Source: Mucisphaera calidilacus
Lineage (GTDB): Bacteria; Planctomycetota; Phycisphaerae; Phycisphaerales; Phycisphaeraceae
NCBI RefSeq assembly: GCF_007748075.1
Contig: NZ_CP036280.1
Location: 3,150,001 to 3,182,000, forward strand
DNA: 32,000 bases
Direction: 5' to 3'
The translations under genes and the position numbers were made by a program. Shown piece after piece: positions 1-32,000 of the stretch. The notes under the pieces are model-generated. The model made no database searches. It saw nothing but the letters and a program-made list of their open reading frames with translations, and was not told the DNA's origin. Within the stretch, counting starts at the first letter, position 1. The number at the start of each line of letters is the position of its first letter.

Positions 1-41
1 ATGACCTAACGCAGCGCGATAAGGATTAAGCCCGCGCGATC

Positions 42-1892
42 ATGAAGACCCGTCCCCTTCCCCTGATGCTGACGGCCTTGAGCCTCGTCGTGTTGAACGT
101 CGTGGTGTGTGCTTTTTTGCTGGTGCAGGGTTACGTGCTGGCGTCGGGCGTGGTGGGTGTTCTGGCGTCGCTGGTGGTTCTGGGGATGTTTGTGTTCGCG
201 ATGGTTCGTCACCAGGACGTTCCGTGGGTGGCGACGGCGGGTCAGTACGCGAGCGGGTTGACGTTGGCGTTGGCGTGTCTGGGTGTGTGTGTGCTGATGG
301 ACTGGCCGGACGGCGTTCCGGTGGTTGTCGGTTTTTACGTGATGGGTCTGAGTTTTTTCCTGGGGGTGCGTTTGATTCGGCTGTTGCTGCGGTCGGGTCA
401 TCCGATCCTGGGCGTGGCGCGGACGCTGGTGGACGAGTCGCTTCGGATGCGTGTGCCGCTGGTGTTTCTGATTCTGATGCTGTTTCTGGTGCCGAGTCTG
501 CCGCTGGTGATGGACCCGGAGGAGCGTCTGGCGTACCGGGTGGCGAGTTTTCTGAGCTGGGCGATGCTGGCGTCGTCGGGTTTGCTGAGTCTGCTGACGG
601 TGTTTCTGGCGGTGGGGACGGTGGCGACGGAGTTTGGTCAGAAGCAGATTTACATGACGCTGACCAAGCCGGTGTCGCGTTGGCAGTATCTGCTGGGCAA
701 GTGGCTGGGGATCGTGCTGCTGAACGTGTTGCTGGTGGGGATTTCGGGTGCGGGGATTTACACGTTCACGCGTCTGATTGCGAGTCAGCCGGCGTTGGAT
801 GGTCGTGACCGGATGGCGGTGGATGCTCAGGTGCTGGCGTCGCGGGTGGCGATCGGTCCTGAGATGTCGAGTCCGGAGGCGGTGCAGAATCAGGTGAGGC
901 GTCAGCTGCTTCGTTTGCAGGCGGAGGACCCGGCGGCGTATGGGGATCCGGTGGACCCGAATGACGGGGAGGCGTTGCAGCGTGCGTTGGATCGTTTGTC
1001 GCCTGAGGCGGTGAATCGGATCCGGACGATCGTGATTGGGGAGTGGTTGTCGATCGGTCCGCGGAGCAGCCGTGTGTATCGGTTTACGGATCTGCTGGAC
1101 GCGCGGGCGTTGGGGGGGAACATCCAGTTCCGCGTGGAGCCGAACGGTCGCGGGCCGACGCCTGGGGGCATGGTGGAGCTGCGTATGCGGCTGAACCAGC
1201 GGCCTTATTTCAGTTCGGTGTTCCCGGACGGCCGTATCCGTCTTTCGGAGGAGACGTTTCACGTTCTGGATCTTCCGGTGGAGGCGATCGACGATTCGGG
1301 TGTGCTTGAGATCGAGTTGATCAACAACCTGGAGGGTCAGGCGTCGGTGAGTTTCAGCCCGGCGGACGGGATGCAGCTGCTTTACCGGGTGGACACGTTC
1401 GAGAACAATTTTCTGCGTGCGATGTTGTTGTTGTGGACGCGTCTGGCGTTTACCGCGATGGCGTCGCTGGCGGCGGCGTCGTTTCTGGGGTTCCCGGTGG
1501 CGTGTCTGCTGGCGTTGCTGATTTATTTTGGTGCGGCGACCTCGGCGTTTCTGAATGAGGCGTTGGTGTGGTTCTCGGACAAGCCGCCTGCGGACGCGGG
1601 CGTGGTGGAGGTGCTGCTTTGGTACCCGGCGGTGATCGTGGCGAAGCTGTCGGAGGGTGAGATTGTTGATGCGATCAAGATCGTGATCCGAGCGATCGGT
1701 CTGATGTTTATGTCGCTGGTGCCTTCGTTCAGCGATTACACGGCGAACGAGCCGATCGCGAAGGGGTTGCACGTGGGCTGGGGTGTGGTGGGGATGGCGT
1801 TTTTGTGGGTGAGCGGGATCTGGACGGCGGTGGTGTTTGTTGCGGGTTATGTGATGCTGCGCAACCGCGAGCCTGCCGAGGTGATTGTGTGA
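42..1892 (+). CDS. Multi-pass membrane protein, ABC-2-type transporter permease-like with a large soluble insert
   Basis: 616-aa ORF with ATG at 42. Many hydrophobic helices at both ends. The segment FGQKQIYMTLTKPVSRWQYLLGKWLGIVLLNVLL resembles the conserved core of ABC-2/NosY-like permeases. G/T-ending codon usage matches other + strand genes. The family call is motif-level only. Confidence 0.6.
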   Translation: MKTRPLPLMLTALSLVVLNVVVCAFLLVQGYVLASGVVGVLASLVVLGMFVFAMVRHQDVPWVATAGQYASGLTLALACLGVCVLMDWPDGVPVVVGFYVMGLSFFLGVRLIRLLLRSGHPILGVARTLVDESLRMRVPLVFLILMLFLVPSLPLVMDPEERLAYRVASFLSWAMLASSGLLSLLTVFLAVGTVATEFGQKQIYMTLTKPVSRWQYLLGKWLGIVLLNVLLVGISGAGIYTFTRLIASQPALDGRDRMAVDAQVLASRVAIGPEMSSPEAVQNQVRRQLLRLQAEDPAAYGDPVDPNDGEALQRALDRLSPEAVNRIRTIVIGEWLSIGPRSSRVYRFTDLLDARALGGNIQFRVEPNGRGPTPGGMVELRMRLNQRPYFSSVFPDGRIRLSEETFHVLDLPVEAIDDSGVLEIELINNLEGQASVSFSPADGMQLLYRVDTFENNFLRAMLLLWTRLAFTAMASLAAASFLGFPVACLLALLIYFGAATSAFLNEALVWFSDKPPADAGVVEVLLWYPAVIVAKLSEGEIVDAIKIVIRAIGLMFMSLVPSFSDYTANEPIAKGLHVGWGVVGMAFLWVSGIWTAVVFVAGYVMLRNREPAEVIV

Positions 1893-1936
1893 TGAGAACC
1901 GTCGGGCGTTGGCCCGCGTAGTGTCTGGTTGAAACC

Positions 1937-4066
1937 ATGCGTCGAACCCGAACCATTCAGGTTGTGAGTCTGATTACCGCGGCGGCGTTGCTGGTTGGTG
2001 CGACGGCTTTGACGCCTGCGATCAACCGTCAGCGGCTGGACCTGCACCTGACGTATGACATTCAGACGGGCGACGACACGCCGGCGACGTACAGTCTGCT
2101 GGCGGCGTGTCTGGGGTCGTTCCGCGGGATTCTGGCGAACTGGGCGTGGTACCGGATCGAGATGATGAAGCGTGACGGGGACCTGTATGAGGCGAATCAG
2201 CTGGCGGGCGTGATCACGACGCTCCAGCCGCGTTTCCCGCAGGTGTGGTCGTTCCAGGCGTGGAACATGGCGTACAACATTTCGGTGATCACCAAGACGC
2301 CTCAGGAGCGTTGGGACTGGGTGAACAAGGGGATCCGGTTGTTGCGGGAGAAGGGGATCCCGAACAACCCGAAGTCGATTCGTTTGTACCATGAGCTGGC
2401 GTGGATTCTGTTCCACAAGATGGGTCAGTTCTCGGATGACATGAACTGGTATTACAAGCTTCAGTGGGCGATCGAGTGGGAGGAGTTGCTGGGTGCGCCG
2501 GGTGACGGCGCGACGTCGGAGCAGGTGGCGGAGCGGATGCGTCCGATCGCTCAGGCTGCGGATCGATACTTCATTTTTAATCGGCCGCCTCACGAGGTTC
2601 GTCTGATGCTCGAGCGGATCGCGGGTGATCACGCGGAGCTTGAGGAGACGGTGGAGGGGCTGTTTGATATCGGTTCGGTTCGTCTGCAGGAGCGTCTGGG
2701 TCGTGTTCGGGGTCAGATTCTGCGGGTGGACTCGGAGCTGGTGGATGAGTTGAACACGATTGACGGTCTGGTGGCGGACCAGGTGGAGCGTGCGGCGGTG
2801 GACCCGCTGACGCTTCTGGAGCGTGATTTTCCTGCGGTGAGTCCGGTGCTGGCGGCGATGGCGCAGAACGGTGTGGAGCCGGACACGGCGTTTCTGCGTG
2901 CGATCGGCAAGAATCTGATTTATGCGCGGTACTACACGTACGACGCCTTGGTGGAGCAGGCGAACCGCGGGCAGTTGTCGCCTGAGCGTCAGGTGGCGTT
3001 GGGTCTGATGCTGGACCGTCGTTATTTCGAGGGGTTGACGCGTGTGATCGCGTTTTTGCGGGCGCGTGCGATCTGGACGGAGTACCGGATGGACCCGCAG
3101 CACATGCTGCGTCTGATCGAGAAGTACGGGCCGATGGACTGGCGTCATCCGGCGGCGCACGCGATTTACTGGGCTTCGCTGGGCGTGGAGCGGACGCGTG
3201 TGGTGTTTGACCAGGATCGTTTTGATATTTTGAACACGGACCGCAACGTGATTCATGGTTTGCAGGTGCTGATGTTCACGGGCCGGTTGACGCATGATCC
3301 GTTCATGGGGAGTGTGGACCTGCTGCCTGACCCGCGGTTCATTCCGTCGTATGAGAAGGCGGTGTTCGAGGGTTCGGAGCGTGCGGGTGATGTGGATCTG
3401 GATCGGAAGGGCGTGATCTCGCAGTTCGAGTCGGGGTACGAGAACTTCCTGCACAAGGCGATCGAGTTCTCGTATTTCTACGGCGACGTGGAGATGGCGC
3501 AGTCGTATTACACGAAGCTGCGTGATCGGTTTGGTGACAAGCATGGCGACCGCCGGTATGAGCTGGCGCTCGACGAGTTCGTGATGGCTCAGATGGTGAT
3601 GAGCAAGGACATGCGTCAGAACGCGATTGCGTTGATTGATGCGATGATCACGCGTGGGTTGGCGGAGGGTTTGGCGAAGGGTGACGTGGAGAATTTTGCG
3701 CGACGTCTGGAGATCGCGGAGGAGATGCACCGTTGGTATCAGGGCGAGCGTGATTACGAGGTGCCGAACGCGCCGCGTCAGCGACTTCAGTTGGAGCCGT
3801 TCCCGGTGATGCTTCAGAAGAGTTACGCGGCGTACATGCGTCAGCCGACGATCCCGGTGGTGGTGAAGGCACGGACGTATGCGGCGACGCCGATGCCGTT
3901 GCGGGCGCGGACGTACGGGGGTTTTCGTGCGGTCCTGGAGGAGCAGTGCGTGGCTCAGGGTTTTGCGTTTGAGCGAGCGTTCCCGGTGCCCGAGGGTTTC
4001 GTGCCGCCTGAGGCTGTGGAGCCGGGCGCGGAGCCGGAGACGCCTGCGACGGTGGAGCGTCAGTGA
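1937..4066 (+). CDS. Hypothetical protein with N-terminal signal-anchor, large helical-repeat-like body
   Basis: 709-aa ORF starting 45 nt after the permease. The N-terminus MRRTRTIQVVSLITAAALLVGATALTPA looks like a signal or anchor. Amino-acid composition is diverse and non-degenerate (W/Y/F-rich helical segments). I recognise no family. Confidence 0.75.
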   Translation: MRRTRTIQVVSLITAAALLVGATALTPAINRQRLDLHLTYDIQTGDDTPATYSLLAACLGSFRGILANWAWYRIEMMKRDGDLYEANQLAGVITTLQPRFPQVWSFQAWNMAYNISVITKTPQERWDWVNKGIRLLREKGIPNNPKSIRLYHELAWILFHKMGQFSDDMNWYYKLQWAIEWEELLGAPGDGATSEQVAERMRPIAQAADRYFIFNRPPHEVRLMLERIAGDHAELEETVEGLFDIGSVRLQERLGRVRGQILRVDSELVDELNTIDGLVADQVERAAVDPLTLLERDFPAVSPVLAAMAQNGVEPDTAFLRAIGKNLIYARYYTYDALVEQANRGQLSPERQVALGLMLDRRYFEGLTRVIAFLRARAIWTEYRMDPQHMLRLIEKYGPMDWRHPAAHAIYWASLGVERTRVVFDQDRFDILNTDRNVIHGLQVLMFTGRLTHDPFMGSVDLLPDPRFIPSYEKAVFEGSERAGDVDLDRKGVISQFESGYENFLHKAIEFSYFYGDVEMAQSYYTKLRDRFGDKHGDRRYELALDEFVMAQMVMSKDMRQNAIALIDAMITRGLAEGLAKGDVENFARRLEIAEEMHRWYQGERDYEVPNAPRQRLQLEPFPVMLQKSYAAYMRQPTIPVVVKARTYAATPMPLRARTYGGFRAVLEEQCVAQGFAFERAFPVPEGFVPPEAVEPGAEPETPATVERQ

Positions 4067-4069
4067 GGG

Positions 4070-4984
4070 TCAGCGTCGGGGGAGGGTGATCAGGCCGAGG
4101 GTGATGAGGGGGAGTGTGGCGGGGGTGGGGATCTGGTGTGAGCCGAAGTGGTTGGCGAGGATGGAGAGGTCGAGGAGGTCAACGGTCTGGTCGCCGTTGA
4201 AGTCGCCTTGGGGGAAGCCGAGAATAGGTGCTTCGAGTTCACCGTTTACCAGCAATTTGGGCGGCAGATTGAAGTGGCTGGCCAGGACGGACAAGTCGAG
4301 AGAGTCAACGCTGTCGTCGTAGTTCGCGTCGCCGGGGAGGAGGGGGAAGCCGGTGGTGTTGTCTGGGGTGATGATGTCCTGAGTCACCAGGTTCTCGTAG
4401 GCAGACGCGAATATGGAAGAATACCGTCCTGCATCATCGAGATACTGGATGCTGCAGGGCCCGCGTACCGAGGCGTCGAGAGCGCATAATTCGATGCCTG
4501 TCGCCAGGTAGTCTGCGGGGTCCTCGTTCTGCGAACCGACGAGATTCGGGCTCACACGTCCTGTGCCCACGAACTCGGAGCCTTCGATCCATCTCCCCGT
4601 TGCGGTGCCGTTGAGCCAGCTGACTGCGGCTTCCGAGAAGGGTTCAAACTCCGGCAGGATCATGGCGGCGGGTACATGTCTGAGATGCTGGATCGGAAAG
4701 ATCAGTTCGTTGTCGAGATTGGCGACGGAGACGAGGTAAAGGGATGTGCTTGGGCTTGCGTAGTTGTACAGGACTGAGGTTTCATGTGTGGTGAATGTGT
4801 TTCCGTCGCCGAAGTCGTAGGTGATGGGCAGGCTGGGGCTGACGGGTTGGTCGCCGATGCCGACGCGGACGATCTGGTTGATCGGGTCGATCACCTCGAA
4901 GGTGATGGCGGCGTAGCTGGCGTTGGTGGCGGCAGCGGTCACGGCTGCGGCAATCAGCTTTGTGTAGCGTGAGTTGGGTGGCAA
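4070..4984 (-). CDS. Secreted protein with two dockerin-like (EF-hand type) repeats and a PEP-CTERM-like C-terminal sorting signal
   Basis: N-terminal signal-like KLIAAAVTAAATNASYA. Repeats GDANYDDSVDSLDLSVLASHF and GDFNGDQTVDLLDLSILANHF. C-terminus IPTPATLPLITLGLITLPRR (P-x-P motif, hydrophobic helix, basic tail). Confidence 0.8.
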   Translation of the reverse strand: MPPNSRYTKLIAAAVTAAATNASYAAITFEVIDPINQIVRVGIGDQPVSPSLPITYDFGDGNTFTTHETSVLYNYASPSTSLYLVSVANLDNELIFPIQHLRHVPAAMILPEFEPFSEAAVSWLNGTATGRWIEGSEFVGTGRVSPNLVGSQNEDPADYLATGIELCALDASVRGPCSIQYLDDAGRYSSIFASAYENLVTQDIITPDNTTGFPLLPGDANYDDSVDSLDLSVLASHFNLPPKLLVNGELEAPILGFPQGDFNGDQTVDLLDLSILANHFGSHQIPTPATLPLITLGLITLPRR

Positions 4985-5066
4985 CGTGTCGCTCCACGGC
5001 GGGTCGTCTGAGCGGTTGTGGCAATCCTGACAGCTTGGTTGAGTTTAAAGAATGGTTTGGTTAAGA

Positions 5067-5089
5067 CAATCCCCTAAATTTAGGGATTG
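5067..5089. repeat. Near-perfect 23-bp inverted repeat CAATCCCCTAAAT/ATTTAGGGATTG (one extra C in the left arm)
   Basis: Read directly. It lies in the AT-richer 316-bp spacer (4985-5300), upstream of the minus-strand gene starting at 4984 and downstream of the rhomboid stop at 5301. There is no loop, so it looks more like a dimeric protein-binding site than a terminator. Confidence 0.55.
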
Positions 5090-5300
5090 TGATGTGACTG
5101 AGCCCGAGTGTGATGGGGTAAGGCTTAAGCGTGTGCCATGCAAGCACTAATCATGATGTACATGTAATGCTTGTGCGGTGTTTTGACTGAAATCAAACAG
5201 ATGGAGTCGTTCGACTGGCCTTCGGCTTCGCTGGGATTGAAAGGCGCGGGACAGAACCTGACCTTGGGCTGGACAGGGGCTCGAGCGGGGCCGAGGGGGG

Positions 5301-6446
5301 TTAGTCGAGGTCTTTGAGGGTGCGTTGTGCGAGGGTTTGTTCGTCGCCTTTGAGTCGCGGTTCGGCGGCGGCGAGGAGTTCTTTGGCGCGTTGGGGTTGG
5401 CTGAGGTATCGGGCGTAGAGGAGTCCGAGGAGGAGCTGGACCTGGGCGCGGTCGTGGTAGGTGTTGTAGGCGGTGAGGAAGTTTTCGTAGGCGCGTGCGG
5501 CGGCGTCGTGTCGCTGATCGCTCATGAGCTGGTTGGCGACGTCGAGTTGTGCGTCGATGGCGAGGGTTTGTTTTTCGTCGACGGTGAGGAGGTCGGTGTA
5601 TCGGAGCGCGGCCTGGTGGAGGTCGCCTCGGCTCATGGCGCTGGCGATGTTCTCGCGGATGGTCTGTGCGCGTTGTTGTTGTTCGGAGAGGGGTTGTTGG
5701 GTGTCTTTGGTTTCGGTTTTTTGTGCTTCCCAGGGCTGGTAGCCTGAGCGTGCGAGTTTTCGGAATTCGGATCGTCGTCGTTTCTGGGCGATGAGTGCGA
5801 GCATGTCGTAGGGCTCGCGTTTGAGGAGTCTGGTCATGAGCAGTGCCATGGAGATGACGAAGCCGTAGAAGTAACCGGCGATGTGTGCCATGTAGGCGAC
5901 CTCGCCGATGCCGTTGAGCTGGAAGAGGATGTCCTGTGCGACGCGGAAGAGGATGAGTGCCATGCCCGAGACCTCGAAGGTCCCGATGATGACGAGGATG
6001 TAGAGGATGGTGACGGTGCTCTGGGGGAAGAGCGCGAGGTAGGCGCCGGTGACGGCGGCGACGGACCCGGAGGCGCCGAGGACGGGTGCGGTGTCGGTGA
6101 GGGTGTGTCCGAGTCCGGCGATGACGCCGCCTGAGAGGTAGAAGAAGAGGTAGGCGATTTTGCCGAGTCGGTCTTCGACGAGGTTGCCGAAGACGTAGAG
6201 GAAGACCATGTTGCCGGTGAGGTGGAGCCAGTCGGCGTGGAGGAACTGGTAGGTGATGAATTGCGAGAGACGGGCGGATTCGGGCCAGAGGAAGAACTGG
6301 GCGACGAATCGGTAGGGTTCGGTGTCGACGGCCTGTTGGAGTTGTGTGCCTGTGAGGAGGAAGGCGAGGACGGAGAGACCGATCAGGGTGTAGTTGACGA
6401 CGGGTGTGCGTCGTTGGGGTCGGTCGGTTTTGAGTGGTAGGAGCAT
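5301..6446 (-). CDS. Rhomboid-family intramembrane serine protease with C-terminal TPR-like cytoplasmic domain
   Basis: Motifs HADWLHLTGNMVFLYVFG (HxxxxHxxxN), GASGSVAAVTGAY (GxSG catalytic Ser) and HIAGYFYGF (catalytic His). The C-terminal ~150 aa are helical-repeat-like. Confidence 0.88.
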   Translation of the reverse strand: MLLPLKTDRPQRRTPVVNYTLIGLSVLAFLLTGTQLQQAVDTEPYRFVAQFFLWPESARLSQFITYQFLHADWLHLTGNMVFLYVFGNLVEDRLGKIAYLFFYLSGGVIAGLGHTLTDTAPVLGASGSVAAVTGAYLALFPQSTVTILYILVIIGTFEVSGMALILFRVAQDILFQLNGIGEVAYMAHIAGYFYGFVISMALLMTRLLKREPYDMLALIAQKRRRSEFRKLARSGYQPWEAQKTETKDTQQPLSEQQQRAQTIRENIASAMSRGDLHQAALRYTDLLTVDEKQTLAIDAQLDVANQLMSDQRHDAAARAYENFLTAYNTYHDRAQVQLLLGLLYARYLSQPQRAKELLAAAEPRLKGDEQTLAQRTLKDLD

Positions 6447-6503
6447 GCTCGGCCCGGTTTACGGGAGGTTGTTGATACCCGGAGGATACCGATCAGAGCG
6501 TGT

Positions 6504-7160
6504 TCAGGGGCTGTCGGCCTCGGCGAAAAGGGCGACGGAGTAGGCGGTGCCGGGCTGAGCGTCGAGTTGGATCTCGATGGGTTTGCCGGCGGGCGCGGGG
6601 AGTTGTGCTTCCCAGTGTGTGGGGTTGTCGCCTGGCTGTTGGGGTCGGATGACGACGTAGGCGGGTTTGCGGATGGCGTTGAGTTGCGTGATGGCTTCCT
6701 GGGGGAGCAGGAGGACGAATCGTCCCTGGTCTTCGATGACTTTGGCTTCGCCGACCCATGCGGGCTGTGTGCTGGGGTGGTAGGCGACGGCGGAGTTCCA
6801 CGCCTCGACGATGATGCGTGTCGGTGGTTTTTCGTGGGGGAAGGTGGTGACGAACATGGCACCGGCGCAGAGGATGGCGACGCCGAGGGAGAGGCCGAGG
6901 TAGCCGAGGAATCGTCGTCGTCGGGGGTTTGCGGTGGCGGCGACGGTGGCGGACTCGGCGCGCGGGGTCACGACGGGTGAGGGCACCTGGGGGATGACGT
7001 TCTCTTTCTGCCTGAGGGTGCTGCCATCGGGCTGGGCAACGATGTGCGCGAGCTGGATGCGTGAGGCTTTGCCACACGAAGGGCAGCGTCGAGCGGCCCC
7101 GAGACGCACGAAGGGCAGAGAGAGGTCGTCCTTACAAAATGGACAGCGAACGGTGTACAT
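6504..7160 (-). CDS. Zinc-ribbon single-pass membrane protein (hypothetical)
   Basis: N-terminus MYTVRCPFCKDD...RCPSCGK (CxxC...CxxC). RRRR followed by the TM segment FLGYLGLSLGVAILCAGAMFVTTF, then a ~120-aa C-terminal domain. It sits 57 nt upstream of the rhomboid gene on the same strand. I preferred it over the overlapping 6383-6862 and 6493-7077 ORFs, which are low-complexity. Confidence 0.7.
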   Translation of the reverse strand: MYTVRCPFCKDDLSLPFVRLGAARRCPSCGKASRIQLAHIVAQPDGSTLRQKENVIPQVPSPVVTPRAESATVAATANPRRRRFLGYLGLSLGVAILCAGAMFVTTFPHEKPPTRIIVEAWNSAVAYHPSTQPAWVGEAKVIEDQGRFVLLLPQEAITQLNAIRKPAYVVIRPQQPGDNPTHWEAQLPAPAGKPIEIQLDAQPGTAYSVALFAEADSP

Positions 7161-7232
7161 CTGTCGTCAGCTTATTTCCTCGTCCGATAGTTTAACGCAT
7201 GTTTCGTGGTTCATTTCACCCAATCCTCATGA

Positions 7233-8138
7233 TTGATGAGGTTGATTAGAATCGTGGTTATGAACGAGTCGCTTTCATCGGTTTCGGATGGCTTCGCGGT
7301 GCCCGGCTACAGCCTGATCGAGGGTCCGGGCGGTTTGCCGGTGGTTTCACTGGTGAACGATCATGGTGTGGCCTCGATTGCGTTGCAGGGAGCGACGGTG
7401 TTGTCGTACCGGCCGTCGGACGAGGCAGATGTTTTGTATGTATCGGAATCAGCGGTATTTAGCGACGGACAGCCGATTCGTGGGGGGGTTCCGATCTGTT
7501 TTCCGTGGTTTGGTTCTCACGGGACGGATGCGGGCAAGCCGTCGCACGGGACGGTACGGACGCGGGCGTGGGAGCTGGTGGGTGTGCACGAGCACAACGG
7601 GGCGTTGACGGTGCGTCTGACGACGCGTGAGGGGGTGTTGGCGGTGGCGTTTGAGGTGACGCTTGGGCCTCGGTTGGGGATGTCGCTTGAGGTGGAGCAC
7701 ACGGGGCGTTCGGGTGAGTCGGAGGTGTTTGAGGCGGCGTTGCACACGTATTTGTCGGTGGGTGACGTGTCGGGGGCGACGGTGACGGGGTTGGAGCAGA
7801 CGGATTACCTGGATCAGCTGGAGGGTCGGCGTCGTTTGACGCAGGGGGATGATCCGATTGTTTTCGAGGGCGAGGTGGACCGGATTTATCTGAACACGTC
7901 GGCGACGTGCGTGCTGCACGACCCGGTTTTTGAGCGTTCGGTGGCGGTGGACAAGGATGGTTCGCGTTCGACGGTGGTGTGGAACCCGTGGATCGAGAAG
8001 GCGCGTCGTCTGGCGGATCTGCCGGATGATGCGTGGCAGCGTTTTGTGTGTATTGAGACGGGGAACATCGCGGATAACGCGGTGACGCTTCGTGCGGGCG
8101 AGCGTCATCGGATGGCGGCGGCGTTGTCGGTGCAGTGA
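7233..8138 (+). CDS. D-hexose-6-phosphate mutarotase / aldose-1-epimerase-like protein (YeaD family)
   Basis: Motif GGVPICFPWFG and the overall beta-rich pattern typical of the YeaD-type aldose epimerase family. The start is uncertain (ATG 7233 or ATG 7260). Confidence 0.75.
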   Translation: MMRLIRIVVMNESLSSVSDGFAVPGYSLIEGPGGLPVVSLVNDHGVASIALQGATVLSYRPSDEADVLYVSESAVFSDGQPIRGGVPICFPWFGSHGTDAGKPSHGTVRTRAWELVGVHEHNGALTVRLTTREGVLAVAFEVTLGPRLGMSLEVEHTGRSGESEVFEAALHTYLSVGDVSGATVTGLEQTDYLDQLEGRRRLTQGDDPIVFEGEVDRIYLNTSATCVLHDPVFERSVAVDKDGSRSTVVWNPWIEKARRLADLPDDAWQRFVCIETGNIADNAVTLRAGERHRMAAALSVQ

Positions 8139-8224
8139 TGGTTTAGACTGGTTGGGTTGCGTCTGTGTGCGTGTGCGTGGTGCCGGGGCGGCCGCGTGGG
8201 TTTCCTGATTGAGAAGGATGGATT

Positions 8225-9601
8225 ATGTCGCGAGGTTTTCCGCTCCACTGGCAGATCGTGGTGGGTTTGATTCTGGGCGTGGTGGTGGGTCTGGCGTTGA
8301 ACAGTTACTGGACGGCGTCGACGTGGTCGGGATTGGGTGTGGAGGACGTGTCGCTGTTTCTGGAGGGCGGTCCGTTTGAGGGGGAGGACCCGAACACGGG
8401 TGCGGGTGCGGGTGCTTATGTGGCGGGGTTCGTGGCGAACCTGAATGGTTTTGTGGGTGATCTGTTTCTGCGGGCGCTGCGTCTGATTGGTCCGCCGATC
8501 GTGTTTTTCAGTCTGATCGTGGGTATTGCGAGTCTGCATGATCTGAACAAGGTGGGTCGGATCGGGACGAAGACGATCGTGATTTACCTGTCGACGACGG
8601 CGGTGGCGATTTCGCTGGGCGTGGTGCTGGCGAACGTGATCGGTCCGGGGCGTGGTTTCCCGGAGGAGCTGCGTACGGAGCTGATCGCGGGGTATGCGGA
8701 CTCGGCGTTCGCGAAGGTGGGAGCGGCGTCGACGCGTCCGACGACGTGGGAGGTGTTGTTGAACCTGGTGCCGTCGAACCCGTTTGCGGCACTGGCTCAG
8801 GCGAAGATGCTGCAGATCATCACGGTGGCTTTGCTGATCGGGATTTCGTTGACGCTGCTGCCTCGGGAGCGAGCGAAGGTGGTGGTGGATTTCTGTGACG
8901 TGATGACGGAGGTGACGATCAAGGTCGTGCACATGGTGTTGTATCTGGCGCCTTATGCGGTGTTCGCGTTGATTGCGGGCGTGGTGGCGGACCTGGGCGC
9001 GGAGGTGTTGCTGTCGCTGTTGCAGTATTCGCTGGTGGTGGTGGCGGGGTTGGGGTTGATGATGTTCGGGGTGTACCCGTTGCTGGTGGGCTTGTTGGCG
9101 GGTGTGGGTTATGGGCGGTTCTTCACGGCGATCAGTCCGGCGCAGCTGCTGGCGTTCAGCTCGGCGAGTTCGGGCGCGACGATCCCGGTGACGATGGAGT
9201 GCTGCGAGGAGCGTCTGGGCGCGTCGGAGGAGGTGACGAGTTTCGTGGTGCCTCTGGGCGCGACGATCAACATGGACGGGACGGCGTTGTACCTGGGTGT
9301 GTGCGCGGTGTTCATCGCGCAGATCTTCGGTGTGGAGCTGACGCTGGCGGACAATCTGGTGATCGTGCTGACGGCGACGCTGGCGTCGATCGGGACGGCG
9401 GCGGTGCCGGGCGCGGGTGTGATCATGATGGTGATCGTGCTGCAGGCGGTGGGTCTGCCTCTGGAGGGGATCGCGGTGATTCTGGGCGTGGACCGGATTC
9501 TGGACATGTGCCGGACGTCGTGCAACGTGACGGGCGACTGCATGGTGACGGCGGTGGTGGCGGCGTCGGAGGGTGGGTTGAAGAGGGCGGACGAGGTGTA
9601 G
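8225..9601 (+). CDS. Dicarboxylate/amino acid:cation symporter (DAACS / GltP-DctA family)
   Basis: 458 aa and multi-pass. The motif SSASSGATIPVTMEC corresponds to the conserved SSSxATLP hairpin motif, followed by VPLGATINMDGTALY. AAGGA lies upstream of the ATG at 8225. Confidence 0.88.
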   Translation: MSRGFPLHWQIVVGLILGVVVGLALNSYWTASTWSGLGVEDVSLFLEGGPFEGEDPNTGAGAGAYVAGFVANLNGFVGDLFLRALRLIGPPIVFFSLIVGIASLHDLNKVGRIGTKTIVIYLSTTAVAISLGVVLANVIGPGRGFPEELRTELIAGYADSAFAKVGAASTRPTTWEVLLNLVPSNPFAALAQAKMLQIITVALLIGISLTLLPRERAKVVVDFCDVMTEVTIKVVHMVLYLAPYAVFALIAGVVADLGAEVLLSLLQYSLVVVAGLGLMMFGVYPLLVGLLAGVGYGRFFTAISPAQLLAFSSASSGATIPVTMECCEERLGASEEVTSFVVPLGATINMDGTALYLGVCAVFIAQIFGVELTLADNLVIVLTATLASIGTAAVPGAGVIMMVIVLQAVGLPLEGIAVILGVDRILDMCRTSCNVTGDCMVTAVVAASEGGLKRADEV

Positions 9602-9620
9602 GCCACACAGCAACCTCGGG

Positions 9621-9650
9621 GACCCGGTTCAATGTGCCACCCGGGTTTTC
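9621..9650 (+). terminator. Candidate intrinsic terminator after the DAACS gene
   Basis: Stem ACCCGG (9622-9627) pairs with CCGGGT (9641-9646), and the following T run extends to 9649. It begins 20 nt after the stop at 9601. The stem is only 6 bp and the loop is 13 nt, so it is weak. Confidence 0.4.
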
Positions 9651-9753
9651 GGCTGGGGTTTTGGTGGGGTGGGGATGGGTTTGAGCGGGGGTGTTGGCGG
9701 ACGTGTGGCTGGGGATGCCCTACACTCTCGTTCCCTTTTAAAGGAGTGCTGTT

Positions 9754-10683
9754 TTGGCTGAGGCGACGATGCGGCGGGTTCGGATTGGTCATTCGCCTGA
9801 CCCGGATGACGCATTCATGTGGTATCCGCTGGCGAACTTCACGGGTCCGAGCGGAGAGGTTCACCGGCCGCAGATTGACACGGGGGGTTTTGCGTTCGAG
9901 CACGTGATGGAGGACATCGAGTCGCTGAACCAGCGGAGCGAGCGTGGTGAGCTGGAGGTGACGGCGTTGTCGATCCATCAGTTCCCTTATGTGGCGGATC
10001 GTTATGTGCTGACGAGTTGCGGGTCGTCGATGGGTGACGGTTATGGTCCGATCGTGGTGACGCCTGCGGATCGGGAGGGTGGTTCGCGGGATGACGGGGC
10101 GGTGAAGTGGCTCAAGGGCAAGCGTCTGGCGATTCCGGGTGTGCGGACGAGTGCGTGGTTGTCGATGCAGCTGCGTCTGGCGGAGGTGGGTCTGAGTGCG
10201 GCGGACGTGGACTGGTCGGTGGTGGCGTTTGACGAGATCCCGGATCGCGTGCTGGCGGGCGAGGCGGACGCGGGGTTGTTGATTCACGAGGGTCAGTTGA
10301 CGTATGAGAAGCAGGGTTTGCGTCTGGTGGAGGACCTGGGCAAGTGGTGGACCGACTCGCGTGGGCTGCCTCTTCCGCTGGGGGGCAATGCGATCCGCAA
10401 GGATCTGGGTGACGCGGTGGGTCCGTTGTGCGGGGTGTTGTTGGATTCGATCGAGTGGGCGCTGGAGCATCGGGCGGAGAGTGTGGGTTTTGCGTTGCAG
10501 TGGGCGCGGGGGATGGGCAGCGCGTTGGCGGATGAGTTTGTGGGGATGTACGTGAACGACTGGACGCTTGACTATGGCGAGCGTGGTCGCGCGGCGGTGA
10601 CGCGTTTTATTGAGGAGGGGGTGAGGGCGGGCCTGGTGCCTGACAAGGGCGCGGTGGCGTTTGCGGAGCCTGAGCGGGGCTAG
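9754..10683 (+). CDS. MqnA/MqnD/SBP-fold family protein (futalosine-pathway menaquinone biosynthesis-like)
   Basis: N-terminal RIGHSPDPDDAFMWYPL resembles the SPCPND-type motif of MqnD-like periplasmic-binding-fold enzymes. The TTG start at 9754 is preceded by AAGGAG (9741-9746) at 7-nt spacing. Confidence 0.65.
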   Translation: MAEATMRRVRIGHSPDPDDAFMWYPLANFTGPSGEVHRPQIDTGGFAFEHVMEDIESLNQRSERGELEVTALSIHQFPYVADRYVLTSCGSSMGDGYGPIVVTPADREGGSRDDGAVKWLKGKRLAIPGVRTSAWLSMQLRLAEVGLSAADVDWSVVAFDEIPDRVLAGEADAGLLIHEGQLTYEKQGLRLVEDLGKWWTDSRGLPLPLGGNAIRKDLGDAVGPLCGVLLDSIEWALEHRAESVGFALQWARGMGSALADEFVGMYVNDWTLDYGERGRAAVTRFIEEGVRAGLVPDKGAVAFAEPERG

Positions 10684-10717
10684 GGGTTTGTGCGTCTGCG
10701 GTTCTGCTCCGGTCGGG

Positions 10718-11326
10718 TCAGGGTGTGGTGGGGATTTGGGAGAGGGAGTGGTGTGATGGGGGTGTGTTGAAGTCGTTGGGGGTAAGGTTGCCGGTGAGGG
10801 TGTTGAGCTGGATCTGGGTGTCGGAGAGTTTCTGTCGGAGGGTGAGGGCTTGTTGTTCGGCGGCGCCGGCGGCGGAGCTGGATGACCAGAGCATGAGGAG
10901 GGAGAGGGTGAGGATGGAGGCGAAGATGGCGCTGGAGGTGAAGAAGAGTTTGCGGAGTCGCTGGTTCTGTTCGTTGAGGAGTCGGACCTTGTCGTGGGCC
11001 TCGTCGGTCTGTCGCTGAGCGAGGACGACGGCGGCGCCGGCGAGTCGCTGGTATCGGTGCGCCTCGGGTGCGTCGGAGGGTGCGGTGTCGGCGAGGAGGT
11101 CGCCTGGGGCGAAGGTCTGGGCGTGTTCGGGGTCGAAGAGTTGCTCGATGGCCTCTTCGGGTGAGTCGGGTGTGGTGGGCTCGTCGGCGGGTATCCGGAC
11201 TTTCTTTCGGCCGTCGGTTTCGACGCGGACGTCGAGCATGGATCGGGCGATGCGTCGTCGGATGGTGGAGGTGCTGACGCCCAGGGCCTGGGCGGCTTGT
11301 TGGATGGTGACCCAGGCTTGCGGCAC
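10718..11326 (-). CDS. Membrane-anchored DNA-binding protein with excisionase/MerR-type HTH, coiled coil and one TM segment
   Basis: N-terminus VTIQQAAQALGVSTSTIRRRIARSML (HTH_17/excisionase-like). A heptad-like segment RQTDEAHDKVRLLNEQNQRLRKL, the TM segment FFTSSAIFASILTLSLLMLW, then a second coiled segment. It starts 75 nt downstream of TerL. Confidence 0.7.
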   Translation of the reverse strand: MPQAWVTIQQAAQALGVSTSTIRRRIARSMLDVRVETDGRKKVRIPADEPTTPDSPEEAIEQLFDPEHAQTFAPGDLLADTAPSDAPEAHRYQRLAGAAVVLAQRQTDEAHDKVRLLNEQNQRLRKLFFTSSAIFASILTLSLLMLWSSSSAAGAAEQQALTLRQKLSDTQIQLNTLTGNLTPNDFNTPPSHHSLSQIPTTP

Positions 11327-11401
11327 GGGTTGGTCTCCCTGAGGTGTGTGTAGTGATGATTTCGGGTGGATCGGGTGTTGTGTTGAGCGTGTTGTCGGGG
11401 A

Positions 11402-12916
11402 TCAGTAGTTGATGACGGTCGCGGGTCGTGAGCCGAGGTCGAGGTTGACGATCAGGTAGCGGAGGGCGTCGGCGGCGTGGTCGGGTCCGTCCTTGACGGG
11501 TTCGAGGTGTGTGGGTCGTTTGTGGTCGAAGTGGTAGCAGGTGAGTGCGTGGATGAGGTGTGTGCATCGCGGGTCGATGTGGAGTCGGTCGTGGTCGATG
11601 TGGTTTCGGACGCGTTCGATGCCGTCGCGGATGCGGTGTCGGTGTGATCGGACGTTGAAGCCGTGGTCGCGTAGGAGGTCGATATCGGAGCGTCCGGTGT
11701 GGGCGTTGCGTGCGGAGCCGGCGGGGTCGACGGCGGCCCATCGCGGCATAGGGTGGGGTCGTGCGGTGATGCGTTGGATGTGTTGTCCGAGGGTGAGGTC
11801 GGTCTGGTGGTATTCGTCGATGACGTGGAGGGTGGTCTGGCCGAGGTCGTTGTAGGCGTGTGCGGCCCAGAGGAAGACGGTGGGTGATCGGAGTCCGAAG
11901 TCCATGCCGGCGACGAGGGTGTGGTTTTCGGACGAGGTGTAGGGTCGGACGTGTCGCGTGGGGTTGAAGGTGGGGTAGACGGCGTCGTCTCGTGAGGGTC
12001 GGTGGCAGAGCATTTCGGCGTGCCAGGTGGCGGTTGAGGTTCGTGCGTGCTGCTGGATGAGGTCGTCGATGGGGATGAAGCCGCGGGCGTTGCGTGCGCG
12101 TCCCTGACAGTCGGGTTCGAGTGGGCAGGTGTTGCAGGATCGTGAGGTCGGGCAGGGTTGTGCGGTGTCGATGGCGGACCATCGGAGTTGTTGTCGGTGT
12201 GTGGCGGCGGGTGTGGTGTTGTCGATGAGTGCGGACATGAGTCCGCCGGGCCGGTGAGCGGTGGAGAGTGCGTGGACGGAGCCGCGGACGAACCAGGGGC
12301 CGCATCGCCCGGAGCGTGTGGTGAGTTGTGCGGCCTGCCAGATGTCGTGTTGGAACTCTTCGACCTCGTCGCATCGGAGTCGGTGGACGCGTGTGCCGCG
12401 GACGGAGCGGTGTGACTGTGCGAGTATTTCGAGGGCGGAGCCGTTGGCGAGTGTGAGTCGTCGCTGGGTGGGTGGCTGGGCGAGGACGGAGTTGGTGGAT
12501 CCGGGTTTGGGGTGATGGAGCAGGGGTGTGTTGAGGAGCCGGAGCAGGTGGTGGTGCATGCGTAGGGATTGCTCGAGGGATCCGCCGAGGATGCGCAGCT
12601 GGAAGCCGGGTTTGAAGATGAGGTCGAGGAGTGAGGCGACGGCGCCGAGCAGGGTTTTTCCGCCGCCTCGGTTGGCCCAGACGACGATGTCGGCGGGTGC
12701 GTGGTGTTGGTGTCGTGCGGCGAGCTGGTCGGCGAAGAAGCTGCGGAGCAGGTATTGGAAGGGGGGTGATGCGTTGGGGGTGACGGCGTGTCGGGGGACG
12801 TTGAGTCCGAGTCCGACGCGGACGAATCGGTGGAGCTGGTCGGGTGTCTGGGGGCAGGCGGACTGGAGGAGTCGGAGTCGTGTGGAGGGTTTTCGTTGGT
12901 GGTCGTGGCGGGTCAT
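11402..12916 (-). CDS. Phage terminase large subunit (TerL)-like ATPase-nuclease
   Basis: Walker A VVWANRGGGKTLLGAV and Walker B RLRCDEVEEF. RNase-H-like nuclease motifs VAGMDFGLRSPTVFLW, VIDEY, AAVDPAGSAR and DGPDHAADALRYL. A Cys cluster CPTSRSCNTCPLEPDC lies between the two domains. The true start is the ATG at 12916, overlapping the upstream stop as ATGA. The 769-aa track ORF extending to 13711 is a shadow extension. Confidence 0.88.
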   Translation of the reverse strand: MTRHDHQRKPSTRLRLLQSACPQTPDQLHRFVRVGLGLNVPRHAVTPNASPPFQYLLRSFFADQLAARHQHHAPADIVVWANRGGGKTLLGAVASLLDLIFKPGFQLRILGGSLEQSLRMHHHLLRLLNTPLLHHPKPGSTNSVLAQPPTQRRLTLANGSALEILAQSHRSVRGTRVHRLRCDEVEEFQHDIWQAAQLTTRSGRCGPWFVRGSVHALSTAHRPGGLMSALIDNTTPAATHRQQLRWSAIDTAQPCPTSRSCNTCPLEPDCQGRARNARGFIPIDDLIQQHARTSTATWHAEMLCHRPSRDDAVYPTFNPTRHVRPYTSSENHTLVAGMDFGLRSPTVFLWAAHAYNDLGQTTLHVIDEYHQTDLTLGQHIQRITARPHPMPRWAAVDPAGSARNAHTGRSDIDLLRDHGFNVRSHRHRIRDGIERVRNHIDHDRLHIDPRCTHLIHALTCYHFDHKRPTHLEPVKDGPDHAADALRYLIVNLDLGSRPATVINY

Positions 12917-13335
12917 GGCTGGTCCTGGTGGTCGGTGTCTTCGTCGTCGTCGTGGGTGTAGAGGATTTCGCGGAGCTGCTGGGGTGTGAGGTTGTCGTCG
13001 TGTTGGTCGGGTGTGGTCGGCAGGTGTCGGTCGAGTTTGAGGAGGTCGACGCAGGCCTTGCGTGCGGTTTCGGAGTTGGTGGGTTCTTCGGCGGTGGCGA
13101 GGGTGAGCAGTCGGGAGGCGGCCATGAGTCGGCATCGTCCGAGGAGGAGTTGTGTCTGGAGGTCGGCGAGCGAGCAGAGGGCGCCGAGGGTTCGGAGGGT
13201 GTCTTCGCGTGAGGCCCATGCGGCGAGTTCGTGGGTGGAGAGTTTGTGGTTTTCGGCGATGCCGACCCAGTCGGACTCGGCGCGGATGAGGTCGGCGAGG
13301 AGTGCGCGGGCGCGGTTGCTCGACATCTTGCTCAT
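12913..13335 (-). CDS. Small helical acidic-tailed protein; positional candidate for a terminase small subunit
   Basis: 140 aa, translationally coupled to TerL (ATGA at 12913-12916). Helical composition with an acidic C-terminus DDDEDTDHQDQP. I recognise no motif; the function is inferred from position only. Confidence 0.55.
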   Translation of the reverse strand: MSKMSSNRARALLADLIRAESDWVGIAENHKLSTHELAAWASREDTLRTLGALCSLADLQTQLLLGRCRLMAASRLLTLATAEEPTNSETARKACVDLLKLDRHLPTTPDQHDDNLTPQQLREILYTHDDDEDTDHQDQP

Positions 13336-13350
13336 GGTGTTGGTCCCGGG

Positions 13351-14007
13351 TCAGTGGTTGTGCTGTTCGACGAGTTTCATGAGGGCGTCGGAGCGTGAGC
13401 CGCCCAGGGATCGGAGGGTCTGGTCGAGTCGTTGGCGTTGGGGTGGTGTGAGGAAGAAGTGGACGGCGAGGGTTTGTTGTTCGGGGGGTGTGGGTGGTTG
13501 GAGTCGTGGTTGGGTGGTGGTGAGTTGGATGAGGTGTTCTGCGGCGGAGCGGTCTTCGGGGAGCAGGGGTGTGATATCGGGGAGGGGGATGTGTCGGGTG
13601 AGTTGGGTGAGGAGTTGTCCGCGTCGGGTGGGGTTGTCGGAGCCTGAGAGTCGATTGAGGGTGGCGAGGTAGACGAGTGCCTGAGCGTCGTCGACGTCCC
13701 AGACGAGGCATCGTGCGTGGGTGTGGTTGAGTTGCTGGAGGGCTCGGCGTCGGTGGTGACCGTCGAGGATCTGGTAGGTGTTGCGGGTGAGGGGTCTGGT
13801 GATGATGGGCGGGTAGTGGCTGGTTTTGCTGATGTGTCGGGCGAGTTTGTCGATCATGCGTTGGCGCATGACGTTGGCGTTGTGGGGGTGTTGCTGGAGT
13901 TGTTCAAGCGGGATGTTGTGGAGCGTGTTGGGGGTTGATGTGGGCGTAGTAGACGGGTTCGACGAGGACGCGGGTGCGTGCGGTGTTGAGTTGTTGTGGT
14001 GTGTCAT
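13351..14007 (-). CDS. ParB/Sulfiredoxin (ParB N-terminal nuclease-like) domain protein
   Basis: NIPLEQLQQHPHNANVM...YPPIITRPL...YQILDGHHRRRAL matches the ParB/Srx N-terminal domain pattern, including DGHHR. The only in-frame canonical start upstream of the domain is the ATG at 14007. That start gives a 104-nt out-of-frame overlap with the GNAT gene. Confidence 0.75.
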   Translation of the reverse strand: MTHHNNSTPHAPASSSNPSTTPTSTPNTLHNIPLEQLQQHPHNANVMRQRMIDKLARHISKTSHYPPIITRPLTRNTYQILDGHHRRRALQQLNHTHARCLVWDVDDAQALVYLATLNRLSGSDNPTRRGQLLTQLTRHIPLPDITPLLPEDRSAAEHLIQLTTTQPRLQPPTPPEQQTLAVHFFLTPPQRQRLDQTLRSLGGSRSDALMKLVEQHNH

Positions 14008-14707
14008 GGTGTCGTCGTCCTCCTCGTCCGGCGTTCTGCTGGTACCAGCGTTGGACTTCCCGGATGAGGAAGTGTTGTGTGGCTGGCGGCCGGCGTTGGA
14101 TGTCCTGCCATAAGCGTGCGGGTCGTGCCAGGTCGGTGCGCACGAACCCGGCGTGTTCGAGGGCGTCGAGGAGTCGCTGGTCGCAGGGGAGGGGTGGTCG
14201 GGTGTAGGGGGTCATGCCGGCGTGCTGGAAGAAGGGGTTGATGCGTCCCATGGCGGCGAGGGCTTCGGTGACGGGTGTGGTGGCGGTTTCGAGGGCGTGT
14301 CGGACGAGTCGGACGGCGAGGCCGTTGCCTCGGAACCGGGGGTGGACGATGACGCGGCTGATGCAGCGGATTTCCTGGTTGATGAGTCGGGCGCGTTGTG
14401 CGGGTGGGAGGGTGTTGCCGAAGCGTTGGTTGAGGGCGTGGTCGCGGAGGTTGCAGGCGAGTGCGGGGAGGGACTCGACGAGGATGGCGGCGGGTTGCGG
14501 CCTGGGTGTGCGCGCGAGCCAGCGGTCGGCGGGTGAGGGGTGTGTGTGGAGGAGGGCAAGGATGCGTGTGGCGGTGGCGGGTTTGTCGGCGCGGTAGTGG
14601 AAGGGGGCGAGTTGGCGGAGGTGGTCCCATGTGCCGGTGGTGAGGGTGAGGGCGTTGTCGTGGGCGGCGGGGTTGTGGAAGCGTTGGCGTAGGGTGGTGG
14701 TTGTCAT
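13904..14707 (-). CDS. GNAT-fold N-acetyltransferase-like protein
   Basis: CISRVIVHPRFRGNGLAVRLVRHALE fits the GNAT acetyl-CoA-binding motif A (R/Q-x-x-G-x-G/A). 267 aa. The ATG at 14707 overlaps the ATPase stop as ATGA (14704-14707). Confidence 0.65.
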   Translation of the reverse strand: MTTTTLRQRFHNPAAHDNALTLTTGTWDHLRQLAPFHYRADKPATATRILALLHTHPSPADRWLARTPRPQPAAILVESLPALACNLRDHALNQRFGNTLPPAQRARLINQEIRCISRVIVHPRFRGNGLAVRLVRHALETATTPVTEALAAMGRINPFFQHAGMTPYTRPPLPCDQRLLDALEHAGFVRTDLARPARLWQDIQRRPPATQHFLIREVQRWYQQNAGRGGRRHHDTPQQLNTARTRVLVEPVYYAHINPQHAPQHPA

Positions 14708-15399
14708 CGTGTGAGGACCTCGGCCTGGTGGTGGGGTGTGAGGTGGACGAGGGTGTCGGGCTGGAGGGGTTCGAGGAGGTCGTCGTGGGCGGTGGCGATG
14801 ACGAGGGTGGCGTGCGTGGTTCGTGACCAGCGGTGGAGGGTTTTGGCGAGGTTGGCGGCGGTGGTTCGGTCGAGGGGTGCGGCGAACTCGTCGGCGGTGA
14901 GGAGGGTTCGGGTGTCGGGTGGTGTGTGTTGTGAGAGCGCGATGGCGTGGGCGAGTCGGAGTCGGAAGCGTTGGCCGACGGAGAGTTGCGCGGGTGTTCG
15001 GAGCAGGAGTGCGGCCTCGGCGAGTCCGGCGCGGGAGAGGGCGTGGGTGAGGGTGTTGAGGTCGTCGGGCAGGGGTTGGGGGAGGCCTTCGGCGAGGGGT
15101 CGGTCGGGCCAGGGCGGGAGGTGGTCGAGGTCGATGTGTCGGGTGTCGGGGTCGTGGTGCTTGAGTTGGGTGGTGAGTTCGCGGAGGAGTGTGGACTTTC
15201 CGGTGCCTGAGGGCCCGGTGATGAAGACGAGTTGTGCGGGCCGGAGGGTGAGCTGGAGGGGCGGGACGAGGGTGAGGGGTTGGGATTGGTCGGCGTCGAG
15301 GCCGAAGAGGGCGGCGGCGTGGGCGACGGCGGGTGCGTCGTGGGTTGTGGGGGTGACGGTGGCGTGGAGGTCGAGGGTGACAGGGTTTATCACTTGCAA
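14704..15399 (-). CDS. Stand-alone ABC-type ATPase (no permease partner)
   Basis: Walker A FITGPSGTGKSTLL, signature-like LSVGQRFRLRLAHA, Walker B TLLTADEFAAPLD and H-loop-like VIATAHD. The start is TTG 15399 or GTG 15393, the latter 8 nt after GGGAG. Confidence 0.75.
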   Translation of the reverse strand: MQVINPVTLDLHATVTPTTHDAPAVAHAAALFGLDADQSQPLTLVPPLQLTLRPAQLVFITGPSGTGKSTLLRELTTQLKHHDPDTRHIDLDHLPPWPDRPLAEGLPQPLPDDLNTLTHALSRAGLAEAALLLRTPAQLSVGQRFRLRLAHAIALSQHTPPDTRTLLTADEFAAPLDRTTAANLAKTLHRWSRTTHATLVIATAHDDLLEPLQPDTLVHLTPHHQAEVLTR

Positions 15400-15438
15400 A
15401 ACTCCCGGTGTGTTTGGGGTGAGGGTTGGGTGCGGGGA

Positions 15439-15852
15439 TCAGAGTCGGGCGAGTGCTTTGACGACGCCCATGTGTTCGCGGACGCGGTGGAGGGAGATGC
15501 CGGTTTGTCGCGCGGTTTTGCGGAGGCTGTGGCCATGGAGCGCGACGGATTTCGCGGTGGGTCGGACGTCGGGCGGGAGGAGGTCGAGTTGCGTGGCGAC
15601 GAAGGCGAAGAGGTCGGAGTTGAGTCGGTTGAGGAGGTTTCGGAGTCGTCGCTGGACGGTTCTTGGGGGCTTATCGAGGAGTCGTGCGGTATCGGTGATG
15701 GTCATGCCATGGCGGTAGATCTGATCGAGGAGGAGTTGTTCGTGTCGTGGGAGGTAGGCGGCGCGAGCGAGGATGCGGTCGGCGTGGTTTCGCTGGCTGA
15801 CGCGAGCGTGCAGTTGTTTTTCGGTGGCGCGTTCGACGGTGGTTGCGGACAT
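15439..15852 (-). CDS. Small protein with two tandem sigma-70 region-4 / LuxR-like HTH domains (transcription activator or TerS-like DNA recognition protein)
   Basis: LPRHEQLLLDQIYRHGMTITDTARLLDKPPRTVQRRLRNLLNRL and LPPDVRPTAKSVALHGHSLRKTARQTGISLHRVREHM both fit the region-4 pattern. ATG at 15852 with GGGAGA 5 nt upstream. Confidence 0.7.
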   Translation of the reverse strand: MSATTVERATEKQLHARVSQRNHADRILARAAYLPRHEQLLLDQIYRHGMTITDTARLLDKPPRTVQRRLRNLLNRLNSDLFAFVATQLDLLPPDVRPTAKSVALHGHSLRKTARQTGISLHRVREHMGVVKALARL

Positions 15853-15895
15853 GGCTTTCTCCCTGTAAGTTAGGTGTCTGTTTGGTTATCCCCGG

Positions 15896-15923
15896 AGTAT
15901 ACGGCGGGTGGTCGTGCTGTCAA
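15896..15923 (-). promoter_or_regulatory. Sigma-70-type promoter for the module operon: -35 TTGACA, 16-nt spacer, -10 TATACT
   Basis: On the minus strand, TTGACA is at 15923-15918 and TATACT at 15901-15896. The predicted TSS is about 37 nt upstream of the ATG at 15852. Confidence 0.55.
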
Positions 15924-15936
15924 GACTTCGTATACT
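15896..15936. promoter_or_regulatory. Candidate operator pair: inverted 8-mers AGTATACG / CGTATACT, each containing the GTATAC palindrome
   Basis: AGTATACG (15896-15903) overlaps the -10. CGTATACT (15929-15936) lies just upstream of the -35. The centres are 33 bp apart (about 3 helical turns), bracketing the operon promoter. Confidence 0.45.
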
Positions 15937-16002
15937 GATTATTAAACCCTGCATGAACATCGATCAAGTTAATTTATGATATCTTTACAATTTAGTGCTT
16001 AA

Positions 16003-16935
16003 ATGGGTCGGATTGATGAAGGGAGGTGTTGTTTGGCTGTTGGTGGGTCGTCGTCGGATGTGGGACTGGGGGAGTTGCTGCGTGGGTATCGTCGGGCGCG
16101 TGGTTTGAGTTTGTCGGCGTTGGCGGGGCGTTGTGGTGTGACGAAGGGGTATTTGTCGCTGATTGAGAATGGTCGTGTGGGCCGTCCGCCGAGCGAGCGT
16201 GTGGTGTCGTCGCTGGAGGAGGCGTTGGGGTTGACGGACGGGTCGTTGCGTCGTGCGGCGGCGTGGGCGACGACGCCTGAGGCGATCCGTGCGGAGGTGG
16301 ATCGTTTGCGTGCGGACGCGTCGTTTTCGCATCGATTGGCGCGGACGCTGCTTGCGGCGGGCGGCAAGTCGGGTGCGGGTCCGGTGGATCTGGATGCGTT
16401 GTACCGGGCGGGCGTGCTGGGACGAGTTACGTCGGAGGGTGCTGCCGGGGAGGATGCGGGGGGTGCTGCCGGGGGGAGAGCCGAGGGGGGAGCCGGGGGT
16501 GATTCCGGGGGTGCGATGCGTTTGTTGACGGAGGCGATGGCGGAGCGTGTGCCGCTGATCAATCGTGTGCCGGCGGGGTATCCGGCGGGTTTCACGGATC
16601 TTGGGTTTCCGGCGCGGGTGGCGGACGAGTATGTGCCTTGTCCGGGGGTGCGGGATCGTGACGCGTTTGCGGCGCGGGTAGTGGGTGATTCGATGGAGCC
16701 TGAGTACCGTGAGGGTGACGTGGTGGTGTTTTCGCCTGAGTCGGACGTGGTGGACGGGTGTGATTGTTTTGTGCGTCTGGAGCCGGACCACGAGACGACG
16801 TTCAAGCGTGTGTTTTTTGATGGAGAGGGTGAGGTTCGGCTGCAGCCTTTGAACCCGCGGTACCCGGCGCGGGTGTTGGAGCGTGAGCAGGTGGCGGGTT
16901 TGTACCGTGCGGTGTGGCGGATGTCGCGTTTGTGA
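16003..16935 (+). CDS. cI/LexA-type autocleavable repressor: XRE-family HTH + S24 peptidase domain
   Basis: HTH LGELLRGYRRARGLSLSALAGRCGVTKGYLSLIENG. VPLINRVPAGYPAGF aligns with the LexA cleavage-site strand (IPLxGRVAAGxP), with an Ala-Gly bond. Catalytic Ser in VVGDSMEP and Lys in TFKRV. The start is ATG 16003, or TTG 16033 preceded by GGGAGG (16021-16026). Confidence 0.85.
   Translation: MGRIDEGRCCLAVGGSSSDVGLGELLRGYRRARGLSLSALAGRCGVTKGYLSLIENGRVGRPPSERVVSSLEEALGLTDGSLRRAAAWATTPEAIRAEVDRLRADASFSHRLARTLLAAGGKSGAGPVDLDALYRAGVLGRVTSEGAAGEDAGGAAGGRAEGGAGGDSGGAMRLLTEAMAERVPLINRVPAGYPAGFTDLGFPARVADEYVPCPGVRDRDAFAARVVGDSMEPEYREGDVVVFSPESDVVDGCDCFVRLEPDHETTFKRVFFDGEGEVRLQPLNPRYPARVLEREQVAGLYRAVWRMSRL
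16438..16509 (+). repeat. Imperfect 24-nt in-frame tandem repeat (x3) encoding the Gly/Ala linker GAAGEDAG-GAAGGRAE-GGAGGDSG
   Basis: GGTGCTGCCGGGG occurs at 16438-16450 and 16462-16474. A third, degenerate unit follows. The tract is rich in CCGGGGG. Confidence 0.7.
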
Positions 16936-17099
16936 TGGGTTGTGCGCATGGGGCCTCCGGAGAGGCGTGCGGGTGTCGCGTCTGTGCGCACGGGCGGGCT
17001 AGGGATAACCCTGACTATCTTCGGATTCGGGGATCTGATATGTTATGTAAGTCTGCATTGATGCAGTGCCTGCAGGCCACGAGCTGGAGATGATTTCCG

Positions 17100-17855
17100 A
17101 TGGATGCGACGGCGGTGATCTGGATTATTGTGGCTCAGGCCATCGGTTTTCTGATGCAGGGGATGGTGGGTTTTGGCGCGGGTCTGATCATCGTGCCCAT
17201 CCTGGTGTGTGTGGGGATGGACGTTCCGATGGCGGTGGGAGCGTTGCTGGGTGGTGTGATGGTGGGTACGGGGCAGCGTTGTCTGCGTCGTCAGGAGGAT
17301 TTTGAGTGGGCGGACGTGTGGGCGTTGTCGTCGTGGCGGATGGTGGGGATTCCGGTGGGTGTGTGGCTGCTGGGTGTGCTGGTGGAGCAGTGGCAGCCGT
17401 CGCAGATCAAGCAGATGGTGGGTTTGCTGCTGGCGTTCGGGTTGCTGGCGATGTGGACGATGAAGGTTCAGCCGCGTGAGAAGGTGGGTCGTGGCTGGAC
17501 GGTTGCGGCGGGGATTTCGAGTGGTGCGTTGGGTGGTCTGGTGGGGATGAGTGGTCCGCTGGCGGTGATGTGGGTGATGGCGCACGACTGGTCGCCTGTG
17601 CGATCGCGTGCGACGTTGTGGGGGATTTTCTTCTTGTTCTCGCCGCCTGCGACGGCGGTGCTGGCGTGGCGTTTTGGTCCGGACGTGTTGTGGGCGTTCC
17701 TGGTGGGGATGTTGTGTTTCCCGGCGGTGGCGCTGGCGGATTTTGCGGGTGACCGGCTGGGTCGTCGTTTCACGAAGTCGGGTTTGCGTCGTGCGTCGTA
17801 CGGGCTGCTGGTGATCATCGCGTTGGTGGCGATGGTTGAGCCGTTGTTTGGTTGA
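17100..17855 (+). CDS. TauE/SafE (TSUP) family anion exporter membrane protein
   Basis: 251 aa and multi-pass. The N-terminus IWIIVAQAIGFLMQGMVGFGAGLIIVPIL is typical of the TSUP family, and an internal repeat carries GALGGLVGMSGP. Confidence 0.8.
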   Translation: MDATAVIWIIVAQAIGFLMQGMVGFGAGLIIVPILVCVGMDVPMAVGALLGGVMVGTGQRCLRRQEDFEWADVWALSSWRMVGIPVGVWLLGVLVEQWQPSQIKQMVGLLLAFGLLAMWTMKVQPREKVGRGWTVAAGISSGALGGLVGMSGPLAVMWVMAHDWSPVRSRATLWGIFFLFSPPATAVLAWRFGPDVLWAFLVGMLCFPAVALADFAGDRLGRRFTKSGLRRASYGLLVIIALVAMVEPLFG

Positions 17856-17866
17856 GGTGATGTATC

Positions 17867-18070
17867 TCAGGGGTTCAGTCGGCGGTAGTCGTCGGTCAGC
17901 ATGCCGGTGAAGCCCCAGTTCTCGGGGTCGACTTCGTCGATGATGATGTGGGTTTGTTCGGGTTTTTTGTCGAGGACTTCGACGAGTGTCTGCGTGATGC
18001 GTTCGACGAGTTCGCGTTTTTGTTCGCGGGTGACGCCATCGCGTGTGATTCGGACATTGACGTAGGGCAT
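17867..18070 (-). CDS. 4-oxalocrotonate tautomerase family protein
   Basis: MPYVNVRITRDGVTREQKRELVERITQTLVEVL has the obligatory Pro-1 after Met and the tautomerase beta-alpha-beta pattern. ATG at 18070 with GAGGAA upstream. The track start at 18112 would bury Pro-1. Confidence 0.85.
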   Translation of the reverse strand: MPYVNVRITRDGVTREQKRELVERITQTLVEVLDKKPEQTHIIIDEVDPENWGFTGMLTDDYRRLNP

Positions 18071-18360
18071 GGTGGGTTCCTCGGTGTGGTGAAGAACCGT
18101 GATCGTAGGCATGCTTCAAGCGGCTCGGCGGCGTCGGAGGAATGCGGGTGTGAGGGCGAGGAGTATGAGTGAGGCGGGTTCGGGGATTGAGGTCTGGCTG
18201 AAGTTGACGGCGAGAATGGAGAGGTCGAGGAGATCGACGGTGTTGTCGTGGTTGAAGTCGCCCTGGGTGTAGTCGAAGGTTCCGGGTTGGTTGTAGTTGA
18301 TGCTTAGGATATGGAGGTCGTAGAAGTTGACTATGCCGTCGTTGTTGACGTCGGCTGGAA

Positions 18361-18368
18361 GGGGGGGG
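18361..18368. repeat. G8 (C8 on the coding strand) homopolymer at the frame break
   Basis: Read directly as ctggaa-gggggggg-cttgtag. Seven or ten Cs would join the two reading frames. Confidence 0.9.
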
Positions 18369-19160
18369 CTTGTAGATGAAGGTCACTTCGCCTGTGGCCA
18401 TGAGGCTGGAGGTGTCGAAGGTGCCGGCATGGGTGTTGCTGATGATCTGGTCGAAGTTGCCGGTGATGTCGGCGTGGGTCCAGTCGAAGAGCTGGTAGGT
18501 GACGCCGTCGAGGAGGATCAGGTCGTCGAGGGTGAGGCCGTCGTCGAATTCGAGGAGGAGGGTTCCGGCGAGGGTGACGGGCGTGTCGAGTTCGGCGAAC
18601 TGGATCTGCGAGCCCCAATGATCGTCTTCGAAGACCATGCGGAGGGTAGCGGCGGGGTCGAGGGTGAGGTGCTGTTCGACGGTGATGGGGATGATGGGGT
18701 CGGATTCATCCCGTGGCGCGTAGTCCCAGACGCGGAGGGCCTGGTTGGCGAGGAGGACCATGCCCTCGACGTGGCCGTCGGGGTGGATGAGGTTGGTGGT
18801 GTTGGCGGCTGAAAGCAGTTGGTCGCTGGTCAACCCGGAGGAACCTCTTGTATCGGCATTGATGAAGTCGGCGTTGGTCAGGTTGGCGTTGTTGAAATTT
18901 GTGTTGGTCAGGTTGGCGTCGGTCAGCGTGGTATCTTCGAAGTATGCCTCGGTGAGGTTGGCGTTGGTGAGGTTGGCGTTGGTGAGGTCGACGTCGGTCA
19001 GCTTGGCAAACCAGAAGCCTGCTCCGGTGAGGTTGGTGTTGGTGAGGTTCGCATTGGTGAGCGTGGCGTGGTCGAAATCCGCGTCGGTGAGGTTCTGGTT
19101 GGTGAGGTCCCAGTCGGTCAGGTCGTTGTATCTGAGGCGCAGGCCCTGGAGGTTCTTGTT

Positions 19161-19931
19161 CTGGTAGCTGGCGGTGCTGTAGAGCTGGGCAGGGGTGAAA
19201 CCACGAGAGGTGGTGTGACTAAAACCTGCTTCGGTGATGAGAGCGTTGGTGAGGTCGGCGTCGGTGAGCATGGCATTGAAGAAGGACGCGTTGGTGAGGT
19301 TCTGGCCCGTGAAGTCCCAGCCGGTGAGATCGTTGTAGCCCAGATCCAGGCCACTGAGGTCTTTGTTCTGGTAGCTGGCGGTGCTGTAGAGCTGGGCTGC
19401 GGTGAAACCGTTATAGGTTGCATGAGCGAAGACCGCGTCGATGATGTTGGCGTTGGTGAGGTCGGCGTTGCTGAGTGTGGCACTATAGAAGAACGCCTCG
19501 GTGAGGTCGGCGTTGGTCAGGTCGGCGTTCGTCAGCGTGGCTCGGTAGAAGTCAGCGTCGGTGAGGTTCTGGCCTGCCAGGTTCCAGCCGGTCAGGTCGC
19601 TGTAGCCCAGATCCAGGCCGCGAAGGTCTTTGTACTGGTAGCTGGCGGTGCTGTAGAGCTGGGCTGCGGTGAAACCAGAATTGGTGGTTGAGCGGAAGTT
19701 CGCTTCCGCGATAACGGCGTTCGTCAAGTCGGCGTCGATCAGCGTGGCCCCGCGAAAGGATGCGTCGGTAAGGTTGGCGTTGGTGAGGTTGGTGTTGGTG
19801 AGGTCGGCGTAGTAGAAGTCTGCCCGTGTGAGGTTCTGATCGGAGAAGTCCCAGCCGGTGAGGTCGTTGTAGCCCAGATCCAGGCCACTGAGGTCTTTGT
19901 TCTGGTAGCTGGCGGTGCTGTAGAGCTGGGC
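19161..19931 (-). repeat. Long-period intragenic repeats (207/267/267-bp spacing) inside the pentapeptide-repeat gene
   Basis: The identical 30-mer ctggtagctggcggtgctgtagagctgggc starts at 19161, 19368, 19635 and 19902. The protein has four copies of GFT(A/P)AQLYSTASYQxKxLxGLxLxYxDLTxW, each followed by pentapeptide arrays. Confidence 0.85.
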
Positions 19932-20431
19932 TGCGGTGAAGCCGGAATCGGTGGTTGAGAGGAAGAACGCTCCTGTGATGAGAGCGTTGGTGAGATCGGC
20001 ATCAGTCAGTGTGGCTCTAAGCAGGAGCGCCTCGGTGAGGTTGGTATTGGACAGGCTGGCGTGGGTCAGGTCGGCTTGGAAGAGGTAGGCCTTGGTGAGG
20101 TCGAGGTCCTTGAGGATGGCGTTGGGCTCAGCCACGCGTCCTGCGCCATCGGGGGCGAGGGTGGTGGATCGCTGGCGGGCCAGACCGGGGTTTGCGGTGT
20201 CAATGTACTCCCACTGGTAGATATCGGCTTGTGCGGTGGTCGCGAGGGTGAGCGCGAGGGCGGCGAGGCCCCCGGAAGTCGAGCGTGTCATGGTGCTCTC
20301 TCCTGTGACGCTTCTTACAGAGTAGCACGATCAGGAGGCCAATCAATCCGAATCACAAGGTGTGGGCGACTTTGATCAGATTTGTGCGCATGGCACAGGG
20401 TGCCGGAAGGGGCTGAGCCGGGGGTGCGTGT

Positions 20432-22036
20432 TCAGGCGGCGGGGCGACGTCGTGAGAGGGTGGTGGCTGCGAGGGCGAGGAGTGTGAGGGTGGCGGGTTC
20501 GGGGATGATGAGGGAGGAGAGGTCGCCATCGGGGTTGTAGGCGACGGTGTCGAGGTGGATAGAGCCTTCCCAGTTGGTGTCGCTGTGGAGGGTGATGGCG
20601 TTGATGAAGGTGTTGGGTCCGGTGATGTTGGGGTCGTAGCCCGTGCCGGCGGACCAGAGGTTGTCGTCGGCGAGGTTCCACTGGTAGAGGTGCCACTGTC
20701 CGTCGGCGATGACGTCGATGGGGAGGGCGGTTTTGAGTGTGCTGAGTTGCGTGGAGCCGTCGTGGAGGGTGATGGTGACGTTGAGGTCGTGCTGGGAGGG
20801 GTCGATTTTGAGGAAGAAGCCGACGTAGCCGGTGTTGCCCATGGCTTTGCCGTCGATGAGGTTGTTGCTGGGGAAGCCGTTGCCTGAGCGCATGACGAGG
20901 TTGAACTGTGGCGGCGGATCGTTGGTGTTGGTGATATCGATCTGGAGGTTTTCGTAGCCGGTGTGGGGGTCGAGGTCGGAGTTTGAGGCGTTGTAGGTGG
21001 CGACGTTTCCGGTGCCGACGATGCCTCGTGTGGCGGTGAAGTGTCCTTTGGAGCCTTCGAAGTCGTCGAGGATGGTGAGTTGTGTGACGACGGGGACGGC
21101 TCCGGGCGCGGTGGGTCGTGGTGGTGTGGGGAGCGGGATGTAGTCGGGGTTGGGTGTGGCGTAGACGCCTAGGTTGTTGGCGACGGTTCGCGGGTATCCG
21201 GGTTTGAGGACCTGTGATCCGTCGCTTGGGCTGTTGACGACGCGGGCGTTGTTGATGCCGTCGTCGGAGTCGTCGAAGGCTAATGTGGTTGATCCGCCGC
21301 CGTCGACGTTGATGGCGTTGGTGACGCCGAACTGGAGGAAGAGTTCGGCCATTTCGGAGGTGCGCATGCCCGAGCTGAAGTCGGACTGTCGTCCGTCGAC
21401 GGTCATGAAGAAGACGTGTCCGTTGTCGTCGACGCCTATGGCGGTGTGTGGGTTGAGTGCGTTGGTGTAGCTGTCGTTGGGAGCGGTGATGTTGCCGTTG
21501 GTGAGGATGCGTTGGTTGCCGCCTATGGCGTTGTAGAGGGGTGTGTTTTCGATGGTGTCGAAGGTTCCGGCGGAGGCGGCGGTGAGGATGGAGGCGTTGT
21601 TGAATGCGTCGACGTTGAAGATGGCCTGTCCGCGGTAGTAGTTGGTGGAGTAGCCGTTGCCGTTGGAGACGGCGGTGTGGACAACGCCTGCCTGTCCGGC
21701 TCCGGCGTCGAAGTAGAAGTCGCCATTGATGGCGAGCTGGAGGTCGTACTGGTTGACGAAGTTGGGTGTGGTGGTGCGCGCGGTTTCGCCTGGGAGCGAG
21801 CCGTTGCCGGGCTGCATGAAGAAGGCGAGTCCGGGTGCGGTGGGGTCGATTTCGACGAGGTGGACGACGACGGGTCTGGGGAAGTTGATCGTTCCGCCGG
21901 CGGTGGATCCGTCGTTGGCCTCGATGATCTGGTGGTGTGTGATGCCGAGGAAGGGCTCGGCGGACTGGATGAGTGCGGCGGGTGCGGGGGCGGAGCAGAG
22001 GATGGCCGCGAGGAGTGGCAGGGCCGGAAAACGCAT
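20432..22036 (-). CDS. Secreted phosphodiester glycosidase (DUF2233/NAGPA-like) domain protein with PEP-CTERM anchor
   Basis: Signal MRFPALPLLAAILCSAPAPAA. LAINGDFY and HTAIGVDDNGHVFFMTVDGRQ are typical of the phosphodiester glycosidase family. C-terminus IIPEPATLTLLALAATTLSRRRPAA. Confidence 0.8.
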   Translation of the reverse strand: MRFPALPLLAAILCSAPAPAALIQSAEPFLGITHHQIIEANDGSTAGGTINFPRPVVVHLVEIDPTAPGLAFFMQPGNGSLPGETARTTTPNFVNQYDLQLAINGDFYFDAGAGQAGVVHTAVSNGNGYSTNYYRGQAIFNVDAFNNASILTAASAGTFDTIENTPLYNAIGGNQRILTNGNITAPNDSYTNALNPHTAIGVDDNGHVFFMTVDGRQSDFSSGMRTSEMAELFLQFGVTNAINVDGGGSTTLAFDDSDDGINNARVVNSPSDGSQVLKPGYPRTVANNLGVYATPNPDYIPLPTPPRPTAPGAVPVVTQLTILDDFEGSKGHFTATRGIVGTGNVATYNASNSDLDPHTGYENLQIDITNTNDPPPQFNLVMRSGNGFPSNNLIDGKAMGNTGYVGFFLKIDPSQHDLNVTITLHDGSTQLSTLKTALPIDVIADGQWHLYQWNLADDNLWSAGTGYDPNITGPNTFINAITLHSDTNWEGSIHLDTVAYNPDGDLSSLIIPEPATLTLLALAATTLSRRRPAA

Positions 22037-22152
22037 GGTCGATCTCCCTCACGAGGTCATTGTGTAAGACTGAAAGAATAGCATGCCTTACACGGTTTTC
22101 CTGTGCTGGACTACCTGTATTGATGAGAATTATGCGGTTGTAAGATGGGCAA

Positions 22153-24261
22153 TCAGTCGGAGGGTTTGAGGAGGTCGAGGACGCGTAGGAGTTCGGCGAC
22201 GGACCATGCCTGTGCGGGGCATCCGACGGGTCGGTGGGGTTCGCGTGCCTCGTAGATTTCGGGGACCTGTCCGAGTCCGGCGTGTCGAGCGTGGTCGAGG
22301 AGGGGTGTGATGGCTGCGAGGGCGCGTGCTTTGGCGGAGGAGGAGAAGTCGTGTGCTCGCAGGAGTGCTTCGGCGAAGGGTCCGAGGAGCCATGGCCAGA
22401 TGGTTCCCTGGTGGTAGGCCTTGTCGCGGTCGAAGGGTGGTCCGGCGTAGTGGGGGTGGAAGTGGGGGTCGTCGGTGGGGAGGGTTCGGAGTCCGAAGGG
22501 CGTGAGGAGTCGGTCGGCGACGGTCTCGATGACGGGTTTGCGGCATTCGGGGTCGAGGGGCGCGTTGGGCAGAGAGATGGCGAAGACCTGGTTGGGTCGG
22601 ATGGAGGCGTCGCGTGCGGGTCGTCCCTTGGCGTCGGTGGTGATGTGGTCGAAGAGGGCTTCGGCTTCTTCGTTGTAGAAGGTTTTGGTGAAGGAGCGTT
22701 GGGCGTGTTCGGCGAGGTGTCGGCAGCGTTCGGCGTGTTCGGGGTGTGACTCGGCGAGGGTGTCGGCGAGTCGAGCGTTGACGGAGGCCCAGAGAGCGTT
22801 GATCTCGACGCACTTGCCGGGGCGTGGGGTGAAGACGATGCCCTGGGCGGCGGCGTCCATCCAGGTGAGTTGGGTGTTGGGGTTGCCGGCGGTGATGAGT
22901 CCGTCTTCGTCGAGGGTGATCAGGGGCGTGTCGTCATCGGTGTCGGGGGGTGCGGTTCCTCGGGTGTAGTGATCGATGATGTCGAGGCAGGCGTCGGCGA
23001 GCCATGTGTTCATGGCGTCGTGGTCGCCTGAGCGTTGGGCGTATTCGAGTGCGGCGTGGATGAACCAGAGGCTGGCGTCGGCGGTGTTGTAGTGTGCGAG
23101 TGATCCGTCGAAGTCGTCGAATCGGTTGGGGACGAGTCCGTTTCGGATGGATCCGGCGAAGGTGCTGAGGGTGTCGCGGGCGAGGTCGAATCGGCCGGTG
23201 GTAAGGAGGAGTCCTGGGAGGGAGATGAAGGTATCGCGTCCCCAGTCGGCGAACCATGGGAAGCCGGCGAGGATGGTGGAGAGGTTGTGGTCGTTGATGG
23301 TTCGGTCGGCGATGAAGTCGGTGGCGGCCTGCGCGAGTGTGTTTCGTAGGGTGTGGTCGCGGTCTGCGGCGTCGTCGATGGGGATGTGTCGGGCGACGTG
23401 GGCGAGTCCGCGTCGGTTGGGGTCGGGGCTGAGGGGTTCGGCGGGGGTGTCGCCCAGGGCGACGGTGAGTGTGAGGTCGTGGTCTTCGACGGGTGGCAGG
23501 TGGATTTCGAAGGCGCCGGGGACGAAGAGGTCTTCGTGGTCGTCCTGTCCGCGTTCGGTTTCGACGGGGTACCAGACTTGTCGCCACCATGTGGGGTCGG
23601 GGTGGAAGTCGGTGCCGGGTGCGCTGAGTGCGACGGTGATGTTGTCGCCTGCGGTGAGGGTGAGTTCGTCGCCTGCGATCTGGAGGTCGAGGTCGGGCGC
23701 GTTCTGCTGGATGAGCAGTTCGTGGAAGTCTCGGAGGCTGAGCATGGGCCGGATGCGGAGGGTGGCACCGTCGGCGGTGTTCTGGAGTCCGTTGATGCGG
23801 TATCGGACGGTGGCGGCGGGCTGGTGGTCGTGGAGGTAGAGTTCGCGAGTGAATCGGATGGGTCCGGCGAGGTATTCCCAGAGGACGGCGAGTCCTTTTT
23901 CGAAGCGTGCGAGGTGGTCGATGCCGTTGGGTGAGAAGACGGGTTGGCCGGACTCGGCGTTTCGGAACTGTGCGGTGGCGAACTCGATGGTTCGGACGTT
24001 GGTTCGGGTGCTGCCGTTGGTCCCGATCTGTTCGGGGATCTGGAGTTGTTCGAGGAGCTGGCTGAGGGCGATGACGCGTCCGACGGGGGGTGTGGTGGCG
24101 GCGACGAGGAGTGCGTGGTATCGGCGTGTGTTGCAGCCGGCGATGGTTCCCATGGCGAAGCCGCCCTGGCCGTTGGTGAGGAGCCACTCGCGGGCGAGTG
24201 CCTGCTGGCGGCCGAGTGAGGTGAGGTCGGCGTGGTGGGTTTGCCAGGGGTCGGAGGTCAT
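22153..24261 (-). CDS. Glycogen debranching enzyme-type protein (amylo-alpha-1,6-glucosidase family, with GDE N-terminal domain)
   Basis: N-terminus REWLLTNGQGGFAMGTIAGCNTRRYHALLV is typical of the bacterial/archaeal GDE N-domain. The C-terminal (alpha/alpha)6-like region has ILAGFPWFADWGRDTFISLPGL and YHQGTIWPWLLGPF. Confidence 0.85.
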   Translation of the reverse strand: MTSDPWQTHHADLTSLGRQQALAREWLLTNGQGGFAMGTIAGCNTRRYHALLVAATTPPVGRVIALSQLLEQLQIPEQIGTNGSTRTNVRTIEFATAQFRNAESGQPVFSPNGIDHLARFEKGLAVLWEYLAGPIRFTRELYLHDHQPAATVRYRINGLQNTADGATLRIRPMLSLRDFHELLIQQNAPDLDLQIAGDELTLTAGDNITVALSAPGTDFHPDPTWWRQVWYPVETERGQDDHEDLFVPGAFEIHLPPVEDHDLTLTVALGDTPAEPLSPDPNRRGLAHVARHIPIDDAADRDHTLRNTLAQAATDFIADRTINDHNLSTILAGFPWFADWGRDTFISLPGLLLTTGRFDLARDTLSTFAGSIRNGLVPNRFDDFDGSLAHYNTADASLWFIHAALEYAQRSGDHDAMNTWLADACLDIIDHYTRGTAPPDTDDDTPLITLDEDGLITAGNPNTQLTWMDAAAQGIVFTPRPGKCVEINALWASVNARLADTLAESHPEHAERCRHLAEHAQRSFTKTFYNEEAEALFDHITTDAKGRPARDASIRPNQVFAISLPNAPLDPECRKPVIETVADRLLTPFGLRTLPTDDPHFHPHYAGPPFDRDKAYHQGTIWPWLLGPFAEALLRAHDFSSSAKARALAAITPLLDHARHAGLGQVPEIYEAREPHRPVGCPAQAWSVAELLRVLDLLKPSD

Positions 24262-24351
24262 GGGTTTTCTTATGATCGAGTGTCGGGGGTGAGATGTTGA
24301 GCTTTTTCGGAGTGTATTGTTTGGATAGGGTTTACGCTTACGAGGACGTGT

Positions 24352-25014
24352 GTGTTGGTGACTGAGGTTCGCGAGATTGAGATGCCTTTGTTGTGTCGGA
24401 CGCCTGCGTCGTGGGCGGCGGGTGTGCTGTGTGATCCGGTGAAACTGTTAAATGACCATGCGCACCTGGAGAAAAAAGCGGGATTGAACGCGTTGGAGAT
24501 GCTGAATCAGTGGCCCGAGCCGGTTCCGCCTGGGGCGTGGGTTCAGTCGATGACGGCGGTGGCGCGTGAGGAGATCGAGCATCTGCAGACGGTGCTGCGT
24601 CTGCTTCATGCCCGGGGCGGGGTGTTCAGCAAGGGTCATCGGAACCCTTATGCGCAGTCGTTGCGGGGTCAGATACGGAGCAATGCGCAGGGTCGGCTGG
24701 AATCGCTGATGGACCGGTTGATGGTGTCGGCGTTGATCGAGTTGCGGAGTTGCGAGCGTTTCGCGGTGCTTGGGGAGATGTCGGAGGACGCGGAGCTGGC
24801 GGGGTTGTACCGGGATCTGTGGGCGAGCGAGCACGGTCACTATCGGACGTTTTTGAACCTGGCTCGGCGTCTGCCTGCGGGCAGGGCGCAGCGGAAGGGT
24901 GATATGGCGGCGATGGTGGAGGAGCGTTGGGCGGCGATGCTGGCGGCGGAGTCGGCGATTCTGGCGGAGCAGCCGTTTTATGTGGGGATGCATAGCGGGG
25001 TGTGTGATGGTTGA
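24352..25014 (+). CDS. miaE: tRNA-(ms2io6A37)-hydroxylase MiaE (di-iron)
   Basis: LLNDHAHLEKKAGLNALE, REEIEHLQ and ASEHGHY fit the MiaE ferritin-like di-iron ExxH pattern. The GTG start at 24352 is preceded by GAGGA (24342-24346). Confidence 0.8.
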   Translation: MLVTEVREIEMPLLCRTPASWAAGVLCDPVKLLNDHAHLEKKAGLNALEMLNQWPEPVPPGAWVQSMTAVAREEIEHLQTVLRLLHARGGVFSKGHRNPYAQSLRGQIRSNAQGRLESLMDRLMVSALIELRSCERFAVLGEMSEDAELAGLYRDLWASEHGHYRTFLNLARRLPAGRAQRKGDMAAMVEERWAAMLAAESAILAEQPFYVGMHSGVCDG

Positions 25015-25444
25015 TCGGGTGCCTAGCGATCTGATGGTGAAGGTGGCGCAGGACGCGTGGTGGGATCAGAACAAGCACTGGTTCCGTTGGGTGCTGGTGG
25101 GGGTGCCGTTGCTGATGACGGTGTTGGGTCTGACGATCGGCGTGGTGTGGATGGTGTTGTCGTTGTGGGGGAGCGAGGTGACGGCGTTGTCGCTTGAGCG
25201 TGTGCGGGGGTCTTCGGAGGTGGTGTCGTTGCTGGGCGAGCCGATCGAGGCGGGTTGGCTGATTCAGGGGTCGGTGGACGAGGGTGCGGGCGTGGCGGAG
25301 CTTCGGTATGTGGTGGTCGGTCCGAAGGGTGATGGCGGGGTGCGGGTGCGTGCGGAGCTGGTGGAGGGCGTGTGGGTGGTGACGCGTCTGGACGTGGGTG
25401 CGGGCGAGGCGGTGGTGGTGTTGGAGGGTGGCGAGGGTGAGTGA
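25007..25444 (+). CDS. Single-pass membrane protein, cytochrome oxidase assembly protein 1 (Coa1)-like
   Basis: The ATG at 25007 overlaps the miaE stop by 8 nt. TM segment FRWVLVGVPLLMTVLGLTIGVVWMVL, then SSEVVSLLGEPIEAGW...VVGPKGDGGVRVRAELVEGVWVVTRLDV, which resembles the Coa1 pattern. The track ORF start at 24899 is a shadow extension. Confidence 0.55.
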   Translation: MVDRVPSDLMVKVAQDAWWDQNKHWFRWVLVGVPLLMTVLGLTIGVVWMVLSLWGSEVTALSLERVRGSSEVVSLLGEPIEAGWLIQGSVDEGAGVAELRYVVVGPKGDGGVRVRAELVEGVWVVTRLDVGAGEAVVVLEGGEGE

Positions 25445-25459
25445 GGGTGGCGGGTGTTG

Positions 25460-26395
25460 TCAGACGATGCGTCGGAGGTAGGGGATGCGTTGTGCGGCGG
25501 AGATGGCGATCGAGGTGAGGAAGATGGTGAGTGCGAGGATGGCCCACTGGTTGGTGAGTTGGCCCCGGGAGCATGAGAGGATGGCGAGGTAGACGAAGTA
25601 GTGCGCGAGGTAGGTGCCGAAGGTGAGGCTGGCGAGATAGCGGAGTGTGGGGCTTGGCGGGAGTTTGATCTCGAGCGCGGCGTAGACGGCGGCGATGGCG
25701 ATGACGTAGGCGAGCGCGTCGTGGGCGTTGCCTGCGTAGAGGACGAAGAGGGTGCTTGCGATGGCGAAGAAGACGATGGTGGCGCGGTATCGCCGGGTCT
25801 GTCGGTCGTTGGCGTGGTAGGTCATGCCGAGTGCGGCGCCGAAGAAGAGTCCGGGCAGGCCGAAGAGCCATTGCGGCCAGGGTGCGGGCAGGTGGTGGAG
25901 GCCGAGGGCGTTTTTGAGCGCGAGGAGTGTGGCGGCTGTGCCGCCGAGGGCGAGGAGCAGCAGGGTGGTGGAGCGTCTTCGCCAGCCCTGTGTTTGTGTC
26001 TGGATGAGGGCGAGGATGAGTGTGGCGATGAAGGCGAAGACGAGGTACCAGAGGTGGATGCTGTAGCCGACGAAGAGGTCGGACCAGACGATATCGAGTG
26101 TGATGGGCTGGTGGCGGTGTAGCCAGTAGTAGACGGCCGCGTAGATGAGGCTCCATGCGGCCCAGGGGACGAGGAGTCGTTGTGCACGTCGTGCGGTGAT
26201 GGCGGCGAAGTTGTTGGCTCGGGGCGATGAGCTCTGGAGTGAGAAGGACATGATGATGAAGGCGGGCAGTCCGCTGTAGCCGAGTGTTGAGAGGGCATCG
26301 GGTCCGAAGTGGAAGGTGACGATGCCGATGACGGCGAGGACGCGGATCAGGTCGAAGCCGTCGATGTGCGTTCGCTGGCTTACGGGGGTGTTCAT
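25460..26395 (-). CDS. Acyltransferase family 3 (membrane O-acyltransferase)
   Basis: N-terminus HIDGFDLIRVLAVIGIVTFHF is typical of acyltransferase_3. About 10 TM segments. Confidence 0.8.
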   Translation of the reverse strand: MNTPVSQRTHIDGFDLIRVLAVIGIVTFHFGPDALSTLGYSGLPAFIIMSFSLQSSSPRANNFAAITARRAQRLLVPWAAWSLIYAAVYYWLHRHQPITLDIVWSDLFVGYSIHLWYLVFAFIATLILALIQTQTQGWRRRSTTLLLLALGGTAATLLALKNALGLHHLPAPWPQWLFGLPGLFFGAALGMTYHANDRQTRRYRATIVFFAIASTLFVLYAGNAHDALAYVIAIAAVYAALEIKLPPSPTLRYLASLTFGTYLAHYFVYLAILSCSRGQLTNQWAILALTIFLTSIAISAAQRIPYLRRIV

Positions 26396-26499
26396 GTCGC
26401 TTATCGCAGGGGGTTCGGCGTGAGCTTGGGTATTGATGTATCGGCGATCCCCCCAGACTTAGGGATATGTGTGTTATCGCACCTTGTGGCGGCGTGCGT

Positions 26500-28329
26500 T
26501 CAGGATTCGTCGTCGTCGTGGGGAGCGGGTTCGTGGGTGGTTGAGGCGGGCTGTTCGTGTTGCGGCGGTTGTTGGGGTTTGTCGGCGTTGGCGGGTTGTC
26601 GGCCGTGGTTGAGTTGGACCTGGATGATGCCCGGGACGTGCAGGTCGCGTTGGGGGAAGGGGATGTTGATGCCGGCGTCGTCGAGTTGTTGTTTGACCTG
26701 TTGGGTGAGGTCCCAGTAGACGTCCCAGTAGTCGGTGGTGTGGACCCAGGGACGTGCGATGAGGTTGACGGAGCTGTCGGCGAGTTCGTGGACGCGGACC
26801 ATGGGTTCGGGGTCGCGTAGGACCTTGTCGTGTTGTTTGAGGGTCTGTTCGATGACGCTGATGGCCTTGCTGGTGTCCTCGGCGTAACCGATGGCGAAGG
26901 TGAGGTCGACGCGTCGTGTGTCGCGTCCGGTGACGTTGGTGATGACGTTGTTCCAGATTTCGTTGTTGGGGACGATGTTGACCTGGTTGTCGAAGGTGAT
27001 GATGGTGGTCGAGACGAGGTTCATGGACTCGACCTTGCCGAAGATGCCTGCGGCGTCGATGACGTCGCCGGTGTCGTAGGGTCGGTAGATGAGGATGAGG
27101 ACGCCGCTGGCGAAGTTGCTGAGGGTTCCCTGGAGCGCGAGTCCGATGACGAGACCTGCGGCGCCGATGGCGGCGAGGAGTGGTGTGATGCTGAAGCCGA
27201 TGGCGTTGACGGCGACGACGAGTCCGACGATGAAGGTGCATCGGCGGATGCCGCCGACGAGGAAGGCCTGTAGGAGTGCAGAGGCTTTGTTGGTTCGGTT
27301 GGTGATGATCCGTGTGATGGCGGCGAGTGCGATGCCCAGGCCCCAGAAGAACGTGAGGATGAGGAGGAAGAGCCCGGCTTGCTGGAGGATGCGGATGCCG
27401 CCGTCGTCGCTGACGGCCCATGCCTTGGCCTGCGCCCAGGCGACGTCGATGTTGGTGAGGTTGATGGATCGTCCGGTGGCGGTGGTGATGTACTGTCGGT
27501 AGGGCTGGGGGTCTCCGCCACGTTCCTGGAAGTCCATGAGGACGCTGCGGAGTCGGTCGACGACCATCTGGATGACGGCCTGCTGGGCGGATGATCGCTG
27601 TGCGAGTTCTTCGCGGAGGTCATCGTCATCGTTGTAGAGCATGGCGATGTCGATGCGGACGCGTTTTCGGACTTCCTGCTGCAAGATTTCGATCCAGAGG
27701 TCGAGGCGTTGCTGGATCTGGTCGCGTTGGAGCGGGTGGAGTTCGAGTTCGAGTTCATCGGTGGAGACGGTCCAGGGTTCTTTACGGCTGTGGATGGGGG
27801 GGGTTTCGCGGACTTCGGCGATGGCTCGGCTGGCGCGTTGCTCGGTGCGTTGGGCCTGCGGCTGGTCGTCGGCGGGGTCGTCGTGTCGTTGGGGTGCGAG
27901 TTGCAGGATGGCGGTGATGTAGGCCTGCTGCTGGTCGATGTCGCCACCCTTGGATCGGTAGGCCTCGAGGATGGTGGTGGTGTGGCTGACCTCGTCGGTG
28001 CGTTGCTGGATGAGTTGTTCGACGCGTTGGTCGATCTGGCTGCGTTGTTGTTCGTTGGCGTCGTGGTTTTCGTGGGTTTGTTTTTGTTGGACGAGCGCGT
28101 CGGCGAGTTGGCGTGCGATCGTCCCGAGCCGGTCCATGGCGGCCTGGACGATGGGTTCGAGTTCGTTCTGAGTCAGGGGCGCGAGGAGGATGGTGAGTTC
28201 GGCGACGGGTGTTTCGATGATCCGTCGGCTGAGGTCCTGATCGTCGTTGTTCGCGGGGAGTGTGGCTGCTGTGCCGAGGAGGATCAGCAGGGCGAGGCTG
28301 GTTGCGCGTGGTGCTCGGTTCATCGTCAT
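26500..28329 (-). CDS. Mechanosensitive ion channel, MscS family with long N-terminal periplasmic coiled-coil domain (MscK-like architecture)
   Basis: Signal peptide, then a ~300-aa Q/E/D-rich helical domain and TM helices. Canonical LLAAIGAAGLVIGLALQGTLSNFASGVLILIYRPYDTGDVID...VPNNEIWNNVITN. Confidence 0.88.
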   Translation of the reverse strand: MTMNRAPRATSLALLILLGTAATLPANNDDQDLSRRIIETPVAELTILLAPLTQNELEPIVQAAMDRLGTIARQLADALVQQKQTHENHDANEQQRSQIDQRVEQLIQQRTDEVSHTTTILEAYRSKGGDIDQQQAYITAILQLAPQRHDDPADDQPQAQRTEQRASRAIAEVRETPPIHSRKEPWTVSTDELELELHPLQRDQIQQRLDLWIEILQQEVRKRVRIDIAMLYNDDDDLREELAQRSSAQQAVIQMVVDRLRSVLMDFQERGGDPQPYRQYITTATGRSINLTNIDVAWAQAKAWAVSDDGGIRILQQAGLFLLILTFFWGLGIALAAITRIITNRTNKASALLQAFLVGGIRRCTFIVGLVVAVNAIGFSITPLLAAIGAAGLVIGLALQGTLSNFASGVLILIYRPYDTGDVIDAAGIFGKVESMNLVSTTIITFDNQVNIVPNNEIWNNVITNVTGRDTRRVDLTFAIGYAEDTSKAISVIEQTLKQHDKVLRDPEPMVRVHELADSSVNLIARPWVHTTDYWDVYWDLTQQVKQQLDDAGINIPFPQRDLHVPGIIQVQLNHGRQPANADKPQQPPQHEQPASTTHEPAPHDDDES

Positions 28330-28354
28330 CTCCGTCGCGTAGCCGGCTGTCGTG

Positions 28355-29569
28355 TCAGCGGAGTTTGATGGTAGCGAGGGCGATGGCGACGAGGAGTGCG
28401 GTGATGAGCCAGAAGCGGATGACGGTCTGTTGTTCGGTCCATCCGCCGAGGTGGAAGTGGTGGTGGATGGGTGCGCATCGGAAGATGCGTTTGCCCTTGG
28501 TGAGTTTGAAGTAGCCGACCTGTAGGATGACGGAGAGGGCTTCGAGGACGTAGATGCCGCCGATGAGCAGGAGGAGGAATTCCTGTCGGATGACGACGGC
28601 GATGAACCCGATGAGTCCGCCTAGGGGCAGTGAACCGGAGTCGCCCATGAAGACGCGTGCGGGGTGGCAGTTGAACCAGAGGAAGCCGAGGCAGGCGCCG
28701 GCCATGGATCCGGCAAGGATGGCGAGTTCGTCGGAGAGGGGTATGTAGGGGACGAGGAGGTACTTGGCGAGGACGAATTCGTTGAGGGTGAATCCGGCAA
28801 TGAGGCAGAGGACGAGGAAGGCGAAGGCAACGATGACCATGATGCCTGAGGCGAGTCCGTCCATGCCGTCGGTGAGGTTAACGGCGTTGGACATGCCGAC
28901 GATGACGATGACGGCGACGAAGACGAAGGCGACGGGGCCGAGGACGATGAGGTATTCGGAGGGGACGAAGGCTTCGCCTGTCCAGACCCAGGTTTTGAAA
29001 AAGGGGAGTGTGAGAGAGTGTGCCATGGTGGCGGCGTAGTCGTAGTCGGTGAGGCCGCCGAACTTATTTTCGCCGTGGTGGTGGATAAAGATGCCGAGGA
29101 GGACGGCGAGTCCGACCTGGAGGATGAGTTTTTCCCAGGAGTGGAGTCCGTCGCGGGTGCCGGGTTTTCGTCGTGCGGAGGTGAGTTTCCACCAGTCGTC
29201 CCAGAGGCCGACGCCGAAGAGCCAGACGAGGCAGATGAGTCCCATCTGGACGTAGAAGGATGAGAGGTCGGCGAGGAGGAGTGTGGAGGCGAGGATGGCG
29301 GCGGAGATAAGGATGCCGCCCATGGTGGGGGTGTTGCCCTTGCGTGCCATGAGTTCGTTGAGGCTATTGTTGTGGAACTCGGGGTTGTCCTGGATTTTTT
29401 GTTTGAGGAGCCACCGGATGGTTCGTTCGCCGAAGGTCAGGACGATGGTAAAGGCGAGGATGACGGCGAGGAGTGCGCGGAATTCGACGTAGCGGAAGAC
29501 GGCCAGGGGCCCGAGGAGGGCGGACTGGTCGATCCATGTGCCGAGTGCTTCGATGAGGTGGTAGATCAT
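28355..29569 (-). CDS. mraY: Phospho-N-acetylmuramoyl-pentapeptide transferase
   Basis: GNTPTMGGILI, NAVNLTDGMDGLA, VFMGDSGSLPLGG and RCAPIHHHFHLGGW are canonical MraY motifs. Confidence 0.95.
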   Translation of the reverse strand: MIYHLIEALGTWIDQSALLGPLAVFRYVEFRALLAVILAFTIVLTFGERTIRWLLKQKIQDNPEFHNNSLNELMARKGNTPTMGGILISAAILASTLLLADLSSFYVQMGLICLVWLFGVGLWDDWWKLTSARRKPGTRDGLHSWEKLILQVGLAVLLGIFIHHHGENKFGGLTDYDYAATMAHSLTLPFFKTWVWTGEAFVPSEYLIVLGPVAFVFVAVIVIVGMSNAVNLTDGMDGLASGIMVIVAFAFLVLCLIAGFTLNEFVLAKYLLVPYIPLSDELAILAGSMAGACLGFLWFNCHPARVFMGDSGSLPLGGLIGFIAVVIRQEFLLLLIGGIYVLEALSVILQVGYFKLTKGKRIFRCAPIHHHFHLGGWTEQQTVIRFWLITALLVAIALATIKLR

Positions 29570-29577
29570 CGTGTTGG

Positions 29578-30984
29578 TCAGTTTACGAAGCGTGCTTCGA
29601 TGGCGTGTCGGAGTCGGAGGAAGTTGAGGCCGAGGGAGGCCTTGATGAGCGTGGTGCCGTGTTGGGGGAGTGTGTCGGCGATGGCGTTGAGGGTGTGGTC
29701 GGTGTCGCGGGGGTGGGTGTGGAGGGTTGGTGGCGTTTCGAGGTTAGCGGCGGCGTGGGTGTAATGGGGTCCGACGAGGTGCGCGGCGCGGTAGCGGCGG
29801 GTGTTGTCGATGAGGTGCTGGAGGATGTCGTTGTGTGCGGTTTGGGTGTGGTCGCCGAGCTCGCGCATGTCGCCAAGGACGATGGTTTTGTGGTCGGGGG
29901 GTGTGTCGAGCTGGAGGAGGGTGTCGATAGCGAGGCGTGTGGATTCGGGGTTGGCGTTGTAGGCGTCGTCGATGAGCAGGTGGTTGTGGAGCTGGATGCG
30001 TTCGAGACGTCGCGTGACGGTGGGGAGGTGGGCGAGTGAGGCGGCGGCGGCGTTGAGGGGGACGTTGAGCTGGTGGGCGACGGCGAGGGCGGCGAGGGTG
30101 TTGAAGGCGTTGTGTCTGCCGAGCATGGGGAGGGTGATGTCGACGGTCTGGCCGTGGACGGATGCGGTGAGGGTGGTGCCTTGCGCGGACTGTTTGAGGG
30201 TGTCGGGGGTGATGTGGACGGGGGCGGCGGTGTCGTTGTCGTCGTAGAGGATGGGTGTGTGTTGAGCGGCGGTGTCGGGCGTGTGCTGCAGGACGAGGGA
30301 CCATGCCTGGGCGGAGGCGATGAGGGTCGCGGGGGGGTGCAGGTGTCGGAGGGCTGAGGTTTCTTCGCGGGTCACGCCTGCGAGGTCGTGGAAGAACTCG
30401 AGGTGTTCGGCGCCGAGGGTGGTGAGGACGATGTGGGTGGGTCGGGCGAGTTGTGCGAGGGGTTCGAGTTCGCCCGGGTGGTTGGTGCCGAGTTCGGCGA
30501 GGAGGAAGTCGTGGCGGGGCTGTGCGTGGAGGAGGGTGAGGGGTACGCCCAGGTGGTTGTTGAAGGACTTGGGTGATTGGGAGCCGTTGAGGGTGGGTGT
30601 GAGTGCGGTGTGGATGAGTTGGCGGGTGGTGGTTTTGCCGTTGGAGCCGATGACGGCGATGACGGGTTGGCGGAGGGAAGTGCGGTGTTGTGCGGCGGCG
30701 TGGTGGAGGGCCGCGAGGGTGTCGGGGACGCGGAGGGTTGGGCCGGGGGCGGGTGCTGGTCGGGCGACGAGTGCGGCGGCGGCGCCGGCGGCGAAGGCTG
30801 CGTCGAGGTAGTCGTGGCCGTCGGCGTTGGGTGTGGTGAGTGCGATGAAGACGTTGCCGGGCTGGAGGGTTCGGGTGTCGAAGGAGAAGCCTGAGATGGG
30901 CAGGTCGGGGTTGGGGGGCGGGTCGGACCATGTTCCCCGGGTGGCGGCGGCGAGGTCTTTGAGGGTGGTAACGGGTGTGGTCAT
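29578..30984 (-). CDS. murF: UDP-N-acetylmuramoyl-tripeptide--D-alanyl-D-alanine ligase
   Basis: FDTRTLQPGNVFIAL...DGHDY, the P-loop VIAVIGSNGKTTT and DDAYNANPES. The ATG at 30984 overlaps the murE stop (ATGA). Confidence 0.92.
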   Translation of the reverse strand: MTTPVTTLKDLAAATRGTWSDPPPNPDLPISGFSFDTRTLQPGNVFIALTTPNADGHDYLDAAFAAGAAAALVARPAPAPGPTLRVPDTLAALHHAAAQHRTSLRQPVIAVIGSNGKTTTRQLIHTALTPTLNGSQSPKSFNNHLGVPLTLLHAQPRHDFLLAELGTNHPGELEPLAQLARPTHIVLTTLGAEHLEFFHDLAGVTREETSALRHLHPPATLIASAQAWSLVLQHTPDTAAQHTPILYDDNDTAAPVHITPDTLKQSAQGTTLTASVHGQTVDITLPMLGRHNAFNTLAALAVAHQLNVPLNAAAASLAHLPTVTRRLERIQLHNHLLIDDAYNANPESTRLAIDTLLQLDTPPDHKTIVLGDMRELGDHTQTAHNDILQHLIDNTRRYRAAHLVGPHYTHAAANLETPPTLHTHPRDTDHTLNAIADTLPQHGTTLIKASLGLNFLRLRHAIEARFVN

Positions 30985-32000
30985 GGTTTAGCCCTGTCGG
31001 CGAGGGCGTTTGAGGCGTGTTCGCGGTCGTCGAAGGGGTGCCGGCTGCCTTGGATTTCCTGGTAGGTCTCGTGGCCTTTTCCGGCGATGAGGATGGTGTC
31101 GTCGGGATGAGCGGTGGTGATGATGTGGTGGATAGCGGCGGCGCGGTCGGGTTCGGTGGTGATGCGGTTTCGGGTCTCGGCGGGGATGTCGGTGAGGGCG
31201 TCGTTGATGATGGCGAGGGGGTCTTCGGAGCGAGGGTTGTCGGATGTGAGGGTGATGTGGTCGGCGTAGCGAGCGGCGGCGAGGGTCATGAGGGGGCGTT
31301 TGGCGCGGTCGCGGTCGCCTCCACAGCCGAAGAGGGTGAGGAGTCGTCGCGGAGCGAGGGCCTTGAGGGTTTGCGAGGCGTGTTCGAGGGAGTCGGGTGT
31401 GTGGGCGTAGTCGACGAAGACCTTCGGAATCGCCCCCGGATACGCCCCCGGATCTGCCCCCGGATTTCCTCCGGGCGTATGTGTGGAGGTGGGTCTGTGT
31501 TGGGTGGCTGATGGGGGGAGGACGCGTTCGAGTCGGCCGGGGACGGGTGGGAGGTTGTGGAGGGCTTGTTGGAGGTTGTCGGGCAGGTGGTTGAGTGCGG
31601 CGGCGGCGGTGAGTGCCTGGAGGAGGTTGGCGACGTTGTGGTCGCCAAGGATGGGGAGGTTGGTGGTGATGGATCCCCAGGGTCCGGTGAGGGTGGCGGT
31701 GGTGTGGTTGAGGGTTCGCTGGTGGATGGTGGCGGAGGTGTTGGCGTCGGGTGTGTCGGCGGTGGTGGTTCGGTGGATGGTGGCGTGGGTGTTGGCGGCC
31801 ATGCGTTGGGCGTGGGGGTCGTCGGCGTTGAGGATTGCGTGGGCGTGTGGGGTGAGGTTGTCGAAGAGTCGTGCCTTGGCCTGGGCGTAGGCGGTCATGG
31901 TTTTGTGGTAGTCGAGGTGGTCCTGGGTGAGGTTGGTGAAGATGGCGGCGGCGGGGTGGAGGTGGTCGGTTCGTTGCTGGTGGAGGGCGTGTGAGGAGGC
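30981..32000 (-). CDS. murE: UDP-N-acetylmuramoyl-L-alanyl-D-glutamate--2,6-diaminopimelate ligase (5' end outside the window)
   Basis: The same frame stays open upstream of the track start (31898) and reads FTNLTQDHLDYHKTM. Downstream motifs are VDYAHTPDSLE, LFGCGGDRDRAKRP, DNPRSEDP and IAGKGHETYQ. The gene is therefore partial. Confidence 0.92.
   Translation of the reverse strand, partial: ASSHALHQQRTDHLHPAAAIFTNLTQDHLDYHKTMTAYAQAKARLFDNLTPHAHAILNADDPHAQRMAANTHATIHRTTTADTPDANTSATIHQRTLNHTTATLTGPWGSITTNLPILGDHNVANLLQALTAAAALNHLPDNLQQALHNLPPVPGRLERVLPPSATQHRPTSTHTPGGNPGADPGAYPGAIPKVFVDYAHTPDSLEHASQTLKALAPRRLLTLFGCGGDRDRAKRPLMTLAAARYADHITLTSDNPRSEDPLAIINDALTDIPAETRNRITTEPDRAAAIHHIITTAHPDDTILIAGKGHETYQEIQGSRHPFDDREHASNALADRAKP
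31431..31466 (-). repeat. 12-nt in-frame tandem repeat x3 (cgcccccggata / cgcccccggatc / tgcccccggatt) within a low-complexity insertion in murE
   Basis: Read directly. Degenerate copies flank it (31421-31430, 31467-31478). It encodes GGNPGADPGAYPGAIP, between the GRLERV motif and VDYAHTP. Confidence 0.85.

Follow-up and report, generated by a model that had tools for sequence, protein, structure and literature searches.

A phage-derived terminase operon without nearby virion genes in Phycisphaerae

Phycisphaerae appear to have turned a viral DNA motor to their own use. Packaging genes are found there without a virus, intact and beside a repressor of the damage-sensing type, in hundreds of species of the class and not in Mucisphaera calidilacus alone, and it is this combination that leads us to see the motor as apparently in bacterial use. 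It is well supported that an ancestor shared by much of the Phycisphaerae captured a phage DNA-packaging module, which has since been a vertically inherited chromosomal operon. A phage module of ParB, ABC ATPase, GNAT-like and TerL genes is already known; in Phycisphaerae the same genes occur without the portal and capsid genes that follow it in phages. What might such an operon do? Our leading answer, held tentatively and at a little under an even chance, is that this anciently domesticated terminase operon is derepressed by DNA damage and loads DNA into capsids provided in trans. Of the three interpretations first offered from sequence alone (a phage satellite, a defence module and a domesticated DNA-processing system), the last fits best.

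The operon and its products

The window is the whole 32,000-nt stretch analysed (M. calidilacus contig NZ_CP036280.1, positions 3,150,001 to 3,182,000). In it, an XRE-S24 repressor gene is divergent from genes for a tandem-HTH protein, an ABC ATPase, a GNAT-like protein, a ParB protein, a small protein and TerL:

10718..11326, minus strand: accessory 202-aa protein with an N-terminal MerR/excisionase-like HTH and one hydrophobic segment (weak HTH matches)
11402..12916, minus strand: large terminase subunit TerL, 504 aa, ATPase and RNaseH-like nuclease intact (Terminase_6C 1.8e-8, PHROG TerL 6e-19, PDB 5oe8 1e-11)
12913..13335, minus strand: probable TerS-like small terminase subunit, 140 aa (N-terminal HTH, long helical hairpin, acidic tail; ATGA overlap with the TerL start)
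13351..14007, minus strand: ParB/Srx N-terminal-domain protein, DGHHRRRA corresponding to the GxxRxxA motif (ParB_N 5e-8, phrog_723 2e-14)
13904..14707, minus strand: GNAT-fold acyltransferase-like protein with N- and C-terminal extensions (Acetyltransf_1 1e-4)
14704..15399, minus strand: stand-alone ABC-type ATPase of the transporter-NBD type, partner of the GNAT-like protein (ABC_tran 3e-10, phrog_293 4e-23)
15439..15852, minus strand: 137-aa protein with two tandem sigma-70 region-4-like HTH motifs (Sigma70_r4_2 1.5e-7, residues 26-72)
15869..15886, minus strand: direct repeat ACCAAAC-N4-ACCTAAC, just downstream of the -10 hexamer; invariant columns in a 7-locus alignment
15896..15923, minus strand: sigma-70-type operon promoter, TTGACA, 16 nt, TATACT (11/12 consensus matches)
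15930..15947, minus strand: imperfect palindrome GTTTAATAATCAGTATAC, candidate S24 operator read from sequence, ending 6 nt upstream of the -35 hexamer
16003..16935, plus strand: XRE-HTH/peptidase S24 autocleavable repressor of LexA/cI type (Peptidase_S24 4e-18, HTH_31 1e-13; exact start codon uncertain)

The sequence-only reading had described a compact, intact, packaging-derived operon adjoining an S24 repressor and lacking integrase, replication, capsid, tail and lysis genes, and this description is borne out. All eight of its ORFs are present as listed, as are two ATGA overlaps (14704-14707 and 12913-12916) and a 104-nt overlap between the ParB and GNAT-like genes, where ATG 14007 is the sole ATG, GTG, TTG or CTG 5' of the conserved ParB box. 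The strand bias it reported was reproduced exactly (G=33, C=3 at 10741-10800), and GC skew is higher in the module (0.44) than in the flanks (0.31 and 0.39). C at codon position 3 is the same in module genes (0.69-0.73) as in mraY, murF and GDE (0.72-0.77), and the composition of the module is fully ameliorated to the host.

The catalytic motifs read as intact are conserved well beyond this genome. In TerL, the Walker A, Walker B and acidic nuclease residues (G84, G86, K87, T88, D183, E184, D339, D397, D476, D479 and D483), together with four cysteines, are invariant in 15 sequences. Across 68 orthologues of the ABC ATPase, conservation of Walker A, the LSxGQR signature, the ADEF Walker B and the H-loop is 90% or higher, RGxGLA of the GNAT-like protein is invariant in 45 sequences, and HHR of the ParB DGHHR motif is at least 90% conserved in 72 orthologues. 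PDB matches to the ParB protein include Noc and ParB, at 8e-7, plus ParB-like nucleases.

The 140-aa product, earlier called a small helical protein, is indeed helical and is more exactly a probable TerS, as its position beside TerL and weak structural matches suggest. The top BFVD matches to its AF2 model (pLDDT 81) have E-values of 5e-3 to 1e-2 and probabilities of 0.96-1.0, with proteins named 'terminase small subunit' further down the list, and the top PDB match, phBC6A51 phage protein 2ao9, reaches an E-value of only 0.56. Sequence searches with it gave no match to any phage protein; the UniRef name of one homologue (P0335) is terminase small subunit. The operon would encode a complete terminase, comprising a probable TerS-like DNA-recognition subunit and the TerL ATPase/nuclease, along with the accessories that go with TerL in siphoviruses of the SSU5, RHEph10 and Nickievirus type, namely a ParB/Srx protein and an ABC ATPase with its GNAT-fold transferase, plus a tandem-HTH regulator.

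The ABC ATPase shares 36% identity with its counterpart in SSU5-like phages (1e-18), and the GNAT-like protein aligns with a phage 'ABC-ATPase-fused acyltransferase' protein (hhalign probability 97%, 4e-11). The two genes are adjacent in viral contigs and are fused, inside the cluster, in P0240 (locus L096). The AF2 model of the GNAT-like protein (pLDDT 90) was assigned to the GNAT fold by Foldseek, with NAT10/TmcA, AtaT/TacT and Mu Mom among the top matches. The pair's probable role is ATP-dependent modification of a nucleic acid or of a partner protein.

An HTH protein lies at either end. In the 137-aa protein the second HTH (residues 85-130) matches weakly, and both halves are conserved in 60 orthologues. 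The 202-aa protein had been presented as a membrane-anchored excisionase-type HTH member of the operon. A weak HTH (HTH_17 5.5e-4, TIGR01764 3.3e-4, phrog_2474 2.6e-6, the HTH_17 and excisionase scores falling below curated cut-offs) and one hydrophobic segment, seen by eye, are present, but it is not a core member, being found in only 9 of 80 related loci.

Distribution and inheritance

TerL relatives are encoded in 519 species-level genomes, and across Phycisphaerae the homologues are about 50% identical. In the best 80 loci gene order is near-universal, with TerL in 80, GNAT in 73, ParB in 71, ABC in 68, the small protein in 67, the HTH protein in 60 and S24 in 55, and most of the missing genes fall at contig ends. 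The cluster was also found in all seven independently fetched genomes, without structural genes within 10 kb. Its flanks are partly syntenic, at a site near the dcw genes. Divergence of the cluster proteins follows that of flanking housekeeping genes (TerL versus MqnD pairwise distances, r = 0.71; Mantel test, 0 of 2000), and dN/dS is 0.13-0.24, the same as for the neighbouring MqnD gene (0.13). Long residence, proposed from strand bias, is therefore borne out by the presence of the cluster in every related locus examined, its partly conserved flanks, purifying selection and ameliorated composition.

Could the module simply be a decaying prophage remnant with no present function? It is phage-derived and most phage genes are missing, but TerL aligns full-length, in a single alignment without stops, in 80 of the best 80 loci, all active sites and the regulatory DNA are conserved, and the dN/dS values are those of a constrained gene set. 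The selection data effectively refute a remnant, which we regard as scarcely credible, in line with the earlier judgement that this is not recent prophage decay.

The window holds no integrase, a search confirmed that it has no tRNA, an Rfam scan gave no match, and flanking direct repeats do not rise above compositional noise, in agreement with the sequence-only reading that there are no convincing att repeats. Phage structural Pfam families are absent from the ten other window ORFs scanned. Inspection of the flanks found no portal, capsid, protease or tail genes in the window or within 10 kb of any related locus, although the portal and capsid queries were distant and had limited sensitivity. 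Clusters of this type were found neither among the 2.9 million viral contigs of IMG/VR nor on plasmids; phages with related TerLs do occur in metagenomes.

These observations bear on the suggestion that the locus is an integrase-less phage satellite redirecting helper-phage packaging to its own DNA. Like some satellites it combines a cI-like repressor with TerS-like and TerL genes of its own. However, it lacks an integrase, an att site, a tRNA and any replication gene, it keeps the same chromosomal neighbours in genomes with TerLs only about 50% identical, its pairwise distances vary together with those of a housekeeping gene, and its type is missing from IMG/VR and from plasmids. We consider a satellite very improbable.

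Control region and possible modes of action

Across 54 S24 orthologues, conservation reaches at least 90% at the V-x-A-G cleavage site, at the serine of G-x-S-M and at the lysine of T-F-K-R. Of 80 related loci, 55 have the gene in divergent orientation to the operon; among the others, several stop short of that position, and some lineages (e.g. Poriferisphaera L038 and L080) lack the gene. The palindrome belongs to a family with the consensus (G)TTCAA-N6-TTGAA(C). In 29 of 57 loci TTCAA-N6-TTGAA precedes TTGAC by about 23 nt (background 0.03 per 265 nt), and locus L013 carries a perfect GTTTAAT-N4-ATTAAAC. Only two promoter-like sites occur in 6.7 kb (0.3 expected), and TTGAC and the -10 hexamer are kept in 7 of 7 aligned loci. 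From the conserved divergent arrangement and the conserved palindrome we infer that the S24 protein represses the operon. A position upstream of the -35 hexamer is not the classical repressing position for this promoter, which counts against the repression scheme. The direct repeat, found by its strict pattern in 18 of 57 loci (background 0.004), is a candidate second operator, possibly bound by the tandem-HTH protein.

On our preferred reading, the XRE-S24 repressor would keep the sigma-70 promoter shut through a GTTCAA-N6-TTGAAC-type operator until DNA damage triggers RecA-stimulated self-cleavage at the conserved Ala-Gly site, derepressing the operon. The TerS-like protein and ParB may then mark a DNA site at which TerL would cut, before pumping the DNA into capsids encoded elsewhere, so that host DNA would be packaged at a phage's expense. 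The source of capsids is hypothetical, because the portal and capsid search spanned only the window and 10 kb around related loci; it could be a head locus elsewhere in the genome, as in a GTA-like system, or a phage that is induced or infects the cell. The portal vertex is where TerL motors act, and a motor docking on phage portals would not be expected to be so conserved, which argues against loading of capsids in trans.

A capsid-independent cellular function is a less likely but serious contender: the terminase and its helpers would have become a DNA-processing machine that is induced by damage and makes no virion. Such a machine might carry out ATP-regulated cleavage or translocation of chromosomal DNA, or acylation of DNA or RNA by the ABC/GNAT pair. 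It would suit the lack of nearby structural genes in any of more than 80 loci, the retention throughout the class, by vertical descent and at a partly syntenic location close to dcw genes, which resembles that of a core function, and the attached SOS-type regulator; the ABC-GNAT fusion in P0240 and the GNAT model's matches to ATPase-coupled nucleic-acid acetyltransferases (NAT10/TmcA) and Mu Mom point in the same direction. However, the Foldseek ranking among GNATs is shallow (TM 0.3-0.38), we know of no earlier case in which a TerL works without a portal, and retention of the TerS-like partner and the whole phage-like helper set suggests that the original packaging chemistry is preserved.

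Anti-phage defence or abortive infection seems improbable. Here RecA activation upon infection or prophage induction would remove the repressor, and the terminase and ParB nucleases would either degrade DNA of the phage or the host or block the packaging of phage DNA. A sensor-type S24 repressor is present, the ABC ATPase and nuclease-type proteins follow a logic like that of many defence systems, PADLOC mad3 is matched by the ABC protein (1.7e-14), and the metagenomic phages with related TerLs also speak for this scheme. Yet PADLOC reported no defence system and matched none of TerL, the GNAT-like protein and the small protein, no other defence genes were seen among the recurrent neighbours, and stable position, vertical inheritance and near-universal gene order are unlike patchy, fast-turnover defence islands.

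Relationship to known systems

With LexA/cI-family S24 repressors and their divergent damage-inducible operons, the M. calidilacus locus shares the S24 domain with its Ser/Lys dyad and Ala-Gly site, as well as a target operon in divergent orientation and a palindrome that is a candidate operator. Unlike in LexA, the DNA-binding domain of its repressor is of XRE type and not a winged helix, and the protein scores 27.9 bits against the LexA equivalog TIGR00498 (cut-off 110.95). TmcA/NAT10 and phage Mu Mom, which rank with the best structural matches, likewise join a GNAT fold to a P-loop ATPase, as partner or by fusion. The likeness is at the fold level only (12-15% identity, TM 0.3-0.38), and the ATPase at this locus is ABC-type, not helicase-type.

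PICIs and cf-PICIs are similarly small, with a repressor, their own terminase subunit(s) and few virion genes, but they are mobile and patchy and carry an integrase, att sites and replication functions, none of which applies to the Phycisphaerae cluster. For vertical inheritance of phage packaging genes with purifying selection, GTAs are the known example, and those of the RcGTA type resemble the cluster in having packaging genes fixed in a lineage under host stress regulation. The GTA clusters known to us join the terminase to portal, capsid and tail genes, whereas the Phycisphaerae locus is a terminase module only, with no head genes located within 10 kb.

The gene combination had seemed unrecognisable from sequence alone, but ParB, ABC ATPase, GNAT-like protein and TerL form a standard module upstream of phage portal and capsid genes, in SSU5-like phage-plasmids (e.g. 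Klebsiella phage pJN2-26), Rhizobium phage RHEph10 and Pseudomonas phage nickie (Nickievirus). In these phages ParB comes first, portal, capsid and tail genes follow directly, no S24 repressor adjoins the module, the gene in the TerS position is unrelated, and TerL is only 20-25% identical, without the N-terminal extension and four-Cys insert of the Phycisphaerae protein. Gordonia phage AnClar has a partial version (ParB-like nuclease domain protein, HNH endonuclease, ABC-like protein at 34% identity and 7e-20, methyltransferase and terminase), its GNAT-like part not being established. Common to the SSU5-like, RHEph10 and nickie modules and the Phycisphaerae cluster are an ABC ATPase, homologous at about 36% identity (1e-18 to 1e-30), a GNAT-like homologue (hhalign 97%), one or more ParB_N proteins and TerL, the helper genes being co-oriented and tightly packed upstream of TerL, and the homology of the cluster to this phage pre-terminase module is clear.

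A divergent repressor and a terminase operon

The window comes from Mucisphaera calidilacus (Phycisphaerae, Planctomycetota), and the TerL it encodes is 100% identical to that species' NCBI protein. All eight open reading frames (ORFs) that the sequence-only reading had assigned to the module are present as it stated. One encodes a repressor and the rest form a divergent operon on the opposite strand, and searches of family and structure databases gave the following assignments, with the operon genes listed in order:

16003-16935, plus strand: S24 repressor, matching Peptidase_S24 (4e-18) and an XRE HTH (1e-13)
10718-15852, minus strand: the divergent operon, comprising
137-aa HTH protein: sigma-70 region-4 HTH (1.5e-7), with a second, weaker HTH
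ABC ATPase: ABC_tran (3e-10)
GNAT-like protein: Acetyltransf_1 (1e-4), the fold confirmed by an AF2 model (pLDDT 90) and Foldseek
ParB: ParB_N (5e-8)
small protein (140 aa; 12913-13335, minus strand): candidate TerS
TerL: Terminase_6C (1.8e-8), PHROG TerL (6e-19) and PDB entry 5oe8 (1e-11)
last gene of the operon: weak matches to excisionase/MerR-type HTHs

The two ATGA overlaps and the 104-nt overlap reported between operon genes are exact, as is the reported count of 33 G against 3 C at 10741-10800. A search of the window found no tRNA and no att-like repeat, again as had been claimed, and an Rfam search of the window gave no match. Pfam scans of ten further window ORFs identified, among others, a rhomboid protease, an aldose epimerase, an MscS channel, MraY, MurF and a NAGPA-type phosphodiester glycosidase. 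Three had no Pfam match, and the scan found no phage structural gene among the ten. The mraY and murF genes lie at 28-31 kb, with a Mur-ligase-like ORF at 30981-31898.

Distribution, residence and selection

When each species was represented by a single genome, 519 genomes proved to encode a TerL relative, the best 80 of them all from Phycisphaerae or Planctomycetota. In tblastn searches of these 80 loci, TerL was recovered in 80, GNAT in 73, ParB in 71, ABC in 68, the small protein in 67, HTH in 60, S24 in 55 and the MqnD-like flanking gene in 27, the gaps being mostly contig ends. TerL is one full-length, stop-free alignment in every one of the 80, and S24 is divergent in all 55 loci where it was found. 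Seven homologue contexts show the same cluster, a divergent S24 gene and then HTH, ABC, GNAT-like, ParB, small protein and TerL, with no structural gene or integrase within 10 kb. Several loci also have flanks in common, namely TauE and tautomerase genes on the repressor side, a VitK2_biosynth (MqnD-like) gene on the TerL side, and mraZ or murE-murF-mraY nearby. No head or tail structural genes were found within 10 kb on either side of the 80 loci; specifically, no portal or major capsid gene lies within 10 kb in these, in eight annotated loci or in the window. A search of 2.9 million viral contigs (IMG/VR) did not recover the chromosomal TerL type, and neither did one of plasmids, where only distant phage-plasmid terminases matched.

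Some loci depart from this arrangement. At one (L096), a Xer-like tyrosine recombinase gene adjoins the S24 gene; none was seen next to the cluster at the remaining annotated loci. Another (L005, 6784-11776) has ParB, the small protein, an extra ORF and TerL, without ABC, GNAT, HTH or S24. In Poriferisphaera sp. WC338 and strain ZRK32 (L038 and L080), the GNAT-like gene is relocated upstream of the HTH gene and the S24 gene is absent. These two strains and M. calidilacus are among the cultured carriers of the cluster. Strain ZRK32 has been described as releasing tail-less hexagonal particles without lysis (PMC10945688); the words terminase, portal and capsid do not appear in that "chronic phage" paper, which draws no connection to the cluster locus.

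How long has the module been in place? GC skew runs at +0.31 to +0.44 throughout the window, independent of gene orientation, and third codon positions follow it, with G at 0.60-0.66 in plus-strand genes and C at 0.69-0.77 in minus-strand genes. At this position the module genes (C 0.69-0.73) look no different from mraY, murF and GDE (0.72-0.77). Comparison between genomes decides the question. Across loci, the identity of cluster proteins declines in step with that of flanking housekeeping genes, and pairwise distances of TerL and MqnD are correlated (r = 0.71; Mantel test, 0/2000). Between two loci of normal skew (L002 and L006), all cluster genes have dN/dS values of 0.13-0.24, and MqnD has 0.13. 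Values of 0.46-0.93 inside Mucisphaera were considered as a sign of relaxed selection and rejected as a measure, since the strand bias holds synonymous sites fixed and inflates the ratio. Taken together, these sequence comparisons establish a pattern of vertical retention under selection. The long residence that had been proposed from base composition thus gains support from shared flanks, housekeeping-like divergence, dN/dS and host-like third codon positions.

The same evidence bears on two alternatives. Synteny, an intact TerL, the distances, dN/dS and conserved active sites rule out a decaying prophage, so that we give a remnant almost no weight and regard it as largely excluded. They also argue strongly against a mobile satellite, which the sequence-only reading had offered as one option. 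Compared with known phage satellites (PICI, cf-PICI, P4-like), the cluster has no integrase, att site or tRNA, keeps conserved neighbours, shows housekeeping-correlated distances and is absent from IMG/VR; a satellite is therefore disfavoured and, being very improbable, likewise largely excluded.

The skew has consequences of its own. Its extreme form is limited to the Mucisphaera lineage (+0.375 in the window, -0.36 and -0.33 at loci L001 and L012, against +0.06 at L013 from a sister member of the Phycisphaeraceae). Stop trinucleotides are scarce on the minus strand of the window (9.6 per kb; plus strand, 31.3 per kb), and very long spurious ORFs arise there as a result (10680-12374, 8105-9613 and 17043-20291). 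In the last of these, a pentapeptide-repeat gene (17043-20291, minus strand), about 600 low-complexity codons run in frame across the TauE and tautomerase genes to the first stop; its 3' end may contain a frameshift or lack a stop, and the gene is not at the corresponding position in L001 and L012. The public gene call for L001 likewise places a 317-aa ORF on the wrong strand (5750-6703), over the true S24 gene (5773-6675, minus strand).

Predicted functions and regulation of the components

The catalytic motifs that had been read as intact in the window are conserved across orthologues for TerL, ABC, ParB and GNAT, and so is the S24 cleavage apparatus. In 15 TerL sequences, the Walker A and B residues (G84, G86, K87, T88 and D183-E184) and those of the C-terminal RNaseH-like nuclease (D339, D397 and D476/479/483) are invariant; the Terminase_6N match is weak (0.039). 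The predicted ATPase and nuclease of TerL are accordingly both intact as judged by sequence. Between the two domains, at residues 255-270 (window 12107-12154), four invariant cysteines (C-x5-C-x2-C-x5-C) form a stretch that may be a metal-binding insert; the TerL of a viral-contig locus (L009) has it too, and it is missing from the TerLs of SSU5, RHEph10 and nickie. The nearest viral TerLs, about 35% identical, occur in metagenomic viral contigs and share an N-terminal extension and the four-Cys insert, and one such contig has a portal gene downstream. Positions 196-283 of the TerL profile (alignment A1) also matched cyanovirin-N chains in the PDB, with a whole-sequence E value of 3.7e-7; no single stretch was significant alone, and the match was taken as spurious.

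The small protein overlaps the start of TerL; its AF2 model (pLDDT 81) shows an HTH at the N terminus, together with a long helical hairpin and an acidic tail. Against viral folds (BFVD), its model gave probabilities up to 1.0 at E values of about 1e-2, with named small terminases lower in the list; the top Foldseek match in the PDB, the phage protein 2ao9, is not significant (E 0.56). One homologue carries the UniRef label "terminase small subunit". PDB sequence profiles gave no match, nor did tblastn against 50,697 phage records, and hhalign related the protein neither to the "DNA-binding" proteins encoded ahead of TerL in the phages pJN2-26, RHEph10 and nickie nor to the pair of ORFs that precede the viral L009 TerL. 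This evidence is weak but consistent, and the protein is probably a TerS.

The ABC motifs, the ParB HHR and the GNAT RGxGLA are conserved across orthologues. ABC and GNAT-like genes stand side by side in five viral contigs, and at the L096 locus (5366-9542), an otherwise typical cluster, the two are a single 513-aa fusion (P0240); this adjacency and fusion argue that the two proteins work together as a coupled pair. We also considered gp2 of Gordonia phage AnClar as a fusion with a GNAT-like part and rejected it, the profile match being too weak (probability 13%). Sequence profiles from the PDB gave the GNAT-like protein a best E value of 0.25. The best structural matches of its model include NAT10 and TmcA (ATPase-coupled RNA cytidine acetyltransferases), AtaT and TacT (tRNA-acetylating toxins) and phage Mu Mom, which hints, at the level of fold only, at a nucleic-acid substrate.

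The operon has a near-consensus promoter, TTGACA-16-TATACT (15896-15923), kept in seven aligned loci. In separate motif counts, each with a background estimate, a (G)TTCAA-N6-TTGAA(C) palindrome preceding the -35 hexamer by about 23 nt was present in 29 of 57 loci (background 0.03), the window copy (15930-15947) being imperfect, and a direct repeat directly after the -10 hexamer (ACCTAAC-N4-ACCAAAC, 15869-15886) matched its strict pattern in 18 of 57 (background 0.004). We infer that the dimeric S24 protein would use the palindrome; the direct repeat may, at a guess, be used by the tandem-HTH protein. The repressor resembles LexA in its S24 domain, whose Ala-Gly site and Ser/Lys dyad are conserved across orthologues, but its HTH is XRE-type and not the LexA-type winged helix, and it scores 27.9 bits against TIGR00498 (cut-off 110.95), so it is no LexA equivalog.

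Possible roles and relation to known systems

What would a packaging motor do in a locus that encodes no capsid? We propose that DNA damage would lead to RecA-stimulated self-cleavage of the repressor and derepress the operon, that the TerS-like protein, perhaps with ParB, would pick a DNA site where TerL would cut, and that TerL would then pump the DNA into capsids made elsewhere. Possible sources of these capsids are a domesticated head locus elsewhere in the genome, resembling a gene transfer agent (GTA), and an induced or infecting phage; with a phage as the source, phage production would be turned into host-DNA transduction. TerL motors work on portal vertices, and for this reason loading of capsids supplied in trans is the most economical model; we favour it tentatively, at somewhat less than an even chance. 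Its main rival is a capsid-independent role in processing or modifying DNA, which agrees with the complete absence of structural genes nearby and with the way the cluster behaves like part of the core genome, although we know of no precedent for a TerL acting without a portal; we consider this rival unlikely, if worth serious attention. Slightly less likely still is the specific proposal that the whole set of TerS/TerL, ParB and ABC-GNAT is a class-wide, damage-inducible, virion-free machine that cuts, moves or chemically marks chromosomal DNA, which, if true, would be a bacterial DNA-transaction system of an undescribed kind. A defence or abortive role would fit the logic of a sensor joined to a nuclease but sits poorly with the stable vertical pattern, and we hold it doubtful. 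PADLOC-DB v2 returned no named system, giving generic ABC and HTH matches only (mad3, 1.7e-14, and mad1) and none for TerL, the GNAT-like protein or the small protein.

If the operon does load capsids from elsewhere, it would represent an unrecognized route of gene transfer or phage hijacking in Planctomycetota; if its function is capsid-free, it would be a new use of a viral motor. Either way, cultured strains offer a tractable, non-viral setting in which to study the ParB, ABC and GNAT genes found upstream of many phage terminases.

NCBIfam has no family that names the gene set, and we found no description of this cluster in the full-text literature. The set itself is known, contrary to the sequence-only reading, which had not recognized the combination: it occurs upstream of portal and capsid genes in SSU5-like phage-plasmids (pJN2-26), Rhizobium phage RHEph10 and Pseudomonas phage nickie. 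There the order is two ParB-like genes, an ABC ATPase, a small ORF, an annotated ABC-type ATPase-acyltransferase fusion, another small ORF, a DNA-binding protein, TerL, portal and capsid. The cluster resembles this pre-terminase module of SSU5, RHEph10 and Nickievirus phages in its co-oriented ParB_N, ABC ATPase, GNAT-like protein and TerL, but the portal and major capsid genes that directly follow TerL in the phages have no counterpart. ABC proteins of cluster and phages are about 36% identical (1e-18 to 1e-30), the GNAT-like proteins align with an hhalign probability of 97%, and the TerLs are distant (20-25% identity). Gordonia phage AnClar has a comparable series of a ParB-like nuclease domain protein, an HNH endonuclease, an ABC-like protein, a methyltransferase and a terminase. 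By these sequence relationships the cluster is of phage origin, and it differs from a temperate prophage in having no integrase, att sites, or replication, structural or lysis modules.

The cluster is best filed as a domesticated phage-derived module. Domestication was one of the options in the sequence-only reading, whose observations are confirmed and whose interpretation is supported in part: it was right on this point and on long residence, and wrong on the novelty of the set; its satellite option is disfavoured. Like GTAs, the module combines vertical inheritance with purifying selection on phage-derived packaging genes. The domesticated phage parts known to us (GTAs, tailocins and contractile injection systems) are all built around structural genes. 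What is unusual here is that the terminase end of a phage alone has been kept, stand-alone, in hundreds of species: the end that recognizes, cuts and pumps DNA, with its little-studied ParB, ABC and GNAT helpers, retained throughout a bacterial class over a very long period and apparently wired to a repressor of the SOS, damage-sensing type.

Follow-up and report, generated by a model that had tools for sequence, protein, structure and literature searches.

Genes for a ParB-domain protein, an ABC-type ATPase and a product annotated 'MK0520' occur together in SSU5-like phage-plasmids (Cyrano, SSU5), in Nickievirus and related Rhizobium phages, and in Gordonia Sourvirus (AnClar gp82 and gp1-gp4). 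They lie directly upstream of the terminase genes, terminase being usually described as an enzyme of two subunits, TerS and TerL. Our literature searches returned no reported function for these phage ParB/ABC/GNAT-like modules. The 'MK0520' annotation denotes an ATPase of the ABC type with an acetyltransferase domain fused to it.

A GNAT domain is also coupled to an ATPase in TmcA and NAT10 (Kre33), RNA cytidine N4-acetyltransferases that carry a RecD/helicase-like ATPase on the same chain and a tRNA-binding domain. Chromosomally fixed phage genes, inherited vertically over a large clade, under purifying selection and host-type regulation and distributed over more than one locus, make up RcGTA of Rhodobacter capsulatus and other Alphaproteobacteria; its terminase sits in the head-tail cluster, and we know of no ABC, GNAT or ParB genes in its gene set. 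The phage thymine dioxygenases (5mYOX) depend on a ParB-like activator, and terminases are frequent neighbours of such 5mYOX/ParB systems (19% of pathways; PMC13229309). Fusions of the ParB-CTPase fold to acetyltransferases exist as well (PMC12704722).

The operon described here, from Mucisphaera calidilacus, has the composition of the phage packaging-proximal module, with PHROGs 293 and 886 and ParB PHROGs upstream of TerL, as judged by BLASTP against Cyrano, nickie and AnClar and by the annotated neighbourhoods. Its ABC ATPase is 34-36% identical to the phage proteins (36% for Cyrano and nickie) and its GNAT-like protein 23-26% (over the full length with nickie gp10 and over residues 20-174 with Cyrano_122). 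The preliminary description of this DNA had not recognised the trio beside a terminase; homologous modules in fact precede the terminase genes of SSU5-like, Nickievirus and Gordonia phages. The phage modules belong to free phages with adjacent head genes, have two ParB genes before the ABC gene and include extra HNH and methyltransferase genes, whereas in our operon the ParB gene follows the GNAT gene, and the operon is chromosomal, repressor-controlled and apart from head genes. No function has been reported for the Phycisphaerae trio genes.

Organization of the operon

We analysed a stretch of 32,000 nucleotides (the window), to which the positions below refer unless they are prefixed C1. 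A divergent cI-like repressor gene is followed by genes for an HTH protein, the ABC ATPase, the GNAT-like protein, the ParB-like protein, a small protein and TerL, in that order. The repressor (16003..16935, plus strand) is cI/LexA-like, with an XRE-type HTH (HTH_31, 1e-13) and an S24 peptidase domain (Peptidase_S24, 4e-18), adjoins the operon divergently in most relatives, and is dedicated to it. Given that a second S24 protein is encoded at C1:2938978, it is not the only LexA-like protein of the genome. A promoter-like site, TTGACA and TATACT separated by 16 nt (15896..15923, minus strand), matches the consensus at 11 of 12 positions; two such sites were found in the region where 0.3 were expected.

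All the operon genes that follow are on the minus strand. The first (15439..15852) encodes a basic protein (pI 11.6), syntenic in relatives, with a sigma-70 region-4-like HTH (Sigma70_r4_2, 1.5e-7; HTH_23). Directly downstream of the trio, an acidic protein of 140 aa (12913..13335; pI 5.0) occupies the small-terminase position; it had no family match in profile searches, is syntenic in most relatives, and its stop codon overlaps the TerL start (ATGA). TerL (11405..12916) matched Terminase_6C at 1.8e-8 and TerL PHROGs down to 6e-19, and its four-Cys cluster (C255, C261, C264 and C270) is invariant in 27 aligned orthologues. The last gene (10718..11326), kept in some relatives only, encodes a MerR/excisionase-like HTH and a hydrophobic segment (HTH_17/MerR, weak; phrog_2474, 2.6e-6). 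The operon is not a prophage, because it is present in a single copy, is flanked by host genes, carries the host's own strand skew (GC skew is uniform over the window) and has no close relative in IMG/VR. Neither integrase, replication nor structural genes were found next to it.

The three central genes, for the ABC ATPase (14704..15399), the GNAT-fold protein (13904..14707) and the ParB-like protein (13351..14007), were described beforehand as chained by overlapping reading frames, and both ORF coordinates and sequence confirm this. The ATPase stop codon (14706-14704) is overlapped by the GNAT start codon (14707-14705) in an ATGA junction. ATG 14007 was likewise correctly named as the sole canonical ParB start: no other ATG, GTG or TTG precedes the conserved first strand in the open frame, the codon falls 104 nt within the GNAT gene in the +1 frame, and a Shine-Dalgarno sequence, GAGGAGG (14019..14025, minus strand), stands among the GNAT codons 11 nt upstream. 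We take it as the best candidate start. The resulting dual-coding stretch (13904..14007) would specify both the GNAT C-terminus, with its conserved EPVYY, and the N-terminal extension of the ParB-like protein. For the ATPase, GTG 15393 is more likely the start than TTG 15399, since GGGAG lies 8 nt upstream of the former, the spacer of the latter is only 2 nt, and aligned orthologues start at about the GTG position.

In relatives, the GNAT and ParB genes mostly overlap by 4 nt or are separated by a short gap. The sister species, which has GGCCGCTCCGGCC where GAGGAGG stands here and uses a later ATG for ParB, shows an overlap of 56 nt, and the M. calidilacus genome alone one of 104 nt; the long overlap is lineage-specific. 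At the ABC/GNAT junction, ATGA coupling is the commonest arrangement (18 of 74). The earlier interpretation is borne out in part: class-wide synteny and ABC-GNAT fusions speak for chained genes that act jointly, but the long overlap is not supported as designed coupling, since relatives usually have 4 nt or a gap. To judge from that synteny and those natural fusions, the products of the trio plainly work together.

The ABC ATPase

The soluble ATPase matched ABC_tran (PF00005 profile) at 3.2e-10 (41.2 bits, cut-off 25) and phrog_293 at 4.2e-23, and its closest solved structures are LolD, FtsE and MJ0796. It contains the motifs GPSGTGKST (Walker A), LSVGQRFR, LLTADEF and ATAHDD. Across 74 aligned sequences, conservation extends to Walker A, the LSxGQRxR signature, the DE of Walker B and the H-loop. 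These features place the protein, at the level of sequence, in the ABC superfamily and among ATPases of the transporter nucleotide-binding-domain type. A complete ABC transporter was rejected, since neither this operon nor those of relatives contain a gene for a cognate permease or transmembrane domain; the neighbours of the ATPase gene are GNAT and HTH genes. The permease-less ABC ATPase of the preliminary description is thus confirmed, and of the two sub-classes considered there the transporter-like one is supported and the SMC/Rad50-like one is not.

The SMC/Rad50/RecF- and OLD-type defence ATPases (Gabija GajA, Septu PtuA, PARIS AriA) were rejected by profile: SMC_N scored 24.3 bits, under its cut-off of 40, PADLOC matches to PtuA (6e-3), LmuB (5e-4) and ATPase-Toprim (1e-4) covered the P-loop region only, and Toprim and coiled coil are both absent. 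These results bear on the earlier proposal of a defence-system sensor of the Gabija, Septu or PARIS kind. In an anti-phage defence or abortive infection system the ABC protein would sense, and the GNAT and a ParB-like nuclease would be the effectors. Defence systems do include ABC ATPases of the soluble kind, as well as toxins with a GNAT fold and nucleases resembling ParB; the operon is under repressor control, and PADLOC gave a moderate match to mad3 (1.7e-14). We nevertheless consider a defence function highly improbable. The ABC protein is of the transporter type and matched PtuA, LmuB and AbiL at noise level in PADLOC, where the GNAT had no match and ParB a weak methyltransferase match only. 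The trio is without exception chained to TerL, is co-inherited with portal and capsid genes, and has as homologues phage genes beside terminases; it is single-copy and vertical across the class in a conserved chromosomal context, as opposed to patchy defence islands.

The GNAT-like protein

The basic 267-aa product of the second gene matched phrog_886 at 1.1e-10 and Acetyltransf_1 at 1.1e-4 (22.9 bits, cut-off 20.7; the match covers motif A only), and profile matching, on which the GNAT assignment had been said to hang, thereby bore it out. Residues 124-129, RFRGNG, form motif A; R126 and G129 do not vary in the orthologue alignment. The AF2 model (pLDDT 90.9) has a core at about residues 20-170, a helical C-terminal domain at about 174-247 and EPVYY as its last strand, and Foldseek returned 26 GNAT structures at E<=1e-3. 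By profile and predicted fold, the protein is a putative GNAT-fold acyltransferase. About 1190 cluster representatives are homologous to it at E<=1e-3, and single ABC-GNAT frames of about 400-550 aa are found in families f7 and f12, in cluster representatives and in Gordonia phage gp2.

The top Foldseek matches were NAT10/Kre33, TmcA and Mom. Because these matches are weak (E about 1e-4, TM 0.33-0.40) and the list also holds unrelated GNATs (malonyl-CoA decarboxylase, AANAT and AtaT), we treat 'TmcA/NAT10-like' as a lead and not as a classification. For the TmcA/NAT10 structures themselves (9g33, 9b0e, 9aym, 6zqb and 2zpa), TM was about 0.35 (0.33-0.37, over the GNAT part only) at E about 1e-4. 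Membership of that family was rejected, leaving an analogy of logic only: the ATPase here is an unrelated ABC domain, the tRNA-binding domain is absent, and the context is DNA packaging. The net charge of the protein is +17 (orthologue median +14.5), and this strong basicity favours a polyanionic substrate. Together with the numerous invariant arginines in the orthologue alignment and the fold neighbours, which share a basic surface suited to nucleic acid, the charge gives indications of a nucleic-acid substrate.

The preliminary description had suggested a toxin of the TacT/AtaT type. On that reading, which extends to KacT, the GNAT would acetylate aminoacyl-tRNA and the C-terminal strand-helix-helix of the ParB-like protein would be an RHH antitoxin, which it resembles; AtaT and KacT are among the fold matches (E about 1e-3), and the GNAT is very basic. 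Pfam, however, detected no RHH in ParB, and the gene order is reversed relative to GNAT/RHH toxin-antitoxin pairs. The fold is nearer to NAT10/Kre33 and TmcA, the 267-aa chain has extra N- and C-terminal parts, no antitoxin gene stands ahead of it, it is fused to the ABC domain in many lineages, and it is inherited vertically at one copy per genome. The GNAT is also retained in lineages without ParB, which argues against a toxin, as loss of the antitoxin would be lethal. We regard this reading as extremely improbable. Type II GNAT toxin-antitoxin pairs (TacAT, AtaRT, KacAT), in which a GNAT of about 160-180 aa follows an RHH gene, were rejected as a class for a 267-aa protein preceded by an ABC ATPase. 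AtaT, TacT and KacT, like Gabija, Septu and PARIS, have only their superfamilies in common with the trio (the GNAT fold and the P-loop ABC). They differ from it in size and architecture, in the order and copy number of the genes, and in phyletic pattern and neighbours, and profile searches place the trio outside them.

The ParB-like protein

The third product matched ParB_N (PF02195) at 5e-8 (33.3 bits, cut-off 26.3; residues 28-112) and phrog_723 at 2e-14. DGHHR (in 40 orthologues) and LNRLxGxD are invariant, and the C-terminus is a conserved strand-helix-helix. In the AF2 model (pLDDT 89), residues 1-28 are at about 60 and form a disordered extension; the top Foldseek match was Noc (1.4e-9), followed by ParB of Myxococcus, Bacillus and Caulobacter, PadC and KorB. 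The N-domain and the GxxR box II arginine motif assign the predicted protein to the ParB/Srx superfamily, in agreement with its first description. The NTP specificity of such proteins (CTP, ATP or GTP) is not predictable from motif residues (PMC12704722). A partition ParB of the ParABS type was rejected, with no parA nearby and a TIGR00180 score of 33.8 bits, below the cut-off of 58.45; a separate, longer chromosomal ParB is encoded at C1:3129891.

The operon ParB occurs only where the GNAT has its C-terminal helical domain: a full-length GNAT is accompanied by ParB in families f1, f4, f5, f8, f10, f17 and f24, and a short GNAT stands without it in f2, f7, f12 and f19. Since these four families do without ParB, it is not essential; two of the four also lack the small protein. 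The 5mYOX/ParB systems resemble the trio in having a ParB/CTPase-fold partner of a nucleic-acid enzyme, with the same closest structural homologues (Myxococcus and Caulobacter ParB). Here, in contrast, the partner is an ABC-GNAT pair with no dioxygenase, the ParB has its own conserved C-terminal strand-helix-helix, and dependence on ParB is suggested solely by its co-occurrence with the GNAT C-terminal domain.

Conservation across Phycisphaerae

The preliminary description had proposed that absence of synteny elsewhere would count against the trio, and this objection fails decisively. Among the best 80 of 226 species-level matches, 74 loci of different species keep the order and strand of the ABC, GNAT and ParB genes, and four of the six exceptions are truncated at contig ends; the arrangement is far beyond chance. 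The whole operon was syntenic in 15 retrieved loci, and the host gene adjoining TerL is conserved in several genera. Within the order, 29 of 41 genomes carry the GNAT gene. In 251 genomes of the class, GNAT was found in 181 and TerL in 159 (both in 151, GNAT only in 30, TerL only in 8, neither in 62; Fisher p = 7e-27, which ignores shared ancestry). The 30 genomes without this TerL type belong mainly to families f9 and f21, whose proteins are fused and more distant; the GNAT family is thus not confined to this context. The ABC ATPase, the GNAT core and TerL form the unit that stays constant throughout the class.

Values of dN/dS were 0.08-0.33 for ABC, GNAT, ParB and TerL in eight species pairs; the operon is under purifying selection. 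This, with intact frames in about 150-180 class genomes, invariant catalytic motifs, and conserved synteny and neighbouring host genes, speaks against a decaying prophage remnant with non-functional genes. Such decay might be read from the lack of adjacent integrase, replication and structural genes, from a split TerL or in-frame stops in a few relatives, and from one metagenomic copy with an insertion interrupting TerL. We put the probability of the remnant reading close to nil, and the selection and conservation data effectively refute it already.

A separate head locus

A portal and capsid locus (C1:3200595-3203633) lies about 39 kb from the operon and contains an SPP1-type portal (3.5e-14) and an SU10 capsid gene (4.6e-90), the only head-locus genes assigned; it has no terminase. 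The two loci are on the same contig, 10-130 kb apart, in the genomes compared. TerL and the capsid gene were found together in 27 of 41 genomes and were both missing from 10, with TerL only in three and capsid only in one (p = 2.6e-6, again ignoring shared ancestry). Inheritance of the operon therefore goes together with that of a distinct locus for a portal and an SU10-type capsid. The ABC/GNAT/ParB-type module is absent from the nearest phage with the same capsid type.

Because the operon co-occurs with a terminase-free portal/capsid locus, the two suggest a split, domesticated, GTA-like element. The genomic features of GTA-like elements are present: chromosomal fixation, vertical inheritance, purifying selection, and no integrase or replication genes. 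Host-type regulation and a distribution over more than one locus are further features in common with RcGTA. Compared with RcGTA, the putative element has a separate packaging operon with its own cI-like repressor, the ABC/GNAT/ParB genes and an SU10-type capsid. The operon would supply the packaging half that is missing from the phage-derived particle locus of Phycisphaerae, and the two loci together would make a gene-transfer-agent-like system. Literature searches returned no paper on a GTA-like system in Phycisphaerae or other Planctomycetota.

Proposed role of the trio

We think it fairly probable that the trio represents accessory genes of a phage-derived packaging operon fixed in most Phycisphaerae chromosomes, an estimate that covers jointly the observed arrangement and a general packaging-accessory role. 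Inactivation of the repressor, for which RecA-stimulated self-cleavage is plausible in an S24 protein, would allow the operon to be expressed, and TerL and the small protein would package DNA into capsids of the second locus in gene-transfer-agent fashion. The ABC dimer and the basic GNAT subunit would form an ATP-driven acyl-CoA transferase, by a logic analogous to that of TmcA/NAT10, in which a GNAT domain working on nucleic acid is powered by an ATPase module; its target would be the DNA under packaging or a packaging protein. A ParB-like NTP-binding switch of the Noc/ParB/KorB type might dock on the GNAT C-terminal domain and hold or target the enzyme on DNA, comparable to the phage ParB-like activators of DNA-modifying dioxygenases. 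Nucleic-acid acylation as the specific mechanism, taken alone, is tentative, and we would sooner doubt it than assume it. In its full form the proposal is that ABC-GNAT is an acyltransferase, hitherto unrecognised and driven by ATP, which places a covalent mark on DNA (or the packaging motor) as headful packaging proceeds, with an optional ParB NTP clamp that holds it on DNA through the GNAT C-terminal domain, and that it serves both diverse tailed phages and class-wide, repressor-controlled GTA-like particles whose loci are separate; so stated, it is a speculation that we think unlikely to be right throughout.

Alternatively, the trio may regulate: a ParB-like protein of the KorB/IbrB kind and the ABC/GNAT pair would control how late genes are expressed or when packaging takes place, for instance by turning on the head locus or by gating TerL. 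The target of the GNAT would then be a protein (TerL, the small protein, the portal or RNA polymerase), or it would do no more than bind acyl-CoA as a metabolic signal. The ParB fold matches the KorB and Noc switches, the first operon gene encodes a sigma-region-4-like HTH, an unlinked head locus needs coordination, and many GNATs acetylate proteins. ParB-like proteins can, moreover, be non-catalytic activators (PMC13229309). The conserved ABC catalytic motifs and GNAT motif A, on the other hand, argue for enzymatic activity, the high positive charge of the GNAT speaks for a polyanionic substrate, ParB is missing from four families, and the module precedes TerL also in lytic phages with adjacent head genes. 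We give regulation a low, though not negligible, probability.

With respect to the packaging-accessory reading, an uncharacterised ABC-GNAT pair, often with a ParB-type switch, has remained chained to TerL in the majority of the genomes sampled from a class, and its homologues occupy the corresponding position in SSU5-like phage-plasmids of enterobacteria, Nickievirus and Gordonia phages, mislabelled there as 'ABC transporter'. This points to a conserved, unstudied step in DNA packaging or in the marking of packaged DNA, a step that is testable in tractable laboratory phages.

Start codons and junctions of the three chained genes

The three genes are encoded on the minus strand and specify an ABC-type ATPase (14704..15399; ABC_tran, 3.2e-10), a GNAT-like protein (13904..14707; Acetyltransf_1, 1.1e-4, motif A only) and a ParB-N protein (13351..14007; ParB_N, 5e-8, residues 28-112). 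ORF coordinates, sequence and profile matches all agree with the preliminary description of three chained, overlapping reading frames, and the genes of the trio clearly work together. The ATG of the GNAT gene overlaps the ATPase stop codon in an ATGA junction. The ATPase itself more probably begins at GTG 15393 than at 15399, judging from a GGGAG sequence located 8 nt upstream and from the orthologues, which begin at about this position.

ATG 14007 proved to be, as had been proposed, the sole canonical ParB start codon ahead of the conserved first domain strand. This ATG falls within the GNAT gene, by 104 nt and in the +1 frame, and a GAGGAGG sequence 11 nt upstream of it (14025-14019) stands out on the very G-poor strand. 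Most relatives begin ParB 4-10 codons ahead of the conserved IPLxxLxxHPxNxNVM strand, and their GNAT and ParB genes overlap by 4 nt or leave a small gap between them (median +8 nt); the sister species has an overlap of 56 nt because its GNAT tail is longer. The source genome has lost the proximal ParB start and uses instead an ATG farther upstream, for which a ribosome site has newly arisen. The upstream start gives ParB a 28-residue extension that is predicted to be disordered (pLDDT about 60), and the DNA that encodes this extension also encodes the conserved C-terminal strand EPVYY of the GNAT protein. The long overlap is a local quirk; since the overlap is short or absent in most relatives, that of 104 nt is no sign of special stoichiometry, and the significance that had been given to it is not supported. 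Fusion of GNAT and ParB by programmed frameshifting was rejected, as the orthologues are separate genes with their own start codons; the strong ribosome site preceding ATG 14007 in the source genome also argues against it.

The trio within a repressor-controlled operon

Downstream of the trio are genes for a small acidic protein of 140 aa (12913..13335), the large terminase subunit TerL (11405..12916; Terminase_6C and TerL PHROGs) and an HTH protein that contains a hydrophobic segment (10718..11326). The trio is preceded by a gene for a sigma-region-4-like HTH protein (15439..15852) and, in divergent orientation, by that of an XRE-HTH/S24 repressor (16003..16935); a sequence search predicted a near-consensus promoter upstream of the trio. 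TerL carries four cysteines (C255, C261, C264 and C270) between its ATPase and nuclease domains, which are invariant in 27 orthologues, and the cluster may be a zinc-binding insert. The source genome (G000; contig C1) encodes a second S24-peptidase protein of about 211 aa (C1:2938978-2939334), probably the canonical LexA and distinct from the operon repressor, so the latter is a dedicated one. An ordinary chromosomal ParB, distinct from the ParB-like protein of the operon, is found at C1:3129891-3130322, about 20 kb before the window.

Ordinary host genes flank the operon at both ends, the module is single-copy in the 3.49-Mb genome, and the operon carries the same extreme strand skew as its surroundings. 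These properties, together with the class-wide synteny described below, rule out a recent prophage.

GC skew is +0.23 to +0.50 over the entire window (1-32000), an asymmetry that is independent of gene direction, and across the whole genome bins of 50 kb switch between values of about -0.28 and +0.35. Minus-strand proteins are enriched for H, T, P and Q, plus-strand proteins for G, V and R, and the bias yields spurious ORFs of great length, among them 11402..13711 and 10680..12374. A minus-strand ORF of 1082 aa at 17043-20291 starts with pentapeptide repeats and turns into R/H/P/T-rich nonsense from about residue 640, which suggests a frameshift within this gene.

Sub-classification of the trio proteins

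The ATPase belongs to the transporter nucleotide-binding-domain type (LolD, FtsE, MJ0796) with all motifs conserved, and profile searches detected no SMC/Rad50 or OLD likeness, which settles the transporter-like versus SMC/Rad50-like question raised for this protein. The preliminary description had pointed to stand-alone ABC ATPases as recurrent sensors in defence systems. A defence system is not supported by this transporter-type assignment, nor by PADLOC, whose output consisted of P-loop-level noise and a generic ABC match to mad3.

The predicted model of the GNAT protein (pLDDT 90.9) gave its best Foldseek matches with Kre33/NAT10 and TmcA, all of them weak (E 8e-5 to 1e-3, TM 0.3-0.4), followed by likewise weak matches to malonyl-CoA decarboxylase, arylalkylamine N-acetyltransferases, phage Mu Mom and the AtaT/KacT toxins. 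A profile search of the GNAT alignment against solved structures returned marginal GNAT matches only (E of at least 0.045). The family is very basic, with a median net charge of +14.5 and many invariant arginines. The profile match over motif A upholds the GNAT assignment, but not the toxin type that had been considered, the nearest folds being those of Kre33/NAT10 and TmcA. A GNAT toxin-antitoxin module, with ParB as the partner, is not supported either: the gene order is wrong, the size of the GNAT protein does not fit, Pfam finds no RHH in the ParB C-terminus, and GNAT is retained in lineages without ParB.

The ParB model (pLDDT 89) matches the folds of Noc, ParB, PadC and KorB with E values down to 1.4e-9, and its DGHHR and LNRLxGxD motifs are invariant. 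A conserved strand-helix-helix at the C-terminus may be a dimerising or DNA-binding element.

Conservation and selection across Phycisphaerae

Of 41 genomes from the same order, 29 have the GNAT gene, each in a single copy. The names under which the homologues are filed place the group in Phycisphaerae, with Mucisphaera as the closest named relatives. The order HTH-ABC-GNAT-ParB-small protein-TerL, with the divergent repressor, is repeated in 15 fetched loci, among which the host gene adjoining TerL is often the same one. Scanning species-representative genomes with a profile yielded 226 matches (a single-sequence scan of genome contigs gave none); among the best 80 of these 226 loci, ABC, GNAT and ParB had the same order and strand in 74, and four of the six exceptions were cut by contig ends. 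The trio is therefore syntenic in other genomes, as the proposal of a functional unit had demanded.

We extended the comparison to a sample of 251 Phycisphaerae genomes, of which 181 (134 of 184 genera) carried GNAT and 159 carried TerL. Both genes were present in 151 genomes and both absent from 62, GNAT alone was found in 30 and TerL alone in 8 (Fisher p = 7e-27, ignoring shared ancestry). The 30 genomes with GNAT and without this TerL type belong mainly to families f9 and f21 and contain more distant, fused GNAT-like genes, so the wider family is found in other contexts too. We conclude that ABC plus GNAT is an obligate companion of TerL. In one genus (G012, loci L016 and L071), a full-length GNAT gene stands alone on a contig other than that of TerL, which was matched in two pieces; the system there may be rearranged or decaying.

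The Nei-Gojobori dN/dS values of ABC, GNAT, ParB and TerL were 0.08-0.33 in eight species pairs, and the catalytic motifs of the operon proteins are invariant. The possibility that the operon is a dead prophage remnant is refuted by these selection data and by its conservation; the element has been domesticated, is inherited vertically and is under selection.

Families of the class differ in the anatomy of the trio. In f1, f4, f5, f8, f10, f17 and f24, GNAT is full length with a C-terminal helical domain and the operon-type ParB is present; the small protein was detected in f1, f4, f5, f17 and f24 and in none of the f8 and f10 loci. In f2, f7, f12 and f19, GNAT consists of the core only (about residues 20-170/207 in f2, f7 and f12) and the operon-type ParB is absent, the sole ParB match in f2 being the ordinary chromosomal one; the small protein is absent from f2, f7 and f12 and present in one of two f19 genomes. 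GNAT without the C-terminal domain was seen at loci L019-L021 and L026 (f2) and L119-L122, L124 and L125 (f7, f12 and f19). The constant unit consists of ABC, TerL and the core of GNAT. ParB is optional, an adaptor whose co-occurrence ties it to the GNAT C-terminal domain. Because domain and gene co-occur, ParB probably acts through this domain. ABC and GNAT form a single frame of 400-550 aa in f7 and other families, and the fusion is also found in many cluster representatives and in Gordonia phage gp2; these natural fusions argue that the two proteins act as one enzyme.

A separate head locus

Genes for an SPP1-type portal (C1:3200595-3202016; SPP1_portal, 3.5e-14) and an SU10-type major capsid protein (C1:3202449-3203633; 4.6e-90) lie about 39 kb from the operon, some 34.6-37.6 kb beyond window position 16000. 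No terminase was found beside them in the source genome, and a PHROG search of the five ORFs following them gave no match. Of 41 relatives, 27 have TerL and capsid together, 10 have neither and 4 have one of the two (p = 2.6e-6, uncorrected for shared ancestry); the two loci lie on the same contig, 10-130 kb apart. This co-inheritance and the terminase-free head locus argue that a particle system derived from a phage has been split and that the operon is its packaging half; the system would presumably form particles. We conclude that the operon is a packaging operon under repressor control and belongs to a phage-like element that has been domesticated. The ParB/ABC/GNAT module is absent from Sporosarcina phage Lietuvens, the best phage relative of the capsid.

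Phage relatives and a possible role in packaging

In tblastn searches and annotated records, homologous ABC and GNAT-like genes adjoin ParB-domain genes just upstream of terminase genes in SSU5-like phage-plasmids (Cyrano, SSU5, Klebsiella phages), Nickievirus and Gordonia Sourvirus phages; Rhizobium phages have a homologous ABC gene. Their annotations ('ABC transporter', 'MK0520 ... ABC-type ATPase fused to a predicted acetyltransferase domain') are based on similarity only, and literature searches yielded no paper on the function of the module and none on a planctomycete gene transfer agent. Among phages, TerL has its best relatives in the T5-like group, but at about 25% identity they are too distant to be informative. 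Among viral contigs, the GNAT profile found nothing and the TerL profile matched 10, none with the full module and one, L111 (IMGVR_UViG_3300034175_000195), with GNAT and TerL. On L111, a short GNAT gene stands before a TerL orthologue, which inserted DNA cuts short after about residue 291; unrelated genes come next, including one for a primase/helicase-like protein, and no phage structural genes were seen. L111 is filed as viral, but its GNAT and TerL are of Phycisphaerae type and it looks like a bacterial copy of the operon into which an element has inserted.

In the mechanism that we consider most likely, loss of the repressor would induce the operon and TerL would fill capsids from the second locus; ABC-GNAT, kept on DNA by ParB, would use ATP and acyl-CoA to modify the DNA during packaging or a packaging protein. 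Genes directed against the host should have disappeared in the course of domestication; since the module was retained, its role is probably intrinsic to packaging or particle DNA rather than to host takeover. A regulatory or protein-acetylation role of the trio is a plausible alternative to such a role in packaging. The operon unites a packaging module of phages with a domesticated element that is GTA-like, and its uncharacterised, widely conserved terminase companion is testable with laboratory phages.

ParB-fold proteins have precedents as partners of nucleic-acid-modifying enzymes, namely the phage thymine dioxygenases that depend on ParB and are often encoded next to terminases (PMC13229309), and ParB-fold fusions to acetyltransferases (PMC12704722). 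In Gordonia phage AnClar (L002), a gene annotated as 'tRNA-methyltransferase' (2312-2962) lies between the fused ABC-GNAT gene and TerL, an annotation that would fit a nucleic-acid-modifying role of the module.
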